Positions 1-64,000 of a DNA stretch of 64,000 nucleotides are shown here, one piece after another. This DNA is from Promethearchaeota archaeon (GTDB lineage: Archaea; Asgardarchaeota; Lokiarchaeia; Sigyniarchaeales; SOKP01): the NCBI GenBank assembly GCA_019058295.1, contig JAHPZI010000022.1:26586-90585 (forward strand). Direction: 5' to 3'. The position numbers were made by a program, and so were the translations under genes. The notes beneath the pieces are model-generated. The model made no database searches and was not told where the DNA came from. It saw nothing but the letters and a program-made list of their open reading frames with translations. How positions within the stretch are numbered: the first letter of the stretch is position 1; every line of letters begins with the position of its first letter.

Positions 1-434
1 ATAGAGCAACTAACATAAGAGCTAAATTCGAAAGACAAATTGAAGCTATAGAAGAAGGTTCAGCAATCGCACAATCAGGAAATTTTATGGCTCAAATGCG
101 TGATGAGCTAAAAACAATAGCAACTAAGGCATCCCCCGTAAAAATTGCAGAAGTTGCTGAAGATTCTGAATTATATGTCTCCGAAATTGAGGAAGCAGGA
201 GATATCCTCGCGGGAGATCCAGAAATAGATTTAGGTATTGATGTAACATCAGAATTAAACCAACTTGAAACCGAAATATTGCTTGATGCTAGCGGATCGA
301 TGCCAACGGTACCTACTGGAGGAGAAATGCCCCAATATATTTCGGACGTCGATCTCGATTTCGAAGCTGAGGAAGCCACTTCAAAGGCTAAACTTGAGGA
401 AGAGATAGAAAAATTGAGGAAGGAACTAGAATAA
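1..434 (+). CDS. 3' part of an ORF entering from upstream; acidic coiled-coil tail, possibly ESCRT-III/Snf7-family
   Basis: Frame 3 is open from base 3 (RATNIRAKFERQIEAIEEG...) into track ORF 87..434. It has a D/E-rich linker with a proline patch (SGSMPTVPTGGEMP) and a terminal amphipathic helix (EEEIEKLRKELE) like MIM-type tails. Family assignment is by eye only. Confidence 0.35.
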   Translation, partial: RATNIRAKFERQIEAIEEGSAIAQSGNFMAQMRDELKTIATKASPVKIAEVAEDSELYVSEIEEAGDILAGDPEIDLGIDVTSELNQLETEILLDASGSMPTVPTGGEMPQYISDVDLDFEAEEATSKAKLEEEIEKLRKELE

Positions 435-490
435 TAAAATAATATCTTCTTTTTTAAAAAATTTAAATTTAGTTGGCGAAAAATATACTT

Positions 491-1513
491 CTATTTAATT
501 TCCTGTAAAGCCTTAACCATATTACTTAATTTTCCTAGAGCAATTTTATATCCATTTGCTTCTCCAAACGTTTTAAGTAAAGGGCCAAATCCACAATCGG
601 GTTTAATAACTAAATTCTCCTTGCCGTATAAATCAATTGCTTTTTTTATATATTTTTTAAGAAAATCAATTTTCTCCACATAGTCCTCTATTTCACCATT
701 TTTCATGGGAGCTACTTTAGTTTTTACTGTACCTATAGCTAAATATTTATCAGTATTCTCGAAATGTTTTTTTTCAAATATTCTAAAGTTACTTTCATTA
801 TCAATGAACTCGTGGTCCATCACCTTTACATCAGTTTGTAAAAGTAAATCACGTAATTTTGGACTGATTTTGCCACAACAATGCACAGATGATAAGTCTT
901 TTATCCCAGAGAGAGCCTTATTAAGTGTTTCCACAATAAAATCTTCTGTGTGGAACCAAACCTTTCTTCCTACTAGAAGTCCTAATATTGGTTCGTCCAT
1001 AGAAATGATATTTATACCCATATCGCTATATGCTTTTCCTATTTTCTTCATAATCTCAGCTAATTTATCTACAATCCATCCTTCCATTATTGCTCTTGCT
1101 TCTTTAAAAATCACAGGATTTATTCCTTCAGCAAGCTTATCTTTTAAAATGATTTCACTAGCTAAAGTAAAGGGGCCTGTTAAACATGCTTTGGTACCTT
1201 TTATTAGACTTTTAAGCCCAGGATTTTCATTCAGAAAATCAACCATAAATTGTCCATATTCTAAAGCAATAGGCTTATCTGGAATCTTAAAATCATCATT
1301 TAAAAAGAACTTTTCATCAATTTCATCTAATGGGTCAATGATTTTAGCTAAGGGTGATAAGAATTGATAATTCATTCCAATAAGTTGAGGATAGCATGGG
1401 TAATCAATTCCAATATTAATCTCATCATTGAATGCTTTTTTCATGTTTTCCTCAGTATTACTTAAGGGAAAGCTGCCAACTACTGTAGTAAACAATCCTT
1501 CTTTTTTTACCAT
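491..1513 (-). CDS. Cobalamin-independent methionine synthase-like (MetE C-terminal/core type) Zn methyltransferase
   Basis: 340 aa. N-terminus TTVVGSFP is typical of archaeal MetE-like proteins. Zn-ligand-like motifs VHCCG and KPDCGFG are present. Confidence 0.6.
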   Translation of the reverse strand: MVKKEGLFTTVVGSFPLSNTEENMKKAFNDEINIGIDYPCYPQLIGMNYQFLSPLAKIIDPLDEIDEKFFLNDDFKIPDKPIALEYGQFMVDFLNENPGLKSLIKGTKACLTGPFTLASEIILKDKLAEGINPVIFKEARAIMEGWIVDKLAEIMKKIGKAYSDMGINIISMDEPILGLLVGRKVWFHTEDFIVETLNKALSGIKDLSSVHCCGKISPKLRDLLLQTDVKVMDHEFIDNESNFRIFEKKHFENTDKYLAIGTVKTKVAPMKNGEIEDYVEKIDFLKKYIKKAIDLYGKENLVIKPDCGFGPLLKTFGEANGYKIALGKLSNMVKALQEIK

Positions 1514-1602
1514 AAAAATAAATAAGTAATAATAATTTTTAAAACTCGTAGAAAAAAATAAAATACAGAAGTGTGTATTGCTTTTTTAAAATAAATTGTC
1601 TT

Positions 1603-3570
1603 TTAAGAATAATATCCTTTTTTATTGAATCTTCTTCTTAAAGACTTATCATTTTTAACCTTGTTAGTTAAAGATTTGATTTTCTTTTCAATTAAGTAAA
1701 CTTCTTTTTGTAGATTTTTGAATGTCTTGAAATACATTGCTTGATCAATAATACCTTCATTGAATTTGGCATCAAGTTTTTTTATTGTTTCCTTTAGACT
1801 AAATCTTTCCTTTTTGAGGTCGATCAACTTATTATAAAGCTTTTTATCAAATTCAAATAAATGGTCGTCATCGTATAAGATGTTGTCTATTGGAGGTTCT
1901 TCATGGTTAAATAGCCCATACAAATGATTTTTATGAAAATCATTAAATGAATGATTAATATTTCCGGGGAAGGGTGGATTAAAATCCCGATAATTATCTC
2001 TTTCGTTGAATAAGTCCCCTGATAATCCATAATTAGGATGTGGAAATTGTTGATCAAACTTTTGGGCTTTTTTTAATCTTTTCATCAAGATATTTCTTTC
2101 ATCAACGTCGCGAAATCTTCCATTATATTGATGATTATCCATAGGTCGGAAATTCTGATGCATGTAAGGGTTATAGATATTTCTATAATAATTATGATCT
2201 TCTGGATTTGGCGATTGAGAATTAATATCACTAAATAAAATTGATTCTTCGTTTGGGTCATTCATAGAATAGTTGTTATATCCTTTTTGAGCCCAATATT
2301 GCGGATAATTTAGAGGATTGTTGAAATAAACTTCATCTTCTTTATTTTTATTGTTAATAATATCTTGATTTATTTGACATTTTATACTAAAAAATGAATG
2401 GATGCTTTCTTCAATATATCTTACTAAATCGCTCAAATCTAAATCCATTTCATGAAGTTGTTTTGCTGAAGCATGATCGTATATATCATTTTCTTTAAAT
2501 GCTCTTGCTAAAAGAATATATTCCATTATTTTTGAAACCATATTCGACGGAAATGAAAATTCATATTTTCCGTAATCGAATTGTAAAAATAATTTTCTGA
2601 ATAATTTTCCTTTATCCTTAATTTTAATTAAATCATCAATAGGAGCTTTAAAAATTAAGTCTTTTCTTTTTTTAATAAAACCAGATTCATGTACAAAAGA
2701 TAAATCAAAGTTGGTAATAAATAAAATCCCTTTACTTTTCCTTAATCTTTTTTGAGGATCTAATCCATTCATAAGTGTGGTATTAACTGCATAAATTGGC
2801 TTCTCTTTCTCTGCTAAATTTAGAAATTGCTGGTTAGGTAAAAAGATCTTAGTTATCTTATCAATGAATTGTAAATTTTTTTGGAAATACTCTAGTTTTT
2901 CATCAATTTCTTTTATATTTTTATTAACGAAATTATTAATAGAATCCTGATTTTGAGATACACTTTCTAAAATATTCTCTATTATCCTTATATTTGAATT
3001 AGGCTGATTATAAATATCAAAAAAATATTGCTTATTCAGTGCTAAATGACGGAAGTGTGCTTTGATTTTTTCTAGTAAATTCTCTTTTATATAGACAATT
3101 TGATTAAAAATAGCTAACAAATCTGATTCCATTTTGGGATAATGAAAACATCTTATTGGAGGACTCCTCGCATTTTTTATCTTATGTCTTATTAAATATA
3201 ATTTGTTAATTATATCCTTGTCTGGTATAAACGAGCGAGATAATTTAATTAATTCCAAAAATTTCTGTTCGAGTTCTTCTTTTTTTTCGTAAATATTAAG
3301 AACGTTATGAGAATGACACTTTGGGCAGGATTTAAAATGTTGAGTAATTTTATGCACGTTTTCCTTTCCGCATTCTTTACATACTTTTTTTTCCTCTTTC
3401 TCGTTATAAGTAATCTCCTTAGAATTGCAATCTTGGCATATAAAATCGTCTATGAAATCGTCGCGCAAACAGTCAGAACAACATGATATACCACAATCTT
3501 CGCAATAAAATAAAACATTCATTTCTCTATTACAAAATCGGCACAATTGCTTACTTTTTTGGACTGACAT
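1603..3570 (-). CDS. Multi-zinc-finger / coiled-coil / PH-GRAM-like / low-complexity protein, function unknown
   Basis: 655 aa. Six CxxC pairs lie in the first ~90 aa (CRFC..CEDC..CSDC..CQDC, then CKEC..CPKC). The central segment GILFITNFDLSFVHESGFIKKRKDLIFKAPIDDLIKIKDKGKLF resembles GRAM/PH-like folds. An N/Y/P/Q-rich region and a C-terminal coiled coil follow. Confidence 0.5.
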   Translation of the reverse strand: MSVQKSKQLCRFCNREMNVLFYCEDCGISCCSDCLRDDFIDDFICQDCNSKEITYNEKEEKKVCKECGKENVHKITQHFKSCPKCHSHNVLNIYEKKEELEQKFLELIKLSRSFIPDKDIINKLYLIRHKIKNARSPPIRCFHYPKMESDLLAIFNQIVYIKENLLEKIKAHFRHLALNKQYFFDIYNQPNSNIRIIENILESVSQNQDSINNFVNKNIKEIDEKLEYFQKNLQFIDKITKIFLPNQQFLNLAEKEKPIYAVNTTLMNGLDPQKRLRKSKGILFITNFDLSFVHESGFIKKRKDLIFKAPIDDLIKIKDKGKLFRKLFLQFDYGKYEFSFPSNMVSKIMEYILLARAFKENDIYDHASAKQLHEMDLDLSDLVRYIEESIHSFFSIKCQINQDIINNKNKEDEVYFNNPLNYPQYWAQKGYNNYSMNDPNEESILFSDINSQSPNPEDHNYYRNIYNPYMHQNFRPMDNHQYNGRFRDVDERNILMKRLKKAQKFDQQFPHPNYGLSGDLFNERDNYRDFNPPFPGNINHSFNDFHKNHLYGLFNHEEPPIDNILYDDDHLFEFDKKLYNKLIDLKKERFSLKETIKKLDAKFNEGIIDQAMYFKTFKNLQKEVYLIEKKIKSLTNKVKNDKSLRRRFNKKGYYS

Positions 3571-3717
3571 TTTAATTTTTAATCCTAACCTAAATTTAAT
3601 GAGAATTTAGTTTTAACAATAAAAGATATAATTTAGTTCAAAAATGAGTATGTTATTTGTGTATTATCTCTGAAATAAAAAAAAATAGATTTTTAAGTGG
3701 ATTTTCTCTATTAAATA

Positions 3718-3805
3718 CGCAAGGGGAGGGATTCGAACCCTCGAATGACATTATATCATTATCGGGATAGCAACCCGACGCACTCGACCACTATGCGACC
3801 CCTGC
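3718..3805 (-). tRNA. tRNA-Ser(GCU)
   Basis: Manual cloverleaf: acceptor GCAGGGG/CCCTTGC, anticodon loop TTGCTAT, long variable arm, T-loop TTCGAAT, discriminator G. Confidence 0.85.
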
Positions 3806-3814
3806 TTATATAAG

Positions 3815-3902
3815 CGCGACGGGTAGGATTTGAACCTACGGTGGTGTTGAGCCACTCCCACTCTCAAGGCGGGCACAATCAACCGAGCTCTGTCACCGTC
3901 GC
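3815..3902 (-). tRNA. tRNA-Ser(UGA)
   Basis: Acceptor GCGACGG/CCGTCGC, anticodon loop CTTGAGA, long variable arm, T-loop TTCAAAT, discriminator G. Confidence 0.85.
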
Positions 3903-3914
3903 TTTTTTTATGAA

Positions 3915-3998
3915 TACGGGAATGCGGATTTGAACCGCAGAACCTCCTTTGAGGAGTGAAGTTTGAATTCACTGCCTTTACCACTCAGCCATTCCCGC
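3915..3998 (-). tRNA. tRNA-Leu(CAA)
   Basis: Acceptor GCGGGAA/TTCCCGT (G1:U72), anticodon loop TTCAAAC, long variable arm, T-loop TTCAAAT, discriminator A. Confidence 0.85.
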
Positions 3999-4003
3999 TT
4001 TTT

Positions 4004-4087
4004 TACAGGGAGAGGGACTCGAACCCTCGTAGTTCCTGCGAACCCTGAATCCTAAATCCAGTACCTTTGCCGCTTGGTTATCCCTGC
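4004..4087 (-). tRNA. tRNA-Leu(UAG)
   Basis: Acceptor GCAGGGA/TCCCTGT (G1:U72), anticodon loop TTTAGGA, long variable arm, T-loop TTCGAGT, discriminator A. Confidence 0.85.
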
Positions 4088-4096
4088 TTAATAGAA

Positions 4097-4182
4097 TACA
4101 AGGGGAGGGATTTGAACCCTCGTACTCCCTGTGGAGAATAGATCTTAAGTCTATCGCTTTTACCTTTCTTAGCTACCCTTGC
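4097..4182 (-). tRNA. tRNA-Leu(UAA)
   Basis: Acceptor GCAAGGG/CCCTTGT (G1:U72), anticodon loop CTTAAGA, long variable arm, T-loop TTCAAAT, discriminator A. Confidence 0.85.
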
Positions 4183-4192
4183 TTACTTAAAA

Positions 4193-4265
4193 TGGGCTGG
4201 AGGGGACTTGAACCCCCGACCTCCGAGTTAAAAGCCCGTTGCGCTACCTGCTACGCTACCAGCCC
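4193..4265 (-). tRNA. tRNA-Lys(UUU)
   Basis: Acceptor GGGCTGG/CCAGCCC, anticodon loop CTTTTAA, T-arm GGGGG-TTCAAGT-CCCCT, discriminator A. Confidence 0.85.
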
Positions 4266-4273
4266 ATTTTTGA

Positions 4274-4349
4274 TAGGAGTGGAGAGGATTGAACTCTCGA
4301 CCACTGCGTTATAAGCACAGGGCTCTACCAATAACTAAGCTACACTCCT
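4274..4349 (-). tRNA. tRNA-Ile(UAU)
   Basis: Acceptor AGGAGTG/CACTCCT, anticodon stem CTGTG/CGCAG, loop CTTATAA (anticodon TAT), T-arm GAGAG-TTCAATC-CTCTC. The acceptor and T-stem are identical to those of tRNA-Ile(GAU) at 4856-4931. Confidence 0.8.
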
Positions 4350-4354
4350 ATTGA

Positions 4355-4427
4355 TACACCCGGTAGGATTCGAACCTACATCCCCTCGCTTCGAAGGCGA
4401 GTATCCTCTCCATTGGACTACGGGTGT
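4355..4427 (-). tRNA. tRNA-Arg(UCG)
   Basis: Acceptor ACACCCG/CGGGTGT (A1:U72), anticodon stem CTCGC/GCGAG, loop CTTCGAA, T-loop TTCGAAT. Confidence 0.85.
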
Positions 4428-4436
4428 GAAGTTTGG

Positions 4437-4510
4437 TACGGGCGTGTGGATTTGAACCACAATCCATGACTTATGAGACCATAATTCTTACCAGATTAAA
4501 CTACGCCCGT
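4437..4510 (-). tRNA. tRNA-Met(CAU), elongator-type
   Basis: Acceptor ACGGGCG/CGCCCGT (A1:U72), loop CTCATAA, anticodon stem ATGGT/GTCAT. The stem lacks the three G:C pairs of initiators. T-loop TTCAAAT. Confidence 0.75.
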
Positions 4511-4518
4511 ATATATAG

Positions 4519-4592
4519 TGGGGTTGGAAGGATTTGAACCCTCAACCTTTGATTTTGGAGACCACTGCTCTAAACCGCTAAGCTACAACCCC
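4519..4592 (-). tRNA. tRNA-Trp(CCA)
   Basis: Acceptor GGGGTTG/CAACCCC, anticodon loop CTCCAAA, T-arm GAGGG-TTCAAAT-CCTTC, discriminator A. Confidence 0.85.
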
Positions 4593-4600
4593 ATATTTAA

Positions 4601-4673
4601 TGAGGGTGGTAGGATTCGAACCTACGACCTTTAGATTAGAAGTCTAACACCTTATCCGCTAGGCTACACCCTC
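4601..4673 (-). tRNA. tRNA-Arg(UCU)
   Basis: Acceptor GAGGGTG/CACCCTC, anticodon stem TTAGA/TCTAA, loop CTTCTAA, T-loop TTCGAAT. Confidence 0.85.
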
Positions 4674-4681
4674 ATAATTAA

Positions 4682-4756
4682 TAGGAGAGATCGGATTTGA
4701 ACCGATGCAGTCTTCCTCGTAAGGGAAGATCCATAACCAGGCTAGGAGACTCTCCC
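4682..4756 (-). tRNA. tRNA-Val(UAC)
   Basis: Acceptor GGGAGAG/CTCTCCT (G1:U72), anticodon stem CTTCC/GGAAG, loop CTTACGA, T-loop TTCAAAT. Confidence 0.8.
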
Positions 4757-4763
4757 AAGATAA

Positions 4764-4837
4764 GGGGCATAGAGGGAATTGAACCCTCGATCCTACGATT
4801 AAGAGTCGCATGCTTTCCCTAACTAAGCCATATGCCC
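4764..4837 (-). tRNA. tRNA-Lys(CUU)
   Basis: Acceptor GGGCATA/TATGCCC, anticodon loop CTCTTAA, T-arm GAGGG-TTCAATT-CCCTC, discriminator C. Confidence 0.8.
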
Positions 4838-4855
4838 ATAGATGTGCCAATATGG

Positions 4856-4931
4856 TAGGAGTGGAGAGATTTGAACTCTCGAACCTATAGTTTATCAGAC
4901 TATCGCTCATTCCAGGCTGAGCTACACTCCT
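4856..4931 (-). tRNA. tRNA-Ile(GAU)
   Basis: Acceptor AGGAGTG/CACTCCT, anticodon stem ATAGT/ACTAT, loop CTGATAA, T-arm GAGAG-TTCAAAT-CTCTC. Confidence 0.85.
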
Positions 4932-4968
4932 ATTATTAGAAATTGAATTTGATATCTGATAACAAGAG

Positions 4969-5040
4969 TGGGATCAGAGTGACTTGAACACTCGCCCCAA
5001 GATCTTCATTCTTGTGCTCTCCCAGTTGAGCTATGATCCC
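4969..5040 (-). tRNA. tRNA-Phe(GAA)
   Basis: Acceptor GGGATCA/TGATCCC, anticodon stem CAAGA/TCTTG, loop ATGAAGA, T-arm GAGTG-TTCAAGT-CACTC. Confidence 0.85.
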
Positions 5041-5140
5041 TAAAATCTCCTCTGATTTTTTGAAGTCCACCTTTGGTCATTCTTAAATGACAATTTTTTC
5101 ATTTTTTTTTTTATTTTTTCACCTCATTTTTTTTATTTTA

Positions 5141-5213
5141 CGCCCCTAGTAGGGTTCGAACCTACACCGCCCGATTAACAGTCGGAGATGCTACCTATTA
5201 ACACTATAGAGGC
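5141..5213 (-). tRNA. tRNA-Asn(GUU)
   Basis: Acceptor GCCTCTA/TAGGGGC, anticodon loop CTGTTAA, T-arm GTAGG-TTCGAAC-CCTAC, discriminator G. It is separated from the other 15 minus-strand tRNAs by a 100-nt T-rich spacer. Confidence 0.85.
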
Positions 5214-5462
5214 ATGTTTGAAGTTGTTGAATTAAGATAAAAGAAAAAGTATAATGCAAAAGCTAAGAGCTATGAGAATATCTTGGAAGTACAAAAGATA
5301 AATAAGTGGATTGTCAGATTTAAGTAAAGAATTTACTGAATCAAACTGGAGGAGAGAAGATTATTGACGAGATTCACTCGCCACCTTTTCGATCTTAACT
5401 TAAATCTAAGTGAGGCCATAATACTATCATTATTATTAATTAAGTATTTAAATGTTTTGTTT

Positions 5463-5530
5463 AAATGGCTAAAACGATTAAAATGGGAAAGAAATGGGTA
5501 AGATAGTGAATGTGGGAAAAGAATGGGTAA
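5463..5530. repeat. Cluster of five AATGG(G) direct-repeat motifs in the divergent spacer of the tRNA array
   Basis: aaatggc (5463), aaatgggaaag (5481), aaatgggtaag (5492), aatgtgggaaaag (5509), gaatgggtaat (5521). TATA-like tttaaata/ttataaata boxes lie at about 5545-5575. Confidence 0.5.
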
Positions 5531-5577
5531 TTTTGAACGAAATATTTAAATATTTAATTTGTGATATTATAAATACA

Positions 5578-5690
5578 ATGAGACGTGCAAAAGTGGCAAC
5601 AACCACCTACCAGGATATAGGCGCCCCCGAGCAGGGGCAATATGATAGCGAATGCTATCACCAATAAAAAATTTTACCCGTCTCTATTGA
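5578..5690 (+). ncRNA. Candidate structured ncRNA (GC-rich island); strand and class uncertain
   Basis: Closing helix GAGACG (5580-5585) / CGTCTC (5679-5684) encloses three hairpins: GTGG-CAACAA-CCAC, GCCCC-CGAGCA-GGGGC and GATAGC-GAAT-GCTATC. It is much more GC-rich than the flanks, has TATA-like boxes 10-30 nt upstream, and is followed by T-runs. It also reads as a 29-aa ORF (5578-5667). Confidence 0.35.
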
Positions 5691-5805
5691 TTTCCTTATT
5701 CTTTCCTTAGTTTTCCTAACCTTGATCGCCGTTTTCTATATACTTTAAAATCCATTTATCACGTTACTTATTTTTTCAGAAAACGGGTAAAAGCTTCATA
5801 ATGAA

Positions 5806-5878
5806 GGACTGTGTAGTGTAATGGCATGCATTGAAGTTTGTGAATCTTCAGGAGGTGGTTCGATTCCGCCCACAGTCC
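5806..5878 (+). tRNA. tRNA-His(GUG) with encoded G-1
   Basis: G-1 (5806) pairs with C73 (5878). Acceptor GACTGTG/CACAGTC, anticodon loop TTGTGAA, T-arm GGTGG-TTCGATT-CCGCC. Confidence 0.85.
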
Positions 5879-5912
5879 TTCTTTCATAAATATAACGCAT
5901 AGAAAATAAAAA

Positions 5913-5986
5913 GGGGCTGTAATATCAATCGGAAGATACTTGGTGTTGCATACCAAGGGTTGTAGGTTCAAGTCCTACCAGCTCCA
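5913..5986 (+). tRNA. tRNA-Ala(UGC)
   Basis: Acceptor GGGGCTG/CAGCTCC with G3:U70, anticodon stem TTGGT/ACCAA, loop GTTGCAT, T-arm GTAGG-TTCAAGT-CCTAC. In my fold there is an apparent 3-nt (TAA) connector before D-stem TATC/GATA. Confidence 0.75.
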
Positions 5987-5993
5987 TAAAAAT

Positions 5994-6066
5994 ACTCCCG
6001 TAGTGTAGAGGACAAGCACTCCAAGCCTTGGACTTGGTAACGTCGGTTCGAATCCGTCCGGGAGTA
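5994..6066 (+). tRNA. tRNA-Gln(UUG), C33 variant
   Basis: Acceptor ACTCCCG/CGGGAGT (A1:U72), anticodon stem CCAAG/CTTGG, loop CCTTGGA (C at position 33), T-arm GTCGG-TTCGAAT-CCGTC with one U:U mismatch. Confidence 0.75.
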
Positions 6067-6083
6067 GTAATTTCATTGGAATT

Positions 6084-6157
6084 CTTGCTGTAGCTCAGAC
6101 AGGTAGAGCAGGGGACTGTAGATCCTTGGAGCGGAGGTTCAAATCCTCCCAGCAAGA
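6084..6157 (+). tRNA. tRNA-Tyr(GUA)
   Basis: Acceptor CTTGCTG/CAGCAAG with the C1:G72 pair typical of archaeal/eukaryal tRNA-Tyr, loop CTGTAGA, T-arm GGAGG-TTCAAAT-CCTCC. Confidence 0.85.
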
Positions 6158-6166
6158 CTAAGAAGC

Positions 6167-6241
6167 GGGGCACTAGTATAGTGGCTAGTATTCGCGACCG
6201 TCTATCGTGAGAAGGGGGATCGATACCCCCGTGCTCCGCCA
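6167..6241 (+). tRNA. tRNA-Asp(GUC)-like, non-canonical; CCA encoded
   Basis: Acceptor GGGGCAC/GTGCTCC (G3:U70), D-arm GTAT-AGTGGCTA-GTAT, anticodon stem CGCGA/TCGTG, loop CCGTCTA (C33, U37), T-arm GGGGG-ATCGATA-CCCCC (A54, A60), G73, then CCA at 6239-6241. Confidence 0.6.
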
Positions 6242-6262
6242 AAAAGCATTGGAAATAATCGT

Positions 6263-6337
6263 GCGGGATTCATCTAGCGGTCAGGATCATCGCCTTCCAA
6301 GTGATTCACGGGTGTTCAAATCGCCCATCCCGCACCA
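6263..6337 (+). tRNA. tRNA-Gly(UCC); CCA encoded
   Basis: Acceptor GCGGGAT/ATCCCGC, D-stem ATCT/GGAT, loop CTTCCAA, T-arm GGGTG-TTCAAAT-CGCCC, A73, then CCA. Confidence 0.85.
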
Positions 6338-6342
6338 ATAAA

Positions 6343-6420
6343 GGCACTGTGGCCAAGTTTGGACAAGGCAGCTTCCTTGTAAGTAGCCGAGCGGGGGTTC
6401 GAATCCTCCCAGTGCCTCCA
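6343..6420 (+). tRNA. tRNA-Thr(UGU); CCA encoded
   Basis: Acceptor GGCACTG/CAGTGCC, loop CTTGTAA, anticodon stem GCTTC/GTAGC with one mismatch, T-arm GGGGG-TTCGAAT-CCTCC, U73, then CCA. Confidence 0.8.
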
Positions 6421-6429
6421 GTAAAATAG

Positions 6430-6505
6430 GCATGCGTGGCTGAAAAGTTGAGGCGGGAGACTGCAGATCTCCTCTATGCAGGTGCAAGTCCTGCCGCGTG
6501 CTCCA
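6430..6505 (+). tRNA. tRNA-Cys(GCA); CCA encoded
   Basis: Acceptor GCATGCG/CGCGTGC, anticodon stem GGAGA/TCTCC, loop CTGCAGA, U73 (Cys identity element), T-arm GCAGG-TGCAAGT-CCTGC (G at position 55), then CCA. Confidence 0.8.
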
Positions 6506-6510
6506 ATCAA

Positions 6511-6585
6511 GCCCCTGTCATCTAGTAAGGTCAAGGATCCATGATTCTCAATCATGAAACGCAGATTCAAATTCTGCCAGGGGTA
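6511..6585 (+). tRNA. tRNA-Glu(CUC)
   Basis: Acceptor GCCCCTG/CAGGGGT (G1:U72), anticodon stem CATGA/TCATG, loop TTCTCAA, T-arm GCAGA-TTCAAAT-TCTGC. Confidence 0.8.
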
Positions 6586-6590
6586 TAAAT

Positions 6591-6665
6591 GCTTCCATGG
6601 TGTAGCTAGGTCAAGCATCGTAGGTTTTCACCCTGCGGACTCGGGTTCGAATCCCGATGGAAGCA
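6591..6665 (+). tRNA. tRNA-Glu(UUC)
   Basis: Acceptor GCTTCCA/TGGAAGC, anticodon stem GTAGG/CCTGC, loop TTTTCAC, T-arm TCGGG-TTCGAAT-CCCGA. Confidence 0.85.
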
Positions 6666-6675
6666 CTCATTAAAT

Positions 6676-6749
6676 GGGAGGGTAATCTAGCATGGAAGGA
6701 TCCTCGCTTTGGAAGCGAGATGTCGGGAGTTCAAATCTCCTCTCTCCCA
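6676..6749 (+). tRNA. tRNA-Pro(UGG)
   Basis: Acceptor GGGAGGG/CTCTCCC, anticodon stem CTCGC/GCGAG, loop TTTGGAA, T-arm GGGAG-TTCAAAT-CTCCT. Confidence 0.85.
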
Positions 6750-6756
6750 TTTTAAT

Positions 6757-7680
6757 TTAAACAAAAGCATCTAAACATGTTTGATTTTTAACTACTTGAA
6801 TCCTCTTATTTGCGAGTTCAATGTATTCCTTTGAGATTTCATATCCTACATAATGTCGTTTTAGTTTTAAGGCAGCAATTGCAGTTGTACCTGAACCTAT
6901 AAAAGGATCTAATATTACATCTCCCTCAAAGGAATAAATCTCAATTAAACGACGAGGCAATTCTTCTGGAAATGGAGCAGGATGCCCTATTTTTTTGGCT
7001 GAATCTGCTGGAAAATTCCAAATAGATTTTGACCATTCAACGAAATCTTCCTTTTTTATCGTATTTACTTTGTTTCCTTTTTCAAGTCTATTTGAAAGTT
7101 TTGAGAATACTAATATATACTCGTGTATATCTCTGAGACAAGGATTACTTGCCGAAGCGAAAGATCCCCAAGCGGTTGAAACACCGGCTGATGCTCCCTT
7201 ATTCCAAATGATTTCGCCGCGCATATGAAAACCAATTTGATGCATTATTTCAATAATATATGCGTGTAATGGAATGTATGGTTTCCGCCCAACATTTGCA
7301 ATATTTATTGCAGCTCTACCTCCAGGTACTAAAACTCTCCAAGTTTCTTTAAGAACATCTTCAAGTAATTTTAAATATTCAACAAGAGTCAAATTATCAT
7401 CATAATCTTTTCCAACGCCATAAGGAGGACTGGTTATCATTAGATGTACTGAATTATCAGGTAATAAGTCTATTTTGCGACTATCTCCTTGAATTATCTG
7501 ATCTAAAGCTTTTTTTGGAATTTTATCTGAATTATCAACGTATTTAACTTTTTGTAGTTTGTTTAAACCTTTATATAAATTTGAATTATAAAAGAGAGAT
7601 GAATCGTGGTTTTCCCGTTTTGAAACTCCAAAAGAACTAGTTTTTGTACCTTTTTTTGGAGTTTCCTTTTTATTTACCAT
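6757..7680 (-). CDS. DNA methyltransferase, beta-class N4-cytosine/N6-adenine type (apparently orphan)
   Basis: 307 aa. Motif IV is ITSPPYGVG, followed by the C-terminal AdoMet motif I LDPFIGSGTTAIAA. This order (IV before I) is typical of beta-class amino-MTases. No nuclease-like neighbour is present. Confidence 0.8.
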   Translation of the reverse strand: MVNKKETPKKGTKTSSFGVSKRENHDSSLFYNSNLYKGLNKLQKVKYVDNSDKIPKKALDQIIQGDSRKIDLLPDNSVHLMITSPPYGVGKDYDDNLTLVEYLKLLEDVLKETWRVLVPGGRAAINIANVGRKPYIPLHAYIIEIMHQIGFHMRGEIIWNKGASAGVSTAWGSFASASNPCLRDIHEYILVFSKLSNRLEKGNKVNTIKKEDFVEWSKSIWNFPADSAKKIGHPAPFPEELPRRLIEIYSFEGDVILDPFIGSGTTAIAALKLKRHYVGYEISKEYIELANKRIQVVKNQTCLDAFV

Positions 7681-7774
7681 TATTAAAGAAGTAGAATAGA
7701 AGATATTTAAAACTCGATAACACCATGTTATTAAGAAAATTATGACTTAAAAAAGTAAACTTCTGGCAAGTTAT

Positions 7775-8506
7775 CTAACTAGAATCTGAGAAAATCTCTA
7801 TGAGAATGATGAAGATCCTAATTATAACGTTTATCATATCTAAGAAAATTTCTATAACTGCTAACATCCAATATCCTTCACTCACAGTCTGAGGTAATCG
7901 AGATCCATCCCAGAGGATAACACCAAAAAGCCAGATTAAAACAAGAATGCTAGTAATTATTAATATTGGATTGGAACCAAAAATTAATATTAGGGAGAAC
8001 TCCAAAATAATAAGAATGCCTCCAAATAAAAGTAAAGGATAGATCCATTTTATACTAATTTTATCTCTAAAAATTAAGCCCATTATTAGTAACCCAAGCG
8101 TAACCAGAAACCCAACTAAAAAAGCAATGAAAAATAAGCCCAGTACTATTTCTAATATGAAAATGGAGGAAGCCCATATAAGTAGAGTGGAACTTAACAT
8201 TCCAGAAACTAAACTAGCAAAAATAAAAATCACCATTGATAAGATATTTTGTCTTTTAAGTGCCATGATGACGGTTACTATCCATAATACAATATAAATG
8301 ATTAATAAAAAAATGATAAATCCTACTGTCATTGGTAATATAACTGGACCTACAAGACCACTAAAACCTATAGTAGTTCCAACCCATATTATCAGCCCAA
8401 TCAAGAATACAGGTAGAGTTTTATAATAAAAATCCTTACCTAATATCTTATCACCTTCCTTTCGTTTAGTTTGCGAGCTTAAAACCATCGTTTTCTTCTC
8501 CTCCAA
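7775..8506 (-). CDS. Bax-inhibitor-1/YccA (TMBIM)-like 7-TM membrane protein
   Basis: 243 aa and polytopic. The C-terminal motif AVIEIFLDMINVIIRIFIIL resembles the conserved LYLD.INLFL.LLRI end of the BI-1 family. Confidence 0.5.
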   Translation of the reverse strand: MEEKKTMVLSSQTKRKEGDKILGKDFYYKTLPVFLIGLIIWVGTTIGFSGLVGPVILPMTVGFIIFLLIIYIVLWIVTVIMALKRQNILSMVIFIFASLVSGMLSSTLLIWASSIFILEIVLGLFFIAFLVGFLVTLGLLIMGLIFRDKISIKWIYPLLLFGGILIILEFSLILIFGSNPILIITSILVLIWLFGVILWDGSRLPQTVSEGYWMLAVIEIFLDMINVIIRIFIILIEIFSDSS

Positions 8507-8645
8507 AGTCTAAATCTATTACTCTGAGAATTCATGATTTCTTTTTTAATTATGATATTAATTGTTTGAAAGATTTATTAAATATTTACAATAAATAATA
8601 AAATAAATAAAAAGATCCTTATTACTCAATAAAAAAAATTAAAAA

Positions 8646-8933
8646 CTATTTGATAATTTTTACTTTTTGTCCAAGGGCTTGACCTGGAACGCCTGCCTTC
8701 TTGAAATGAGCTCTTACAGCACCATTATTTCCATGGGCACGGCTAATTACTCCTTTTAATTCTTTACCAGTGGGAGTTACCCAGACAACAGTTCTCCCAA
8801 TCAATTTGTTTGCCTCTTTCCTTGTCTTAATATTTGGAAATACCAATATACAATGTTTTGGGTGGACTGTATGCCGACCTCGTCTATAATTTGAAATAAC
8901 GCCCGTCATACCTAATAATCCCTGGGAACTCAT
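8646..8933 (-). CDS. rpl35ae: Ribosomal protein eL33 (L35Ae)
   Basis: 95 aa. YRRGRHT..., LIGRTVVW, GKELKGVISRAHGNNGAVRAHFKKAGVPGQALGQKV closely match archaeal L35Ae sequences. Confidence 0.9.
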   Translation of the reverse strand: MSSQGLLGMTGVISNYRRGRHTVHPKHCILVFPNIKTRKEANKLIGRTVVWVTPTGKELKGVISRAHGNNGAVRAHFKKAGVPGQALGQKVKIIK

Positions 8934-9063
8934 GATTTTTTTTTTATATTTTTAATTACTATTTTTCTCGAGTAATTGTTCAAATATTTGAAAAAATAAA
9001 AAATTTTTGATTTTTAGCACCCATATATCCCATAAAATCAAAAAAAAGTATCCTTTGGTTTAA

Positions 9064-10380
9064 TCATGATTCTTGTTTAATTGGTTCTTTTCTTTTCTTA
9101 TTTATAATCAATGAAATTACAACTATCACAGCAAGAATGATAAGTATTATCATTAACATCATCCAGAATGGTATAGATTCATCACCAAAATCAATGTCAA
9201 GATCTTCATCTTCCTCCTCAGCTACTACAGCAATCGGAGGTGTCCAATAAAATAAATAAACTTGATTATCTTCACTACCTATTACCAAATATTTACCATT
9301 CGAGGAAATTGCCACGGATTTTATAATCCCTTCTGTTTCATCGATCAAGTATGGAGTCTTGCTTGATCGAACTAATAAGTAGCTTTTATTATCATTACTG
9401 CCTATAAGTATATGATTTCCGTCGGAAGAGATGGCAACTGAATTGATTGAATCACCACTAGTATACGTCCAAATTGGAGTTTTACTCGACTTACCAAATA
9501 TATACGTTTTATTATCATTACATCCTGCTGCGATATAATTCCCATCTGAAGTCATAGCTACCGATGTTATTTCACCTCCTGTTTTATATCTCCATACTGG
9601 TCCAGTCCAACCCCTATTAAAAAGATAAATTTCTTTATCATTACTGCCTGCTACAAAATCATTTCCATTTGAAGAAATTGCCACTGCTCTCACATCGCCA
9701 CTTGTTTGATATTCCATTAATGTATTATTGGAATTATCATCAAAAAGATAAATCTTATCATCTCCACATCCTACTACGATATAAGTGCTCTCTGATGAGA
9801 TTGCGATGGAATGGATTGAATCTCCAAAAGTATAATTCCATAATGGTGTAGAACTCGAATTTTTAAGAAGAGATATCATATTATAGCTACTTTCAGCAAT
9901 AATATAATTCCCATCAGATGATATTGCTACAGTATTTACATTATCTCCCATTGTATAATTCCATTTTGGTGTAGAATCAGATACATTATTAAATAAATAG
10001 GTATGATTATCATTGCTTCCTGCGATAACATAAAATTTATCCGATGAAATTGCAACAGAAGTCACGTCATCACCAGTAGTATAATTCCACATAGGTATTT
10101 TTGATTCGGAACCTGATTTATTAAATAGATATGTGTTGTTATCATTGCTTCCCGCAACAATATAAGTTCCGTCTGATGAAATCGCCACAGAATTCACATC
10201 ATCACCCGTCGTGAAATTCCATAGGAGTGTAGTACCAGATTGATGTGGGATTAAAACATTTAACTTCTTATAATTTTGAGAATGAAATGATATGTTTGTT
10301 TCAGGCAAGAAAACACAGAGTAAAAAAGTAAAAATGAGAATTGATATAAAAAAATGCCTAATATGTAATTTTTTTACCAT
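9064..10380 (-). CDS. Surface-anchored beta-propeller repeat protein
   Basis: 438 aa with an N-terminal signal/TM. About 8-9 repeats of WNYTTGDDV.SVAISSDG.YIVAGSNDN.TYLF follow. The C-terminus is an acidic stretch (EEEDEDLDIDFGDE), a TM helix and a basic tail (KKRKE). Confidence 0.65.
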   Translation of the reverse strand: MVKKLHIRHFFISILIFTFLLCVFLPETNISFHSQNYKKLNVLIPHQSGTTLLWNFTTGDDVNSVAISSDGTYIVAGSNDNNTYLFNKSGSESKIPMWNYTTGDDVTSVAISSDKFYVIAGSNDNHTYLFNNVSDSTPKWNYTMGDNVNTVAISSDGNYIIAESSYNMISLLKNSSSTPLWNYTFGDSIHSIAISSESTYIVVGCGDDKIYLFDDNSNNTLMEYQTSGDVRAVAISSNGNDFVAGSNDKEIYLFNRGWTGPVWRYKTGGEITSVAMTSDGNYIAAGCNDNKTYIFGKSSKTPIWTYTSGDSINSVAISSDGNHILIGSNDNKSYLLVRSSKTPYLIDETEGIIKSVAISSNGKYLVIGSEDNQVYLFYWTPPIAVVAEEEDEDLDIDFGDESIPFWMMLMIILIILAVIVVISLIINKKRKEPIKQES

Positions 10381-10415
10381 ATATTTTAATTTTTAATTAT
10401 TCATTTTAAAGATTT

Positions 10416-11621
10416 TTAAATATTTATTGATTTTATTGATCTTTCCCAAGCTTCTTTATTTAATATTCTAGCTTTTTGAATAAATTCTTCATTTGATATT
10501 ATTTCGTCATCCTTTATTTTAGTAACTATTTCTAGTTCAATGTTTCTTATTTCTTTTATATATTGTTCTCTTTCTGGAATGCTTTTTTTAGGTTTTTTTT
10601 TATGAGATTTAATAAATTTCGTATGTCTATTCCAAAACCAATCTGGATTGATTTTTTTATACGGTCCTGGTTTTAAAACATTCTGGTCTTCTATAGGAAA
10701 AACATAAGGTTTATAAATACTTAAACAGGGAAGAGTGGATCCCGTAAACCAATGAACTGTTTTGTTGTTTCCTTGTTTTAAGTGAGATACTTGAGAACCA
10801 GCTGATTCAAATGCTCCATGCATGCAAATTCCCGCATCATCGTGCTCTCTTAAAAAATTCATCATTAATTCTGATTTAATATTCCCTTTATTCTCAGACA
10901 ATAAATACATTGACTTACCAGGACGAGATGATATTGGAAATTTATCAGGAATATATGAATCAGAAAAAACATTTGCAAAATCAAAATTCTCATCATCATT
11001 ACAATATCCCTTTTCAATTGCATGTTGAATAATTCCTTCTCTTCTAAAATCACCTTTCCCTCTAATTGAAACATTATTTGATATTGATCTTACATCCTTA
11101 ACTCTTTCTGCCACCCACCATTCGTCAGCAGTTTCTAATACATAGGCTTCTTTAAAATCTGCAATTATATATGAGTTATGGTATAACCAATTAGGAGCTC
11201 CAAACCCACAACCTCCTCCTTGACCATACTTTTCTAATAATTTAGTTATAATTTCTAATGATTCCCGCGCATTTTTACCTCTTTCTAATCCTAATCTTAG
11301 TAGATCCATTCCTAAGAGCCCTTTTTGTCTTAATGGTTCTCTAGTATAAATTGCTTCGTTTCCTATCGCGACTCCATATTCATTACAACCACTTTCAGCG
11401 CCCCACATCCACCATGGTTGACTTAATATCACAGCAAAAGTCTCAGAGACTTGTGGAATGGAAATATAAGTACATTTTAACTCCTCTCCCTTAGAATATC
11501 GTTTTTGTGGAGCATAAGTTATTAATTGAGCCTCTGATTGGGGTCTATCGCTGTTTTTACCAAACACGACGCTTTTTCCATCAGAAGTTGAATTTCCAAG
11601 GGCTACGAGAGTATCACACAT
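10416..11621 (-). CDS. Peptidase C69 / secernin-like Ntn-hydrolase
   Basis: 401 aa. The N-terminal MCDT (Cys2 nucleophile after Met removal) and FGKNSDR motif are typical of the C69 dipeptidase/secernin family. Confidence 0.65.
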   Translation of the reverse strand: MCDTLVALGNSTSDGKSVVFGKNSDRPQSEAQLITYAPQKRYSKGEELKCTYISIPQVSETFAVILSQPWWMWGAESGCNEYGVAIGNEAIYTREPLRQKGLLGMDLLRLGLERGKNARESLEIITKLLEKYGQGGGCGFGAPNWLYHNSYIIADFKEAYVLETADEWWVAERVKDVRSISNNVSIRGKGDFRREGIIQHAIEKGYCNDDENFDFANVFSDSYIPDKFPISSRPGKSMYLLSENKGNIKSELMMNFLREHDDAGICMHGAFESAGSQVSHLKQGNNKTVHWFTGSTLPCLSIYKPYVFPIEDQNVLKPGPYKKINPDWFWNRHTKFIKSHKKKPKKSIPEREQYIKEIRNIELEIVTKIKDDEIISNEEFIQKARILNKEAWERSIKSINI

Positions 11622-11896
11622 AATTTATTCGATATTATTTCTTTAAGAAATTTATTTAAATCTATTTTAATAATTTTTTCATGATTTTAAATAATATAGA
11701 ATTAAAATTTGGTTATATATCTTCATGTAAAATCCCCTCATTTTTGTTTTTGATTTTTGTCGTAGTAATTGCTACTAACATAGGTTAATATCTCAAAATA
11801 ATTAAAGATCAAAGATCAATTATTATTTAATAAAATAAATTTCAACCTTTTTTGGAATTTAATAAGAGTTTTCAAAAAAAAAAATAATGAGAAATT

Positions 11897-13663
11897 TTGA
11901 TTGGTAATAAAAAAGTTTGGGTCTTTACATTTGAGTACGCGGGCATTGCTAAAGTAGGAGGTCTTGGTGAAGTACCAGCAAACCAAGCAAAGAATTTAGT
12001 AGATCATTTCGATCTCACTGTTTTTATTCCTTCTCATGGGCAACTCGAAAGATTAAAAAAATTTAATAAAGTATCTAGGTTACCATTTAATTGTATAGGA
12101 CAATTGGACCTTTCCCCACTTGGATTAAATGAACCAGTAAATAGTTATGAAATTTCTTTTTATAAATTAAATCTAAATGGAGTTAATATTGTTTTATTAT
12201 CTGGGGAAAACACATTTACGCAAAAATATTTAGACGATGACAGTGTCTATAATGCAGATACTTTCGCCGGAAAATTATGCCTTTATAGTATTGGAATGCG
12301 ATCTTTTATTGAATATTTAATAGATCATGAAGAAGATTTACCCAACATTGTACATATGCATGATTTTCATGTTGTAATACCATTTATAGGAATTAAGCAA
12401 GAATTAATTAAAAACGGATTAGATGTCTCTTCAATAATTACATTTCACTTACTTACATGGCCAAGATATAATATTGATTTTTACCATGCCTGTGGTATTG
12501 ACGATACTCCTATTAAAATCCTTATGGTAGATGGAAATAAATTAATGTCTATCACAGAAATATTTACCCTCTGTAAAGAGGAAGGAAAATATCATCCACC
12601 AACCGTTGAAAAAATTGGTGCCGTTGTTAGCGATTTAGTAACAACAGTAAGCCAATCCTATTTGAGATCTGATATTATTCCAAATTTAGGACAAAATCTA
12701 ATAGAATTTAAATCCAATTTTATATGGGATGGATGCGATTGGGAGTATAATGAAATATATCAAAGAGTATTTAACACTTTAGGAGCTGAAATGCATGAAG
12801 TTTTAAATATCCCTCATGAATCTCCAATAACTAGAAAAGACATGAAAAAATATTTATTAAGATATAAAATTGGCCATTTGAGGGAAAGCCCTCTAATTAA
12901 CTCATCCAAAATAATTAATGCTATAGATAAAATTGCTTTTGGAAATCCTTATATAAAAAATGGAAATGTAAAACCTTTTTCTGAGATTGGCCCTTTATTA
13001 ATCGCAACAGGGAGAATATCGCATCAGAAGGGATTTGAGACTATTTTAGAATCAATTCCTAAAATTGCTAGGGTAATTCCAGACGCAAAGATTTTATTAC
13101 TTCTCTTGCCTACTGAATATAGTTTAAATGAACTAGAGACGTACGCTAAGTATGTGAATATATATCCAGATAATTTACGAATAATTTTTGGTTTAACCGC
13201 TGAAATTTTTTATCTCGCTCATATGGCTGCGGATGTTTATGCTGTCCTTTCTCGGTGGGAGCCGTTTGGTATTAATGCCTTGGAAGCGATGTCGTCCAAA
13301 ATACCGATAATTGCAACTAAGGTTGGAGGATTACAAGAAACTGTTATTGATTTTCGGGAGGATCCTGAAAACGGCACTGGCATGTTAATTGAAAAGGATA
13401 ATACATCTCAATTTGCAGATGCTTTAATTTCCTTCTTTTTAATAGCCCAAATTTCTGAAAACGTTAAAAATGGAAAGTCTATTTATGATCCAGAAATTAT
13501 GTATTTAGTGAACGAAATTCCAGACCCAATATTGAAATCTCAAGTCTTAATCAAACCGAATTATTATGATAAAATAAAGGAGAATTGTTATAACCGAGTG
13601 AATAATAACTTTAGATGGCCTATAGTCACTAAAAAGTTAGTAGAATTATACAATCGGTCATAA
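11897..13663 (+). CDS. glgA: Glycogen/starch synthase-like glycosyltransferase (GT5/GT-B)
   Basis: 588 aa. N-terminal FEYAGIAKVGGLGEV...PSHG is the glycogen synthase signature. C-terminal RWEPFGINALEAM...KVGGLQETV is the GT-B nucleotide-sugar motif. The track start is TTG. Confidence 0.7.
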   Translation: MIGNKKVWVFTFEYAGIAKVGGLGEVPANQAKNLVDHFDLTVFIPSHGQLERLKKFNKVSRLPFNCIGQLDLSPLGLNEPVNSYEISFYKLNLNGVNIVLLSGENTFTQKYLDDDSVYNADTFAGKLCLYSIGMRSFIEYLIDHEEDLPNIVHMHDFHVVIPFIGIKQELIKNGLDVSSIITFHLLTWPRYNIDFYHACGIDDTPIKILMVDGNKLMSITEIFTLCKEEGKYHPPTVEKIGAVVSDLVTTVSQSYLRSDIIPNLGQNLIEFKSNFIWDGCDWEYNEIYQRVFNTLGAEMHEVLNIPHESPITRKDMKKYLLRYKIGHLRESPLINSSKIINAIDKIAFGNPYIKNGNVKPFSEIGPLLIATGRISHQKGFETILESIPKIARVIPDAKILLLLLPTEYSLNELETYAKYVNIYPDNLRIIFGLTAEIFYLAHMAADVYAVLSRWEPFGINALEAMSSKIPIIATKVGGLQETVIDFREDPENGTGMLIEKDNTSQFADALISFFLIAQISENVKNGKSIYDPEIMYLVNEIPDPILKSQVLIKPNYYDKIKENCYNRVNNNFRWPIVTKKLVELYNRS

Positions 13664-13670
13664 ATTCACC

Positions 13671-14582
13671 TCATATTGATTTTTTCTCTGGCAATTTATG
13701 TACTTTCTTTATTTTTAACACAATCATAGTACATGCGTTAATTATAATTATATTAGTAACCAAAAGGATAAAGCTTCCAATAGAAAGAGATAAATCTCCA
13801 TACATTAAAGCGAGACCTATATTCACAGCGGGAGGCATTAAGGCCAAAGCAATCGCAGCACCTACAAGAGTCGATTTCACAGTACCAGTAATACAGAATC
13901 CAACAGCGATACCAGCACAAATAGCGATAATGATATCAAGATAATTTGGAAAGCGTCTTGCAGCCATTTCTGAAGTAATTTGTGGGTTCTTAACCAGACA
14001 TATTGTAAGATACCCTAAAAAGATTCCAGAACAGATGGAAATTAATACACCAAAAACTTGGGCTATTGTACTATTTCTTATCATCTTACCATCACGGGTT
14101 GTAATACCGAAGGATAAACCTAGGATAGGTCCCATGAGTGGTGATATAATCATAGAAGCAATTACTATTGCGGGTGAATTTAGTATAAGTCCTGCACCTG
14201 CTACAATCGCAGATAAAATTATGAATATAAAATAATTAAAGGTAGGGTTAGCGCCTTCTTCGATATCGCTCCTTATTTCTTCTAAGGCTACTCTCTCTGG
14301 AACTCTGTCTTTTTCTTCATCAAGGGTTTCCACCAATTCTGGGATGGTCGCTTCCAAGGGTAAAATATCGATAATTCCATAATCAATTCCGATCCCTATG
14401 TTATTTAATCTATCAATTAATTCCGGTACAAAGGTTCTCCTTTGCCTTATAATAATAAGGGATTTTTTTTCCCCTTTTAATAGAATCGTATGTCTAATGT
14501 TAAGATCGTCATGTATGATTCCTAAAACTTTTTGAATAAGCTCTTTTTGCTCGTTTTTTAGCGTTATTTGTACTTGTCTTAT
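13671..14582 (-). CDS. DUF389/TIGR00341-like membrane protein; start probably upstream of track start
   Basis: The track ORF 13671..14357 begins at an internal TTG. The same frame is open to 14588 and encodes a plausible soluble N-domain (IRQVQITLKNEQKELIQKVLG...IDILPLEATIPE) with no ATG/GTG/TTG. A GGAAGTGA SD-like motif lies 6 nt before ATA at 14580-14582. Confidence 0.55.
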   Translation of the reverse strand: MRQVQITLKNEQKELIQKVLGIIHDDLNIRHTILLKGEKKSLIIIRQRRTFVPELIDRLNNIGIGIDYGIIDILPLEATIPELVETLDEEKDRVPERVALEEIRSDIEEGANPTFNYFIFIILSAIVAGAGLILNSPAIVIASMIISPLMGPILGLSFGITTRDGKMIRNSTIAQVFGVLISICSGIFLGYLTICLVKNPQITSEMAARRFPNYLDIIIAICAGIAVGFCITGTVKSTLVGAAIALALMPPAVNIGLALMYGDLSLSIGSFILLVTNIIIINACTMIVLKIKKVHKLPEKKSI

Positions 14583-14671
14583 TTTAACTCACTTCCTTAT
14601 TATTGTGCTATAATTTAATACTCACTAATATTTAAGTTTTAAAAAGTAAAAAAAAAAAGAAAATTTAGTTT

Positions 14672-15136
14672 TTAAGATGCCGAACAGTAAGCAACTATAA
14701 TATCAGCAATAACTGAAAATTCGATGAAAGTAAAAAAAATAAATAAAAATTCAGAAAAAATATTTTTTGAGATATTATGGTTTCCGTAATATATCATTAT
14801 TGAAATCGCTGCAAGGAAGCATGTTATCCAAGTTAAACAGATAAAAAAGAATCCTACCTGGATTGATTCACAGTAAATTGCTGTAAATTTTATAAATGAT
14901 ACAATGAAAATGAGTACAATAAATGATATTGCGATACCATTATAAACACATAAACCTAAAAAAGTGTCGAATTTTTTGAAACCTATTGTTAACCATATAG
15001 TCGCAAGAACAACAGATCCAATAAAAAATGGAATAAAATAGAATATAATTACTGCTTTTTCTAAGTTATCTATTTCATTATCTGTGTCATTTTCATCCTT
15101 ATTTGAATTTTGCTCTTTATCCATTAAAAATAACAC
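14672..15136 (-). CDS. Hypothetical small membrane protein
   Basis: 154 aa with an acidic N-terminus followed by about 4 hydrophobic helices. No recognisable motif. Confidence 0.4.
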   Translation of the reverse strand: MLFLMDKEQNSNKDENDTDNEIDNLEKAVIIFYFIPFFIGSVVLATIWLTIGFKKFDTFLGLCVYNGIAISFIVLIFIVSFIKFTAIYCESIQVGFFFICLTWITCFLAAISIMIYYGNHNISKNIFSEFLFIFFTFIEFSVIADIIVAYCSAS

Positions 15137-15252
15137 CTCCTTCGAGACAATAATCGAAGTTTTACAAAAACCCCATTAAAAAAAATGATAATATTCCTAT
15201 TTAAATGTTATTTTTCATCTCGCGTAGCTTCTTGCTTAATTATATAATTTTT

Positions 15253-16017
15253 TTATTCAATTTTTTTATATAAATTTAGCAATCCATACGCCATTATTGA
15301 AATAGTTATAATATTCAATATGTTTATTATGGTCATGAAAATAGTTAAACTTATTAAATTTGATTGAGTTGGATTTACTCCTAATCTATATGTGAAAAGA
15401 ATTGAAAATAGGTTTAATAACACCCGTATTAAATATCCGAAAGCAACGAAAAATGCATTTCTTCTATATTCTCCAGAAGATCTCAAACCAATTAAGAAAA
15501 AACCCCCTACAAAAAACAAAGTCTGAGTAAGGATAAGTCCCATAATAAGAAAAGTATTCAATAAAACTGGAGTATCGATGAATTGGAAGATGAGATATAA
15601 CAAATCAAATGTTATTAAAAAAGCAATAATTAGAATTTGAATTATTGATACTATGTGTTTGTTTTTAATAAGTGATTTTTTAAACATTTGCTTCTCTAAT
15701 ATATAGATTAAAGGCATGGTTCCTATTATTGTTGTAATATATCCAATGAGTCTTAATATCATCATAGGATGGGCAGTACCCGCAGATATCCCTGTTCCAA
15801 AATTTGTAGTTTTATTAAAGATATAAATCATAATTTGGCCAATTAAAACACAAAGAAAGAAAATACTCATTGTAAATAAAAATGGTTTAGCTACCATATC
15901 CGCTTTCTTTAATCGGATTAATAAAAAGATAATGATAATTCCAAATACAAAAAATAATGAAAAAGCACTAACGTCGTAAAAAATCATATAAATAGACATT
16001 ATTATATCAGATATCAA
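15253..16017 (-). CDS. Hypothetical polytopic membrane protein
   Basis: 254 aa with about 7 predicted TM helices. No recognisable motif. Confidence 0.45.
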   Translation of the reverse strand: MISDIIMSIYMIFYDVSAFSLFFVFGIIIIFLLIRLKKADMVAKPFLFTMSIFFLCVLIGQIMIYIFNKTTNFGTGISAGTAHPMMILRLIGYITTIIGTMPLIYILEKQMFKKSLIKNKHIVSIIQILIIAFLITFDLLYLIFQFIDTPVLLNTFLIMGLILTQTLFFVGGFFLIGLRSSGEYRRNAFFVAFGYLIRVLLNLFSILFTYRLGVNPTQSNLISLTIFMTIINILNIITISIMAYGLLNLYKKIE

Positions 16018-16087
16018 AAAGATTTTTAATATTCATATATAGAACTCTTTTTCATATAAATATTGCATTAAATTTTTGACAAAATTA

Positions 16088-18091
16088 TTAATTCCAAAAG
16101 GGATATAAATTCTGTGTTATTGCATCTTTTGTATCTGGAACAACCTCAAGCTCTGATTTAACCCAATCGGATATCCATTGATATTTCTGTTTAAATCTGC
16201 TGTCCATGAATATAATAGCACCTTTGTCTGATATTTTTCTTATTGGACGCCCAGATGCTTGGTTTGCGCGTTGAATAGCTGGATATAAATATCCAAAATT
16301 CCATCCTTGTTTATTAAATACCTTATCATAATAATCAATTTTCGCATTCACCCGAGGAGTTGGCAAATGATAAGGAAATCCCGCAACTACCACAGCATTC
16401 ATAAAATCTCCGGGATAATCCTCTCCCTCAGAATTTCGTCCACCGCATACACCTAGTAAAACCCCACCATTATTTTGCGAATTTGCCATTGACTTAAAAT
16501 CATTTACTAAGATAGCATTCTCTGACGCCCTTAAGCCAGGTTCTTCAACAAACAATTTTTTATTATTTTTTTCTACAACTGAGTCTATACCATTTGAAAG
16601 CAATCCTTTTAATATTTTATATGAAGCACAGAATATACCTACATTTGCAGGAGTACAATATAAAACTTCATCTATCTTAGAAATCATCTTTTTAAACATA
16701 CTTGCTGTTCTACTTTCTCTCTTCGTATCAACTCCTTCGATAATAAGCGCTTTAATATTTTTCTTTTTAAAGGGTGAGTCTGCGATTATACCCTTATAAC
16801 TTTTACCACTTTCTTGAAGAGCCATTAGATTATTAAATACGTAAGGATTTACAGTTCCTGAAAGATTTAGACAAGTATAACAGCTTTTTAAAATAGGGAT
16901 GGCAATTTCTCTTGGATCCAATGCTAAAATTTCAAGAGCAATATTTTTTTTTCCTTTTCTTTCTTGGATTCTATAACAAAAAAAATAGCTGTCTAACGCG
17001 TAAGTTTTAATCCATTTAAGCCAAAATTCTGCTAATGAGCCAAGAAAATCCCTTGAAATTTCACCATTTGCAATTTTTTCTTCGTGGATAGACTCACTAA
17101 AATCGTACAAATCATTGATAAAATTTTTAAATTCGTTTAGATCTGAGAATCCAAGTTTTTTATATATTAATTCTATTAAAACATTTGGAGCTATTGCCTT
17201 CTCGTCTACCTTTAATGAATTAATCTTCTTATCCAAATGTTCTTTTAAAATAGTAACAAAGCTTTGCATAAGAATTGGCGCTTGATACATTTCTAAGTCT
17301 TTTAAACATAACTTTAAAGAATAAGGAGTAATTCGAGCCGAATTTACTTCTGTTGCAACGTCTATAATATTATGACATTCATCAATAACTAAAATACAGT
17401 TTTGTAATTCACGCCCAATAAATTTTAAAAAAGTCTCACGTATAAAAGGATTAAAAATCCACTGATAATTGCAGATAATAACGTTCATTTCTTCTAATAA
17501 GAATTTACTTAGAAAATATGGACAAAGTTTCTTGTCTTTACAAAATTTTATTAGCTCTTCAGCATCAATTGGCTTATTAAATAATTCAGGAGCAATAAAA
17601 ACAGGATTCTCTAATTCACTTTTTTTTTTCAATAAATTTAAGAAATGAGAGCAGTTTTTATTTCTTCTCAAATCTTTACATACAGACATGGAATCCATTG
17701 GATTAAGTTTCATTGATAATAGTGTTTTATTTAAACACATTTCGTTTCTACCACGGATTGAGATTCCATTTATTGTAAAATTTAAGTTGTTTTCTTTAAT
17801 GAAATTAGAAATTTTAACTAACTCCTTAATAACCCTAGTGTTTTGAGCGTGTGTACGACAAAGATATATTATTTTCAATTCTTTTTTAATTATTAAGGGG
17901 AGAAGGGCACTTAAAGCAATAATGGTTTTTCCTGTTCCATTTGGAGCTACGAGCAATATGTTCTTTTTAGTGTGAGCACTTTTTTCTATTTGTTTTATAA
18001 TATCTTCTTGTGAAACTCTAAATTGTTCATACGGGAAAAATTGCAAATAATTGTGAGAAGTCAATAATTTATCTCCAAGGTTTTGATTCAT
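16088..18091 (-). CDS. XPD/Rad3-family (DEAD_2) Fe-S DNA helicase
   Basis: 667 aa. Walker A is APNGTGKT and the DEAH-like box is IDECHN. Four Cys are spaced as in the XPD 4Fe-4S domain (C..C..C..CPYF). The C-terminal helicase motif is RANQASGRPIR. Confidence 0.8.
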   Translation of the reverse strand: MNQNLGDKLLTSHNYLQFFPYEQFRVSQEDIIKQIEKSAHTKKNILLVAPNGTGKTIIALSALLPLIIKKELKIIYLCRTHAQNTRVIKELVKISNFIKENNLNFTINGISIRGRNEMCLNKTLLSMKLNPMDSMSVCKDLRRNKNCSHFLNLLKKKSELENPVFIAPELFNKPIDAEELIKFCKDKKLCPYFLSKFLLEEMNVIICNYQWIFNPFIRETFLKFIGRELQNCILVIDECHNIIDVATEVNSARITPYSLKLCLKDLEMYQAPILMQSFVTILKEHLDKKINSLKVDEKAIAPNVLIELIYKKLGFSDLNEFKNFINDLYDFSESIHEEKIANGEISRDFLGSLAEFWLKWIKTYALDSYFFCYRIQERKGKKNIALEILALDPREIAIPILKSCYTCLNLSGTVNPYVFNNLMALQESGKSYKGIIADSPFKKKNIKALIIEGVDTKRESRTASMFKKMISKIDEVLYCTPANVGIFCASYKILKGLLSNGIDSVVEKNNKKLFVEEPGLRASENAILVNDFKSMANSQNNGGVLLGVCGGRNSEGEDYPGDFMNAVVVAGFPYHLPTPRVNAKIDYYDKVFNKQGWNFGYLYPAIQRANQASGRPIRKISDKGAIIFMDSRFKQKYQWISDWVKSELEVVPDTKDAITQNLYPFWN

Positions 18092-18167
18092 AAATATTGA
18101 TGAAATTCAAAATTTATATAAAAGAGGACCATAAAAATTTATTTATTAAGGATATTTAATAAAAAAA

Positions 18168-19046
18168 ATGAATGAGAATTATAATCTAAAATTAAAAGAT
18201 ATTTATTCTGAAAGTCTTGTAAGAGATTTAGTTCTATTCTTTTTTCTATTTATTTTAGTTGTTGCTCAAAAATGGGATAATATTCTATTATTACTATTTC
18301 CTCTAATATCTTTTAGCTTCGCCATTTTTTTTAAAATTATAGATATTATTAAGAAGAGGAGCGAGGGAGATAATAGTCAAATTATTTATAATCCCTTAGG
18401 TAATGAAAAAAAACATGCAAATCGATTAGTTTTTTGTGCTCTATTACAATTAATTTTATTATTCTGGTTTGGCGCTGAATCATTCTATCATCCACAATTG
18501 ATTGATAATTATTATATTTATTTCATCTCTTTTATCATATTTTTCTATACATTTGGTTTTTACTGGATGTTTCTTGATTTATGGAAATATAGTAGGATTG
18601 AAATTCTAAAAGAGGGAATCGAAGTTAAAGATTCTCAAATACTCTCCAAAAATATAGACAATGTCGTTTCTTTTCTCAAAATGAAAAATTTTAAAATAAT
18701 TTCTTTTATTAGCTTGTTAATTTTTATAATCTTAAACTTATTAAATGTATTTTTTGCATTTTTAATTCACCTCGGAATTATGCCAGGAATAAATTATACT
18801 TTACCAGGTTCTGGCATTGAAGAATCAGATCCGATTAGTATCTCGTTTTTTATCTATGGAATTATTGCTATATCACCTTCAGCATCTATAATCTTTCTCT
18901 TTTTAAACTATAGAGATATAAATAATATAAATAAAGAAAAATTTTATAAAGTTATAGATTCTTTACCTAAGGATGTAAAAAATAAAATTATTGAAAATCT
19001 CGAAACACTTAATAAAAAATTAAAGTTTATATTAAGACTGGAATAA
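18168..19046 (+). CDS. Hypothetical polytopic membrane protein (immediately upstream of small GTPase)
   Basis: 292 aa with about 6-7 TM helices. It ends 19 nt before the GTPase start and a GGAG SD lies between them, so a likely operon. Confidence 0.5.
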   Translation: MNENYNLKLKDIYSESLVRDLVLFFFLFILVVAQKWDNILLLLFPLISFSFAIFFKIIDIIKKRSEGDNSQIIYNPLGNEKKHANRLVFCALLQLILLFWFGAESFYHPQLIDNYYIYFISFIIFFYTFGFYWMFLDLWKYSRIEILKEGIEVKDSQILSKNIDNVVSFLKMKNFKIISFISLLIFIILNLLNVFFAFLIHLGIMPGINYTLPGSGIEESDPISISFFIYGIIAISPSASIIFLFLNYRDINNINKEKFYKVIDSLPKDVKNKIIENLETLNKKLKFILRLE

Positions 19047-19065
19047 TTATAATTATAGGAGAAAA

Positions 19066-19596
19066 ATGACTACTAGGTTACTATTCAAAATAATTGTCGT
19101 TGGTGACGGAGGGGTCGGAAAATCTACTATGATCCAAAGATTAACGACTGGGCAATTTATTCCAATGAAAATTACGATTGGAACCGATTTGATCACTCAT
19201 GATGTAGCAATAAGTGATACTGAGCTGGCAAAATTACAGATTTGGGATTTTGGGGGGGAGAAACGATTTCGATTCTTTTTACCGAATTATTGTCGAGGAG
19301 CTGTTGGATGTTTACTATGTTATGATATTACACGCTTTAGAAGCTTAGAAAATTTGGAGGAATGGTATAATATTGTAAAAGAAAACACGGTAGATCCGGT
19401 TATTATTTTAGTTGGACAAAAACAAGATTTAGCAGAAGAAAAGAGAGTTGTAAAAGTTTCTGATGCAGAAGCATTTCAACAAAAATATAGTCTTCCCTAT
19501 TTTTATGAAACTTCTTCCAAATCTGGATACAATAACGAATTGATTTTTAGAATACTAACTAAAGCAATTATAGTAAAACAAAAGAAAGTATTATAG
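19066..19596 (+). CDS. Ras/Rab-like small GTPase
   Basis: 176 aa. G1 is GDGGVGKS, G3 is WDFGGEKRF, G4 is GQKQD and G5 is ETSSKSG. Confidence 0.85.
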   Translation: MTTRLLFKIIVVGDGGVGKSTMIQRLTTGQFIPMKITIGTDLITHDVAISDTELAKLQIWDFGGEKRFRFFLPNYCRGAVGCLLCYDITRFRSLENLEEWYNIVKENTVDPVIILVGQKQDLAEEKRVVKVSDAEAFQQKYSLPYFYETSSKSGYNNELIFRILTKAIIVKQKKVL

Positions 19597-19662
19597 AGTT
19601 CTTAGTTTTTCATTAAAAAATAAAATAATAATAAGAAAAAAAATATTAAAAAAAAGAATTGG

Positions 19663-20601
19663 TTAATCCTCAAGTAGCTCTTTAATTTCCTCTGCATTTA
19701 ATTTTAAATATTTAGCAGCAATTAAATCCTTACCTAAGAGAGTTTTAAAATTCTTTTTACGTTTTTTATTAATAAATTTTTTCATTTCACTTAAGTCAGG
19801 GTTCTTGTTAGTGATATCTATCAATCCCATCTCTACTGCTGCATCGACTACTTTCTGCCCGATATCCGTCCTTATTATTAATAATGCTTCTCCATCTGGA
19901 GCTCCCCACGGTGAGTGTGAAATGTCAGAAAACTCACCTGAGAAGTCAGTACAATATCTACATCCTGCCATTCCACCTGAAGAGCAAGCATTAGCAATTC
20001 TGAGAGAAGTGCGCTCTATCCCTGTGTTAAAATCAGAAACCATAATTTTTGCGACGCCGCGAATATGACAAGGGTTACCAAGAATTCCGATATCCTTCTT
20101 TTTATCTAAATATGCTTCACCAATTCCTGTTACTAAAGGTCCGGCACTCTCAAGAGTAAGTTTAGGTATGTATTGTTTAGCATCATTTGCATTATCGACA
20201 ACAATAGGGAGCGCAAGAGGGGGGCTTTTTTGTTTTGGTTCTCCTAAGACCATATGCTTAACGATTCCTTTTTCAAAAGCTGCTGCGATAAGATTATATA
20301 AGATTTCATCGCTGTTTTTTGATTTAACTTGAATTATATCTTTATAAACGCCAACAGCTAAATCAATTCTGCTTGAACCAAAAAGAGACTTTTCGATCTC
20401 GCTCACTGGAAAAAATGTTCGAGGACAAGAATTATAGCATAATCCTATTGTCTCTGAACAATTATCTACGACATATGCTTCTCCTGTTTCTAGATTGAAA
20501 TCCATATGCGGGCAAAAAGAATTGCAGCTTCCGCAATGAATGCATAAACCTTGAAATATTACTTCTGCTTCAAGATCTTGGCTTGATTTTTCTACTTTCA
20601 T
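19663..20601 (-). CDS. FrhB/FdhB/FpoF-family F420-binding protein with N-terminal 2x[4Fe-4S] ferredoxin motif
   Basis: 312 aa. It has CIHCGSCNSFCP and CYNSCPR motifs, and its length and layout match F420 hydrogenase/dehydrogenase beta-subunit-like proteins. Confidence 0.5.
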   Translation of the reverse strand: MKVEKSSQDLEAEVIFQGLCIHCGSCNSFCPHMDFNLETGEAYVVDNCSETIGLCYNSCPRTFFPVSEIEKSLFGSSRIDLAVGVYKDIIQVKSKNSDEILYNLIAAAFEKGIVKHMVLGEPKQKSPPLALPIVVDNANDAKQYIPKLTLESAGPLVTGIGEAYLDKKKDIGILGNPCHIRGVAKIMVSDFNTGIERTSLRIANACSSGGMAGCRYCTDFSGEFSDISHSPWGAPDGEALLIIRTDIGQKVVDAAVEMGLIDITNKNPDLSEMKKFINKKRKKNFKTLLGKDLIAAKYLKLNAEEIKELLED

Positions 20602-20669
20602 GATTTTTCTTCTTAAAAAATTTTTTTTTTAACTTAAATTGCAAAATTTTTGAATGCAAATAAAATTTA

Positions 20670-20701
20670 GTGTGAAATTTCACACATTGAGTGATATTCA
20701 C
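20670..20701. promoter_or_regulatory. Perfect 16-bp palindrome plus adjacent half-related palindrome upstream of the FrhB-like gene
   Basis: GTGTGAAATTTCACAC (20670-20685) and GTGATATTCAC (20691-20701). They lie about 70-100 nt upstream of the start at 20601 and downstream of the small wHTH gene. Confidence 0.45.
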
Positions 20702-20812
20702 AAATATCAAAAAACTAAAGTAGTTTTCCCTTAACGTATAAATTTTAGTATATTTTATGTATTTAGAGAAAGAATAAAAAATTAAATCATTAATTTTTTT
20801 GATATTCTCTGT

Positions 20813-21106
20813 TCATTCTTCCCTCTCAACTAAAAATCTACTACATGTATCGTCTAATTTTTCAATTATTTGTTCACGATCTTTCCAAATTATCCATGTA
20901 GATCCTGATTTTTCAAAATTATATCCAGTATATTCTTCTTTTTTCAACCGTTCTAATGTTTTTTTAACGAAACTCCAAGAAAAACCAGTTTTATCAACAA
21001 TTTCTTTTATAGTAATTGGGTGATTCGTTTCGAGTTCATTATTAATAAACTCTAAAATCTTTTCAAATCCAGTTTTTAGTGGTGAATCTACATTTTCAGA
21101 TGACAA
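20813..21106 (-). CDS. Small winged-helix DNA-binding protein (putative regulator)
   Basis: 97 aa. HPITIKEIVDKTGFSWSFVKKTLERLKKE resembles a wHTH recognition region. The start is TTG. Confidence 0.4.
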   Translation of the reverse strand: MSSENVDSPLKTGFEKILEFINNELETNHPITIKEIVDKTGFSWSFVKKTLERLKKEEYTGYNFEKSGSTWIIWKDREQIIEKLDDTCSRFLVEREE

Positions 21107-21147
21107 TTTTAGTTCAACAATTATTATTTGTGTTTTATTTAAAATAA

Positions 21148-22338
21148 TTATTTCCTCATCTTAAGAAATTTCCCTGATTTCATTAATTCACATGGTTTAA
21201 AGTATTCTTTACCCGACTTCTTTACGAAATCCTCTAATAATTTTGACCATTTTTCATAATTCCTTTTACCAGCACCAAACGGTCCAGGCATACTCATTCC
21301 GGCTAACATTGTATCATCAATGACCTTATATCCAGAAACGACACCTTCCTCTAAAAGTCTACAACCTTCATTTAATTGAACTGCCATGAATAGATCGAAA
21401 TCAATGAGATTTGCTTTTTCTGCTTCATTTATGATGGGTTTACCATCTTTCTTCCATTCATAGAAACCTCTTCCAGTTTTTCTTCCTAAATTACCCTCAT
21501 TAATTAATTTAGTAATAGCTTTACTGGGAGCAAAATCTGGAGAGAGAACTTCCTCAAAATATTTTAATGTGTTATAGATGGTATCTAACCCTAAATAATC
21601 TAATCTCGCACATGGACCTAATTCTTGTAGATCTTTAACATCAGCATCAAGACTTTCCCATGGGAGTCCTTTTTTCATCGTTTCATCAAAGAGCCAGTTT
21701 AGATACGCACTACTTGCTATAGTTAATCTATTTACAATAAATCCCGGGCTCTCTTTTTCAATTCGAGCAATAAATCTTTTTCCCTTAAGACATGGAAGTT
21801 TCTGGCCAACTGAAATAGTAATTTCCATAGTTTCTTCGGATGTTTTCTCTCCTTTAATTACTTCAATTAAACGTAAAACTGGAATAGGGATAAAATAGTG
21901 CATACCAACCACTTTATCTGATCTATTACAACTCTCAGCAATTTTAGAAATGCTCATAGTAGAAGTATTTGTTGCTAAAACCGCATGTTCCGGAGCAAAT
22001 TCCCCTAATTTTTTAAATAATTCCTGTTTAAGGTTCATTTTTTCTGGTATTGCTTCAACAATAAAATCTGCCTTTTGTACAGCCTTAACTAAATCTAATT
22101 CTTTCATGAGTTTATTCATGAGCAAATCAGTGGTAAAACCCTGACTTAACTTACCTTTTCCTTCGATCTTTTTCAAGCCGTTTTCAATGTAAATACTTGC
22201 ATCTTCAAGGGCCTTTTGACTAATGTCGTTTAATATAACTTTTTTAAAACCAGCCATCAGAGAAACTTGAGCGATTTCACGCCCCATGACTCCCGCTCCG
22301 ATAACGGTAAATGTCTTAATATTACTAATATCGACCAT
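21148..22338 (-). CDS. 3-hydroxyacyl-CoA (3-hydroxybutyryl-CoA) dehydrogenase
   Basis: 396 aa. It has a Rossmann motif VIGAGVMGREIAQV, HFF-like MHYFIPIPVLRLIE, and the C-terminal dimerisation domain duplicated as in long Hbd/FadB-like forms. Confidence 0.8.
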   Translation of the reverse strand: MVDISNIKTFTVIGAGVMGREIAQVSLMAGFKKVILNDISQKALEDASIYIENGLKKIEGKGKLSQGFTTDLLMNKLMKELDLVKAVQKADFIVEAIPEKMNLKQELFKKLGEFAPEHAVLATNTSTMSISKIAESCNRSDKVVGMHYFIPIPVLRLIEVIKGEKTSEETMEITISVGQKLPCLKGKRFIARIEKESPGFIVNRLTIASSAYLNWLFDETMKKGLPWESLDADVKDLQELGPCARLDYLGLDTIYNTLKYFEEVLSPDFAPSKAITKLINEGNLGRKTGRGFYEWKKDGKPIINEAEKANLIDFDLFMAVQLNEGCRLLEEGVVSGYKVIDDTMLAGMSMPGPFGAGKRNYEKWSKLLEDFVKKSGKEYFKPCELMKSGKFLKMRK

Positions 22339-22375
22339 TTTTAATCACTAAATTAATATTAATAAATTTATATAT

Positions 22376-23446
22376 TTAGAGAATAGAAACAATATACCAC
22401 GTAAGGAGCATTGTACCTATTCCTAGAAAAATAGATATTGGTAGTCCTGGTAAGATTTTATTTTTTTTTAATCCTTGAATTGTAATTCCAGTTCCGATCA
22501 TTATAGCAATGGCAGTTAAAATCATTACTATTAAACTGCCAGTTATTATTAATGCAGCTGAAGTTAACATGCTATAAAATGCTAAGTCACCAATTCCAAT
22601 TTCTAATTTTGAAGTATCATATATAGCCTCACCACTCTCAATTTTCTTTGCTAATTCCTCTTCTGATAATTCTTCCTCAGTATTATTTTGGGAAGCAATA
22701 TCGATCATTTGTTTTATTGGCCCGCTTTTAGCTTTTACAGCAAAAATGTCCCATATCGAGAATCCAATTAGTATAGCTAAAGTGGTCCAAAGTGGCATGA
22801 TGACTCCAAACATAGCTCCAACTAAAAAACTTACGTATAAAACAAAGAAATTTTTAGTTAAATAAGATTTAGTAGTAAAATACTTATAAAGCATAATAAT
22901 TATAAAAGCTCCAGAACCGAATAAAATAATATAACTAACAATGATATAATATATAAAAACGATTTCAGTATTCGGCAAATTATAGAAAATTATATATGTT
23001 ATAATTTCGGCAAAGAAATAAGTTAAAATGAATCCAAGAAATCCAAATGAAAAACCAAAAACAAATTTTAGAATCCCTATTCCGAACTTTTTAACTAAGA
23101 AAATGATAATGAAAGAAGATATCGCTGCAACCAAAACAAAGATTAATCCATTTATTAAGCCAGCAGTTAACCCATATTCTTCTTCTGAAATATAGCCGCC
23201 TTCTACTTGGACACCTGCTAATACATAAGTAGCATAAGCTAAAAAACCCGCACATATAACAGCTATAATTATAGGAAGTGGATATAAATTGCGAGAAATC
23301 CTAAAAGTTGGGAAAAAATGGGGAATAAAATCCTTTTCGATTATTTCACTTTCTGATTGTTTTTCAGCTAAGGTATTTTTTAATTTTTCTCGTTCAGCTT
23401 CTACTTCAATTGAGGAATCATTTGTATCTTCTGGTTTATCTGACAT
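22376..23446 (-). CDS. Presenilin/signal-peptide-peptidase family (A22) intramembrane aspartyl protease
   Basis: 356 aa and polytopic. The first catalytic Asp context is FSIWDIFAV. The GxGD motif is IGIGDLAFYSML. A PAL-like motif LPGLPISIF is near the C-terminus. Confidence 0.65.
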   Translation of the reverse strand: MSDKPEDTNDSSIEVEAEREKLKNTLAEKQSESEIIEKDFIPHFFPTFRISRNLYPLPIIIAVICAGFLAYATYVLAGVQVEGGYISEEEYGLTAGLINGLIFVLVAAISSFIIIFLVKKFGIGILKFVFGFSFGFLGFILTYFFAEIITYIIFYNLPNTEIVFIYYIIVSYIILFGSGAFIIIMLYKYFTTKSYLTKNFFVLYVSFLVGAMFGVIMPLWTTLAILIGFSIWDIFAVKAKSGPIKQMIDIASQNNTEEELSEEELAKKIESGEAIYDTSKLEIGIGDLAFYSMLTSAALIITGSLIVMILTAIAIMIGTGITIQGLKKNKILPGLPISIFLGIGTMLLTWYIVSIL

Positions 23447-23576
23447 AATGATAAAAAAGTTTGTTTAAATATTATATGAATTAATTTATTATATCTTTAA
23501 TGACTTAAAAAGTATAAAATTATAAACTAGAACTAATTAAAATTTTAGAAAAGAAAGATATTAACCTCTAAGAAAA

Positions 23577-24818
23577 TCAGAAATTCACTCTAGGTAGGTG
23601 TTGTACAAATTCTTTGACTAATTCTACTCGATGTTTTCTTTCTTTATTATAATATCTAAGCGGATACAACTCGTCAATTGTAAATTTATACAGTTTAATC
23701 CATGTTTCAGCAATTTTACTAACTCTATAATTTTCAGCGATTTTTTGAGCATTTTTTCCAAACTCTGCCCTAAGATCGTCGTCTTTAAATAATTTTATAA
23801 CATAATCAGCGAACTCATCTAAATCATCCGCAAGATATCCAGTTTGTCCGTGTCTAATTACATCGCTAATACCATATCCATTAGCACCTACACTTGGAGT
23901 CCCTTGTGCCATTGCTTCTATCAATACAAGCCCTTCTGCTTCAACCCAAGACCATAAACAGGTAAGATCGGCAGTGTTAAATAACTTCAATAAATCATTG
24001 AAGGGCACTCTTCCAGCACAGCTAACATAATCTAATTTACTTGATAAACTCTCTACATATTCAGATGAGGGTCCATCACTTCCAACGATCAAGAGATGAG
24101 AATCTGGTACCTTTTTATGAATTTGCTTGAATTTTTTAATAACGCTTATCATGTGCTTTTCGGGGGACTTTCGAGAGGCATATAGTAAAAGTTTATCATT
24201 AGGAGATACATCGTATTTTTCTCGGATTCCATTTCTCTTTAAATTTTGAAAATAGTGATCATGGATTCCATTTGTAAAATAAACAATTGGTTCTTTGAAT
24301 TTATTATCTCTTAATTGTTGCTTTTTAGATTTAGTAGCAACATGTATTAAATCATATTTATTAAGTACATGACGTTCATAATTCCATAATATTGAAGATT
24401 TGGATATAAGCTTGCCGATAAGTGGAAAATACTGTCCAGCATAAAATTGAAGAGGAGAATTATGCGTTCCTATCATTGGGATTCCTAGATATTTGCACCA
24501 GTTTATAGCCATGCTCCCGATTGTAGTGTGTGTCATTATATGACCAATATCTAAATGGTCGTGAGGGCAAAAGAAAATTTTATGAATAGGGACACAAATT
24601 ACAAATTCGGTGCTACCTCGGAGTCTTGCACCCCCAAGATCGTGAAGATATAAATTATTAGGTGTTTCATAACCATTTGTAATTTTTGGTGCAAAAACAT
24701 GAACGTTATGTCCAGTTTTAGCAATTGCCTCTGATAAAAATCTCACAGCATGAGCAGTACCGTTTGTTTGCGAATACATCACGCTAAAAAATCCTATATC
24801 GAGTACTTGCTTAGCCAT
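23577..24818 (-). CDS. GT4-family glycosyltransferase
   Basis: 413 aa. The E-x7-E region is EAEGLVLIEAMAQGTPSV, with a GT-B layout. Confidence 0.75.
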   Translation of the reverse strand: MAKQVLDIGFFSVMYSQTNGTAHAVRFLSEAIAKTGHNVHVFAPKITNGYETPNNLYLHDLGGARLRGSTEFVICVPIHKIFFCPHDHLDIGHIMTHTTIGSMAINWCKYLGIPMIGTHNSPLQFYAGQYFPLIGKLISKSSILWNYERHVLNKYDLIHVATKSKKQQLRDNKFKEPIVYFTNGIHDHYFQNLKRNGIREKYDVSPNDKLLLYASRKSPEKHMISVIKKFKQIHKKVPDSHLLIVGSDGPSSEYVESLSSKLDYVSCAGRVPFNDLLKLFNTADLTCLWSWVEAEGLVLIEAMAQGTPSVGANGYGISDVIRHGQTGYLADDLDEFADYVIKLFKDDDLRAEFGKNAQKIAENYRVSKIAETWIKLYKFTIDELYPLRYYNKERKHRVELVKEFVQHLPRVNF

Positions 24819-25051
24819 ATTTTATATCCTAAAATTAATGTAATATTTAATCAAATGATTGTCTTATTAATAAATAATTTGCTTTATTAAAAAAATATTA
24901 ATTTCTTAATAAGTTAATATTTCTATCTTTTCCTCTCTAATTTATACATCTTTTCAAAAAAAAATTTAGTAAAAAATTTATATAAAGTTTAATCAAAAAA
25001 TTTTTTTGACTTCCATAATTATTTAATTTACAAATCGAGAGTGTATGAAAT

Positions 25052-25225
25052 ATGGAAGATGAAAAGAAAATAATTGAAGATATAATAAATCAAAGAAGAT
25101 TACCTTATTCTATTCAGATTGTAAAAATTGAAGGAGATAACTATACAATAACTAATAATTTTGGGAGCAAAATTGTATATATAAAGAAAGGAGAGAATTA
25201 TTTTCTAGAAGAAGAATTAAAATAA
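25052..25225 (+). CDS. Possible 57-aa small ORF in long AT-rich intergenic region
   Basis: ATG at 25052 to TAA at 25223-25225 (MEDEKKIIEDIINQRRLPYSIQIVKIEGDNYTITNNFGSKIVYIKKGENYFLEEELK). It falls below the track cutoff and has no homology evidence. Confidence 0.2.
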   Translation: MEDEKKIIEDIINQRRLPYSIQIVKIEGDNYTITNNFGSKIVYIKKGENYFLEEELK

Positions 25226-25421
25226 AGATAATTATTTATTTATGATTTATAAATAAAGGTTATTCCTATAACTCTTTCATGGATTGAATTCAGAACTTTT
25301 ATATAGATTTATGAGATTTTTTTTAAATATTATATTAATAAAATAAATTAGATAAGAATTTAAGACTAAAGTTTTTTATTTTAAATAATTAAAACATTTT
25401 TTTAATATTAATAATAAAACC

Positions 25422-26513
25422 ATGCGGCGCCGTCGAGTAAGGTCAGATAATACAGAGAGTAAAAAGTTCGAAAAATTTCGATCTGTTGTTGATGATAGTA
25501 CTTCTCTATCAATATATAATAAAGGAGGAGAACGTTCATTTGTTGTTATTCGTAAAGACTTAGTAAAAGATTATGAGATTGAAGTACAACCATCTGAAGC
25601 TCCAATTTTAAATAAAGTATTAACCGAACCAGAGCCTTATGAAAGTTCCTGTGCCGATATTAAAATTTTAGAGGATGCTGTGTTTCCCGTAAACGATGCA
25701 ATTAAAAAGGTATTTGGTGACACGAAGGATCTTAAATTGCATAGAATTAAATTAGCTATTGGTGGAAGTAATACCGATTATGTTACAGTTGAGGAACAAG
25801 ATTTAAGAAAATTCGATGTAAAACCTACTCTTGATGGATTAATGGATTTTATTAAAGAAAATCGCGAGAGTATATTAGGATTCTTGGATCGGGAATATAT
25901 TAACGAAGAAGGCAATCTTATATACATAGATTGTATAAAAAAAAGTGTTTCAGATAATATTTTTTCAATTAAGTTAAAGATTTTAGCTTCAATGCATCAA
26001 AGGGGCTTTTTTCTTCAACAGGAGCATAAATACTATGGACTTCAACTTTATATTATTATTGAATCAAGAAAAACTGATGATGATAGATTATTAGAGTTAT
26101 TAAAAGAACTTGGAATCGATTGGGAATTAATATTTTTTAGAAGACGGTTAGCCATCCACGATTGGACAGAAATAGAGTGTGAAAGAAATTCTGAAAATTT
26201 AAGGAGCTATTTGCGCTCTAAGCATGAAACTTTAAATTATTTTGATGTAAATAATATTACTCGATTAGTGATTAAAAATCAATTACCTTTCATTGTAGCT
26301 GATAAAATGGCTTCTTTGTTATTTCAAATGAAGGAAGAGCGAGCTGCTCAACTTCAAGAAGATGGATATTCAGTAACGCTAAAAAAAGCTGAAATTGTGG
26401 CAGCGGCTAAACTTGCATGTGCTTATTTAGGAATTCAAGCGGAGATACAATATGATAGAGATATTTCTATGGAGGATGTTTTAAAATACGAGGAAGAACT
26501 CTCTAATATGTAA
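25422..26513 (+). CDS. Hypothetical protein
   Basis: 363 aa and soluble, with an Arg-rich N-terminus MRRRRVR. I recognise no motif. Confidence 0.5.
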   Translation: MRRRRVRSDNTESKKFEKFRSVVDDSTSLSIYNKGGERSFVVIRKDLVKDYEIEVQPSEAPILNKVLTEPEPYESSCADIKILEDAVFPVNDAIKKVFGDTKDLKLHRIKLAIGGSNTDYVTVEEQDLRKFDVKPTLDGLMDFIKENRESILGFLDREYINEEGNLIYIDCIKKSVSDNIFSIKLKILASMHQRGFFLQQEHKYYGLQLYIIIESRKTDDDRLLELLKELGIDWELIFFRRRLAIHDWTEIECERNSENLRSYLRSKHETLNYFDVNNITRLVIKNQLPFIVADKMASLLFQMKEERAAQLQEDGYSVTLKKAEIVAAAKLACAYLGIQAEIQYDRDISMEDVLKYEEELSNM

Positions 26514-26586
26514 ATTCTCTTTTTCTAAAATACGGAAAGAATATATTTAAAAAAAAAAATCGGATTATAGAAAAGAAAAATAATAT

Positions 26587-27573
26587 TTAACTTAATCCGT
26601 AAGATTGCTTTAATAACTCGTGATTTTTTTCTCCTACAATTATAGAATTTCCAGTTTTTATATTTTTTACCTTATATATTGCTGGAGCAAATAATCCTGG
26701 ATCAATTTTATAAAAATCATAATTAGCTTCTTTAAAAATTTTATTGAATGGTTTTCCATAGCTAGATGATTGATTAGCAGGGGCAGCTTTAATCAGTTCA
26801 AACAATTCTGCTTCTTTCTCTTTTTCTGCATTAATTGTATAAGAGGTTTCTCCAGCAAAAATAATGGAATCGTTGGTAAGTCCCATTGCTGCGAAATCAT
26901 CCTTAGCAATAGGAGCTATTGGAGCGGTTCCAAAACCATCCTGGATAACTTCTAATGGAAAATGCAGCTCATGAAATTTATGTATACCTGTTTCAACTAC
27001 TCTAGCAGAAACTTGAATAGATCCTGTTAAGCAAGCAGTGGGAGCACACACAGCATATGTTTTACTAGGATCAACATTACATTTTTCTGTAACTATTGCC
27101 ATGACTTCATCGTTTGGCATTTTTCTTGTTTCAAAGACAATGATTGCACAATCAGAATCGTCATTATATTTAATCTCTTCAAATAATTTTTCAACTTTCG
27201 CCTTTGCTCGTGCTGGTCCCGAACCTAATGATTGAAACACTACTTTCTTCTTTATTTTTCCGTCCTTTTCTACTTCTTTTTTTAATTTTACGCTCCAACC
27301 GGCTAATTGAGAAGCCATACAGGAAATTATTGGTTCTGATGTAGTTACTTTAACAGAATCTAGTTTATGCCCATCTAAGTCGTAAGAGCCTAATTCTACA
27401 GATCCTAAACCCCCCATACAAATCTCAGCGACAATTTTTCCACCAATATTCGAAGCATTTGTGCAATCTATAACTGTAGAACCATTGCTCAATTCGATTA
27501 CTTCGATATTATAATTCAACTTATTATCTATTAACTTCTTTACTAATTCTAAAGAAAGTTCATTTATCTTCAT
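26587..27573 (-). CDS. mch: Methenyl-tetrahydromethanopterin cyclohydrolase
   Basis: 328 aa. Strong similarity to known Mch: ELSNGSTVIDC, CMGGLG, GSGPARA, SARVVETG, GTAPIAPIAKDD, YGKPF..IF.EA..DFYKIDPGLFAPA. Confidence 0.9.
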   Translation of the reverse strand: MKINELSLELVKKLIDNKLNYNIEVIELSNGSTVIDCTNASNIGGKIVAEICMGGLGSVELGSYDLDGHKLDSVKVTTSEPIISCMASQLAGWSVKLKKEVEKDGKIKKKVVFQSLGSGPARAKAKVEKLFEEIKYNDDSDCAIIVFETRKMPNDEVMAIVTEKCNVDPSKTYAVCAPTACLTGSIQVSARVVETGIHKFHELHFPLEVIQDGFGTAPIAPIAKDDFAAMGLTNDSIIFAGETSYTINAEKEKEAELFELIKAAPANQSSSYGKPFNKIFKEANYDFYKIDPGLFAPAIYKVKNIKTGNSIIVGEKNHELLKQSYGLS

Positions 27574-27647
27574 TTTAATTGCCTAAATTTTTTATTTTTA
27601 TTCCTTCATAAATAATTTTTGGATTATTAAATATATTTTTATATATA

Positions 27648-29207
27648 TTGTTAAATAAGAAATTAAGGAATATTTTTGATTCTTTGAAAATGTATGATCC
27701 AGCTAAAAAATTAGAAAATTTAAAGGTTGACCTTGAGAATGCTAAAAGTTATTTTTTTAAGAATATTGAAAAGATGGAGTCAACGGTTCATATTTATACC
27801 CATATAGATGCGGATGGCCTAGCAGCGGGGGCAATTCTTGGAAAAGCACTTTATAGGGCAAATATTCCTTTTCAAATTACAGTACTTAGACAATTAGAGA
27901 GGGAAGAAATTCTAAAAATAGCAAATAGTGAAACTAATAATTTCATTATTTTTTCTGATTTTGGGAGTGGTCAATATTTAGAACTTCAGGAAAAATTAAT
28001 TGAAAATGGTCATTTAGCTCCTTTTATAATTTTAGATCACCATTTACCTCAAAATATCGCTAATAAGGAAGACTTTGATTCCATCAAAGATATTCATCAA
28101 AAAACAACTCCTTGGCAAATAAATCCATATTTTTATGATATCGATGGGAGTACAGAGATATCGGGAGCAGGACTTTGTTATTACTTTGCAAAGTGTTTAA
28201 ACGAAAAAAATTTAGACCTCTCTCCAGTAGCGATCGTCGGTGCTATTGGAGATATACAGAATCAAGGTACGAACAGATCTTTTATGGGATTAAATTCACT
28301 GATTGTAGACGAGGCGAAAAGAAATGGATATATTGAGATTATTGATGATTTAAATTTCACATCATTAAAGCCTTTAAACGAAGCTATTGCCTATTCATCT
28401 GAAATAATATTACCGGGATTGACTAACAATGTTAATAGAACATTAAAATTTTTACAGACTTTAGGTATTTTAATGGAGAATTCTGAAGGGAATGTAAGAA
28501 CTTTACAAGATTTAAATAAGGATGAAAAACAAAAACTATCGAGTGCGATAATTGAATATGCGTCTCTTAAATTAGATATTGAACCAAGTGAAATTATTAA
28601 AAAACTAATTGTAAATCGTTATTTGATAAAAAATGAAATTAATTATTCAGATCTTTATGATTCAAGAGAATTTTCATTTATTCTAAATGCTTGTGGAAGA
28701 ACTAATAATGCGGCTTTAGGAATTGCTATTGCAATGGGAGATAGGAAAAATTCCTATGAACAAGCTAAAGATAATCAATTAAATTATAAAAAATTACTCA
28801 TGAAAGGACTTTCATGGATTAAAGAAAATGATAAAATACAGCAAATGGATTTTATTCAATACTTTTTTGGAGAAGATATAATTCCAGAAAATATTATTGG
28901 AACAGTTTCCTCAATGTTAATTAGAAGCAAGCTTATTAATATAATGAAACCAATTTTTGGAGTAGCCCTCCGAGAAGATGATGATGTATACAAAATCTCA
29001 GGAAGGGCTCATGAACAAATTGTAGATAAAGGAGTAAATCTTTCAGAAGCAATTAGAGAGGCACTAAAACTTACAAACTTAGATTCTTTAGGTGGCGGAC
29101 ATCCTCCCGCAGCTGGTACTATCGTTCCTGTCAATAAAATCGATCTTTTTTTAGAAAATTGTAATGAAATTATTAAAAAGCAATTAAAAACTTTAAACAA
29201 TTTGTAA
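27648..29207 (+). CDS. DHH/DHHA1 phosphoesterase, archaeal RecJ/GAN (Cdc45-like)
   Basis: 519 aa. Motifs are HIDADGLAAGAIL, FSDFGSG, ILDHH and the C-terminal GGGHPPAAG. The track start is TTG; the ATG at about 27690 is an alternative. Confidence 0.7.
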   Translation: MLNKKLRNIFDSLKMYDPAKKLENLKVDLENAKSYFFKNIEKMESTVHIYTHIDADGLAAGAILGKALYRANIPFQITVLRQLEREEILKIANSETNNFIIFSDFGSGQYLELQEKLIENGHLAPFIILDHHLPQNIANKEDFDSIKDIHQKTTPWQINPYFYDIDGSTEISGAGLCYYFAKCLNEKNLDLSPVAIVGAIGDIQNQGTNRSFMGLNSLIVDEAKRNGYIEIIDDLNFTSLKPLNEAIAYSSEIILPGLTNNVNRTLKFLQTLGILMENSEGNVRTLQDLNKDEKQKLSSAIIEYASLKLDIEPSEIIKKLIVNRYLIKNEINYSDLYDSREFSFILNACGRTNNAALGIAIAMGDRKNSYEQAKDNQLNYKKLLMKGLSWIKENDKIQQMDFIQYFFGEDIIPENIIGTVSSMLIRSKLINIMKPIFGVALREDDDVYKISGRAHEQIVDKGVNLSEAIREALKLTNLDSLGGGHPPAAGTIVPVNKIDLFLENCNEIIKKQLKTLNNL

Positions 29208-29222
29208 AACCTTTTAATCCAC

Positions 29223-30521
29223 TTATATTTTGTAAACCTCTCCTATTTCTGGAGCAACAGAACTATAAGATTTTTTTGCCATCTCGTTTGCTAAAGTAGT
29301 AGTAGCTTCTTTATCTCCGTGAATACAAAAGATAAATTTTGAATCATCACGAAATCTTAAATCTTCAATGTATTGGCGAAGATGAGCACCGTCAGCATGA
29401 CTTGAGAAGTCAAAATAATCGTAATCGCATTTAGCTTCAATTTTAAAATCTTCCATATATCCTCGTCTATATTTTTCCTTAAATTCAATAACTCCATTAT
29501 CTAAAAGACTTCTTCCAGGGGATCCTTCAACTTGGTATCCAATTAAATAAATAGCTGAATTTGGATCTTTTAAAAAAGATTTTACAAATTCAATAGCGGC
29601 ACCCCCTTTTAACATACCAGAAGGAGCTATAATCACTCCATTAGATTTCTTTGCTATATTTCTTCCCTTTCTTGATAAAAATTGAGCTTTATTTAGTGCT
29701 TTTCTATACATTTTTATATTCTTAAGAGATTCAGGAAAATTTAATAAAAGAGTAGATATTTTTCTTGCCAATCCATCAATAAAGATTTTGCCCTCATAAC
29801 CATATTTTTGTAGTATTAATAAGGCTTCTTGAGAACGAGCCACTCCAAAAGCAGGAACAAGAACTTTTCCACCGTTTTCAGTTATATCTATTATATTTTC
29901 TGCAAAATTTTTCTCAAGATCCTCTCTACTTGGATGATTTCTAAGAGTATATGTACTTTCAGTAATTAAAGCATCAATTTCTGGTATAAAAGAAGAGCTT
30001 GTCGGATTAACTAAATTTGTTATTTGATTATTAATATCTCCTGTATATAAAATTATCTTATTATCTACTTCTATTAAAATTGAAACACTTCCAGGGATAT
30101 GCCCAGCATTAATAAATGAGATATAAAAATCTTCACTTATTTTTTGACGCACTCCATTCTCTAAAAAGCGTGTATATTGCATCATTTTATTTAAATCTTT
30201 TAACCCAAAAGGGTATGCATAATTTGATATTCTTATCATATCTCTTATAAGAATTTCAGTTATTTCTAGTGATACAGCATTAGTGAAGAGTGGTACAGAA
30301 TTATTTTTAAAAATAAATGGCAATGCTCCTGAATGATCTATATGGCAATGGGTTAGAGCGATAGCTTTTAAATTACTATAATCAAAATCAAGAGGAAGTC
30401 TTTCCTTGCCTCGAAAACGAATTCCATAGTCAATGACACATTTTTCTTGGTTTTTAGACTCAATTAAAACGCCAGATCGACCAACTTCTCTGCAACCACC
30501 TAAAAATGTAATTTTTACCAT
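29223..30521 (-). CDS. Metallo-beta-lactamase / beta-CASP ribonuclease (aCPSF2-like)
   Basis: 432 aa. It has HCHIDHSG (HxHxDH), a later H/D motif pattern, and C-terminal FSSHADG typical of beta-CASP. Confidence 0.7.
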   Translation of the reverse strand: MVKITFLGGCREVGRSGVLIESKNQEKCVIDYGIRFRGKERLPLDFDYSNLKAIALTHCHIDHSGALPFIFKNNSVPLFTNAVSLEITEILIRDMIRISNYAYPFGLKDLNKMMQYTRFLENGVRQKISEDFYISFINAGHIPGSVSILIEVDNKIILYTGDINNQITNLVNPTSSSFIPEIDALITESTYTLRNHPSREDLEKNFAENIIDITENGGKVLVPAFGVARSQEALLILQKYGYEGKIFIDGLARKISTLLLNFPESLKNIKMYRKALNKAQFLSRKGRNIAKKSNGVIIAPSGMLKGGAAIEFVKSFLKDPNSAIYLIGYQVEGSPGRSLLDNGVIEFKEKYRRGYMEDFKIEAKCDYDYFDFSSHADGAHLRQYIEDLRFRDDSKFIFCIHGDKEATTTLANEMAKKSYSSVAPEIGEVYKI

Positions 30522-30586
30522 TAGCTACAATATCCCCTAAAAAATTTAAAAAAAAAATAAATAGAAGCTACTAAAAATTAAAACTG

Positions 30587-31336
30587 TTATTTCATCTTTT
30601 TTATGGTATTAGTTAATAAAGCGATAACATTATTAACATTTTTTCCAAAAACTTCTAATATTTCCTCCCAAGTAACAGGAGCCTCATCAACTTTCCAGCA
30701 ATCATAATCAGTTGACATTGCGACAGCTGCATATGGAATTCCTGCTTCATTTGCCAAAGCTGTTTCAGGGGCAATGCTCATGTTTATTACGTCTGCACCC
30801 CATATTCTAAACATATTTGATTCAGCTCTCGTAGAAAATCTTGGACCTTCAATGGTAACCACTGTACCTTTTTCATGATGCTTAAGATTCAATTCCTTAG
30901 CGGTCTCTATAAGGAGATTTCTTAATTCTTCAGAATAGGGATCAGCCATAGGAGTATGCTTCATATCTCCAGGAGCAAATTCTTCAAAAAAAGAGATTTT
31001 CCTAAGTCTTGTGAAATCGATAAATTGATCCAAAATAACTAAATCACCTCTATCAATTTTTTCTCTAAGGCTTCCGCAAGCAGTTGTTGCTAAGATATGA
31101 GTACAACCTTGATCTTTTAACGCCTGTATATTAGCCCTATAATTTACTTGCGTTGGAGGTATTGTATGCTCCCGTCCATGCCTAGCTATGAGAACAACCT
31201 CAACATCATGTATCTTGCCAATTTTTAAATTAGACGTAGGATTACCATAAGGTGTTTTAACTTTTATTTCTTTAACATCCTTTAAAATGTCAGGATTATC
31301 TAATCCTGAACCTCCAATTATTCCAATTTTTGCCAT
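30587..31336 (-). CDS. mtnP: S-methyl-5'-thioadenosine phosphorylase
   Basis: 249 aa. IGIIGGSGL, ARHGREH..PP..VNYRANI.AL and ACGSL...GDLV..DQFIDFT match the MTAP family. Confidence 0.85.
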   Translation of the reverse strand: MAKIGIIGGSGLDNPDILKDVKEIKVKTPYGNPTSNLKIGKIHDVEVVLIARHGREHTIPPTQVNYRANIQALKDQGCTHILATTACGSLREKIDRGDLVILDQFIDFTRLRKISFFEEFAPGDMKHTPMADPYSEELRNLLIETAKELNLKHHEKGTVVTIEGPRFSTRAESNMFRIWGADVINMSIAPETALANEAGIPYAAVAMSTDYDCWKVDEAPVTWEEILEVFGKNVNNVIALLTNTIKKMK

Positions 31337-31359
31337 AAACTTCCCCAGTTTCTTATATT

Positions 31360-31887
31360 TTATTCCTCAACAGGAATTTCTAAAAGAGTAAAAATATCAT
31401 ATCCTTTTAATTTGTCTCTTCCATGTAAACTACCCGTAAGTTCTATTATAAAAGCTATTCCTTCAACAGTACCTCCTGATTTTTCAACAAGATTACAAGC
31501 TGCCTTAGCCGTTCCTCCTGTTGCTAATAAATCATCAAATATTAATACCTTTTCGCCTTTTTCAATCGCATCACTATGCATTTCAATGGAATCGGTACCA
31601 TACTCTAATTCATAAGTCTCGATAATTGTGTTTGCAGGTAGTTTACCAGGTTTTCTCATTAATATAAATCCCGCACCTAATTGATATGCGATAACACCTC
31701 CCCAAACATAACCTCTAGCTTCAATTGCAGCAACTTTTTCTATTCCTTTTTTCTTATAATGCTTAATTATCTTATCACAAGACTCTTTAAAAGCAGAATA
31801 ATTTTTGCATAAGGTAGTTACATCTTTAAACTGAATCCCGGGTTTAGGAAAATCGGGAACATTTCTTATATGTTTTTCCAAATCCAT
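31360..31887 (-). CDS. apt: Adenine phosphoribosyltransferase
   Basis: 175 aa. It has FPKPGIQFKDVT, EARGYVWGG and the PRPP motif VLIFDDLLATGGT. Confidence 0.85.
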   Translation of the reverse strand: MDLEKHIRNVPDFPKPGIQFKDVTTLCKNYSAFKESCDKIIKHYKKKGIEKVAAIEARGYVWGGVIAYQLGAGFILMRKPGKLPANTIIETYELEYGTDSIEMHSDAIEKGEKVLIFDDLLATGGTAKAACNLVEKSGGTVEGIAFIIELTGSLHGRDKLKGYDIFTLLEIPVEE

Positions 31888-32060
31888 AATTAAAAACTCG
31901 TCTTTTTTTATGTTTCAATTATTTTTAACTAATTAAATTTAAAATAATATTTAATATTTTTATTCAAGAAGAATTTACAAAAAATTAAATAAACTGATTA
32001 AATGTTATATTATAATAAATGTAAATCTTCATATATTTATCATTTAAAGGTGAAATTTCG

Positions 32061-33017
32061 ATTAAGATATTACTGTTTGGTCCTGCTGGAGCTGGAAAAA
32101 CTAGTTTGATGAGAACAACCTGCCTAGGATACAACTTTATGAAAGTGGCAAACATTAAACCAACAAAGGGTATTTCCCGTGAAAATTTTATATTTCGTGG
32201 CATAATGGAATTGACTATTTGGGACGCTGGAGGTCAGGAACGATATTTAGAAAGGTATTTCTCTGAATCTCAACGAGAACTTATTTTTTCAGAAGTTACT
32301 ACGTCAGTTTTTATGGTTGATTCTACAGTTATAAATCATAAAGTAAAAGAAGTTTTTGATAAATTTTTAGAATATATAATTCAGTTTTCTCCTAATCTTG
32401 ATAAAATCTATGTTCTATTGAATAAAATTGATTTGGAAAATTCAAAGGAAGATGACGTCTTTAAATTTTTGTCTGAAAATGTATCCGAAAATTTACGAGA
32501 TAAGCTTGCTTTTACTCCTGTCTCTGTCAAAGAGGGTAGTGCTCAGCATAGATTAATTGAAATTTTAGATTTTGAAATTCAAAAGTCAACATTAAGTATG
32601 CAAAAGCTGGGTAAAATTAGATCCTTATTGGATAATTTAAAAACAAGTTCTTTATCTGAATATCTTCTATTTAATCAACCAGATGGATTATTAATCGCTT
32701 CTACATTTGGTAAATTTGAGAGTAAGCCATTAGAATTCATAAGGTTTGAAATGGGTACATTGGACTCCAATCTTTATCAAATATACCAACAAGCAATGGA
32801 AATTTTAAATGTAAAAAATCTTAGTCCTTTAGGCCTTTCCACAATTATCTATGAATCAGATATTTGTTATGTTTTAGTTAAGGAAGTCAGCGATGGAGCC
32901 GTTTTAATGACAATTTCGAAAAATAAACGACCCGATGTGTTTTCAAATATTATAACAGCCCTAAATAGTCCAGACTTTGAAAGCTTAAAGAAATTTGTAA
33001 GCACTTCAGAACTATAA
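32061..33017 (+). CDS. Rag/Gtr-like small GTPase with C-terminal extension (roadblock-like?); start non-canonical
   Basis: The P-loop KILLFGPAGAGKTS (32064-32105) lies upstream of the track start (TTG at 32106). G3 is WDAGGQERY and G4 is LNKID. About 130 aa of non-GTPase C-terminal domain follow. The frame is open from 32025 with no ATG/GTG/TTG. AGGTGA (32048-32053) lies 7 nt before ATT at 32061. Confidence 0.7.
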   Translation: MKILLFGPAGAGKTSLMRTTCLGYNFMKVANIKPTKGISRENFIFRGIMELTIWDAGGQERYLERYFSESQRELIFSEVTTSVFMVDSTVINHKVKEVFDKFLEYIIQFSPNLDKIYVLLNKIDLENSKEDDVFKFLSENVSENLRDKLAFTPVSVKEGSAQHRLIEILDFEIQKSTLSMQKLGKIRSLLDNLKTSSLSEYLLFNQPDGLLIASTFGKFESKPLEFIRFEMGTLDSNLYQIYQQAMEILNVKNLSPLGLSTIIYESDICYVLVKEVSDGAVLMTISKNKRPDVFSNIITALNSPDFESLKKFVSTSEL

Positions 33018-33100
33018 ATCAAATTATTTTTAAAAAAATACAAAAAAATAAAAATAAAGGAAAAAGAAAGTTTAATTTCTAATTTTTTCAAGTTTTTAAT

Positions 33101-33955
33101 TTATTGTTCTTTATCCATTAAACCTCTTTTTGTTAGAAATTGTTGCTTGGCGTGATGAGGTTTCCTAAGAACAGTATCGTTAGCTTTCTCTATTTCTCTA
33201 GCTTCATAACACATAAGTGCTGCGGTCGACATCATCTCGTGAGCCGCGGCTAATAAAGGCATATATTCAGCTCGTTCCTTTAATACAAAACATGCTTTTG
33301 CAGTTACTTTAGATACAGATGCAGCTAATTCAAAGGCAGCTATTGCTTTAGCTTTAGCATAAGGATTGGAAAAGCCCGCAGCTTCAGTTGCAACGTTTGC
33401 ATCTATAATAATTTGAGGTAAAATAGGATTTCTTCCTTCCAACATGTCCAATATAACTTTATTTAACTCTTCAGCTATGACTCTAAGTGCTCCAGTAATA
33501 GCAAGAACTTTTAATAAATCCGCGTTAAAAATACTCATTTCAATAGGGTCTAAGAATGGTCGTCGTGCGCCAATCATACTGTCGCAATTAACAAGGATAT
33601 AGCCCATTCCCTTTTCCTTAATTTCATCAACAGCCTTCTTAGCTGGTGAATCAGAAATAATTATGGTTGGAATTCCTGCTTCTTTTGCCTTTTCTCTGCA
33701 TGCTTTAGGGCCTCCTAAGGCGGCATTAGGGCTAGACATAAGAATTAATTCAGGGTTCATTTCGAGTAATTTATCAATCGTTGGTAAACATATTTCTGGA
33801 GGGTGCATTTTAGCTCCAGATGTAACTTCTACTACATTGATCCTTTTTCCTTCAGCTCTTTCATCCATAAGGAAAGCAAGCAACAGAGAGCTTCCGATAG
33901 TTCCGTTCTTGAGTATCCCGATCTTTAATACCTTGTCTTCACTCATAATTAACAA
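33101..33955 (-). CDS. mtd: F420-dependent methylene-tetrahydromethanopterin dehydrogenase
   Basis: 284 aa. LMDERAE, FLDPIEMSIFNADLLKVLA, NPYAKAKAIAAFE, AAAHEMM and VLRKPH match Mtd. Confidence 0.9.
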   Translation of the reverse strand: MLIMSEDKVLKIGILKNGTIGSSLLLAFLMDERAEGKRINVVEVTSGAKMHPPEICLPTIDKLLEMNPELILMSSPNAALGGPKACREKAKEAGIPTIIISDSPAKKAVDEIKEKGMGYILVNCDSMIGARRPFLDPIEMSIFNADLLKVLAITGALRVIAEELNKVILDMLEGRNPILPQIIIDANVATEAAGFSNPYAKAKAIAAFELAASVSKVTAKACFVLKERAEYMPLLAAAHEMMSTAALMCYEAREIEKANDTVLRKPHHAKQQFLTKRGLMDKEQ

Positions 33956-34078
33956 CTTTTTTTTATTATTTCAATTAAAAATTTGATATCTCTTAAAATA
34001 TTCCAAATGTTTTAATTATTTTTTAAAATTAAAGATATCATTGAGTAATAATTTTCAAAAAAAAATGGTTGATGAAAA

Positions 34079-35002
34079 ATGATTTTAAACGGAGTAGAAA
34101 TAGAGGATACCTATTGCGAAGGTTTTGGAGGGTTTTTTACCCGGATTTTGGTGACTGCGAAAAATGAAAAATGGGTGAAAATCGCTGCTCAAGAAGTTAC
34201 CGGTTATGGTACGTCAGGTATTGGTTGTGATGCTGAAGCTGCTATTGATGTATTCGTTCCAGCAGATAAGACACCGGACAAACGCCCAGGAGTAATCCTA
34301 ATGTTTTTTATGACTAAGAAGGATAAAGTTAGTGATGTCATGTTACATCGAATAGGTCAATGCATTCTTACTTGCCCTACTACTGCTTGTTTTGATGCTC
34401 TGAGTGGATCATTAGATCCCGTTAAAGAATTTGCAATTAAAACAGGTTTTTTCTTGAAATTTTTTGGAGATAAATATGAAGAAAAAGTTGAAGGTGTCTA
34501 CCCATTTCCTGCATGGAAAATCCCAATTATGGGTGGAGAATTTATAGTTCAAAGTACCTTTAAAGTAGGTAAAGGAATTGCTGGAGGAAACTTTTTAATA
34601 ATTGGTAAAGACCAAGATTCAACTCTAAAGGCTGCAGAGAAAGCTATCGAAGCAATAAAAGATTTAGAAAATCTTATTACCCCCTTCCCTGGAGGTATAG
34701 TCCCCTCTGGATCCAAAGTTGGAACGAGGTATGAAAATATCCCTGGACTTTTTGCAACCACGAACCATAAATATTGTCCGACTTTGAGAGAAAATATTGA
34801 GGATTCTGAGTTGCGAGAAGGAGATGGATGTGTTTTTGAAATTGTTTTAGATGGCGCTACTGAAGATGTAATAAAAAAAGGAATGAAAATAGGAATAGAA
34901 GCAGCTGTGAAAGTTCCTGGAATAAATCGAATTTCTGCAGGCAATTACGGTGGGAAATTAGGAAAATTTCTATTTAAACTTCATGAGCTAGGTTTAGAAT
35001 AA
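34079..35002 (+). CDS. ftr: Formylmethanofuran:tetrahydromethanopterin N-formyltransferase
   Basis: 307 aa. NGVEIEDTYCEGF, TGYGTS, RIGQCILTCPTTA, PIMGGEFIV, AGGNF, PFPGGIV.SGSKVG and ISAGNYGGKLG match Ftr. Confidence 0.9.
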   Translation: MILNGVEIEDTYCEGFGGFFTRILVTAKNEKWVKIAAQEVTGYGTSGIGCDAEAAIDVFVPADKTPDKRPGVILMFFMTKKDKVSDVMLHRIGQCILTCPTTACFDALSGSLDPVKEFAIKTGFFLKFFGDKYEEKVEGVYPFPAWKIPIMGGEFIVQSTFKVGKGIAGGNFLIIGKDQDSTLKAAEKAIEAIKDLENLITPFPGGIVPSGSKVGTRYENIPGLFATTNHKYCPTLRENIEDSELREGDGCVFEIVLDGATEDVIKKGMKIGIEAAVKVPGINRISAGNYGGKLGKFLFKLHELGLE

Positions 35003-35046
35003 AAATTATCAGAAATAATTTGTTGTTAAATACCAAATTTTTTCTT

Positions 35047-36765
35047 TTATTTTAATTTTCTTTTTATTTTTCGTGGTTTTCTAAGTTCTTTTTTCTCAGG
35101 TTTTTCCTCTTCAATTAGTTTTTTCGTTGGTTTTGGTTTAGTAGGAGTAGGTTCTGGTTTTTTGGGTTTTTTCTCCTTTTTAGATCTTTTCTCCAAAGCT
35201 TCTATCTTTTCTTCAGGTTTATAAATTAACATTTTTGATTTCATAGTATAATAAGTTATTCCAGTGGCAACCAGAATACCGATGATTAACCCGATTATTA
35301 ACATAATCCAAGGTAAAATATTACTTAAAATATCTGGAATAACCGTAATTTTTTGGGGTGCTGTGTCGAAATCGTCATCTAAACCTACAGTTGCGCCATC
35401 AGTGTCAGTCACATAAACATAAACTTCCCAAGTTCCAGTAACTAATTCTGCCGTTCTAACAGTAATTTCAAGATCATCTTCGTATTCCCTTGTGATTTCA
35501 TATTCATCATCGTCTTCATTTATAAGCAAGAGGGTTATGTAAGCAACTCCCTCAATATCATATACATCAAATTCAAAGACTAAATCTTCTCCATAATTCA
35601 CAGATATGCTTTCGTCGGTATCATAATCATTAATTTCGTATCCATCGATTCCAGGGAGATTGTTTTTTACACTTATCGTACCCTTATATTCTTCAATTTC
35701 TTCGAAATTGTATAAGGTTTTGATTATATAATGATATATTCTCGCAGGATAGGTAGCATCAATAGAAAAAGTTGTTTTAAATCTTCCATCATATTTATTT
35801 GTCAATTCCGGGATATAAATACCACTATCTATAAGATTAAAAGATACATTTATTAATTCAATCCTTAAATCATTCTGAATATAGCTTACATTCGTATCAA
35901 GATTACAACTTTGCTCCCTAAATATTGAAGTTGGATTAAATATTATTGAAGTTAATATAGAAACAGGTAATAGAACTTTAAATTTAAAATATGCAACAGC
36001 TATCCTTTTATAATTATTATTTACATCAGTCATATTTACTTTTATGAAATAATTTTTATTCGTTTGTTCGTAAGTCTCGTTGATTTCTATTTTAATATGA
36101 AATAAATCATTTCCCACGTTAAAAATATTTTTTTGGATGCTTTCATCTACGTTATCTACGACGGTTATATTCCATTTAAAACTATATGGAACGAAATCAT
36201 AGACAATCAACGATGTTTCTAATGTTTCTCCTCTACGATATTCGGATTTTTCTGGATCTAAACCAATCAAACAATTTGATTTTACTGTAAAATTTGATAT
36301 TGTTGTTTGAGTATTTAAAATATCATCAGTTTTATTATAAACTACAAATTTAACTTCGTGAAATCCTAATGGAGCATTATATACTGGTCTATAAGTATAT
36401 GTAAAGTTTCCTTCCTGTCCAGTTACATTGTTCATAGCAAAAATTCCAACTGTATTATCGGGAAAATTAATTTTTATTTCCATACGTCTAACAGATTGAA
36501 AACCAGAAGCATTAACTGTAAAATTAACTGAATGTAAATCTTGTAAAAATCCTCTGTATATTTCCGATGCATTTTGGTGGATATTTGAATAATTCAGAGG
36601 TTTTAGTCCATTAGACATTTTTGGTTTAAATTTTATATCTAATTTATCTAAATCTTTGTTTTCTTCATTGGTTTGATTATTTGAAGAAATTATAGTAAAA
36701 TTAAGAAATAAACCAAACAATAAAAAAAATATTAAGATTGTTGAAATGGTATTTTTTCTTTTCAA
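35047..36765 (-). CDS. Surface-anchored protein, function unknown (many NxS/T sequons)
   Basis: 572 aa with an N-terminal signal/TM, a C-terminal TM (ILPWIMLIIGLIIGILVATGI) and a Lys/Pro-rich cytoplasmic tail (KKPKKPEPTPTKPKPTKK). Confidence 0.55.
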   Translation of the reverse strand: MKRKNTISTILIFFLLFGLFLNFTIISSNNQTNEENKDLDKLDIKFKPKMSNGLKPLNYSNIHQNASEIYRGFLQDLHSVNFTVNASGFQSVRRMEIKINFPDNTVGIFAMNNVTGQEGNFTYTYRPVYNAPLGFHEVKFVVYNKTDDILNTQTTISNFTVKSNCLIGLDPEKSEYRRGETLETSLIVYDFVPYSFKWNITVVDNVDESIQKNIFNVGNDLFHIKIEINETYEQTNKNYFIKVNMTDVNNNYKRIAVAYFKFKVLLPVSILTSIIFNPTSIFREQSCNLDTNVSYIQNDLRIELINVSFNLIDSGIYIPELTNKYDGRFKTTFSIDATYPARIYHYIIKTLYNFEEIEEYKGTISVKNNLPGIDGYEINDYDTDESISVNYGEDLVFEFDVYDIEGVAYITLLLINEDDDEYEITREYEDDLEITVRTAELVTGTWEVYVYVTDTDGATVGLDDDFDTAPQKITVIPDILSNILPWIMLIIGLIIGILVATGITYYTMKSKMLIYKPEEKIEALEKRSKKEKKPKKPEPTPTKPKPTKKLIEEEKPEKKELRKPRKIKRKLK

Positions 36766-36775
36766 ATTAATCTCC

Positions 36776-39604
36776 TTATCTTCTTAATAATTTATGTTTT
36801 AGATATTTGCTTTTATAATGTAAAATTATCCCTATGAAAACTACTACGGGAACCACATAAAAAAATATTAAATTCATTGTTGACAATTCAATTTCATATT
36901 CAAAATAATCCTCAACAATAAGATTATCGGAGTCGTCTTCGATTTCAATATGGCAAAATTTAATCCCAAATTCATATGGATTCCATGTTGGTACAAATTT
37001 ATATTCAATCCTGTTTCTTCCAGGAATCAATTCATCTATTTCTGTTTTTACTTTATCATCGTTAATAAATAAAGAAAATTCTTCTGATTGGCGTTCATTA
37101 TTCTGAATTAATATAATGAGATGAGCATCAGTCCCTTGTATTATTTTTTCTGGAAATTCGATGCTAATTATCTCGAACCTCGGAACGATTTCAACAGTTA
37201 AAATTTCAGTGTATAATATTTCCTTTCCTATTGAAATAGTCATATCTATTTCAATTGAGATAGTTCGTATATTTGAAATAGTAGCTATGGAATAGGGTGC
37301 TGTTTTCCTTTTATTTTTTTCCAATGATTCTGTATTATTTGATTTAGTACAGTATGTACCTGAAAAAACCACATTAAAATTTTGTGTTACATTTGGTGAT
37401 TGATTAATTAAATCTACGAAAACTTCAACAACACTTCCAGGTACGACTTTTTTACTATAAATCAAATTAGAATAAATAATAGCATTTTTAATCTCTATTT
37501 CTCTTAATTCTTTTAAATAAATTGTGCCGTTTCCTTCAAATATAAAGGTTATATTTACTTTTCCAGTTGGAGCGTCATCTAGAATCGTAATATTTAAGTC
37601 AACAATCGTGTTACCCTCATTAATAGTTTTATTAACAAATGTTATATTAAGTGGAAATGATGGATCTTCTTTTATCACATTTCCAATCATAGACACATTT
37701 AATGTAAGGTTATTATTATAGTCACTATGAACTTTGAGTGAAAAATTTGCTACTTCACCTTGATAATAAGTTTGTTTTAATGTTGATTCTATTATTTGAA
37801 GACCATGTTTAACGTTGAAATTTTTAATTGTAGATTTATAAGCAAAATAAGTCCAATTAGCATATATATAAATAGTATAATCATCACCAAAAGGTAAGCT
37901 ACTGTTTATTGGATATATTAAATTTGTAGTACTATTAATAAAAGTATCAGTGATAATTTTAAAAATAGTGCCATTGGGGTATCTAAATATATATGTAACA
38001 GATGCGCCAGTTATGTTATCATTTCTTATAGTTTTAATGGGCGGATCAGGATCATTAAAGAAATAAAAAATTTCCTTTTCAAAAGCGTAAGTACAGGTTA
38101 AATTTATTGATTCTTGATTCATAATGTAGTTAACTTTTTTATAAGAAGCATCGAAAGATACACTATTATAAATTTCAAAAGCTTTCAAATAAGCCTCACA
38201 TAACTTCAAATTCTTATGGAAATTGATATTTGTATTATTATTATATGGAGGATCTATATAGATTGACGTCATATAAGCATTTATTGTTTTATTATAGAGA
38301 GAATTTTCAATGAAATCTCGTATTTTAAAAGCTCGCTTATAATAAGAGAAATTTCCTGTAACTTCGAATAATTTTAAACAAGCTTGCATCATTAAAGCGT
38401 TTGCTTCAAGATCAAGTTTATGACTTTCAGGAAAAGGATTCCATTCCCAATTATCACTTCTGTAATATTCATAAGCGCCATATGTTGTGTTCCACAACCC
38501 CCCAATCCCAAAACCTGAAGGTTTATTTAATTGTTTATAAAGAGCGGTTGCGTTTTTAAAATATTCCGAATTGGGGTCCATGCCGTTCTTTATCCAATAT
38601 TCTAGTAAAGCTATTATTCCTAAAGCATTCACATCTAAATATATATGTTTTTGTGAACCTGAACTAGACCAATCTGAGTCTGTACTATTATAGAATCCCC
38701 TATAACCGTTATTCCAAGCTTTATTAATAAGGGCTGTCATCGTTTTATTTGCAAGAACAGAAGCCCTATCGGTAACAGTATTATTATTGATAACATTCTC
38801 ACATCGATGTATTAACAAATTTGCTAAAACTGCGTATAAATTACTTTTTATATATTTTTCACCACTAGTAGATAAGTTTGATTCATAAAAACCTTTATAA
38901 TCTCTGTCCCAGAATTCAGAGGAATTGATAAGTTTGAACATTTCAATTATTGAGTCTTTATAAGGATCATTAATACTATCCTCTATATTTTCAATTAATA
39001 GAAAAATTGGCATTAAATTATCAACTAAATACCTTGTATCGTCTATTATTTCACCCGTAGTTCCATTTATAGATTTAACAAATCCGTATTGAAATTGGCT
39101 GACATTCCCTTGATACCATATTGGAGTCGAAGTTAAGTTTAAATAATCTTCAAAAGTTGATTCCCAATTGTAATCTTCCTCTATTTCATTTATTAAAGAT
39201 TTATATAGAAGTAAGTTAACTCCTGAATTTATTCTATTATCAATGATAGTTCCATCACTTTTCGATTCACTCACATAAAGTTCTATATCATAATCTAAAT
39301 TAGATTCAAAATAAGTATTGAAAAAAATCGACATATTATCAAAATTTATTGTAAATGGATCTTGAAGAAGTTCATCTGGACTTTGAGATAATTTAAGAGA
39401 ATCAAGATCTTTAACATCTATTTCTTTTTTTAAAGCGTTATCTTTATTATCATAATAATAATTTTGATAATTATTATCAATTATAAATAAAAAATTTAGG
39501 AAGAATACTAATATAAAGAAAAGACAAATGAGATTTCTTAAAACTTGTTTTTTCTCTTTTTTTCTAGACCTAATTACATTCCTAAAAAAATTTATAAAAC
39601 TCAT
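36776..39604 (-). CDS. Large surface-anchored protein, function unknown
   Basis: 942 aa with an N-terminal TM and a C-terminal TM (LIFFYVVPVVVFIGIIL). Dense NxS/T sequons. The central region has recurring GFY.S/W motifs, possibly an alpha/alpha-toroid glycan-binding or hydrolase fold (speculative). Confidence 0.5.
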   Translation of the reverse strand: MSFINFFRNVIRSRKKEKKQVLRNLICLFFILVFFLNFLFIIDNNYQNYYYDNKDNALKKEIDVKDLDSLKLSQSPDELLQDPFTINFDNMSIFFNTYFESNLDYDIELYVSESKSDGTIIDNRINSGVNLLLYKSLINEIEEDYNWESTFEDYLNLTSTPIWYQGNVSQFQYGFVKSINGTTGEIIDDTRYLVDNLMPIFLLIENIEDSINDPYKDSIIEMFKLINSSEFWDRDYKGFYESNLSTSGEKYIKSNLYAVLANLLIHRCENVINNNTVTDRASVLANKTMTALINKAWNNGYRGFYNSTDSDWSSSGSQKHIYLDVNALGIIALLEYWIKNGMDPNSEYFKNATALYKQLNKPSGFGIGGLWNTTYGAYEYYRSDNWEWNPFPESHKLDLEANALMMQACLKLFEVTGNFSYYKRAFKIRDFIENSLYNKTINAYMTSIYIDPPYNNNTNINFHKNLKLCEAYLKAFEIYNSVSFDASYKKVNYIMNQESINLTCTYAFEKEIFYFFNDPDPPIKTIRNDNITGASVTYIFRYPNGTIFKIITDTFINSTTNLIYPINSSLPFGDDYTIYIYANWTYFAYKSTIKNFNVKHGLQIIESTLKQTYYQGEVANFSLKVHSDYNNNLTLNVSMIGNVIKEDPSFPLNITFVNKTINEGNTIVDLNITILDDAPTGKVNITFIFEGNGTIYLKELREIEIKNAIIYSNLIYSKKVVPGSVVEVFVDLINQSPNVTQNFNVVFSGTYCTKSNNTESLEKNKRKTAPYSIATISNIRTISIEIDMTISIGKEILYTEILTVEIVPRFEIISIEFPEKIIQGTDAHLIILIQNNERQSEEFSLFINDDKVKTEIDELIPGRNRIEYKFVPTWNPYEFGIKFCHIEIEDDSDNLIVEDYFEYEIELSTMNLIFFYVVPVVVFIGIILHYKSKYLKHKLLRR

Positions 39605-39655
39605 AAAAATTTCTTTTTATCTTATATAGTTATTTTTAACCAAAATTATAATTTT

Positions 39656-41161
39656 TTAAAAATTTTCTTCATTAAAAGATTTTTTTTTAATTAATTCACT
39701 TACTTCATGAATTTTTATTCGAATTTGATCCATAGTATCTCTATATCTAAGTGTCACAGTGTTATCTTCTAAAGACTCGTAATCGATGGTTATGCAAAAT
39801 GGAGTGCCTAACTCATCTTGTCTACGGTATCTCTTGCCAATTGATCCCGATTCGTCGTAAAATGAACTAATACGATTTTCCAGCAGATTTTTATGAACTT
39901 TCATTGCTAAGTTTCTTATATCTTCTTTATTCCTCACTAGGGGAAACACGGCAACTGTATTTGGAGCCAATATAGGAGGTAATTTCAAATTAATTCTGCC
40001 ATCTTCTACATTGAAAGCTGCTTCAAGTAAAGTATAAATAATTCTATCAGGTCCGAACGCAATTTCTAGAATTTGGGGTATTTCTTTGAGTTTTGGATCT
40101 GATCCCATGAAAGCTTCAAAGTTTTGTTTAGAAAAATCTCCGTGTCTCTTCAAATCATAATCCGTTCTGTCATGTATTCCACAAATTTCCACCCAATTAA
40201 ATTGTTTTGTATTTATTTCTAAATCCCACGCATCATCAGCATAATGAGCTCTTTCATTAGGAGAATGTTGTCTAAATCTAATCACATCATCTGGATAGCC
40301 TAAAATTTTTGTTAAGTAATATCCCAGATATAAGCAATATCCGTAAGCAGGCTTCTTAATAATTTTCTTATTTAACGCTTGTTCAAGAGAGATAATACTA
40401 GGTTTATTAATATTCTGTTCTTGAAGTTTCCAATCCAGTAATGGTAATTTCTCATTTTTTACATCCTCAAATTCCTCAAAATCCATCTCCTGTTCTCTCC
40501 CTATGAATAATTGCAATTCGAATTGATCAAAAGCTCGCATCCGAAGTACTTGTTGCCTTGGAGATATTTCATTTCTATATGCTTTTCCATATTGAAAGAT
40601 TTTTATCGGATATTGTCTTCTTGCATCTTGATCTAGTCGATTAAATAGCAAATAGGTGGTAGTTGCAGTTTCCGGTCGTAAATAAGCAGTCACATTATTA
40701 CCTACTTGTGTTTTTAACATTAAATTATATTCTTCTATTTTCTTAAAAAGAATATCACATTTAGGACATTGAAGATTATTCTTTTTTATTAAATCTTCCA
40801 TTTGCTCAAAGGATAAACCATCAATCATGAGATCTGGAAGCTTTTCTTGAAGAAATTTATCTGCTCTATACAAAGTGTTACATTTTTCACATCTCATTAC
40901 GGGATCAATAAAACGTTCTAAATGCCCAGATGCTTTCCAGACGATTTCAGGCATTATAGTAGGACATTCGACCTCACCGAAGCCGAATGCTCTCAATTCA
41001 CGTCTATAGAGTGATAAAACATTATTTTTGAGAGCCATTCCAGCAGGGCCATAACTATAAAAACCAGCAAATCCGCCATAAATTTCTGGCGACGGCCCCC
41101 AAATAAATCCGCGTCGACGAAGTAACGAATTGAATGTCTCGATCTTATCTTCAATTTCCAT
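39656..41161 (-). CDS. glyS: Glycyl-tRNA synthetase (archaeal/eukaryal class II type)
   Basis: 501 aa. RRGFIWGPSPEIYGGFAGFYSYGPAGMALKNN plus class II motifs (FRNEISPR, GIHDRTDYDL) and a C-terminal anticodon-binding domain. Confidence 0.9.
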   Translation of the reverse strand: MEIEDKIETFNSLLRRRGFIWGPSPEIYGGFAGFYSYGPAGMALKNNVLSLYRRELRAFGFGEVECPTIMPEIVWKASGHLERFIDPVMRCEKCNTLYRADKFLQEKLPDLMIDGLSFEQMEDLIKKNNLQCPKCDILFKKIEEYNLMLKTQVGNNVTAYLRPETATTTYLLFNRLDQDARRQYPIKIFQYGKAYRNEISPRQQVLRMRAFDQFELQLFIGREQEMDFEEFEDVKNEKLPLLDWKLQEQNINKPSIISLEQALNKKIIKKPAYGYCLYLGYYLTKILGYPDDVIRFRQHSPNERAHYADDAWDLEINTKQFNWVEICGIHDRTDYDLKRHGDFSKQNFEAFMGSDPKLKEIPQILEIAFGPDRIIYTLLEAAFNVEDGRINLKLPPILAPNTVAVFPLVRNKEDIRNLAMKVHKNLLENRISSFYDESGSIGKRYRRQDELGTPFCITIDYESLEDNTVTLRYRDTMDQIRIKIHEVSELIKKKSFNEENF

Positions 41162-41289
41162 TTTATTTACATTTTATTTGTTAATATGTTAAAGAATAAA
41201 ACATAATTTTTGTAATTTCCGCAATAAATTTTAATATAATAAAAAGATAAAAATAATAATAAAAAGAAAATTAAAAAGAAAATTATAAG

Positions 41290-42114
41290 TTGATTTTAAT
41301 GATTTTTCAAAATTTTAAACATTTTGATTTTTTTGATGCTATTGAGATGGGACTCTATTTTGTAATTGTAGGGTATTATTTTCTCTTATTTGCTTTTTTT
41401 CTCACAATGAGATTTAGAACTTCTAAAAAATTATATTGGCTGTTTTTCTCAATATTATTTCTATGTCTTGCTGCTGGAAGAGTATTTTTTATAGCGTATT
41501 ATTTCTTCATTCCAGAAATGAGTGGTTCTAAATCCGAAATAGCCCAATCATTAATGTTATTTTATCGAATTGCAACACTTTTTTCATGGTTAGCAATTGC
41601 GTGTTTCATGGGAGTACTAGGAATACTTTTATTCCCACCAGAAGTCGAGCCAGACGAGAAATCATCTAAAAAAATAATTTTAACCTCCAATATGAAAATC
41701 ATATGCCGAATAATCTTAATAGCGATACCTATTTTTGTTGGGATCCTAGCATTAGTATTACCAGATAATTTATTAATGGATCCTGATATTGCTGAAGATT
41801 ATAATATTAGTATTACAATCCATACAATTTGGGGATATCCCATTGGAAGATTCATCCTTTTAGTTTTGGTGGTTATTTTCGTCTTTGTGATTCCGTTCTT
41901 ATTCATATATTTAGCTATAAAAACTTATGGCGTTTTACGGAGATCTTATCTATTAAATGGTATTGGTATTTTGATTTACTATATTGGCAGAATACTACAA
42001 GGCGCATTTGAAGTATTAAGATGGCATCACTTTGAAGCAACTGTTCCTCCATTATTAATTTTATGTGCTCTTTTAATTATAGTAATTGCCAATAATTACG
42101 AGCAGTTGCGTTAG
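41290..42114 (+). CDS. Hypothetical polytopic membrane protein
   Basis: 274 aa with about 7 TM helices. The track start is TTG; the ATG at 41299 is an alternative. Confidence 0.45.
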   Translation: MILMIFQNFKHFDFFDAIEMGLYFVIVGYYFLLFAFFLTMRFRTSKKLYWLFFSILFLCLAAGRVFFIAYYFFIPEMSGSKSEIAQSLMLFYRIATLFSWLAIACFMGVLGILLFPPEVEPDEKSSKKIILTSNMKIICRIILIAIPIFVGILALVLPDNLLMDPDIAEDYNISITIHTIWGYPIGRFILLVLVVIFVFVIPFLFIYLAIKTYGVLRRSYLLNGIGILIYYIGRILQGAFEVLRWHHFEATVPPLLILCALLIIVIANNYEQLR

Positions 42115-42319
42115 AATCTCCACTAATATTCCTAATTATTAATTCTTATTTTTTGAATTTTCATAACGCCCGAAGTAAAAAAAACAAAATTTTATATTAG
42201 TAATCTTAAAATAATATTAGTAAGAATCATATATCTATAATTAAAAATCTTATTTAATAACTAAACGAGGTTCGTTAAAAATTTCGATTCACGGTAATCA
42301 ATTCCTACTCCCATTTTTT

Positions 42320-43909
42320 ATGAAAAAGAGTCCAGACAGCCCAACTTTAGATGAAAATGCTGAAATGACCCTCACTTATTATTTATTGACTAAGAATATG
42401 GATATTGAAAAAGAAAAAATCTTGTCATTTTCGAGATTACTATGGCCTCTTTTGAGTATTCAAGGAGTTATTTCAACCCATCTAATTCTTGATGGAATTA
42501 AAATATTTTCAAAAAAAGGAAAATTTAGTAATCCTCCGCGTCAACCTCTTATTGGCCATATCTTAAGAAATACAGATGAAATAACGAACATTGAAATATT
42601 AGATAGAATTATTAATGTTTTAACATATAAAGATGCCGAGGCAGAAGAGATTGGAAGTGGAGAAGAATCTGAATATCAAACTCTCAATATTGAAGGATTG
42701 ATTAATCCAGAACACCTTCAATCGCTTTTAAAGTTAATCCCTCATCTGGATTATTTACCGATAACCGATTTTGTTCCATTAGATACAACTTTAACAACCG
42801 ATAACGCTTTAGATGAATCTGAAAAATATAGATCTTATATAGACACTATGAAAGGAAATTCGCATAGATGGAATACTCAAATTAAATTAATTGAATCTGA
42901 TTTTGAAAAATGGATAATAAATTTAAATGTAGAGATTAAAGACGTTGAAATGCGATATTCTTCACAAATTTCAAAAACTAGTGAAATTATCGATGAAGAA
43001 CAACTTAAAAAACAAAAAGAAGTTGAATTTGATAAAATTGAACAATGGAATGTAAATGAAAAAAAGAATATAATTGAAAATATATCTGTAATATTTAAGA
43101 CTATAGAAAGGGAAATACAGGAAATCCTTAAAAAAAATAGATTTTTTACTGATGAAGAAAGATTTAAATCAAAAGTATTTGAAGATAGTTTAAATACTTA
43201 TGAGAACCATTTTAATTCATTGAAAAAAGAAACAAAAAACTTTTTAGAATCAATTGACTTACACTATCAAAAATTCAATGAATTAAAAGAACAAGCCCCA
43301 AAGATTGATTCTGATACAGCTGTAAAATTGAATAATATTACGATGGAGTTAAATAATAAATTACAAGATCGAAATAAGCAATTAGCTGATTATAAGAAAG
43401 AAAAAGAAGAAAAATTAGCTGAACTAACCTCTTTAAGAAAAAAATATCAAGTTCTTTTACATCAAATTAAAGAAATTTGTCATAACAAAATTAAGATTTG
43501 CCTACAAGAAGCAGAAGATCTTACAGAGTGGTCAATACAAGACACAAATGATGATTTATTTTCAAAACCCATTCAATGGATTTATTTGCCCTTTTACGCA
43601 ATGTTTATAGAGAATGAAGAATTAATGGAGGAGCGCATGGATGTTGTTTTTCCTGGTTATATTAACAACAATCCCGATTCACTCTATGAAGATATTTCAG
43701 ACTCTTTTATTGAATTGAAAAATTTAGTAAAGGAAAAAGTTGAGGAGGATATAAAAATACGGTCAAACTTCGAATTCTCATGTGATAAAAAAAATTTGAT
43801 TAAGGACCCAAATTTTAAAAGCAAAATCGAACAAGGGATTTCAATTTTAAAAAATAAAAAAATGTTTGATAGCGAAATCGAAGCTAAAATTATTAAATTA
43901 TTGTCTTAA
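42320..43909 (+). CDS. Hypothetical coiled-coil protein
   Basis: 529 aa with long K/E-rich heptad-like stretches in the centre. I recognise no motif. Confidence 0.5.
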   Translation: MKKSPDSPTLDENAEMTLTYYLLTKNMDIEKEKILSFSRLLWPLLSIQGVISTHLILDGIKIFSKKGKFSNPPRQPLIGHILRNTDEITNIEILDRIINVLTYKDAEAEEIGSGEESEYQTLNIEGLINPEHLQSLLKLIPHLDYLPITDFVPLDTTLTTDNALDESEKYRSYIDTMKGNSHRWNTQIKLIESDFEKWIINLNVEIKDVEMRYSSQISKTSEIIDEEQLKKQKEVEFDKIEQWNVNEKKNIIENISVIFKTIEREIQEILKKNRFFTDEERFKSKVFEDSLNTYENHFNSLKKETKNFLESIDLHYQKFNELKEQAPKIDSDTAVKLNNITMELNNKLQDRNKQLADYKKEKEEKLAELTSLRKKYQVLLHQIKEICHNKIKICLQEAEDLTEWSIQDTNDDLFSKPIQWIYLPFYAMFIENEELMEERMDVVFPGYINNNPDSLYEDISDSFIELKNLVKEKVEEDIKIRSNFEFSCDKKNLIKDPNFKSKIEQGISILKNKKMFDSEIEAKIIKLLS

Positions 43910-43997
43910 ATTCCTTGTTTAATGCCCCTATCCAAATTATACTTTTTTTCCTATATTAGTAAAAATTAAATTTTTTAAAATTTTTAGAATATTTACT

Positions 43998-44651
43998 ATG
44001 CCACATACTAGAGCGAGCTTCAAACAAAATAGAATTAGAACTTTTTTTTTGTCCTTTGAATCAAGTCCAAAAAAGAGGGATTCCGTTGAAGAAATCCAAG
44101 AAGAAATTGAAAAAACCGGATTAACATACATTCAAATGAGACAGCCTGTTGAAAAAATAACACCGGAATTTGAGGCAAAGTTAAACGATAAAGTAGAACA
44201 CAATATTCTTCACGCGAAGATTAGAGAATCAACTGTTGATGATTTAGAGAATGTAATGAATATATATAATAAAGCATGGTTGACTTCAAATACTCCCTTC
44301 ACTCAAATATCAGTTGAATCTCTTAAGGAAATCTACGAATTTCCTGATACTGTAATTCTTATAGCAAAAGTGTATGGTATTGACGCAGGTTTCATTATTC
44401 TAGATTACGAAGGTTCTAATAGAGAATATGGTATTATAGCAGGATTGGGGATTTTGCCACGTTTTCAACGCCGTGGTTTAGCAACAATTCTTGGCTTAGC
44501 AGCATGGAAGTATTTTAAAGAAAAAGGTGTAAAAGAACTTAGATGTGAGGTATATAAAGATAATAAAGCGTCGTACAATTTTATTAAATTATTAGGATTC
44601 GAAGAATTCGGGAAAAAAACCTATAAGGTCGATGGATTTATTAATGAATGA
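43998..44651 (+). CDS. GNAT-family N-acetyltransferase
   Basis: 217 aa. The acetyl-CoA motif A is LPRFQRRGLATILG, within a typical GNAT core of about 150 aa at the C-terminus. Confidence 0.7.
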   Translation: MPHTRASFKQNRIRTFFLSFESSPKKRDSVEEIQEEIEKTGLTYIQMRQPVEKITPEFEAKLNDKVEHNILHAKIRESTVDDLENVMNIYNKAWLTSNTPFTQISVESLKEIYEFPDTVILIAKVYGIDAGFIILDYEGSNREYGIIAGLGILPRFQRRGLATILGLAAWKYFKEKGVKELRCEVYKDNKASYNFIKLLGFEEFGKKTYKVDGFINE

Positions 44652-45804
44652 AAAAATTTATACGAGAATTTATTCCATAGATTTTCTCAAAGGTGTTGCT
44701 ATATGTATAATTATTTTGATTAATACAGCAGAAATGTGGATTGATAAAGAGTCAAGATATATTTATGCGTTGATTTATTTGTATTTGGATGTTATTGGAA
44801 CTTCATTATTCATTTTTTTATATTCTTTATCTGTAATATTTTTATGGAAAAAGAAGATGGGTTCCCATCCTAGCAAAGAAATTCGCAACGACATATTAAC
44901 AAGAGGATTTATGTTAATTATATTAGGTCTTGCATATAATATAATTTCAACATCAATTATGGCAAATCTATCATTTCCATTAAATATATGGGGATGGAAT
45001 ATACTAGTTTTTATTGGATTCGCACAAATAATTAGTTATTATGCTCTAAAACTCTCTAGAGGTACCAGGTGGATTCTTGGATTTTTAATCTTTTTTGCAA
45101 GTACACCTATAAGAGAATTATTAATTATATATAAAAATACTAATGCTATTGGAATGATTTTACATTTTATTATTATTTCTCCTAATCCTCAAGTGACAAT
45201 TCTTCCATATGTCGCATTATGTTTTTTTTCAACAATTTTTGGAGAACGTTTTTTAGAGTGTTTGCAACTCAATGCTAAGGCATGCAATTTAGAGGCATTT
45301 CGTGCTTTAATGATATTTGGGATTATATTCTTATTTCTTGGAATATTTTATGGCTATAGTCTTGTAACACCAGAAATTCTCAATCCTGAAGATTATCCAA
45401 TGATAAATTTGTTCCAAATTTTAAAAAAACAGCCAAATTTTTCAATATCAGGAATCCCGGGATATTTAATAAGGGGAACCGCACCAAATTTGCTGTATGG
45501 GCTAGGCGTAACCTTAATAATTCTTGGAATTATATTTTACTTTCTCGATATTAGATATATCCAAAATTCCTTGATTAAAATGTTTGGATTTTACGGAAGA
45601 GCCTCACTAAGTTTGGTTTTTATTCATTGCCTTGGATTATTATTCTTTATTCAACAATTAAATGTCATTGTTTTTTTTATAGCATATTTCGTATACATTA
45701 GTTTTTTAGGGATTTTAATGTATTTATGGTATAAATATGCTAAGGATATAGGCACTCTAAAGTGGCTTTTATCGAAGATTGGTTCCTCTCATAAAATCGA
45801 CTAG
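44632..45804 (+). CDS. DUF1624 / HGSNAT-like transmembrane acyltransferase
   Basis: 390 aa and polytopic. The N-terminal RIYSIDFLKGVAICIIILINT matches the R..s.D..RG consensus of this family. It overlaps the GNAT gene by about 20 nt. Confidence 0.5.
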   Translation: MDLLMNEKIYTRIYSIDFLKGVAICIIILINTAEMWIDKESRYIYALIYLYLDVIGTSLFIFLYSLSVIFLWKKKMGSHPSKEIRNDILTRGFMLIILGLAYNIISTSIMANLSFPLNIWGWNILVFIGFAQIISYYALKLSRGTRWILGFLIFFASTPIRELLIIYKNTNAIGMILHFIIISPNPQVTILPYVALCFFSTIFGERFLECLQLNAKACNLEAFRALMIFGIIFLFLGIFYGYSLVTPEILNPEDYPMINLFQILKKQPNFSISGIPGYLIRGTAPNLLYGLGVTLIILGIIFYFLDIRYIQNSLIKMFGFYGRASLSLVFIHCLGLLFFIQQLNVIVFFIAYFVYISFLGILMYLWYKYAKDIGTLKWLLSKIGSSHKID

Positions 45805-47228
45805 AACCTTTCTGAATTTGAATTATCTAAAGATTTGATTTTTTCAGTAATTAAATTTAAATTAACCTCATCCAATAAATCTGCATAATAGCGCTTAGCT
45901 CTTTCCCAATTGGATAATGCTATTTCAATGATTCCATTATTGACATATATATCGCCTAATCTATGAAGGACATCTGCTGATTCTTTAAAATAATTTTGAT
46001 CTTCAAAAATTTCTAAAGCGTTTTCATAATTTTTAATTGCTTCAGATTCATTTTTTAAATTATCTAAGTAAATCCAAGCGATCTTTCTTAATAACTGAGC
46101 AACCTTATATTCGTCTCCAAATTTATAATAAATCTCTTGAGATTTATAATAAATCTCAATCGCTTTTTGGTATTCGCCTTTAATCTCATATAATTTTGCT
46201 AAATTTTTTAAGATTTTTGCTTCATGTAGACTCTCTTCTAACTCAAAAAGGCGAATTTCTTCAAGACTTTTATATAGATAATCTTTGGCTTCTTCATAAT
46301 TATTATATAATAAATTTAATTTGCCTAAATAAAGATAACACTCCCATTTTAATTCTGCTTTAACAGATTGATAAGTTTTATCTTTTAGGAGAGAAATCAA
46401 ATCTAAGGCATCTACTAAATTTTTATGTGAGGTTTTGTAAGAATTAACCCCCAAATAATAACCCAGCTTTCCAAGTTTAATAACTGAAACGATTATTCCG
46501 TACAAATCGCCTATTTGTCTAAAATATTCTAAATTTCTATTTAAAATTTTTTTAGCTTCATCATAATTTTTTAATAAAAATAAAATATCAACAAGATTAC
46601 TATATGTTTTAATTTCTTCCGAGATAAAATTGTATTGTTCAGCTAATTTTAGAGCCTTATCATAAAATTCATAGCTGTGTTCTAAATCTTTTAGCAAGTA
46701 ATATACGTTCGCCAAATTATTGTAAACTAGGATTAAACTACGAGGGCTATTCATTTCTTTTAAATTTGATATAGATTGTTCAAAATGATAAATTGCCTGG
46801 TCAAAAAATCCATTTTCTTCATGAATTAATCCAATTTCATTGTGGGAAACCGCAATATTGAAAAAATCATCTTCTGCTATGAAATTATCCAATGCTAATT
46901 CAAAAATTTTTAAAGATGTAGATAAATCTTTCTTTTTTTGAAATAAAATAGCTTTTTCTAAAAGTAATTTACCAATTGAATCTTCTAAGTTTTGTTTTTG
47001 TTCTATAATCTTATTAATTTCATCAATTTTTTTATCAATCTTTTCATCTTTTATTTCATATAATTCGTCGTCCTTTTGATAATGATTTTGCTCAACCACA
47101 TCTTTATCAAGAATCCGACTAATGCTTCTACTTTTTTTTTCATAAAGTTTGACTATTAAGGGCTTATTACAATTTTTACAATAATCCCAGTCAGGTTCGA
47201 TCCTATTCCCACAATAAGGACAGTTCAT
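45801..47228 (-). CDS. Zinc-ribbon + TPR-repeat protein
   Basis: 475 aa. The N-terminus is CPYCGNRIEPDWDYCKNCNKP, followed by at least 8 TPR-like repeats with an A..Y...L......A...Y..AL pattern. Confidence 0.65.
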   Translation of the reverse strand: MNCPYCGNRIEPDWDYCKNCNKPLIVKLYEKKSRSISRILDKDVVEQNHYQKDDELYEIKDEKIDKKIDEINKIIEQKQNLEDSIGKLLLEKAILFQKKKDLSTSLKIFELALDNFIAEDDFFNIAVSHNEIGLIHEENGFFDQAIYHFEQSISNLKEMNSPRSLILVYNNLANVYYLLKDLEHSYEFYDKALKLAEQYNFISEEIKTYSNLVDILFLLKNYDEAKKILNRNLEYFRQIGDLYGIIVSVIKLGKLGYYLGVNSYKTSHKNLVDALDLISLLKDKTYQSVKAELKWECYLYLGKLNLLYNNYEEAKDYLYKSLEEIRLFELEESLHEAKILKNLAKLYEIKGEYQKAIEIYYKSQEIYYKFGDEYKVAQLLRKIAWIYLDNLKNESEAIKNYENALEIFEDQNYFKESADVLHRLGDIYVNNGIIEIALSNWERAKRYYADLLDEVNLNLITEKIKSLDNSNSERF

Positions 47229-47258
47229 AACTAAATTTATAGCGTTTTATTGTTATTT

Positions 47259-48125
47259 TTATAATCTTATTTTATTTTTCTTTTCTTTATATTCTTCTAA
47301 TTCATTTTTTATATCTTCATCACTTAATCCAAAGGATCTTAGTAATACATTGATTTGCAAAATTGCATTTTTTAACTTTATGGACTCGGCTATATAAAGA
47401 GCTTTAATATATTGTTCTTTTGCCTCTTTGATTCGACCTTGATAAAACAAGTTTTCACCCACATAACCTAATCCTTTTATAATAAGCTCTGCGTAATTTG
47501 CTTCAATTGCAAGATTTGTACCTTTTTTAAAATATATAAGAGCATTATCTAATTTATTACTTTTTTTCTGTAAAATTCCTAAATTAAAATACGAAACTAT
47601 AATTCCATTCCTATCTTTTATTTCTTTAAAAGCCTTTAAGCTTTTTTTATACAATTCAAAAACAATATCCCATTTCTCTTGTTTTTCGTAAATATAAACT
47701 AGATTTCCCAAACAATCCAATAAATTATAGATATCATTATTGTCAGAACAAACCGAACTACATTCTAAAAATATATCACATGCCTCATCTAAATTATTTA
47801 GCTTGATATAATTATTTCCGATTCCTTTTAGACAGGTTATTAATTCAGGGATTTGTTTTAATTCCTCATAGATATCAGATGCTTTTTGATAAAAATCAAT
47901 TGATTTTTCAAATTCATCTTTCTTAAAATATAAAGTACCAAGAATTCCAAACACAGCTGCTTGACCTAGTCGATCTTTTTGCTTTTTAAAATGTTTTAAA
48001 CATATTAAAAAATTTTTTTCAGAATCATCAAATTGTTCAATTTCTAACTGAAGAAATGCAAGGTCGCTTAATTCTCCTATATAGTTTGAAGTTTTACCAT
48101 TTTCTTCTAATTGTTTTAATATCAA
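47259..48125 (-). CDS. TPR-repeat protein
   Basis: 288 aa, TPR-like repeats throughout. The start is TTG, and the frame is open a further 25 codons upstream. Confidence 0.6.
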   Translation of the reverse strand: MILKQLEENGKTSNYIGELSDLAFLQLEIEQFDDSEKNFLICLKHFKKQKDRLGQAAVFGILGTLYFKKDEFEKSIDFYQKASDIYEELKQIPELITCLKGIGNNYIKLNNLDEACDIFLECSSVCSDNNDIYNLLDCLGNLVYIYEKQEKWDIVFELYKKSLKAFKEIKDRNGIIVSYFNLGILQKKSNKLDNALIYFKKGTNLAIEANYAELIIKGLGYVGENLFYQGRIKEAKEQYIKALYIAESIKLKNAILQINVLLRSFGLSDEDIKNELEEYKEKKNKIRL

Positions 48126-48365
48126 CGACTTTTCTTTGATTAATTCTTTAATTTCTTCTCGAGTTAGATCAATATTTCTTTTGACTTGAATAGAAAGACC
48201 TCAATTTAAGTATTTTAGTTATATTTTTAAAGAATTTGTTCTAGAATTTTAGCTGCGTTTTATTCAATTTATATAATATATCTATAAAAATTAAAAAAAT
48301 GCTTATCTATTATATATTTAGCGATATATTTTTAATTAGAATTATTAAAACTGAGGAATTAAAAG

Positions 48366-49478
48366 TTGAAAATTAAGGCAAGATTATGGGACAAACTGGA
48401 CGAGGGCAAGGTAAAATGTCATGTATGCGCCAATGAATGTACTATAATGCCTGGAAAAGTAGGAATTTGTAGAACGCGCAAAAATTTTGATGGTGAACTA
48501 TTTTCATTAATTTACGGATCCCTAATATCATCGGGAAGCTTAGATCCTATTGAAAAAAAACCACTTTATAATTTTTGGCCTGGTGCCACAGCTTATTCAA
48601 TTGCATCAATTGGTTGTTCTTTTCGATGTCAAAATTGCCAAAATTGGTCAATAAGTCAGGCTAATCCTACAGATGACGGAAAAAACGGTTTCTTTGATTT
48701 AGAAGGTTATAATGATCGTGGAATGTCGTTAGTCGAGATGACTCCAGAAAAACTGGTTAAAAAAGTTATAAAAAGTGGAGCTAAAACTCTTGCTTACACT
48801 TATAATGAACCATTAATATGGCACGAATGGATTTTAGATACGGCAATACTTCTTAAAAAAGAAGATATTAAAACAATTTTAGTTACCAATGGATTTTCAA
48901 CACCAGAAGCCTCAAAAGAACTAATTGAAGTAGGAATCGATGCCGCTAATATAGATATTAAAGCTATGTCCGATGCTTTTTATAAAGAAATATGTGGTGT
49001 AAAATCAGTCCAACCAGTGTTAGACACCGCTAAGCGTTTTAAAAATAACGGAATACATGTAGAAGTTACAAATCTAATAATACCTAATTGGAACGATAGC
49101 CAAGAAGATATTAAAAAATTATGTAATTGGATTGTTGATAATTTAGGGAAGAATACACCTACACACTTTTCAGCTTATCACCCAGATTTCAAGGTTCCTT
49201 CTAAGAAAAGGACTCCATACGAGACGCTAAATATGGCTTATAAAATCGCAAAAGAAGCCGGTTTATATTTTCCTTATATAGGAAATATAAGCCACGAGGA
49301 AGGTAGTAATACTTATTGTCCCAACTGTAATCATTTAATTTTTGGGAGATCAGGGTATTCCTTCACTAAAATTGACATAACTGAAGATAATAAATGTCCT
49401 AACTGTGGATACGACTTAAAGAACGATATAATTGGAAAATCAAACAAAAGTCCTTCACACAGATTCGCTTTTCTCTAA
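48366..49478 (+). CDS. AmmeMemoRadiSam-system radical SAM enzyme (PflA-like activase family)
   Basis: 370 aa. An N-terminal Cys cluster (KCHVCANECTI...GICRTRKN) and the radical SAM CxxxCxxC motif (GCSFRCQNCQNW) are present. The C-terminal zinc ribbon is CPNCNH...CPNCG. Confidence 0.7.
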   Translation: MKIKARLWDKLDEGKVKCHVCANECTIMPGKVGICRTRKNFDGELFSLIYGSLISSGSLDPIEKKPLYNFWPGATAYSIASIGCSFRCQNCQNWSISQANPTDDGKNGFFDLEGYNDRGMSLVEMTPEKLVKKVIKSGAKTLAYTYNEPLIWHEWILDTAILLKKEDIKTILVTNGFSTPEASKELIEVGIDAANIDIKAMSDAFYKEICGVKSVQPVLDTAKRFKNNGIHVEVTNLIIPNWNDSQEDIKKLCNWIVDNLGKNTPTHFSAYHPDFKVPSKKRTPYETLNMAYKIAKEAGLYFPYIGNISHEEGSNTYCPNCNHLIFGRSGYSFTKIDITEDNKCPNCGYDLKNDIIGKSNKSPSHRFAFL

Positions 49479-49512
49479 TTTTAATTAAAACTAAAAAAAA
49501 AAAAAAGATAAA

Positions 49513-50175
49513 TTAAACTATTGAGATTCCTAAGAGTACTAATAATAATCCTTGAATGACACAAAATACAGCAGCTATAAATGCGAATGGAGGCCAAGAA
49601 ATGATCTTGGAAATACTCATAAAAAGGGCTGTGTAAAATTTCACAGTTATAGCAGTTATAGCAAATATGATTAAAAATATAACTATCAAAGCAACCGCTA
49701 TCGTAGTTGAGACTGAAACACCAAGCGCCACAATAACCCATATTATTATGGCAGTTACTAATGACGCAGCTGCAAGTCCAATTATACTTGATATCGGAAG
49801 ATCATTCAAAGGTTTAAAGAACGTAAGCAAACCAAAAATAATCAAGAAGATTGAGGTAAATATATTAACTGAATTAGCTGTTTCAGTACCATATTTTGTA
49901 CTTGGAGGTATATTTAGTATTAATCCAGTAGCTCCACTAAAAATACTCAATATACCCATAACAAATCCGATATAAGTCAACAATTTTAAAAATGGAGTGA
50001 TATTGAATTCCCAATCATCTATTTTTGTCAATTTACGCCATGTTTCTCTTCTATTTGCTTCGTAGGCTGCATAAATTAACCACATAATCCCAAGTAGCAC
50101 CAGTATAAGCCATGCATATTCCGCTAATGGTTTAAAAAAGCCATCTACCCATTCTACCATATAAATTCTCACCAA
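49513..50175 (-). CDS. Hypothetical polytopic membrane protein
   Basis: 220 aa with about 6 TM helices. It is the longest of three overlapping track ORFs at this position. Confidence 0.45.
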   Translation of the reverse strand: MVRIYMVEWVDGFFKPLAEYAWLILVLLGIMWLIYAAYEANRRETWRKLTKIDDWEFNITPFLKLLTYIGFVMGILSIFSGATGLILNIPPSTKYGTETANSVNIFTSIFLIIFGLLTFFKPLNDLPISSIIGLAAASLVTAIIIWVIVALGVSVSTTIAVALIVIFLIIFAITAITVKFYTALFMSISKIISWPPFAFIAAVFCVIQGLLLVLLGISIV

Positions 50176-50376
50176 ATTTTAATTTTTCAATTAAATTAAA
50201 ATTATACGAATATTGTATTTTTTTTCTAATATAATTTTATGGTAGTCCAATTTTTATTATAATCCAATAAAAATGTAAACTAACTGGAAAGGATGTTTTA
50301 GTAATAATTTTTAAATGTTTTTAGATTTATATTTTATTAATGAACTTTTTGTAAAATCTACCAAAAATGACAAAAA

Positions 50377-53300
50377 ATGAAAGGGAAGAACAAGAGTCTA
50401 ATTATTCTTTTAATCATAATACTACCACTTTTAATAATACTAAATGTTTCTCCTATAAATTCGAAAAATGATGACATGGTTATCGATGAATTAAATGAAC
50501 AGATTATAAACAAAAAAGAGCTAAGAAAACCTAAATCTTCAGGATCTTGGGATAATATCTATAGAATTCATATTAAAAATGATAATTGGTCTGCAACAGA
50601 TTTGCCATGGATTCAAAATCGAACTGGTACTTGGGACGACCCTCATATTATTGAGAATTTAACAATTAGTAGTAGTGGTGTGCGGGACGGCATTTTAATC
50701 GAAGATTCTAATCAATCCTTTATAATTAGAAATTGCACTATTCTTAATTGTGGAGATTCCATTATACCTCAAAATTATGGGGCTATTAAATTAATAAGGT
50801 CAAGTAATGGGACAATAATGGACAATAATTGTTCACTTAATTTTGCAGCAGGGATTTTTTTACAGGAAAACTGCAAGAATAATACTATTGTTAACAATAC
50901 GTTATTTAATAATATTGGCCCAGGCATTTCTTTAACTTCAGGATCAGGAGATGGCTGTCAGAATAACAATATTTCCGGAAATATTATTTGCCACAATAAA
51001 GCTGATGGTTTAATATTAGATAGAAGCAATTACAATAACATCACAGACAATACTATCTATAAAAATAGCTTAGCAGGAATTGATATAATGGATAGTAAAT
51101 ATAACATAATTTTAGGGAATAAAGTATATAATAATTCTATGTGGGGTCTTTTAATAATGGGAGATAATACCAGTATAATTAATAATAGGATTTATGATGG
51201 TATTACTTTGTATATAGGGGAAAACCTCACTCTACAAAACAATCAGTTATATAATTGTGGAATATCCATAGGTGGTGGTTCGGTTGAACAATGTGCCTCA
51301 AATAGAATAGATTTGTCTAATTTGGTAAACGGAAAACCACTTTATTACTATTGTAATAAAAGCGATCTTTCAAGTATTAATTTTTCATATGCTGGTAATC
51401 CAGGTCAAATAGTATTGTCGCATACTAGTAACTCAATTATAGAGGATATTACAATTTCTCATACTTCATATGCTATTTTTTTATCCTCTTGTAAAAATAT
51501 TACTATAAAAAACTCTAATTTAACCAAAAATAGTAATGGGATAATGTTAACTGGTTCTTCCTATAATAATGTATCTGGAAATGAAATAAACGACAATAAA
51601 TACTACGGAATTATTATGAGAATTAGTTCTTACAATAATATTACTCAGAATAACATAAGTAATAATGAAAATGGTATTTATATGGATGCAGGAATGTACC
51701 ACTTTGGTAATGTGGATCATAATCTGATATCTGGAAATTTCATAAATCATAACTCGGAAGTGGGGATTAAAATTGATGGAGAAGCAAATTATAATACTAT
51801 TAAAAACAACACAATTAACTCTAATAATGATGGAATTAGTTTCTGGGGATATCGCCAATTTATGGGGTCAGATCATTGTACAGATAACTATTTTGTAAAT
51901 AATACTTTAAATTATAACTTTAGATATGGTATCTTTATTCGCGGATATCTTTCAGGTGATGTCTTTGATATATATACTTTTATTTTAGGTAATAAGATGA
52001 AATCATGTGGAATTGGTGTTAGAGGAGATACGGATGCACTTTCACAAATTACAATAAACAATGAAAATAAAGTAAATGGAAAGACAGTATATTATTATGT
52101 ATCAGAAAATGACTTAGGAAACGATAATTTTTCTACGTTTGGAGTTCCTGGTCAGATTATTTTAATAGACTGTAAAGACTCTTACATTTCAAATTTCAAT
52201 GTGTCTCATACTTCTATAGGCATCTCAATACAATTATGTGAAAATATTAGAATAAACAACAATACTGCTTCATTTAACTTCGGGGGTATAGAAGATGTTG
52301 AAGGTTTAAAAAACTATATTTTTAACAATACAGCTTCTCATAATAGGTATTACGGAATAAATCCATATACAACAAATTCTCCAGAAGTATCAAAAAACAT
52401 TTTAATCCAAAATAACAACTGGGGAATATATATTGAAAGTACTGTAAATGCAAATCTTACTGAAAATGAGATGGAAGGCTGTGGGATTGGAATCTACCAC
52501 TTTTTTGTTAGTGAAATTGATTCACATAATATCGAAACATCAAATACTGTTAATAGTAATCCTGTGTATTATTATAAAAATAAATTAAATTTGAATCCAT
52601 CAAATTTCTCAAATGCTGGACAGGTTATTTTAATTAACTGCAATAATTCCTTAATATCAAACATAGATGTTTCTGGTGGTTCGAAAGGATTATATCTAGT
52701 TAATTGCGAGAATAATACAATTTTGAATATCAATAGCTCGTATAATCTTTTCTCAGGGATTCACCTACGTGGATGTATGAATATAACAATTAAATTAGTC
52801 AATACATCATTAAATGCCGATGGTATTATAGTAGATTCTTCATTGAATAATACTATAAAAGAAAATTATATAGAAAATAATTACGGACAAGGTGTTTCTA
52901 TCTCTAATAGCCATGAAAATATTGTTTATAATAATACCTTTGTTAACAATGGTGTTAATGCAATTGATAATGGACAATTAAATAGATGGGATAATGGCTC
53001 TCTTGGGAATTTTTGGGATGATTATACAGGATTTGATGTGATTGCTCCTTTTGGTATAGGTGATACACCCTATCTTATACCTGGTTCTGCTGGAGCTAAA
53101 GATAATTACCCAATTTTCTATAAGGGAAGTGTACCCCCACTCAAAGTAATAATTATCGATCCTGCTGCTGGCACATATGGTCCTGCTTCTTTATTGATTA
53201 ATGCCTCAATAACCGATTCAAATAAAGCATTTGCAATGATTAATGCGACTATATCATTTAACATTTCCATGACAAAGTCAGGATCTTATTGGATCTGCTA

Positions 53301-53916
53301 TTGGGATAACATCTCACAATACACCTCAGGTGATTATAATATTACAATCTGGGCAATTGATATCCATGGTTATGTAAATGATACTGAATTTGTCATTATC
53401 ACGATTGATACTGATGAACCAAGTGTGTTAATAATCGATCCTGCTGCTGGCACTTATGGTTCTGCTTCATTATTGATCAATGCTTCAATAACGGATGTAA
53501 CTCAAGCAGTAGCAATGATAAATGCGTCCACGCCATTTACCATTTCCATGAAACTATCGGGTTCTTATTGGAACTGCTCCTGGAACAATATCTCACTATA
53601 CACTTCAGGAGATTATAATATTACCATTTGGGCAATTGATAACAATGGTAACGTAAATGCAACTGAATATGTTGTAATTACGATAGAGATCGGGGGAGCC
53701 CCAGGTCTTCCTGCTGCCGCTGCTGATGATGATGACGATGATGGTGATGGAAAGGACGAGTTTGATATCGTTGAATTTCTAACAAGTCCGATAGGGCTAA
53801 CTATAATCGGAGGTTCAATTGCCGCTGTAGCAATTATTACAATCATAAAGATAAAAGGTTCTGGTAAATCTCGAGCGAAAGAAATTGAGAGAATCGAAAG
53901 ATTAGGGAGTGAATAA
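50377..53916 (+). CDS. Giant surface protein with parallel beta-helix (PbH1/NosD-like) repeats, two Ig-like modules and a C-terminal poly-Asp + TM anchor (paralog A)
   Basis: 1179 aa with a signal/TM N-terminus. It has tens of about 22-aa repeats of the form N.I.gN.i..N...GI.l..s..N.I..N. There are two 93-aa tandem modules (PAAGTYG.ASLLINASITD...). The C-terminus reads AAAADDDDDDGDGKDEF, TM, KGSGKSRAKE. Confidence 0.8.
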   Translation: MKGKNKSLIILLIIILPLLIILNVSPINSKNDDMVIDELNEQIINKKELRKPKSSGSWDNIYRIHIKNDNWSATDLPWIQNRTGTWDDPHIIENLTISSSGVRDGILIEDSNQSFIIRNCTILNCGDSIIPQNYGAIKLIRSSNGTIMDNNCSLNFAAGIFLQENCKNNTIVNNTLFNNIGPGISLTSGSGDGCQNNNISGNIICHNKADGLILDRSNYNNITDNTIYKNSLAGIDIMDSKYNIILGNKVYNNSMWGLLIMGDNTSIINNRIYDGITLYIGENLTLQNNQLYNCGISIGGGSVEQCASNRIDLSNLVNGKPLYYYCNKSDLSSINFSYAGNPGQIVLSHTSNSIIEDITISHTSYAIFLSSCKNITIKNSNLTKNSNGIMLTGSSYNNVSGNEINDNKYYGIIMRISSYNNITQNNISNNENGIYMDAGMYHFGNVDHNLISGNFINHNSEVGIKIDGEANYNTIKNNTINSNNDGISFWGYRQFMGSDHCTDNYFVNNTLNYNFRYGIFIRGYLSGDVFDIYTFILGNKMKSCGIGVRGDTDALSQITINNENKVNGKTVYYYVSENDLGNDNFSTFGVPGQIILIDCKDSYISNFNVSHTSIGISIQLCENIRINNNTASFNFGGIEDVEGLKNYIFNNTASHNRYYGINPYTTNSPEVSKNILIQNNNWGIYIESTVNANLTENEMEGCGIGIYHFFVSEIDSHNIETSNTVNSNPVYYYKNKLNLNPSNFSNAGQVILINCNNSLISNIDVSGGSKGLYLVNCENNTILNINSSYNLFSGIHLRGCMNITIKLVNTSLNADGIIVDSSLNNTIKENYIENNYGQGVSISNSHENIVYNNTFVNNGVNAIDNGQLNRWDNGSLGNFWDDYTGFDVIAPFGIGDTPYLIPGSAGAKDNYPIFYKGSVPPLKVIIIDPAAGTYGPASLLINASITDSNKAFAMINATISFNISMTKSGSYWICYWDNISQYTSGDYNITIWAIDIHGYVNDTEFVIITIDTDEPSVLIIDPAAGTYGSASLLINASITDVTQAVAMINASTPFTISMKLSGSYWNCSWNNISLYTSGDYNITIWAIDNNGNVNATEYVVITIEIGGAPGLPAAAADDDDDDGDGKDEFDIVEFLTSPIGLTIIGGSIAAVAIITIIKIKGSGKSRAKEIERIERLGSE

Positions 53917-54071
53917 TTAAAAAATTATTTCATTTTTTTCTTATTTTCAAGTCTTTTTTATTTATTAAATGCTAATAAATTGGATTTGTTTTTTTATAAT
54001 AATTCTTAAATAATGTTAAATTGATATTTAATTATTGAATTTTTAGTAAAATCTACCAAAAATGACAAAAA

Positions 54072-57000
54072 ATGAAAGGGAAGAACAAGAGTCTAATTAT
54101 TCTTTTAATCATAATACTACCACTTTTAATAATACTAAATGTTTCTCCTATAAATTCGAAAAATGATGACATGGTTATCGATGAATTAAATGAACAGATT
54201 ATAAACAAAAAAGAGCTAAGAAAACCTAAATCTTCAGGATCTTGGGATAATATCTATAGAATTCATATTAAAAATGATAATTGGTCTGCAACAGATTTGC
54301 CATGGATTCAAAATCGAACTGGTACTTGGGAAGACCCTCATATTATTGAGAATATAACAATTAGTAGTAGTGGTCTCCGGGACGCCATTTTAATCGAAGA
54401 TTCAAATCAATCCTTTATAATTAGAAATTGCACTATCCTTAATTGCGGAGATCCTGCCATGTATCTTGTGTATGCGGCTATTAAATTAGAAAGGTCATGT
54501 AATGGTACAATAATGGACAATAATTGTTCAAATAATTTTGGAGTGGGGATTTTTTTAGACGAAAACTGCAAGAATAATACTATTTTTAAAAATAATTGTT
54601 CAACTAATAGAGGAGGCGGAATCAGTTTAGAAGATGGCTGTCATAATAATACAATCGCTAACAATATTATATCTAATAATCAAGCGGGAGGCATTCTTTT
54701 CAATTTGATTGGAGGTGGAGAAAGCTGTGATTTTAACAACATTACAGGAAATGTTTTATTCTCAAATTCTTACATGGGTGATATTGCCCTATCTGATGGT
54801 AATTATAATAATATTACAAAAAATAGTGTTAAGGGGGTTATTAGGATAATAGATGGTAAACAGAATTTTATTTCAGAAAATACTGCATACGGGGGTCAGG
54901 TTTGGGTTGGTGGCAATAACCATACTGTGGTAAATAATAAAATATATGGAGGTCTTTATTCAAGTGGTGGAAATCTCACCTTTCTAAATAATAAAATGTA
55001 TGGTTGTGGGATTGAGATAGATGGTTCTCTTGAAGAATGTAACTCTAATAATATTGATTTATCAAACTCAGTAAATGGGCTACCTCTTTATTACTATGCA
55101 AATGAAAAAGATTTAGAAAATATTAACTTTTCATATGCGGGGAATCCAGGTCAGATTGTATTGGCTTATTGTGAGGACTCAGTAATTGAGGATATTATAA
55201 TTTCAAATACTTCATTTGCTATTCTTTTAGTTTCTTGTCAAAATATCTTCATAAAAAATTGTAATTTAACGAACAATGATTATGGAATCTATTTAAGAGG
55301 TGGTTTGTATAATAATATTACTCAAAATAATATAACTAATAATGATGCGGGAATTTTTTTAGATGGAATTCAATACAATGATAATGTTGATCATAACCAT
55401 GTTTATGAAAATACAATATCCAATAATAGTGGTATTGGAATATGCATTAGTGGTATTGCAAATTATAATAAAATAGAAAATAATACGATAAATCATAATT
55501 ATGATGGGATTATGTTATATGGAGGTACAGGAGCTATGTTTCTTCAAGATTGTACAGATAACTATATCACAAATAATACTTTAAGGTTTAATACTAACTA
55601 TGGGATTTACATACATCCTAGCTCAGGGGATGGAGATCCATATGACTTTTATACTTATGTTAGTAAAAATAATATGATAGGGGCTGGAATAGGAATTGAT
55701 GGAGATATAACAAGGCTTTCTGAATTAACTATTAGCACAGATAATATGGTAAATGGAAAACCTGTTTATTACTATAAAGATTGGACTCATTTTACAAGTG
55801 CAACTGATTGTGGTCAAGTTATTTTAATGAACTGTAAACATTCCAAAGTAAAAGGTTTAAATACATCTTATACTACTGTAGGAGTTTTATTATTTAAATG
55901 TGAAAACATCACAGTGAGTAATGTCAATGCTTCATACAATATTATATGCGGGATTTATTCACACTATTCTACTAATATTAATATTATAAATAATAATTGT
56001 TCTTATAATGATTTGTATGGAATTCAATTATATTCCCAAAATGATTTCAACATTTCAAATAATATATTAGAATATAATGGAGTATTTGGAATGTACTTTC
56101 GAGAGAGTAAGGATATAATTGTTTCAGGAAACAAAATGAAGCATTGTGGAATTGGTGTTCAGAAATTTCTTTTTATGTCCATTCTCGATGAGGTTAGTTC
56201 ATATAATATAGATACTAAAAATACCGTTGATGGTAAGCCCGTATATTTTTATAAACATGAAGAAAATTTGAAACCATGCAATTTTACAGACGCTGGACTA
56301 ATCTTTCTGGTAGGTTGTAATGAATCTCTAATATCAAATGTGGATACTTCTTATGGATCTATTGGAGTAATGCTATATTTCTGTGAAAACAATACAATCT
56401 CTAATATTAATAGTACACATAATTTAATATATGGATTTGAATTATACAATTGTTTTAATATTTCAATTCAAGAGTGTAATATCTCATATAATGATATGGG
56501 AATAATGCTATGGGAGTATGCAAATAATAATACTTTTTTTAAAAATAATTTTACACACAATTCTGGTTTGGGAATTTATATCTTTTTAGGTTGTATGTCA
56601 AATCTAGTGTATTGTAATAGGTTTATCAACAATACAAAAAATGCAGCAGATGATTCTGTCTGGAATAATCGATGGGATAATGGAACAATTGGTAATTACT
56701 GGGATGATTATACAGGATTAGATGTGATTGCTCCTTTTGGTATAGGTGATACTCCCTATCTTATACCTGGTTATTCAAATAGCCGTGATAATTACCCAAT
56801 TTACAATAAGGGAAGTGTACCCCCACTCAAAGTAATAATTATTGAACCCACAGCAGATATATATGGTCCTGCTTCTTTATTGATTAATGCCTCAATAATA
56901 GATGGAACAAAAGCAGTAGCAATGATAAATGCCTCCACACAGTTTAATATTTCCATGACAAAGTCGGGATCTTATTGGATCTGCTATTGGGATAACATCT

Positions 57001-57596
57001 CACTATACACTTCAGGAGATTATAATATTACCATCTGGGCAATTGATATCCATGGTAATGTAAATGATACTGAATTTGTTATTATCACGATTGATACTGA
57101 TGGTCCAAGTGTGTTAATAATCGATCCTGCTGCTGGTACATATGGTCCTGCTTCTTTATTGATCAATGCCTCAATAACGGATGTAACGCAAGCAGTAGCA
57201 ATGATAAATGCGTCCACGCCATTTACCATTTCCATGACATTATCGGGATCCTATTGGAACTGCTCTTGGAATAATATCTCACTATACACTTCAGGAGATT
57301 ATAATATTACCATTTGGGCAATTGATAACAATGGTAACGTAAATGCAACTGAATATATTGTGATCACGATAGAGATCGGGGGAGCTCCAGGGCTTCCTGC
57401 TGGAGATGATGATGACGATGATGATGATGGAAAGGACGAGTTTGATATCGTTGAATTTTTAACAAGTCCTATAGGGCTTACAATAATCGGCGGTTCAATT
57501 GCCGCTGTAGCAATTATTACAATTATAAAGATAAAAGGTTCTGGTAAATCTCGAGCGAAAGAAATTGAGAGAATCGAGAGAATAGGAAGTGAATAA
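54072..57596 (+). CDS. Giant beta-helix repeat surface protein (paralog B, tandem duplicate)
   Basis: 1174 aa. The first ~125 aa and last ~330 aa are near-identical to paralog A. The central beta-helix region is strongly diverged. Confidence 0.8.
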   Translation: MKGKNKSLIILLIIILPLLIILNVSPINSKNDDMVIDELNEQIINKKELRKPKSSGSWDNIYRIHIKNDNWSATDLPWIQNRTGTWEDPHIIENITISSSGLRDAILIEDSNQSFIIRNCTILNCGDPAMYLVYAAIKLERSCNGTIMDNNCSNNFGVGIFLDENCKNNTIFKNNCSTNRGGGISLEDGCHNNTIANNIISNNQAGGILFNLIGGGESCDFNNITGNVLFSNSYMGDIALSDGNYNNITKNSVKGVIRIIDGKQNFISENTAYGGQVWVGGNNHTVVNNKIYGGLYSSGGNLTFLNNKMYGCGIEIDGSLEECNSNNIDLSNSVNGLPLYYYANEKDLENINFSYAGNPGQIVLAYCEDSVIEDIIISNTSFAILLVSCQNIFIKNCNLTNNDYGIYLRGGLYNNITQNNITNNDAGIFLDGIQYNDNVDHNHVYENTISNNSGIGICISGIANYNKIENNTINHNYDGIMLYGGTGAMFLQDCTDNYITNNTLRFNTNYGIYIHPSSGDGDPYDFYTYVSKNNMIGAGIGIDGDITRLSELTISTDNMVNGKPVYYYKDWTHFTSATDCGQVILMNCKHSKVKGLNTSYTTVGVLLFKCENITVSNVNASYNIICGIYSHYSTNINIINNNCSYNDLYGIQLYSQNDFNISNNILEYNGVFGMYFRESKDIIVSGNKMKHCGIGVQKFLFMSILDEVSSYNIDTKNTVDGKPVYFYKHEENLKPCNFTDAGLIFLVGCNESLISNVDTSYGSIGVMLYFCENNTISNINSTHNLIYGFELYNCFNISIQECNISYNDMGIMLWEYANNNTFFKNNFTHNSGLGIYIFLGCMSNLVYCNRFINNTKNAADDSVWNNRWDNGTIGNYWDDYTGLDVIAPFGIGDTPYLIPGYSNSRDNYPIYNKGSVPPLKVIIIEPTADIYGPASLLINASIIDGTKAVAMINASTQFNISMTKSGSYWICYWDNISLYTSGDYNITIWAIDIHGNVNDTEFVIITIDTDGPSVLIIDPAAGTYGPASLLINASITDVTQAVAMINASTPFTISMTLSGSYWNCSWNNISLYTSGDYNITIWAIDNNGNVNATEYIVITIEIGGAPGLPAGDDDDDDDDGKDEFDIVEFLTSPIGLTIIGGSIAAVAIITIIKIKGSGKSRAKEIERIERIGSE

Positions 57597-57825
57597 TTAA
57601 AAATTTATTTTATTATTTTCTTATTTTCAAGTTTAATTTATTTAATAAAAGCTACAGTTTTATTCACATATCTGTATTGGACTAATCAAGAATTTATTGT
57701 TAATAAATACTACTTTTAAGTTAAAAAAAAAATAAAACTTTTATATAAATTAAAAATAAGAAATCCAATCAATAAATAATTATTTTTAAAATTTTTTTAT
57801 CAAAAAACAAGGTGAAATTAAAAGT

Positions 57826-58920
57826 ATGGAACATAAAGGTTTATTAATAGTGGCGATATTACTGATTGCAGCAGTAGGAGGCGCAGGGGCTTATTATTAT
57901 CTAACTGATCCTGGATGGTTTGATGGTCCAGCTGGAGAAGACGGAGATGATGGAGATGATGGAGTTGCTGGTACTAATTTTGACTCGATTCCGTATATTT
58001 ATTATTGTGATACTAGAGCAGAAATTGATAGAGCAATAACAGCAATAGGTACAGGTAAGGGGGAGATCATCATAACAGCATCTATATCTCTAACCTCAGA
58101 AATCGATTTAAATGGCGGAGGAATATATACAATCAGGGGTTTAGGAGCAGGTAGTCTATCTCCGCAGGGGGATGAAAATGCGATAAAAATATCAGATGCA
58201 GTTTTTTGTCTTATTACAGATTTAAGAATTGATATGTCAGATAGTACAGTAGACGAAGCATATGGAATTTATGTTGATGACGGAAATAACAATCCAGTAA
58301 TGATTGAAAATGTTCAGATTGTTGGGGATGGAGAAGGGTTAGGAAGAGGGATAGGGGTTGACACAGATAATATAATCGTAAGTGGATGTTATATGGAAGG
58401 TATGGAATATGGAATTTACGGTGATTATCATTCTTTTTGCACTTTTCAAAATAACATCATTAAAAATATGACCCAAAGAGGAATTCGCATTAATGGAGAA
58501 AGAAATACTGCTGTTGGGAATGTTATAGGTTATTGTGTCGTTGGATTAGATATAGCTGGTTGGAATCACAATTCTATAACTGGGAATATCATCTTTAATT
58601 TTACAAATTTTGGGATTTGGGTCTGGGGGAGCGATTCAAACATAATTACAGGGAATTCTGTACACCAAGACGATTTTCTGAATAATGTAAGTCATATCTA
58701 TGGACTTATTATGAATTCGGATTCAGACAATAATGTAGTAGATGGAAATTCGATACGTGATGTTTCTACTGACCATGGTTCTTATGTTGGATACGGGATT
58801 TACGTAGAAAATCTTAGTGGTGACAATATAATATCGAACAATAATATACTAGATTGCGAGACAGGAATTAGTCTCAATGATGGAACTTGTATACAGATAG
58901 ATAATGTGATTAATCCATAA
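57826..58920 (+). CDS. N-terminally anchored beta-helix repeat protein
   Basis: 364 aa. An N-terminal TM (LLIVAILLIAAVGGAGAYYY) is followed by the acidic GEDGDDGDDG stretch. PbH1-like repeats follow (GI.v..d..NN.v..N.I). Confidence 0.7.
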   Translation: MEHKGLLIVAILLIAAVGGAGAYYYLTDPGWFDGPAGEDGDDGDDGVAGTNFDSIPYIYYCDTRAEIDRAITAIGTGKGEIIITASISLTSEIDLNGGGIYTIRGLGAGSLSPQGDENAIKISDAVFCLITDLRIDMSDSTVDEAYGIYVDDGNNNPVMIENVQIVGDGEGLGRGIGVDTDNIIVSGCYMEGMEYGIYGDYHSFCTFQNNIIKNMTQRGIRINGERNTAVGNVIGYCVVGLDIAGWNHNSITGNIIFNFTNFGIWVWGSDSNIITGNSVHQDDFLNNVSHIYGLIMNSDSDNNVVDGNSIRDVSTDHGSYVGYGIYVENLSGDNIISNNNILDCETGISLNDGTCIQIDNVINP

Positions 58921-58981
58921 ATACCTACTATAACTTACTTTTTTCAACTTTTTTTTTATTTTTTGAATTTAAGCTTAAAAT

Positions 58982-60667
58982 TTATCTAATAAACGCTACT
59001 GTCTTGGCTATATATCCCATATAGGTGTCTACTTCTTGTTTTTTCACATCATCGCTCCAAGAATATTCTTTTGCCATTAATTCTGCAACTTTATTAGCCG
59101 CTTCTTTTGCCTTTTTATGATGAATCCACAATGACATTTCAGTTCGTCGGCAAAATACATCAATTAGATGGGGGGTTAGTTCATTTTTTAACAAATAAAC
59201 AATTTCTGCGGCGATGAAATCGTTCTCTTCAATAATTTTCTCTTTCATCGATTCGTTTTCTTTAATAATGTCGAGAATTTTAAGTGCTCCTTTGCCATAT
59301 TGTTGATATAAATGATCTGCTATATCATTATTGATATTAACGCCTGAATTCTTTAACTCTTTTATCCAATCATCTTTTTCAAGGCTAATAATATATTTTT
59401 GTTTAGAAAAATTCTTTTTTCTTTTAATATCGGGGAAAATATTTTTTTTTTCAATGTGAATGAATAAATCTTCAGCCATATTTCTGAAGGCAGTTAATTT
59501 TCCACCAGTTATAGTCGCTAATCCATCATCAGAAAAAAAGATAATATGTTTTCGGGAAATGTCACTTTCAGATTTGCCTTTTTGCATAACTAAAGGTCTA
59601 ATTCCGGCATAAGTTGAAATAATATTATCATAATCTAACTCAGCAGACGGAAAATAATGTTTTGTCGATGTAATCAGATAATCAGCATCATCTTTATTAC
59701 AAAAAGGAGTTGCCAAGTCTTCTTTATAATCGGTATCAGTAGTTCCAATAATCGTAAAATCTTTATTACGAGGTAATACAAAAAAAGCTCGATCATCTGT
59801 AATAGAGCGGATAATCGTGGCCATCCTGTTTTTAACATGTTCCCTTCTGTATTGCAAATGAACGCCCTTAGTGGGACGAATAAGTGGCTTTGGAATCTCT
59901 TCTGGATAACTTTCTAATAAGTTATCAGTCCATATACCTGTAGCATTTATAACTAATGTCCCCATTATTTCAAAATCATTATCGTTTTCCAAGTCTCTAC
60001 ATTTTACTCCCATAATTTTTCCATTATCTTTAACATATCCATTAACTTTACAATAATTAAGTACATCGGCGCCTCGTATTACCGCTTCTTTTAAGGTTTC
60101 TATTGTTAATCTGGCATCATCAACATTATTGTCATAATAAACAGCGCCCCCCAAGTTACCTTCCCTTATATATTCAGGTTCTAATTCAAACACTTCTTCA
60201 GGTTTATACCATTTATACTCTTTAAAAATTTTAAATTCTGTGTCCTTATTTCCTAAGAAATCATATATTTTAACGGCGCTCACTATAGTTCGCTTATTAT
60301 ATTTTCCATCTTTCAAATGTACAAAAAGAAATGGAACAGGCCTTATCAAATGTGGTAGATGGGCTAATAACCAATTTCTTTCAGTTGTGCTTTCATGTAC
60401 TAAATCCATATCTCCATGGCTTAGATACCGAATGCCTCCATGAGCTAATTTCGAGCTTCTCGAAGATGTGCCCGCAGCAAAATCTTGCATATCAACAACG
60501 GCAACTTTCAAATTCCGCATTGCTGCTTCTCTCGCAACTCCCGCCCCAGTTATGCCAGCGCCTATAATAATTATGTCATAATGAGTTTCTTTCAATCTTT
60601 TTATTATTATATCTCTATTCTTATAGTTCCAATTTTGGTTAAATAACCTTTTTTCTAATTCAATCAT
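58982..60667 (-). CDS. FAD-dependent glycerol-3-phosphate dehydrogenase (GlpA/GlpD family)
   Basis: 561 aa. YDIIIIGAGITGAGVAREAAMRNLKVAVVDMQDFAAGTSSRSSKLAHGGIRYL is the classic GlpD/GlpA N-terminus. It has a C-terminal alpha-helical domain. Confidence 0.8.
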   Translation of the reverse strand: MIELEKRLFNQNWNYKNRDIIIKRLKETHYDIIIIGAGITGAGVAREAAMRNLKVAVVDMQDFAAGTSSRSSKLAHGGIRYLSHGDMDLVHESTTERNWLLAHLPHLIRPVPFLFVHLKDGKYNKRTIVSAVKIYDFLGNKDTEFKIFKEYKWYKPEEVFELEPEYIREGNLGGAVYYDNNVDDARLTIETLKEAVIRGADVLNYCKVNGYVKDNGKIMGVKCRDLENDNDFEIMGTLVINATGIWTDNLLESYPEEIPKPLIRPTKGVHLQYRREHVKNRMATIIRSITDDRAFFVLPRNKDFTIIGTTDTDYKEDLATPFCNKDDADYLITSTKHYFPSAELDYDNIISTYAGIRPLVMQKGKSESDISRKHIIFFSDDGLATITGGKLTAFRNMAEDLFIHIEKKNIFPDIKRKKNFSKQKYIISLEKDDWIKELKNSGVNINNDIADHLYQQYGKGALKILDIIKENESMKEKIIEENDFIAAEIVYLLKNELTPHLIDVFCRRTEMSLWIHHKKAKEAANKVAELMAKEYSWSDDVKKQEVDTYMGYIAKTVAFIR

Positions 60668-60868
60668 AATTTTAATGGTTTCCTCTCACTTTTTCAGTTC
60701 AATTAGATTGTAACGACAAACTTAAGTAATTAATTAAAAAATTAAATCTTTCACATATAAAAAATGAACAATATTTATATGGTTAAGTGTATACATAATG
60801 ATCATTTATTTGTCCTTTTAGTATAATTTCAAAAAAGAAAATGGAATTAACAAAAAAATTAAACTGGA

Positions 60869-62362
60869 TTGATATATAAAATGGAAAAAAAATATTTGAT
60901 TTTATTATTCTTTTTACAATCATGGATTTTTTTCGGTTTTTTAATGACTACACCTATTCAATTAGGAGATTCAATCCCAGAAGAGCCCAAAATATCAGCA
61001 AGACCGAGTGCTGTTGCGAATTATGTACGCATCCTTGATGAATTTATCATAAATAATGAGACCGCCTTAGACCAACAATATCCGGCAATTTGCAACCTTA
61101 CTGGTGATACGTTTGCTGTAGCTTGGGAGAGTCAGGACCAAGATGGCAGTGGTGATGGGATCTATACGAGTGTTTTTAGTTCAAGCACGGGGGAGAATCT
61201 CACAAATGAAGTGAGGGCGAATTATAATACTACAAACTCTCAATGGAACCCTTCAATTTGTGCGCTTTCCAGTGATACATATGCTGTAGCGTGGGATAGC
61301 TTAAATCAAGATGGTGATATGAGGGGTGTATATGCGAGGATATTTAACGCAACGACGGGCAAAAATATTACTAGAGAATTTAGGGTAAATCATGAAACTA
61401 GTGGTTGGCAATTTCAATCTTCAATGTGTCTACTTTCGAATGGTAACCTTCTCATCGCTTGGACAAGCAATCAAGTTGGCTCCCAATATGACATTTACGC
61501 CCGAGTGTTTAATACGACCACATGTAATAATGTCACTGCGGAAAAGCTGTTAAATGTTAATAATGCTGAAAATCAATGGTATCCATCTGTCTGTGCTCTT
61601 TCCGATAATACATTTGCTGCAGCTTGGCAAAGCTATGACCAAGATGCTCCAAATACTTATGGCACTTATGCGAGGGTATTTAACGGAACGGATGGTGAAA
61701 GTATCTCAGGGGAATTCCGGTTAAATCATGAAATTGCATATAACCAATACAATCCTTCTATTTGTACACTTTCCGGCGATATTTTTGCTGCGGTATGGCA
61801 TAGTAACAATCAAGATGGTTCTGGTAATGGTGTTTATACTAGAATATTTAATGCAACCACGAACACTAATATCACATCAGAAACTCGGGTGAACCAAGAA
61901 ACGTACTCACAACAAGAATGGGCTTCAATTTGCGCGCTTTCCGAGGATTATTATGTAATGGTGTGGCAAAGCTCTGAACAAGATGGCGATAGTTATGGTA
62001 TATATGGTAGAATATTCAACGCGAAGACGGGAACAGCTGTAACACCTGAATTTGGTATTAATCAAATTGTATCGAACCAACAGAACCAACCTTCGATTTG
62101 TGCGCTTTCCAGCACTAGCTTTGCCGTAGTGTGGAATAGTAACAAGACTGACGATCTATATGATGTACATTGTACAACTTACCGACTGAAAGCCGCAGGG
62201 AAGGCGTTGATTGGGTTTTGGGGTGGTGTTGATGATGACGATGATGATGATGATGATGAAGCAATTCCTGGATATGATATTTCTATTCTTATTGGTTGTA
62301 TTGCTTTAATTTCAGTATTTTTAATTATGATTCGATGGAAATTGAAGGATTCTTTTAAATAA
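60869..62362 (+). CDS. Surface-anchored protein with seven ~55-aa repeats (putative beta-propeller)
   Basis: 497 aa. The likely real start is the ATG at 60881. The repeat reads Q..PSICALS..TFAVAW.S..QDGSG.G(I/V)Y.RIFNATTG.NIT.EFRVN. The C-terminus is GGVDDDDDDDDDEAIPGYD, TM, RWKLK. Confidence 0.7.
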   Translation: MIYKMEKKYLILLFFLQSWIFFGFLMTTPIQLGDSIPEEPKISARPSAVANYVRILDEFIINNETALDQQYPAICNLTGDTFAVAWESQDQDGSGDGIYTSVFSSSTGENLTNEVRANYNTTNSQWNPSICALSSDTYAVAWDSLNQDGDMRGVYARIFNATTGKNITREFRVNHETSGWQFQSSMCLLSNGNLLIAWTSNQVGSQYDIYARVFNTTTCNNVTAEKLLNVNNAENQWYPSVCALSDNTFAAAWQSYDQDAPNTYGTYARVFNGTDGESISGEFRLNHEIAYNQYNPSICTLSGDIFAAVWHSNNQDGSGNGVYTRIFNATTNTNITSETRVNQETYSQQEWASICALSEDYYVMVWQSSEQDGDSYGIYGRIFNAKTGTAVTPEFGINQIVSNQQNQPSICALSSTSFAVVWNSNKTDDLYDVHCTTYRLKAAGKALIGFWGGVDDDDDDDDDEAIPGYDISILIGCIALISVFLIMIRWKLKDSFK

Positions 62363-62440
62363 TAATTATTTAAATCTTTTTTTTTTAAGTTTGAATTCTA
62401 TAAATTCATTCGGATTTTTTATTGGTTTTATTATTATAGA

Positions 62441-63412
62441 TTAATCCTGCAATATTTTTCTTAAAATTAAAGGTAATGAGTAAATATCATAATAATTATG
62501 ATCAATACATTCTTTTATTAATCCAATATATCTTTCAGGATCTTTCAAATATTTTCTATAACATGTTCCTACCATATTACTTGGTAAATGATTTTTCCTC
62601 TCTAAATTTAATAACTCTTTTTCCATATTAGTGAGCGTATAATTAAAAAACATTTCCTTAAATTTACGACGACAATTATGATATAAATCAATGTGATGAT
62701 ATTTTGTATTAACGTTCTCATAAGGTATTTCATTTTCCGAAATCATTGGGTTTTCATCAAAAAAGTATAGGAATCGATTTGCAATATAGGGGATATCAAA
62801 GGTTTTTCCATTATACGTAATAAAACATTTAAAGTTTGGTAAAATTTCTTTTCGAAGATGTTCCAAAATTGCTATTTCTTCTTCCAGTTCACGGGAAAAC
62901 AATAATCGGATATTAAACTTATTTTTAACATAAAAACCGATACCTACAATAATTATTGGGGTCTCATATAGGCCTAGAGTCTCTATATCTAAGAAAAGAA
63001 AATCCTCTACCTTAAAACAAAAAGCTGTATCAATATCGTTAATATATTTATTCTCGCATAATGCTATGTAATCTTTATTTTTTATCGATTGTATCAATCT
63101 ATTTGCTGATTTCTGGTATTTTAAGTTGAGCCTCAGATCATATAGTGAACTAATGCCACGTCTTATTAATTTTTTTTCTGTAAATTCTCCAACATAGAAT
63201 ACTGTTTTGAGATTTCGAAGGATGCTATCTTTTGTTGAGGTTAAGTTTAATTCAAAGGGGATTTTTTCTTCTTCCCAAATGAATTCTAAGAACTGTCCCA
63301 TTTTGTTCTTAACTACTTGCTGATTTTGAAATAACTCCTCAAGTTTGCTGCCTTGGTATTGTTCTACCAGTTGAGTTACATCATACCCATAGTAAGGAGT
63401 AAAAAAATCCAT
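62441..63412 (-). CDS. RNase H-like fold 3'-5' exonuclease (YprB/COG3359-like, PolB-exonuclease related)
   Basis: 323 aa. Motifs are FLFLDIETLGL, ITYNGKTFDIPYI and HHIDLYH in the order expected for DEDD-type RNase_H_2 proteins. Confidence 0.6.
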   Translation of the reverse strand: MDFFTPYYGYDVTQLVEQYQGSKLEELFQNQQVVKNKMGQFLEFIWEEEKIPFELNLTSTKDSILRNLKTVFYVGEFTEKKLIRRGISSLYDLRLNLKYQKSANRLIQSIKNKDYIALCENKYINDIDTAFCFKVEDFLFLDIETLGLYETPIIIVGIGFYVKNKFNIRLLFSRELEEEIAILEHLRKEILPNFKCFITYNGKTFDIPYIANRFLYFFDENPMISENEIPYENVNTKYHHIDLYHNCRRKFKEMFFNYTLTNMEKELLNLERKNHLPSNMVGTCYRKYLKDPERYIGLIKECIDHNYYDIYSLPLILRKILQD

Positions 63413-63495
63413 TGTGTATAGTAATTAAAAAGAATTATTTAAAAATTAATTCTCTCCTGATTTATAATAACAATAAAAAATTTTTTTAGATTAAG

Positions 63496-64000
63496 TTATT
63501 CTTCCATAGACTCATATTCTTGTTTTAACTTAGCAATTTCTTCTTTTTCTTTAGCTTTCTTTTTTGCAAGTTTCGCTTTTTGCTTTTCTAATTTCTTTTC
63601 TTGTTTTTTCTTCTGTTTTAATAACTTTGCTTGCTGTTTCTTTTTCGCCTTCAATTCTTTTAATTCGGTTTTCTCTCTTTCAAGAGCTTCTCTCTCTTGC
63701 TTCTCTATTTCTACTCTTTCTTGCTCAATTCTTTGCTGTTCTTGCCTTTCAGCCTCAATTCTTTCTTGTTCTCTTTGTTTTTTAATTCTTTCTTGTTCTT
63801 CCTTAAGTTTTGCTAATCTCTCTCTTTCTTTCCTTTCTTCTTCCAGTTTTTGCTTTTCTTTTTCAAGTCTCTCTTTTTCTAATCGCTCTCTTTCAAGTCT
63901 CTCTTTTTCAAGTCTCTCTTTTTCTAATCGCTCTTTTTCAAGTCTCTCTTTTTCTAATCGCTCTCTTTCAAGTCTCTCCTTTTCCTCTCTCTCTTCTCTC
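63496..64000 (-). CDS. C-terminal part of a highly charged coiled-coil protein with (KERLE)n repeats; continues past the window end
   Basis: The minus frame ends ...EIAKLKQEYESMEE-stop (TAA complement at 63496-63498). The upstream part translates to E/K/R/L repeats. The plus-strand track ORF 63564..63785 is its antisense shadow. Confidence 0.6.
   Translation of the reverse strand, partial: REEREEKERLERERLEKERLEKERLEKERLEKERLERERLEKERLEKEKQKLEEERKERERLAKLKEEQERIKKQREQERIEAERQEQQRIEQERVEIEKQEREALEREKTELKELKAKKKQQAKLLKQKKKQEKKLEKQKAKLAKKKAKEKEEIAKLKQEYESMEE
63840..64000 (-). repeat. 15-bp tandem coding repeat (two alternating variants)
   Basis: ttcaagtctctcttt and ttctaatcgctcttt alternate. 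Both encode KERLE on the minus strand with different Arg/Leu codons. Confidence 0.8.

Follow-up and report, generated by a model that had tools for sequence, protein, structure and literature searches.

A bidirectional array of 27 tRNA genes in an Asgard archaeal chromosome, most likely a domesticated supernumerary unit

Structure of the array

The window, by which we mean the whole 64-kb stretch of DNA that was analysed, is a part of an Asgard (Promethearchaeota) chromosome of ~30% GC, consistent with the origin first assigned to it. Genes for XPD, Snf7, a Ras-like GTPase, presenilin, ribosomal protein L35Ae and MCH lie around the array. Its surroundings in the window contain no integrase, transposase or other mobile-element gene and no viral genes.

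Between 3718 and 6750 ARAGORN identifies 27 tRNA genes; the minus strand carries 16 of them (3718-5214) and the plus strand 11 (5806-6750). The initial annotation had described just such a bidirectional array, intron-free and with a ~590-bp spacer. ARAGORN and Rfam agree on it, the spacer measures 591 bp, and no introns were found in the array tRNAs of the window, ARAGORN intron mode included. Scores of 47-76 bits place 26 of the tRNAs above the Rfam RF00005 gathering score of 29 bits, and the 27th (Asp, 6167-6238) reaches 40 bits in a sensitive Rfam scan. The covariance model rejects none of the calls, and all 27 are real tRNA genes. Outside the array, neither ARAGORN nor Rfam finds a further tRNA match or tRNA fragment in the window.

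The genes of the minus arm and its flank are as follows (all tRNAs called by ARAGORN, with Rfam scores in bits).

1603-3570, minus, gene for a conserved Asgard 'B-box zinc finger' protein, left flank (context only); syntenic in L006, L007 and L184-L186
3571-3717, no strand, left junction, intergenic between array and B-box gene; 147/147 identical in L158 and TEKIR_6S
3677-3685, minus, T9 run on the transcribed strand, 32 nt past Ser(GCU); putative minus-arm terminator
3718-3805, minus, tRNA-Ser(GCU), last of the minus arm; 55.5; long variable arm, G73
3814-3902, minus, tRNA-Ser(UGA); 49.1
3915-3998, minus, tRNA-Leu(CAA); 52.6; L158 copy 100% identical
4004-4087, minus, tRNA-Leu(UAG); 53.4; non-orthologous replacement in TEKIR_6S
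4097-4182, minus, tRNA-Leu(UAA); 61.6; non-orthologous replacement in TEKIR_6S
4192-4266, minus, tRNA-Lys(UUU); 66.3
4272-4350, minus, tRNA-Ile(UAU); 59.7; A1-U72; 100% identical in L158 and TEKIR_6S
4355-4427, minus, tRNA-Arg(UCG); 69.3
4434-4510, minus, tRNA-Met(CAU), elongator-like; 58.5; A1-U72, CCA encoded, without G29-31:C39-41
4518-4592, minus, tRNA-Trp(CCA); 65.4; G1-C72, A73 (archaeal type)
4600-4674, minus, tRNA-Arg(UCU); 76
4681-4757, minus, tRNA-Val(UAC); 51.5
4764-4837, minus, tRNA-Lys(CUU); 65.6; C73
4853-4931, minus, tRNA-Ile(GAU); 62.6; CCA encoded
4968-5040, minus, tRNA-Phe(GAA); 64.1
5140-5214, minus, tRNA-Asn(GUU), first of the minus arm; 54.4

The spacer, the plus arm and its flank contain the following.

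5215-5805, no strand, divergent spacer, 591 bp; putative promoter region of both arms; ~94% identical to TEKIR_6S and L158
5246-5260, minus, TATA-like motif TTTGCATTATACTTT, 32-46 nt upstream of Asn; putative minus-arm promoter
5590-5665, no strand, best-conserved spacer block, three hairpins in a row; 2-3 substitutions over two relatives
5732-5746, plus, TATA-like motif TTTTCTATATACTTT, 60-74 nt upstream of His; putative plus-arm promoter
5806-5879, plus, tRNA-His(GUG), first of the plus arm; 49.7; encoded G-1, C73
5913-5986, plus, tRNA-Ala(UGC); 48.6; G3-U70
5993-6067, plus, tRNA-Gln(UUG); 53.1; A1-U72, unusual C33
6084-6158, plus, tRNA-Tyr(GUA); 65.9; C1-G72, short variable arm (archaeal/eukaryal type)
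6167-6241, plus, tRNA-Asp(GUC), weakest call; 40; CCA encoded; atypical C33, U37, A54
6263-6337, plus, tRNA-Gly(UCC); 50.4; A73, CCA encoded
6343-6420, plus, tRNA-Thr(UGU); 57; U73, CCA encoded
6430-6505, plus, tRNA-Cys(GCA); 47.3; U73, CCA encoded; atypical T-loop G55
6511-6585, plus, tRNA-Glu(CUC); 55.5
6591-6666, plus, tRNA-Glu(UUC); 53.1
6675-6750, plus, tRNA-Pro(UGG), last of the plus arm; 55.6
6751-6759, plus, TTTTAATTT, immediately 3' of Pro; putative plus-arm terminator
6757-7680, minus, gene for an N6/N4 DNA methyltransferase, right flank (context only); syntenic in L184

Spacing between genes, from position 73 of one to position +1 of the next, is 5-37 nt with a median of ~8-9 nt. 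The single wider gap, 100 nt, separates Asn from Phe. The 3' end of Pro lies 6 nt from the convergent stop codon of the methyltransferase gene, which is no mobile-element marker because it is syntenic in L184. Six of the tRNAs (Met, Ile-GAU, Asp, Gly, Thr and Cys) have an encoded CCA and 21 do not.

The two TATA-like motifs of the spacer form an inverted repeat (I3), and the one at 5732-5746 is kept in TEKIR_6S and L158. No Rfam match was found in the spacer. Folding of its best-conserved block gives z = -2.3 for the plus strand and -2.8 for the minus strand, and this block may be a regulatory site or a small RNA.

Anticodon set, identity elements and codon usage

The anticodons are exactly those listed in the initial annotation. 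They cover all 20 amino acids, and each of the eight four-codon boxes has a single tRNA, always with U34. Seven pyrimidine two-codon boxes have G34 and five purine boxes have U34. Extra C34 tRNAs occur for Leu, Lys and Glu only, and Met-CAU, Trp-CCA, Ile-GAU and Ile-UAU complete the array. If one tRNA per box were drawn randomly from G34, U34 and C34, the chance of U34 in all eight would be 1.5e-4; for 27 drawn randomly from the 46 standard archaeal anticodons, the chance of the pattern is 3.7e-10.

The array tRNAs are archaeal in type. Tyr has C1-G72 and a short variable arm, Trp G1-C72 and A73, Gly A73, Gln A1-U72, His G-1:C73 and Ala G3-U70. Anticodon loops are mostly canonical, and the atypical nucleotides are C33 in Gln and Asp, U37 and A54 in Asp, and G55 in Cys. 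The array holds no initiator, as had been proposed: the sole CAU tRNA is elongator-like and not a canonical initiator despite its A1-U72, because its anticodon stem has only one G-C pair.

The set fits the codon usage of the host. AAG (16.2 per 1000 codons), GAG (13.7) and UUG (10.8) each have a C34 tRNA, and CAG (3.8) and AGG (4.5) have none. The C34 extras are thus confined to the three most-used split-box NNG codons, and the set is therefore tuned to AT-rich codon usage. AUA makes up 38.9 per 1000 codons, and codons of the NNU/NNC type account for 52% of four-box codons. It had been suggested that four-way wobble would let this locus read every one of the 61 sense codons. Every box is indeed covered, but four-way wobble by an unmodified U34 is, to our knowledge, not known to operate in archaea.

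Conservation and turnover among relatives

The array recurs at this locus, with the same flanks, in three to four close relatives, namely TEKIR_6S, the JGI metagenome contig L158 and a contig similar to AMARA_1S (GCA_004524535.1). L158 has all 27 genes at 93% identity. The TEKIR_6S contig carries 16 genes, and the AMARA_1S-like contig holds the Ser-GCU end. The array tRNAs diverge by 3.1% compared with 12-15% at four-fold sites, and at least eight genes are 100% identical between species. The left junction is likewise invariant, in contrast to the four-fold sites of the same relatives. Among 26 stem pairs changed relative to L158, nine show double compensatory changes, 13 other changes keep the pair and four are broken; the respective numbers for TEKIR_6S are seven, ten and six. 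One compensatory change in L158 converts an A-U pair to G-C in the Gln(UUG) anticodon stem. Because stem substitutions mostly keep pairing, the genes are under selection. They form two back-to-back putative operons that are selectively maintained.

Its members are still turning over between relatives. Non-orthologous genes replace Leu-UAA and Leu-UAG in TEKIR_6S, where the Met acceptor stem has two C.A mismatches. Pro was remodelled in L158 by five double compensatory changes, and Ser-UGA of L158 contains a canonical BHB intron of 31 nt at position 59/60.

In five more distant Asgard genomes (L184, L185, L186, L006 and L007) the flanks of the syntenic locus are kept and no tRNA is present; the order in L184 is methylase, two CDS and B-box gene. 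The array is therefore a derived, lineage-specific block and no ancient Asgard tRNA operon. Equivalent arrays did not prove common and already annotated in related genomes. Such tRNA arrays have been described in bacteria and phages and in a few other archaea; the literature gave us no previous description from Asgard archaea. The likeness to phage and bacterial arrays noted in the initial annotation holds. The phage-like array L124 also has one U34 tRNA per box (Jaccard index 0.89). A donor search returned no close match in IMG/VR, phage or plasmid records, nor among the metagenome matches listed.

Origin and role of the array

The array is most likely specific to one genus-level Asgard clade, chromosomally fixed, and a domesticated supernumerary tRNA array unit ("L-array" in bacterial terms). 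L-arrays are supernumerary and induced by translational stress (PMC8421152). Once this clade had diverged from its nearest sequenced relatives, the block appeared in a variable position flanked by conserved genes, and it most likely came in as one piece from an archaeal source that has not been sampled. The twin TATA-like candidate promoters in the spacer probably drive two divergent polycistronic operons, one of 16 and one of 11 genes. RNase P and tRNase Z would cut the precursors in the 5-20-nt spacers, and, as in established tRNA maturation, the CCA enzyme would complete the 21 tRNAs that lack an encoded CCA. In L158 the Ser-UGA precursor would additionally be spliced at its BHB intron. Maturation is predicted to yield elongator tRNAs of archaeal type, a single one for each codon box. 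They most likely form a supernumerary pool beside dispersed housekeeping genes; the G34 four-box tRNAs and the initiator would be among the latter. The array may thus provide a boost or backup for decoding A/U-rich codons and would not be the only set of the cell.

The initial annotation allowed two readings of the locus, a main operon pair and an auxiliary set gained from elsewhere. The ancient operon is excluded by the relatives without tRNAs, and a supernumerary set is favored by the Leu replacement, the Pro remodelling, the Met mismatches as a sign of relaxed constraint, and the atypical nucleotides. We give somewhat better than even credence to the full reading, a clade-specific, chromosomally fixed unit that is supernumerary to dispersed housekeeping tRNAs. 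The fit to codon usage, the lack of mobile genes, the stable locus and the invariant genes are equally expected of housekeeping genes.

A division of housekeeping genes is the first alternative, which we regard as possible but distinctly less probable. The array would be the main tRNA operon pair, formed in the clade by relocation or replacement of dispersed genes and holding the sole copies of 27 anticodons, with ~19 other tRNA genes dispersed. These 19 (16 G34/C34 four-box tRNAs, Gln-CUG, Arg-CCU and the initiator) would bring the total to the canonical 46 of the Asgard isolate MK-D1 (PMC11316595), so the array could hold sole copies. Archaeal identity elements, purifying selection and a syntenic locus would also fit. 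However, the exclusion of all eight G34 four-box tRNAs is then unexplained given the frequency of NNU/NNC codons. If the genes were sole copies, the Met mismatches, the two Leu replacements in TEKIR_6S, G55 in Cys, A54 in Asp and C33 in Gln and Asp would be a risk. Moving 27 genes into one site, which carries no tRNA at all in relatives, is unparsimonious.

The supernumerary set could instead be a quiet reserve, relevant when anticodon nucleases of toxins, viruses or defence systems cleave the housekeeping tRNAs or when translation is impaired. The analogy is with the Anabaena L-array, for which such a role has been demonstrated, and with phage and mycobacterial arrays, for which it has been suggested. 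A complete one-per-box set would suit it, the conserved hairpins and repeats of the spacer could be regulatory, and C33 (Gln, Asp) and U37 (Asp) are the type of change able to block anticodon nucleases. Yet the anticodon loops are mostly canonical, and no nuclease, toxin, RNA-repair or defence gene adjoins the array. The buffer against tRNA-targeting nucleases raised in the initial annotation gains no direct support, and we consider this role unlikely.

Far less probable is a repertoire reduced to the array and an initiator, decoded by U34 superwobble as in Mollicutes and organelles. Coverage of each codon box exactly once and the AT-rich genome would agree with this, as would the lack of other tRNAs in the window or ~8 kb of extra flank. 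Normal tRNA gene density is about one per 100 kb, so an otherwise tRNA-free window of 64 kb is uninformative. More than half of four-box codons have U or C as the third base, missing G34 tRNAs are rare among 167 archaeal genomes (PMC6000648), and other Asgard genomes of similar GC have 34-46 tRNAs. Just as improbable is a relic without function, left by a virus or plasmid that once integrated and now drifting to pseudogenes. A few atypical members (Asp at 40 bits, Cys G55) and differing membership between relatives hint at decay. Against it, tRNA divergence is about one fifth of that at four-fold sites, and of 26 changed pairs 22 still pair. A BHB intron is present and co-adapted, two genomes with an overall divergence of 7% both retain all 27 genes, and viral genes are absent.

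In the Asgard classes Atabeyarchaeia and Freyarchaeia, introns occur in 92-95% of tRNA genes (PMC11291895), in contrast to the intron-free array in the window. Ile-UAU was present in only 2 of 167 archaeal genomes surveyed (PMC6000648). For Glu, Arg and Lys, the two isoacceptors resemble each other no more than unrelated tRNAs do. These dissimilar pairs, the rare Ile-UAU, the rarity of archaeal genomes lacking G34 tRNAs, the absence of introns and the L124-like design were also counted as indirect signs of redundancy or relaxed constraint.

A two-armed tRNA array with one tRNA per four-codon box

ARAGORN finds 27 tRNA genes within 3718-6750, 16 on the minus strand (3718-5214) and 11 on the plus strand (5806-6750), which diverge from a spacer of 591 bp. 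The genes are mostly 5 to 12 nt apart, with a maximum gap of 100 nt between Asn and Phe, giving 27 genes in 3,033 bp or 8.9 per kb. The initial annotation had claimed 27 genes and covariance models reject none of them: 26 of the 27 pass the Rfam tRNA model at its gathering score of 29 bits (scores of 47-76 bits) and a sensitive Rfam scan gives 40 bits for the remaining gene, Asp (6167-6238). No other tRNA-like sequence was detected in the 64-kb window by ARAGORN in intron mode or by Rfam at E<=1. Nor did these searches bring out a concealed initiator, a tRNA interrupted by an intron or an ncRNA of known family, either in the spacer or in the rest of the window, and such candidates were set aside. 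The main features of the locus are as follows.

1603-3570, B-box zinc finger gene conserved in Asgard archaea (261 homologues), flanking the array
3718-5214, minus strand, 16 tRNA genes from Asn to Ser-GCU
5215-5805, spacer between the two arms
5246-5260 and 5732-5746, 15-nt inverted repeat TTTKCWTATACTTT, 32-46 nt upstream of Asn and 60-74 nt upstream of His
5806-6750, plus strand, 11 tRNA genes from His to Pro
6757-7680, N6/N4 DNA methylase gene on the other flank of the array

The anticodons called by ARAGORN agree exactly with those listed in the initial annotation and include every one of the 20 amino acids. A single tRNA serves each of the eight four-codon boxes, and it carries U as the first anticodon nucleotide (U34) every time; if G, U or C34 were chosen at random for each box, the chance of eight U34 would be 1.5e-4. 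G34 is found in all seven pyrimidine two-codon boxes and U34 in all five purine boxes. Leu, Lys and Glu each have an additional C34 tRNA, and the rest of the set consists of Met-CAU, Trp-CCA, Ile-GAU and Ile-UAU. The reported lack of an initiator is borne out by the sole CAU tRNA, which has A1-U72 and one G-C pair in the anticodon stem, not three at 29-31:39-41. Judged by these pairings it is not a canonical initiator, the reference for comparison being the canonical archaeal initiator in the metagenome contig L114.

Codon usage was counted over the 43 long ORFs in the window. In split boxes the three commonest NNG codons, AAG, GAG and UUG (16.2, 13.7 and 10.8 per 1000), are each matched by a C34 tRNA, and there is none for CAG or AGG (3.8 and 4.5 per 1000 codons). 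The dedicated Ile-UAU fits the very common AUA, at 38.9 per 1000 codons. Codons ending in U or C account for 52% of four-box codons, and the array has no G34 tRNA for them.

Archaeal identity elements and atypical members

The array tRNAs carry archaeal identity elements, namely C1-G72 and a short variable arm in Tyr, G1-C72 and A73 in Trp, A73 in Gly, A1-U72 in Gln and G3-U70 in Ala. The His gene encodes G-1 opposite C73, and the Arg of the CGN box is UCG, versus ACG in bacteria. The identity elements point to an archaeal and not a bacterial source of the array.

At several positions the array tRNAs carry nucleotides seldom met in cellular elongator tRNAs. These are C33 in Gln (5993-6067) and Asp (6167-6241), U37 and A54 in Asp, G55 in Cys (6430-6505) and C73 in Lys-CUU (4764-4837). 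Every one of these oddities is kept in L158, a JGI metagenome contig with all 27 genes. The isoacceptor pairs of Glu, Arg and Lys are 57-70% identical, no closer than unrelated array tRNAs (60 +/- 5%), so that the set looks mosaic. CCA is encoded by six of the 27 genes and not by the other 21, and for Ser-UGA it is encoded in two relatives and not in the window. CCA ends were considered as a mark of retro-copied mature tRNAs, and this was rejected because so few genes encode CCA and because the base after the discriminator is not C-enriched elsewhere.

The spacer and the ends of the array

The two copies of the 15-nt inverted repeat, one upstream of each arm, are plausibly twin TATA promoters. 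Spacer identity to relatives is approximately 94%, which is no higher than the coding average. Conservation of the whole spacer was therefore discarded as evidence for a functional element, and only a block at approximately 5590-5665 and the twin TATA-like motifs stand out. The block is the best-conserved part of the spacer (2-3 substitutions), folds into three consecutive hairpins (z-scores -2.3 and -2.8) and matches no Rfam family. A 57-aa ORF (5494-5667) overlaps it and is intact in three genomes; it is probably non-coding, since its substitutions are all non-synonymous.

Motifs containing GGGTAA are repeated in the spacer, including a tandem AAATGGGWAAG (5481-5502 and 5515-5535), and are candidate binding sites for a regulator. 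A perfect 10-nt inverted repeat, TTTTACCCGT/ACGGGTAAAA (5672-5681 and 5783-5792), brackets the predicted plus-arm promoter. Runs of T follow the final gene of both arms. The intergenic region at 3571-3717, from the array to the B-box gene, is identical at 147 of 147 positions in L158 and in the TEKIR_6S contig (L005), with four-fold sites differing by 12-15%. Either an unexplained conserved element or a recent exchange may account for this identity.

Chromosomal setting and array-free relatives

The window has a GC content of approximately 30% and encodes cellular proteins, among them an XPD helicase, a RecJ/GAN-like protein, a class II aminoacyl-tRNA synthetase, MCH, a Ras-like GTPase, presenilin, ribosomal protein L35Ae and WD40 proteins, with a Snf7 gene just past its left end. 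Beside the class II synthetase gene are two large ORFs (942 and 572 aa; 35047-39604) without Pfam hits, and two neighbouring proteins of approximately 1,175 aa with NosD/right-handed beta-helix repeats lie at 50377-57596. When the neighbouring MetE-like protein was compared with species-representative genomes, the matches were in Promethearchaeota (Asgard) MAGs, at 94-95% identity in AMARA_1S and TEKIR_6S and approximately 75% in two MAGs that the submitters labelled Thorarchaeota and Hodarchaeota, which places the window on an Asgard chromosome.

Pfam searches of the flanking ORFs identified the methylase, a Bax1-I-like protein, L35Ae, WD40, the B-box protein and the MetE-like protein, and no integrase, transposase, relaxase or TROVE domain. 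There is no toxin or RNA-repair gene near the array, no viral hallmark gene adjoins it, and no conjugation or replication genes are nearby.

In L184, a more distant Asgard genome whose B-box protein is 65% identical to that of the window, synteny is kept on both sides of the array locus. One side has XPD, a glycosyltransferase, peptidase C69, L35Ae and the methylase, the other has the B-box, MetE-like, Snf7 and DHQS genes, and two protein genes take the place of the array. As the methylase is syntenic in this array-free genome, it was rejected as a mobile-element marker. The B-box side is also kept in four further distant Asgard genomes, L185 (53%), L186 (50%), and L006 and L007 (both approximately 68%). 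ARAGORN and Rfam detected no tRNA at the syntenic locus of any of these five genomes within the flanks examined, nor was any tRNA found in an extra 8 kb of left flank in L002, a Logan assembly contig of another run. In total, no tRNA lies in approximately 100 kb sampled from related loci of Asgard genomes, or in the 61 kb of the window outside the array.

The distribution among relatives is thus sporadic: the window shares the array with TEKIR_6S, L158 and a contig resembling AMARA_1S, and the syntenic locus of the five more distant genomes does not have it. The five array-free loci argue that the array is derived in one genus-level clade, at a variable spot between conserved genes.

A donor was sought among mobile elements. 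The array has no BLAST match among phage and plasmid records, three exact 22-23-nt segments of its invariant tRNAs are absent from IMG/VR, and looser sequence patterns matched only unrelated phage, giant-virus and bacterial arrays, with no donor among the matches listed. A provirus or plasmid origin was rejected on these results and on the lack of mobile-element genes in the flanks by Pfam. In metagenomes a degenerate Ile-UAU pattern proved too permissive, matching at least 120 loci, and L158 is the only true relative among the matches listed, so that the environmental spread of the array is under-sampled.

Array-bearing relatives and selection on the tRNA genes

L158 contains the full array with both flanks and is 93% identical to window positions 1932-6886. 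The TEKIR_6S contig has the complete 16-gene arm and the spacer and stops within His, and 23 array genes are present at 100% identity in L002. The AMARA_1S-like Logan contig (L187) starts within the 3' end of Ser-GCU. At 53-400 of this contig a 115-aa zinc-ribbon ORF with a weak Zn_ribbon_IS1595 match, which the window does not have, lies between Ser-GCU and the B-box gene.

Relative to L158, 26 tRNA base pairs of the window have changed; pairing is kept by double changes in nine and by single-side changes in 13, and four are broken, some "broken" pairs being the optional eighth acceptor pair of ARAGORN. The same classes number 7, 10 and 6 against TEKIR_6S. The tRNAs of the window and L158 diverge by 3.1% and the flanking genes by 12-15% at their four-fold degenerate sites; at least eight tRNA genes are identical. 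The pairing-preserving changes and the low divergence argue that the genes are functional and not debris, and a decaying relic is an unlikely description of them.

Independent short-read assemblies (L001, L002, L005 and L187) end inside the array, in Cys (window 6494-6502), His and Ser-GCU. The breaks probably fall at T-arm k-mers common to the array tRNAs. Because assemblies of this kind break there, such arrays are likely to be under-reported in MAGs.

Turnover of members and a BHB intron in Ser-UGA

Individual members have been replaced or remodelled. In TEKIR_6S unrelated Leu genes take the place of Leu-UAA and Leu-UAG (L005 1651-1826 versus window 4004-4182), at 58-65% identity and in swapped order, with neighbours that are 94-100% identical to the window. 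The new Leu-UAA resembles Leu-CAA (71-74%). Pro-UGG differs between the window (6675-6750) and L158 (4772-4845) at 13 positions, including five double compensatory pairs, in genomes otherwise 93% identical, and this looks like gene conversion or replacement by another Pro-UGG copy. Ser-GCU has diverged by 13% between the same two. The TEKIR_6S Met-CAU (L005 1321-1397) has two C.A mismatches in its acceptor stem (2:71 and 6:67), a hint that this genome has a second elongator Met gene. Sole-copy housekeeping tRNA genes generally vary far less relative to synonymous sites. We take the turnover of members, the atypical nucleotides and the mosaic look of the set as indirect evidence that other genes may back up the array.

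The initial annotation had stated that no gene has an intron, which holds for the window but not for the clade. In L158 the orthologue of window Ser-UGA (3814-3902) has a 31-nt insertion in the T-loop at 59/60 (1900-1930, minus strand), and no intron is present in the window and TEKIR_6S copies. The predicted fold is of the hBHBh' type, with a 5-bp T stem, two 3-nt bulges (AA|A and AT|T) that hold the splice sites, a 4-bp helix (TTCG/CGGA) between them and a 5-bp intron hairpin (TTAAT/ATTAA) as the other flanking helix. Excision would restore the T-loop TTCGAAT. Position 57 is G in L158 versus A in the window, and G57 completes the 4-bp helix. From its fold, the insertion is a canonical BHB intron with A57G as a co-adapted change. 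Position 59/60 is a non-canonical intron site that already occurs in archaeal tRNA genes. With this intron the array genes join the intron dynamics of the host.

Comparison with known tRNA arrays

tRNA arrays are regarded as "translation kits" that move horizontally, and their role is debated, with gene dosage, stress backup and anti-defence all proposed. tRNA array units and L-arrays have been defined and studied in bacteria and phages (PMC4758250; PMC8421152). In the definition of Tran et al. 2016, an array unit comprises 20 or more tRNA genes with a density of at least 2 per kb (PMC4758250), and the 27 genes at the present density fall within that definition. L-arrays are long arrays in hosts whose tRNA genes are otherwise dispersed; they are supernumerary, silent in normal growth and induced by translational stress (PMC8421152). 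Bacterial L-arrays, mycobacterial ones among them, and the Asgard array have in common dense packing, patchy distribution, non-periodic order and coverage of all or nearly all amino acids (PMC4758250, PMC8421152, PMC5966550). However, the bacterial L-arrays form one operon and the Asgard array has two divergent arms, archaeal-type Tyr and Arg-UCG in place of Arg-ACG. The Asgard array has no sequence similarity to the bacterial arrays among the matches listed.

A survey of 2,481 archaeal genomes (data of May 2018) found clusters in Halobacteria, Methanobrevibacter and Methanosarcina and none outside Euryarchaeota, with no cluster in Asgard, TACK or DPANN (PMC6333295). The surveyed clusters have 10-29 genes at 2-9 per kb, are redundant with the other tRNAs of the genome and include some atypical or pseudogene members; only one, in H. 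vallismortis, covers 20 of 20 amino acids, and most contain TROVE-domain or mobile-element genes (PMC6333295). The Asgard array falls within the definition used there, at least 10 archaeal-type tRNA genes at 2 or more per kb, and shares with the clusters of Morgado and Vicente 2019 the archaeal-type tRNAs and some atypical members (PMC6333295). It differs from the euryarchaeal clusters in being bidirectional and strictly one-per-box, without a TROVE or mobile-element gene (PMC6333295). No earlier report of an Asgard tRNA array was found in the literature searched.

Clusters of large phages and giant viruses share with the Asgard array the U34 four-box design together with Ile-UAU, Lys-CUU and Leu-CAA, as well as AT-richer stems and some atypical nucleotides. 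Unlike these clusters, the Asgard array has no viral genes nearby, chromosomal syntenic flanks and archaeal identity elements. The phage-like contig L124 (Ga0307375_10009842) has 26 bacterial-type tRNAs among small ORFs at 393-7933, with a long-arm Tyr and Arg-ACG; 25 of its 26 anticodons are also in the Asgard array (Jaccard 0.89). An IMG/VR pattern for Ile-UAU followed by Lys-UUU matched 50 stretches, most with both tRNAs. By these matches, AT-rich mobile tRNA sets have repeatedly arrived at the design of one U34 tRNA per box plus Ile-UAU, Lys-CUU and Leu-CAA.

Function of the array

On sequence grounds we regard as established that this is a real, functional and lineage-specific tRNA array unit on an Asgard chromosome, with archaeal-type elongator tRNAs in two divergent operons. 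The most likely reading, which we favor with modest confidence, is that the array is supernumerary: it would have arrived en bloc, been adapted to the host afterwards, and now work beside housekeeping tRNA genes dispersed in the genome. Its one-per-box composition without G34 four-box tRNAs or an initiator points this way, as do the atypical nucleotides and the turnover among members. The main rival, somewhat unlikely in our estimate, is that the array holds the sole copies of its 27 anticodons. In its favor, 27 plus 19 would make the canonical 46; the same turnover and atypical nucleotides speak for backup by other genes. If redundant, the array would be a tractable case for the purpose of a second tRNA set. 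A specific anti-nuclease or stress-backup role is possible by analogy only.

A bolder and improbable version is that the clade domesticated a foreign complete elongator set as a second, separately regulated decoding system, an insurance against tRNA-cleaving toxins or viruses or against translational stress. At the extreme, the array would have replaced ancestral intron-rich dispersed genes, with four-codon boxes read by U34 alone. Either outcome, if true, would be the first in archaea, in the lineage closest to eukaryotes.

It is unlikely that the array is a sole set decoding by superwobble. Mollicutes and organelle sets resemble it in the single U34 tRNA per four-codon box and the AT-rich genome; there, the minimal set is the only set of the genome and depends on unmodified U34. 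The lack of an initiator goes against a self-sufficient minimal set, and a sole set with unmodified U34 is unlikely here, given the abundance of NNY codons and the 34-46 tRNAs of Asgard relatives (46 annotated in the isolate MK-D1 and 34 in Loki-B35).

The array extends the tRNA-array phenomenon to Asgard archaea and is unusually complete and compact. Its features are unusually clean: a complete archaeal-type, one-per-box set that is chromosomally fixed and tuned to host codon usage. Relatives allow its evolution to be traced, since genes have been replaced, stems remodelled by compensatory changes and a BHB intron gained or lost. In Atabeyarchaeia and Freyarchaeia 92-95% of tRNA genes have introns (PMC11291895), in contrast with the intron-free genes of the window array. 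This contrast offers a natural test of gene organisation, intron load and decoding strategy near the archaeal-eukaryotic boundary.

Among 167 archaeal genomes tRNA-Ile(UAU) was found in two only, and G34 tRNAs were seldom missing (PMC6000648). Five metagenome contigs (L144, L128, L114, L101 and L108) carry solitary tRNA-Ile(UAU) genes that have GC-rich stems and are of native archaeal type, although this anticodon is reported as near-absent in archaea.
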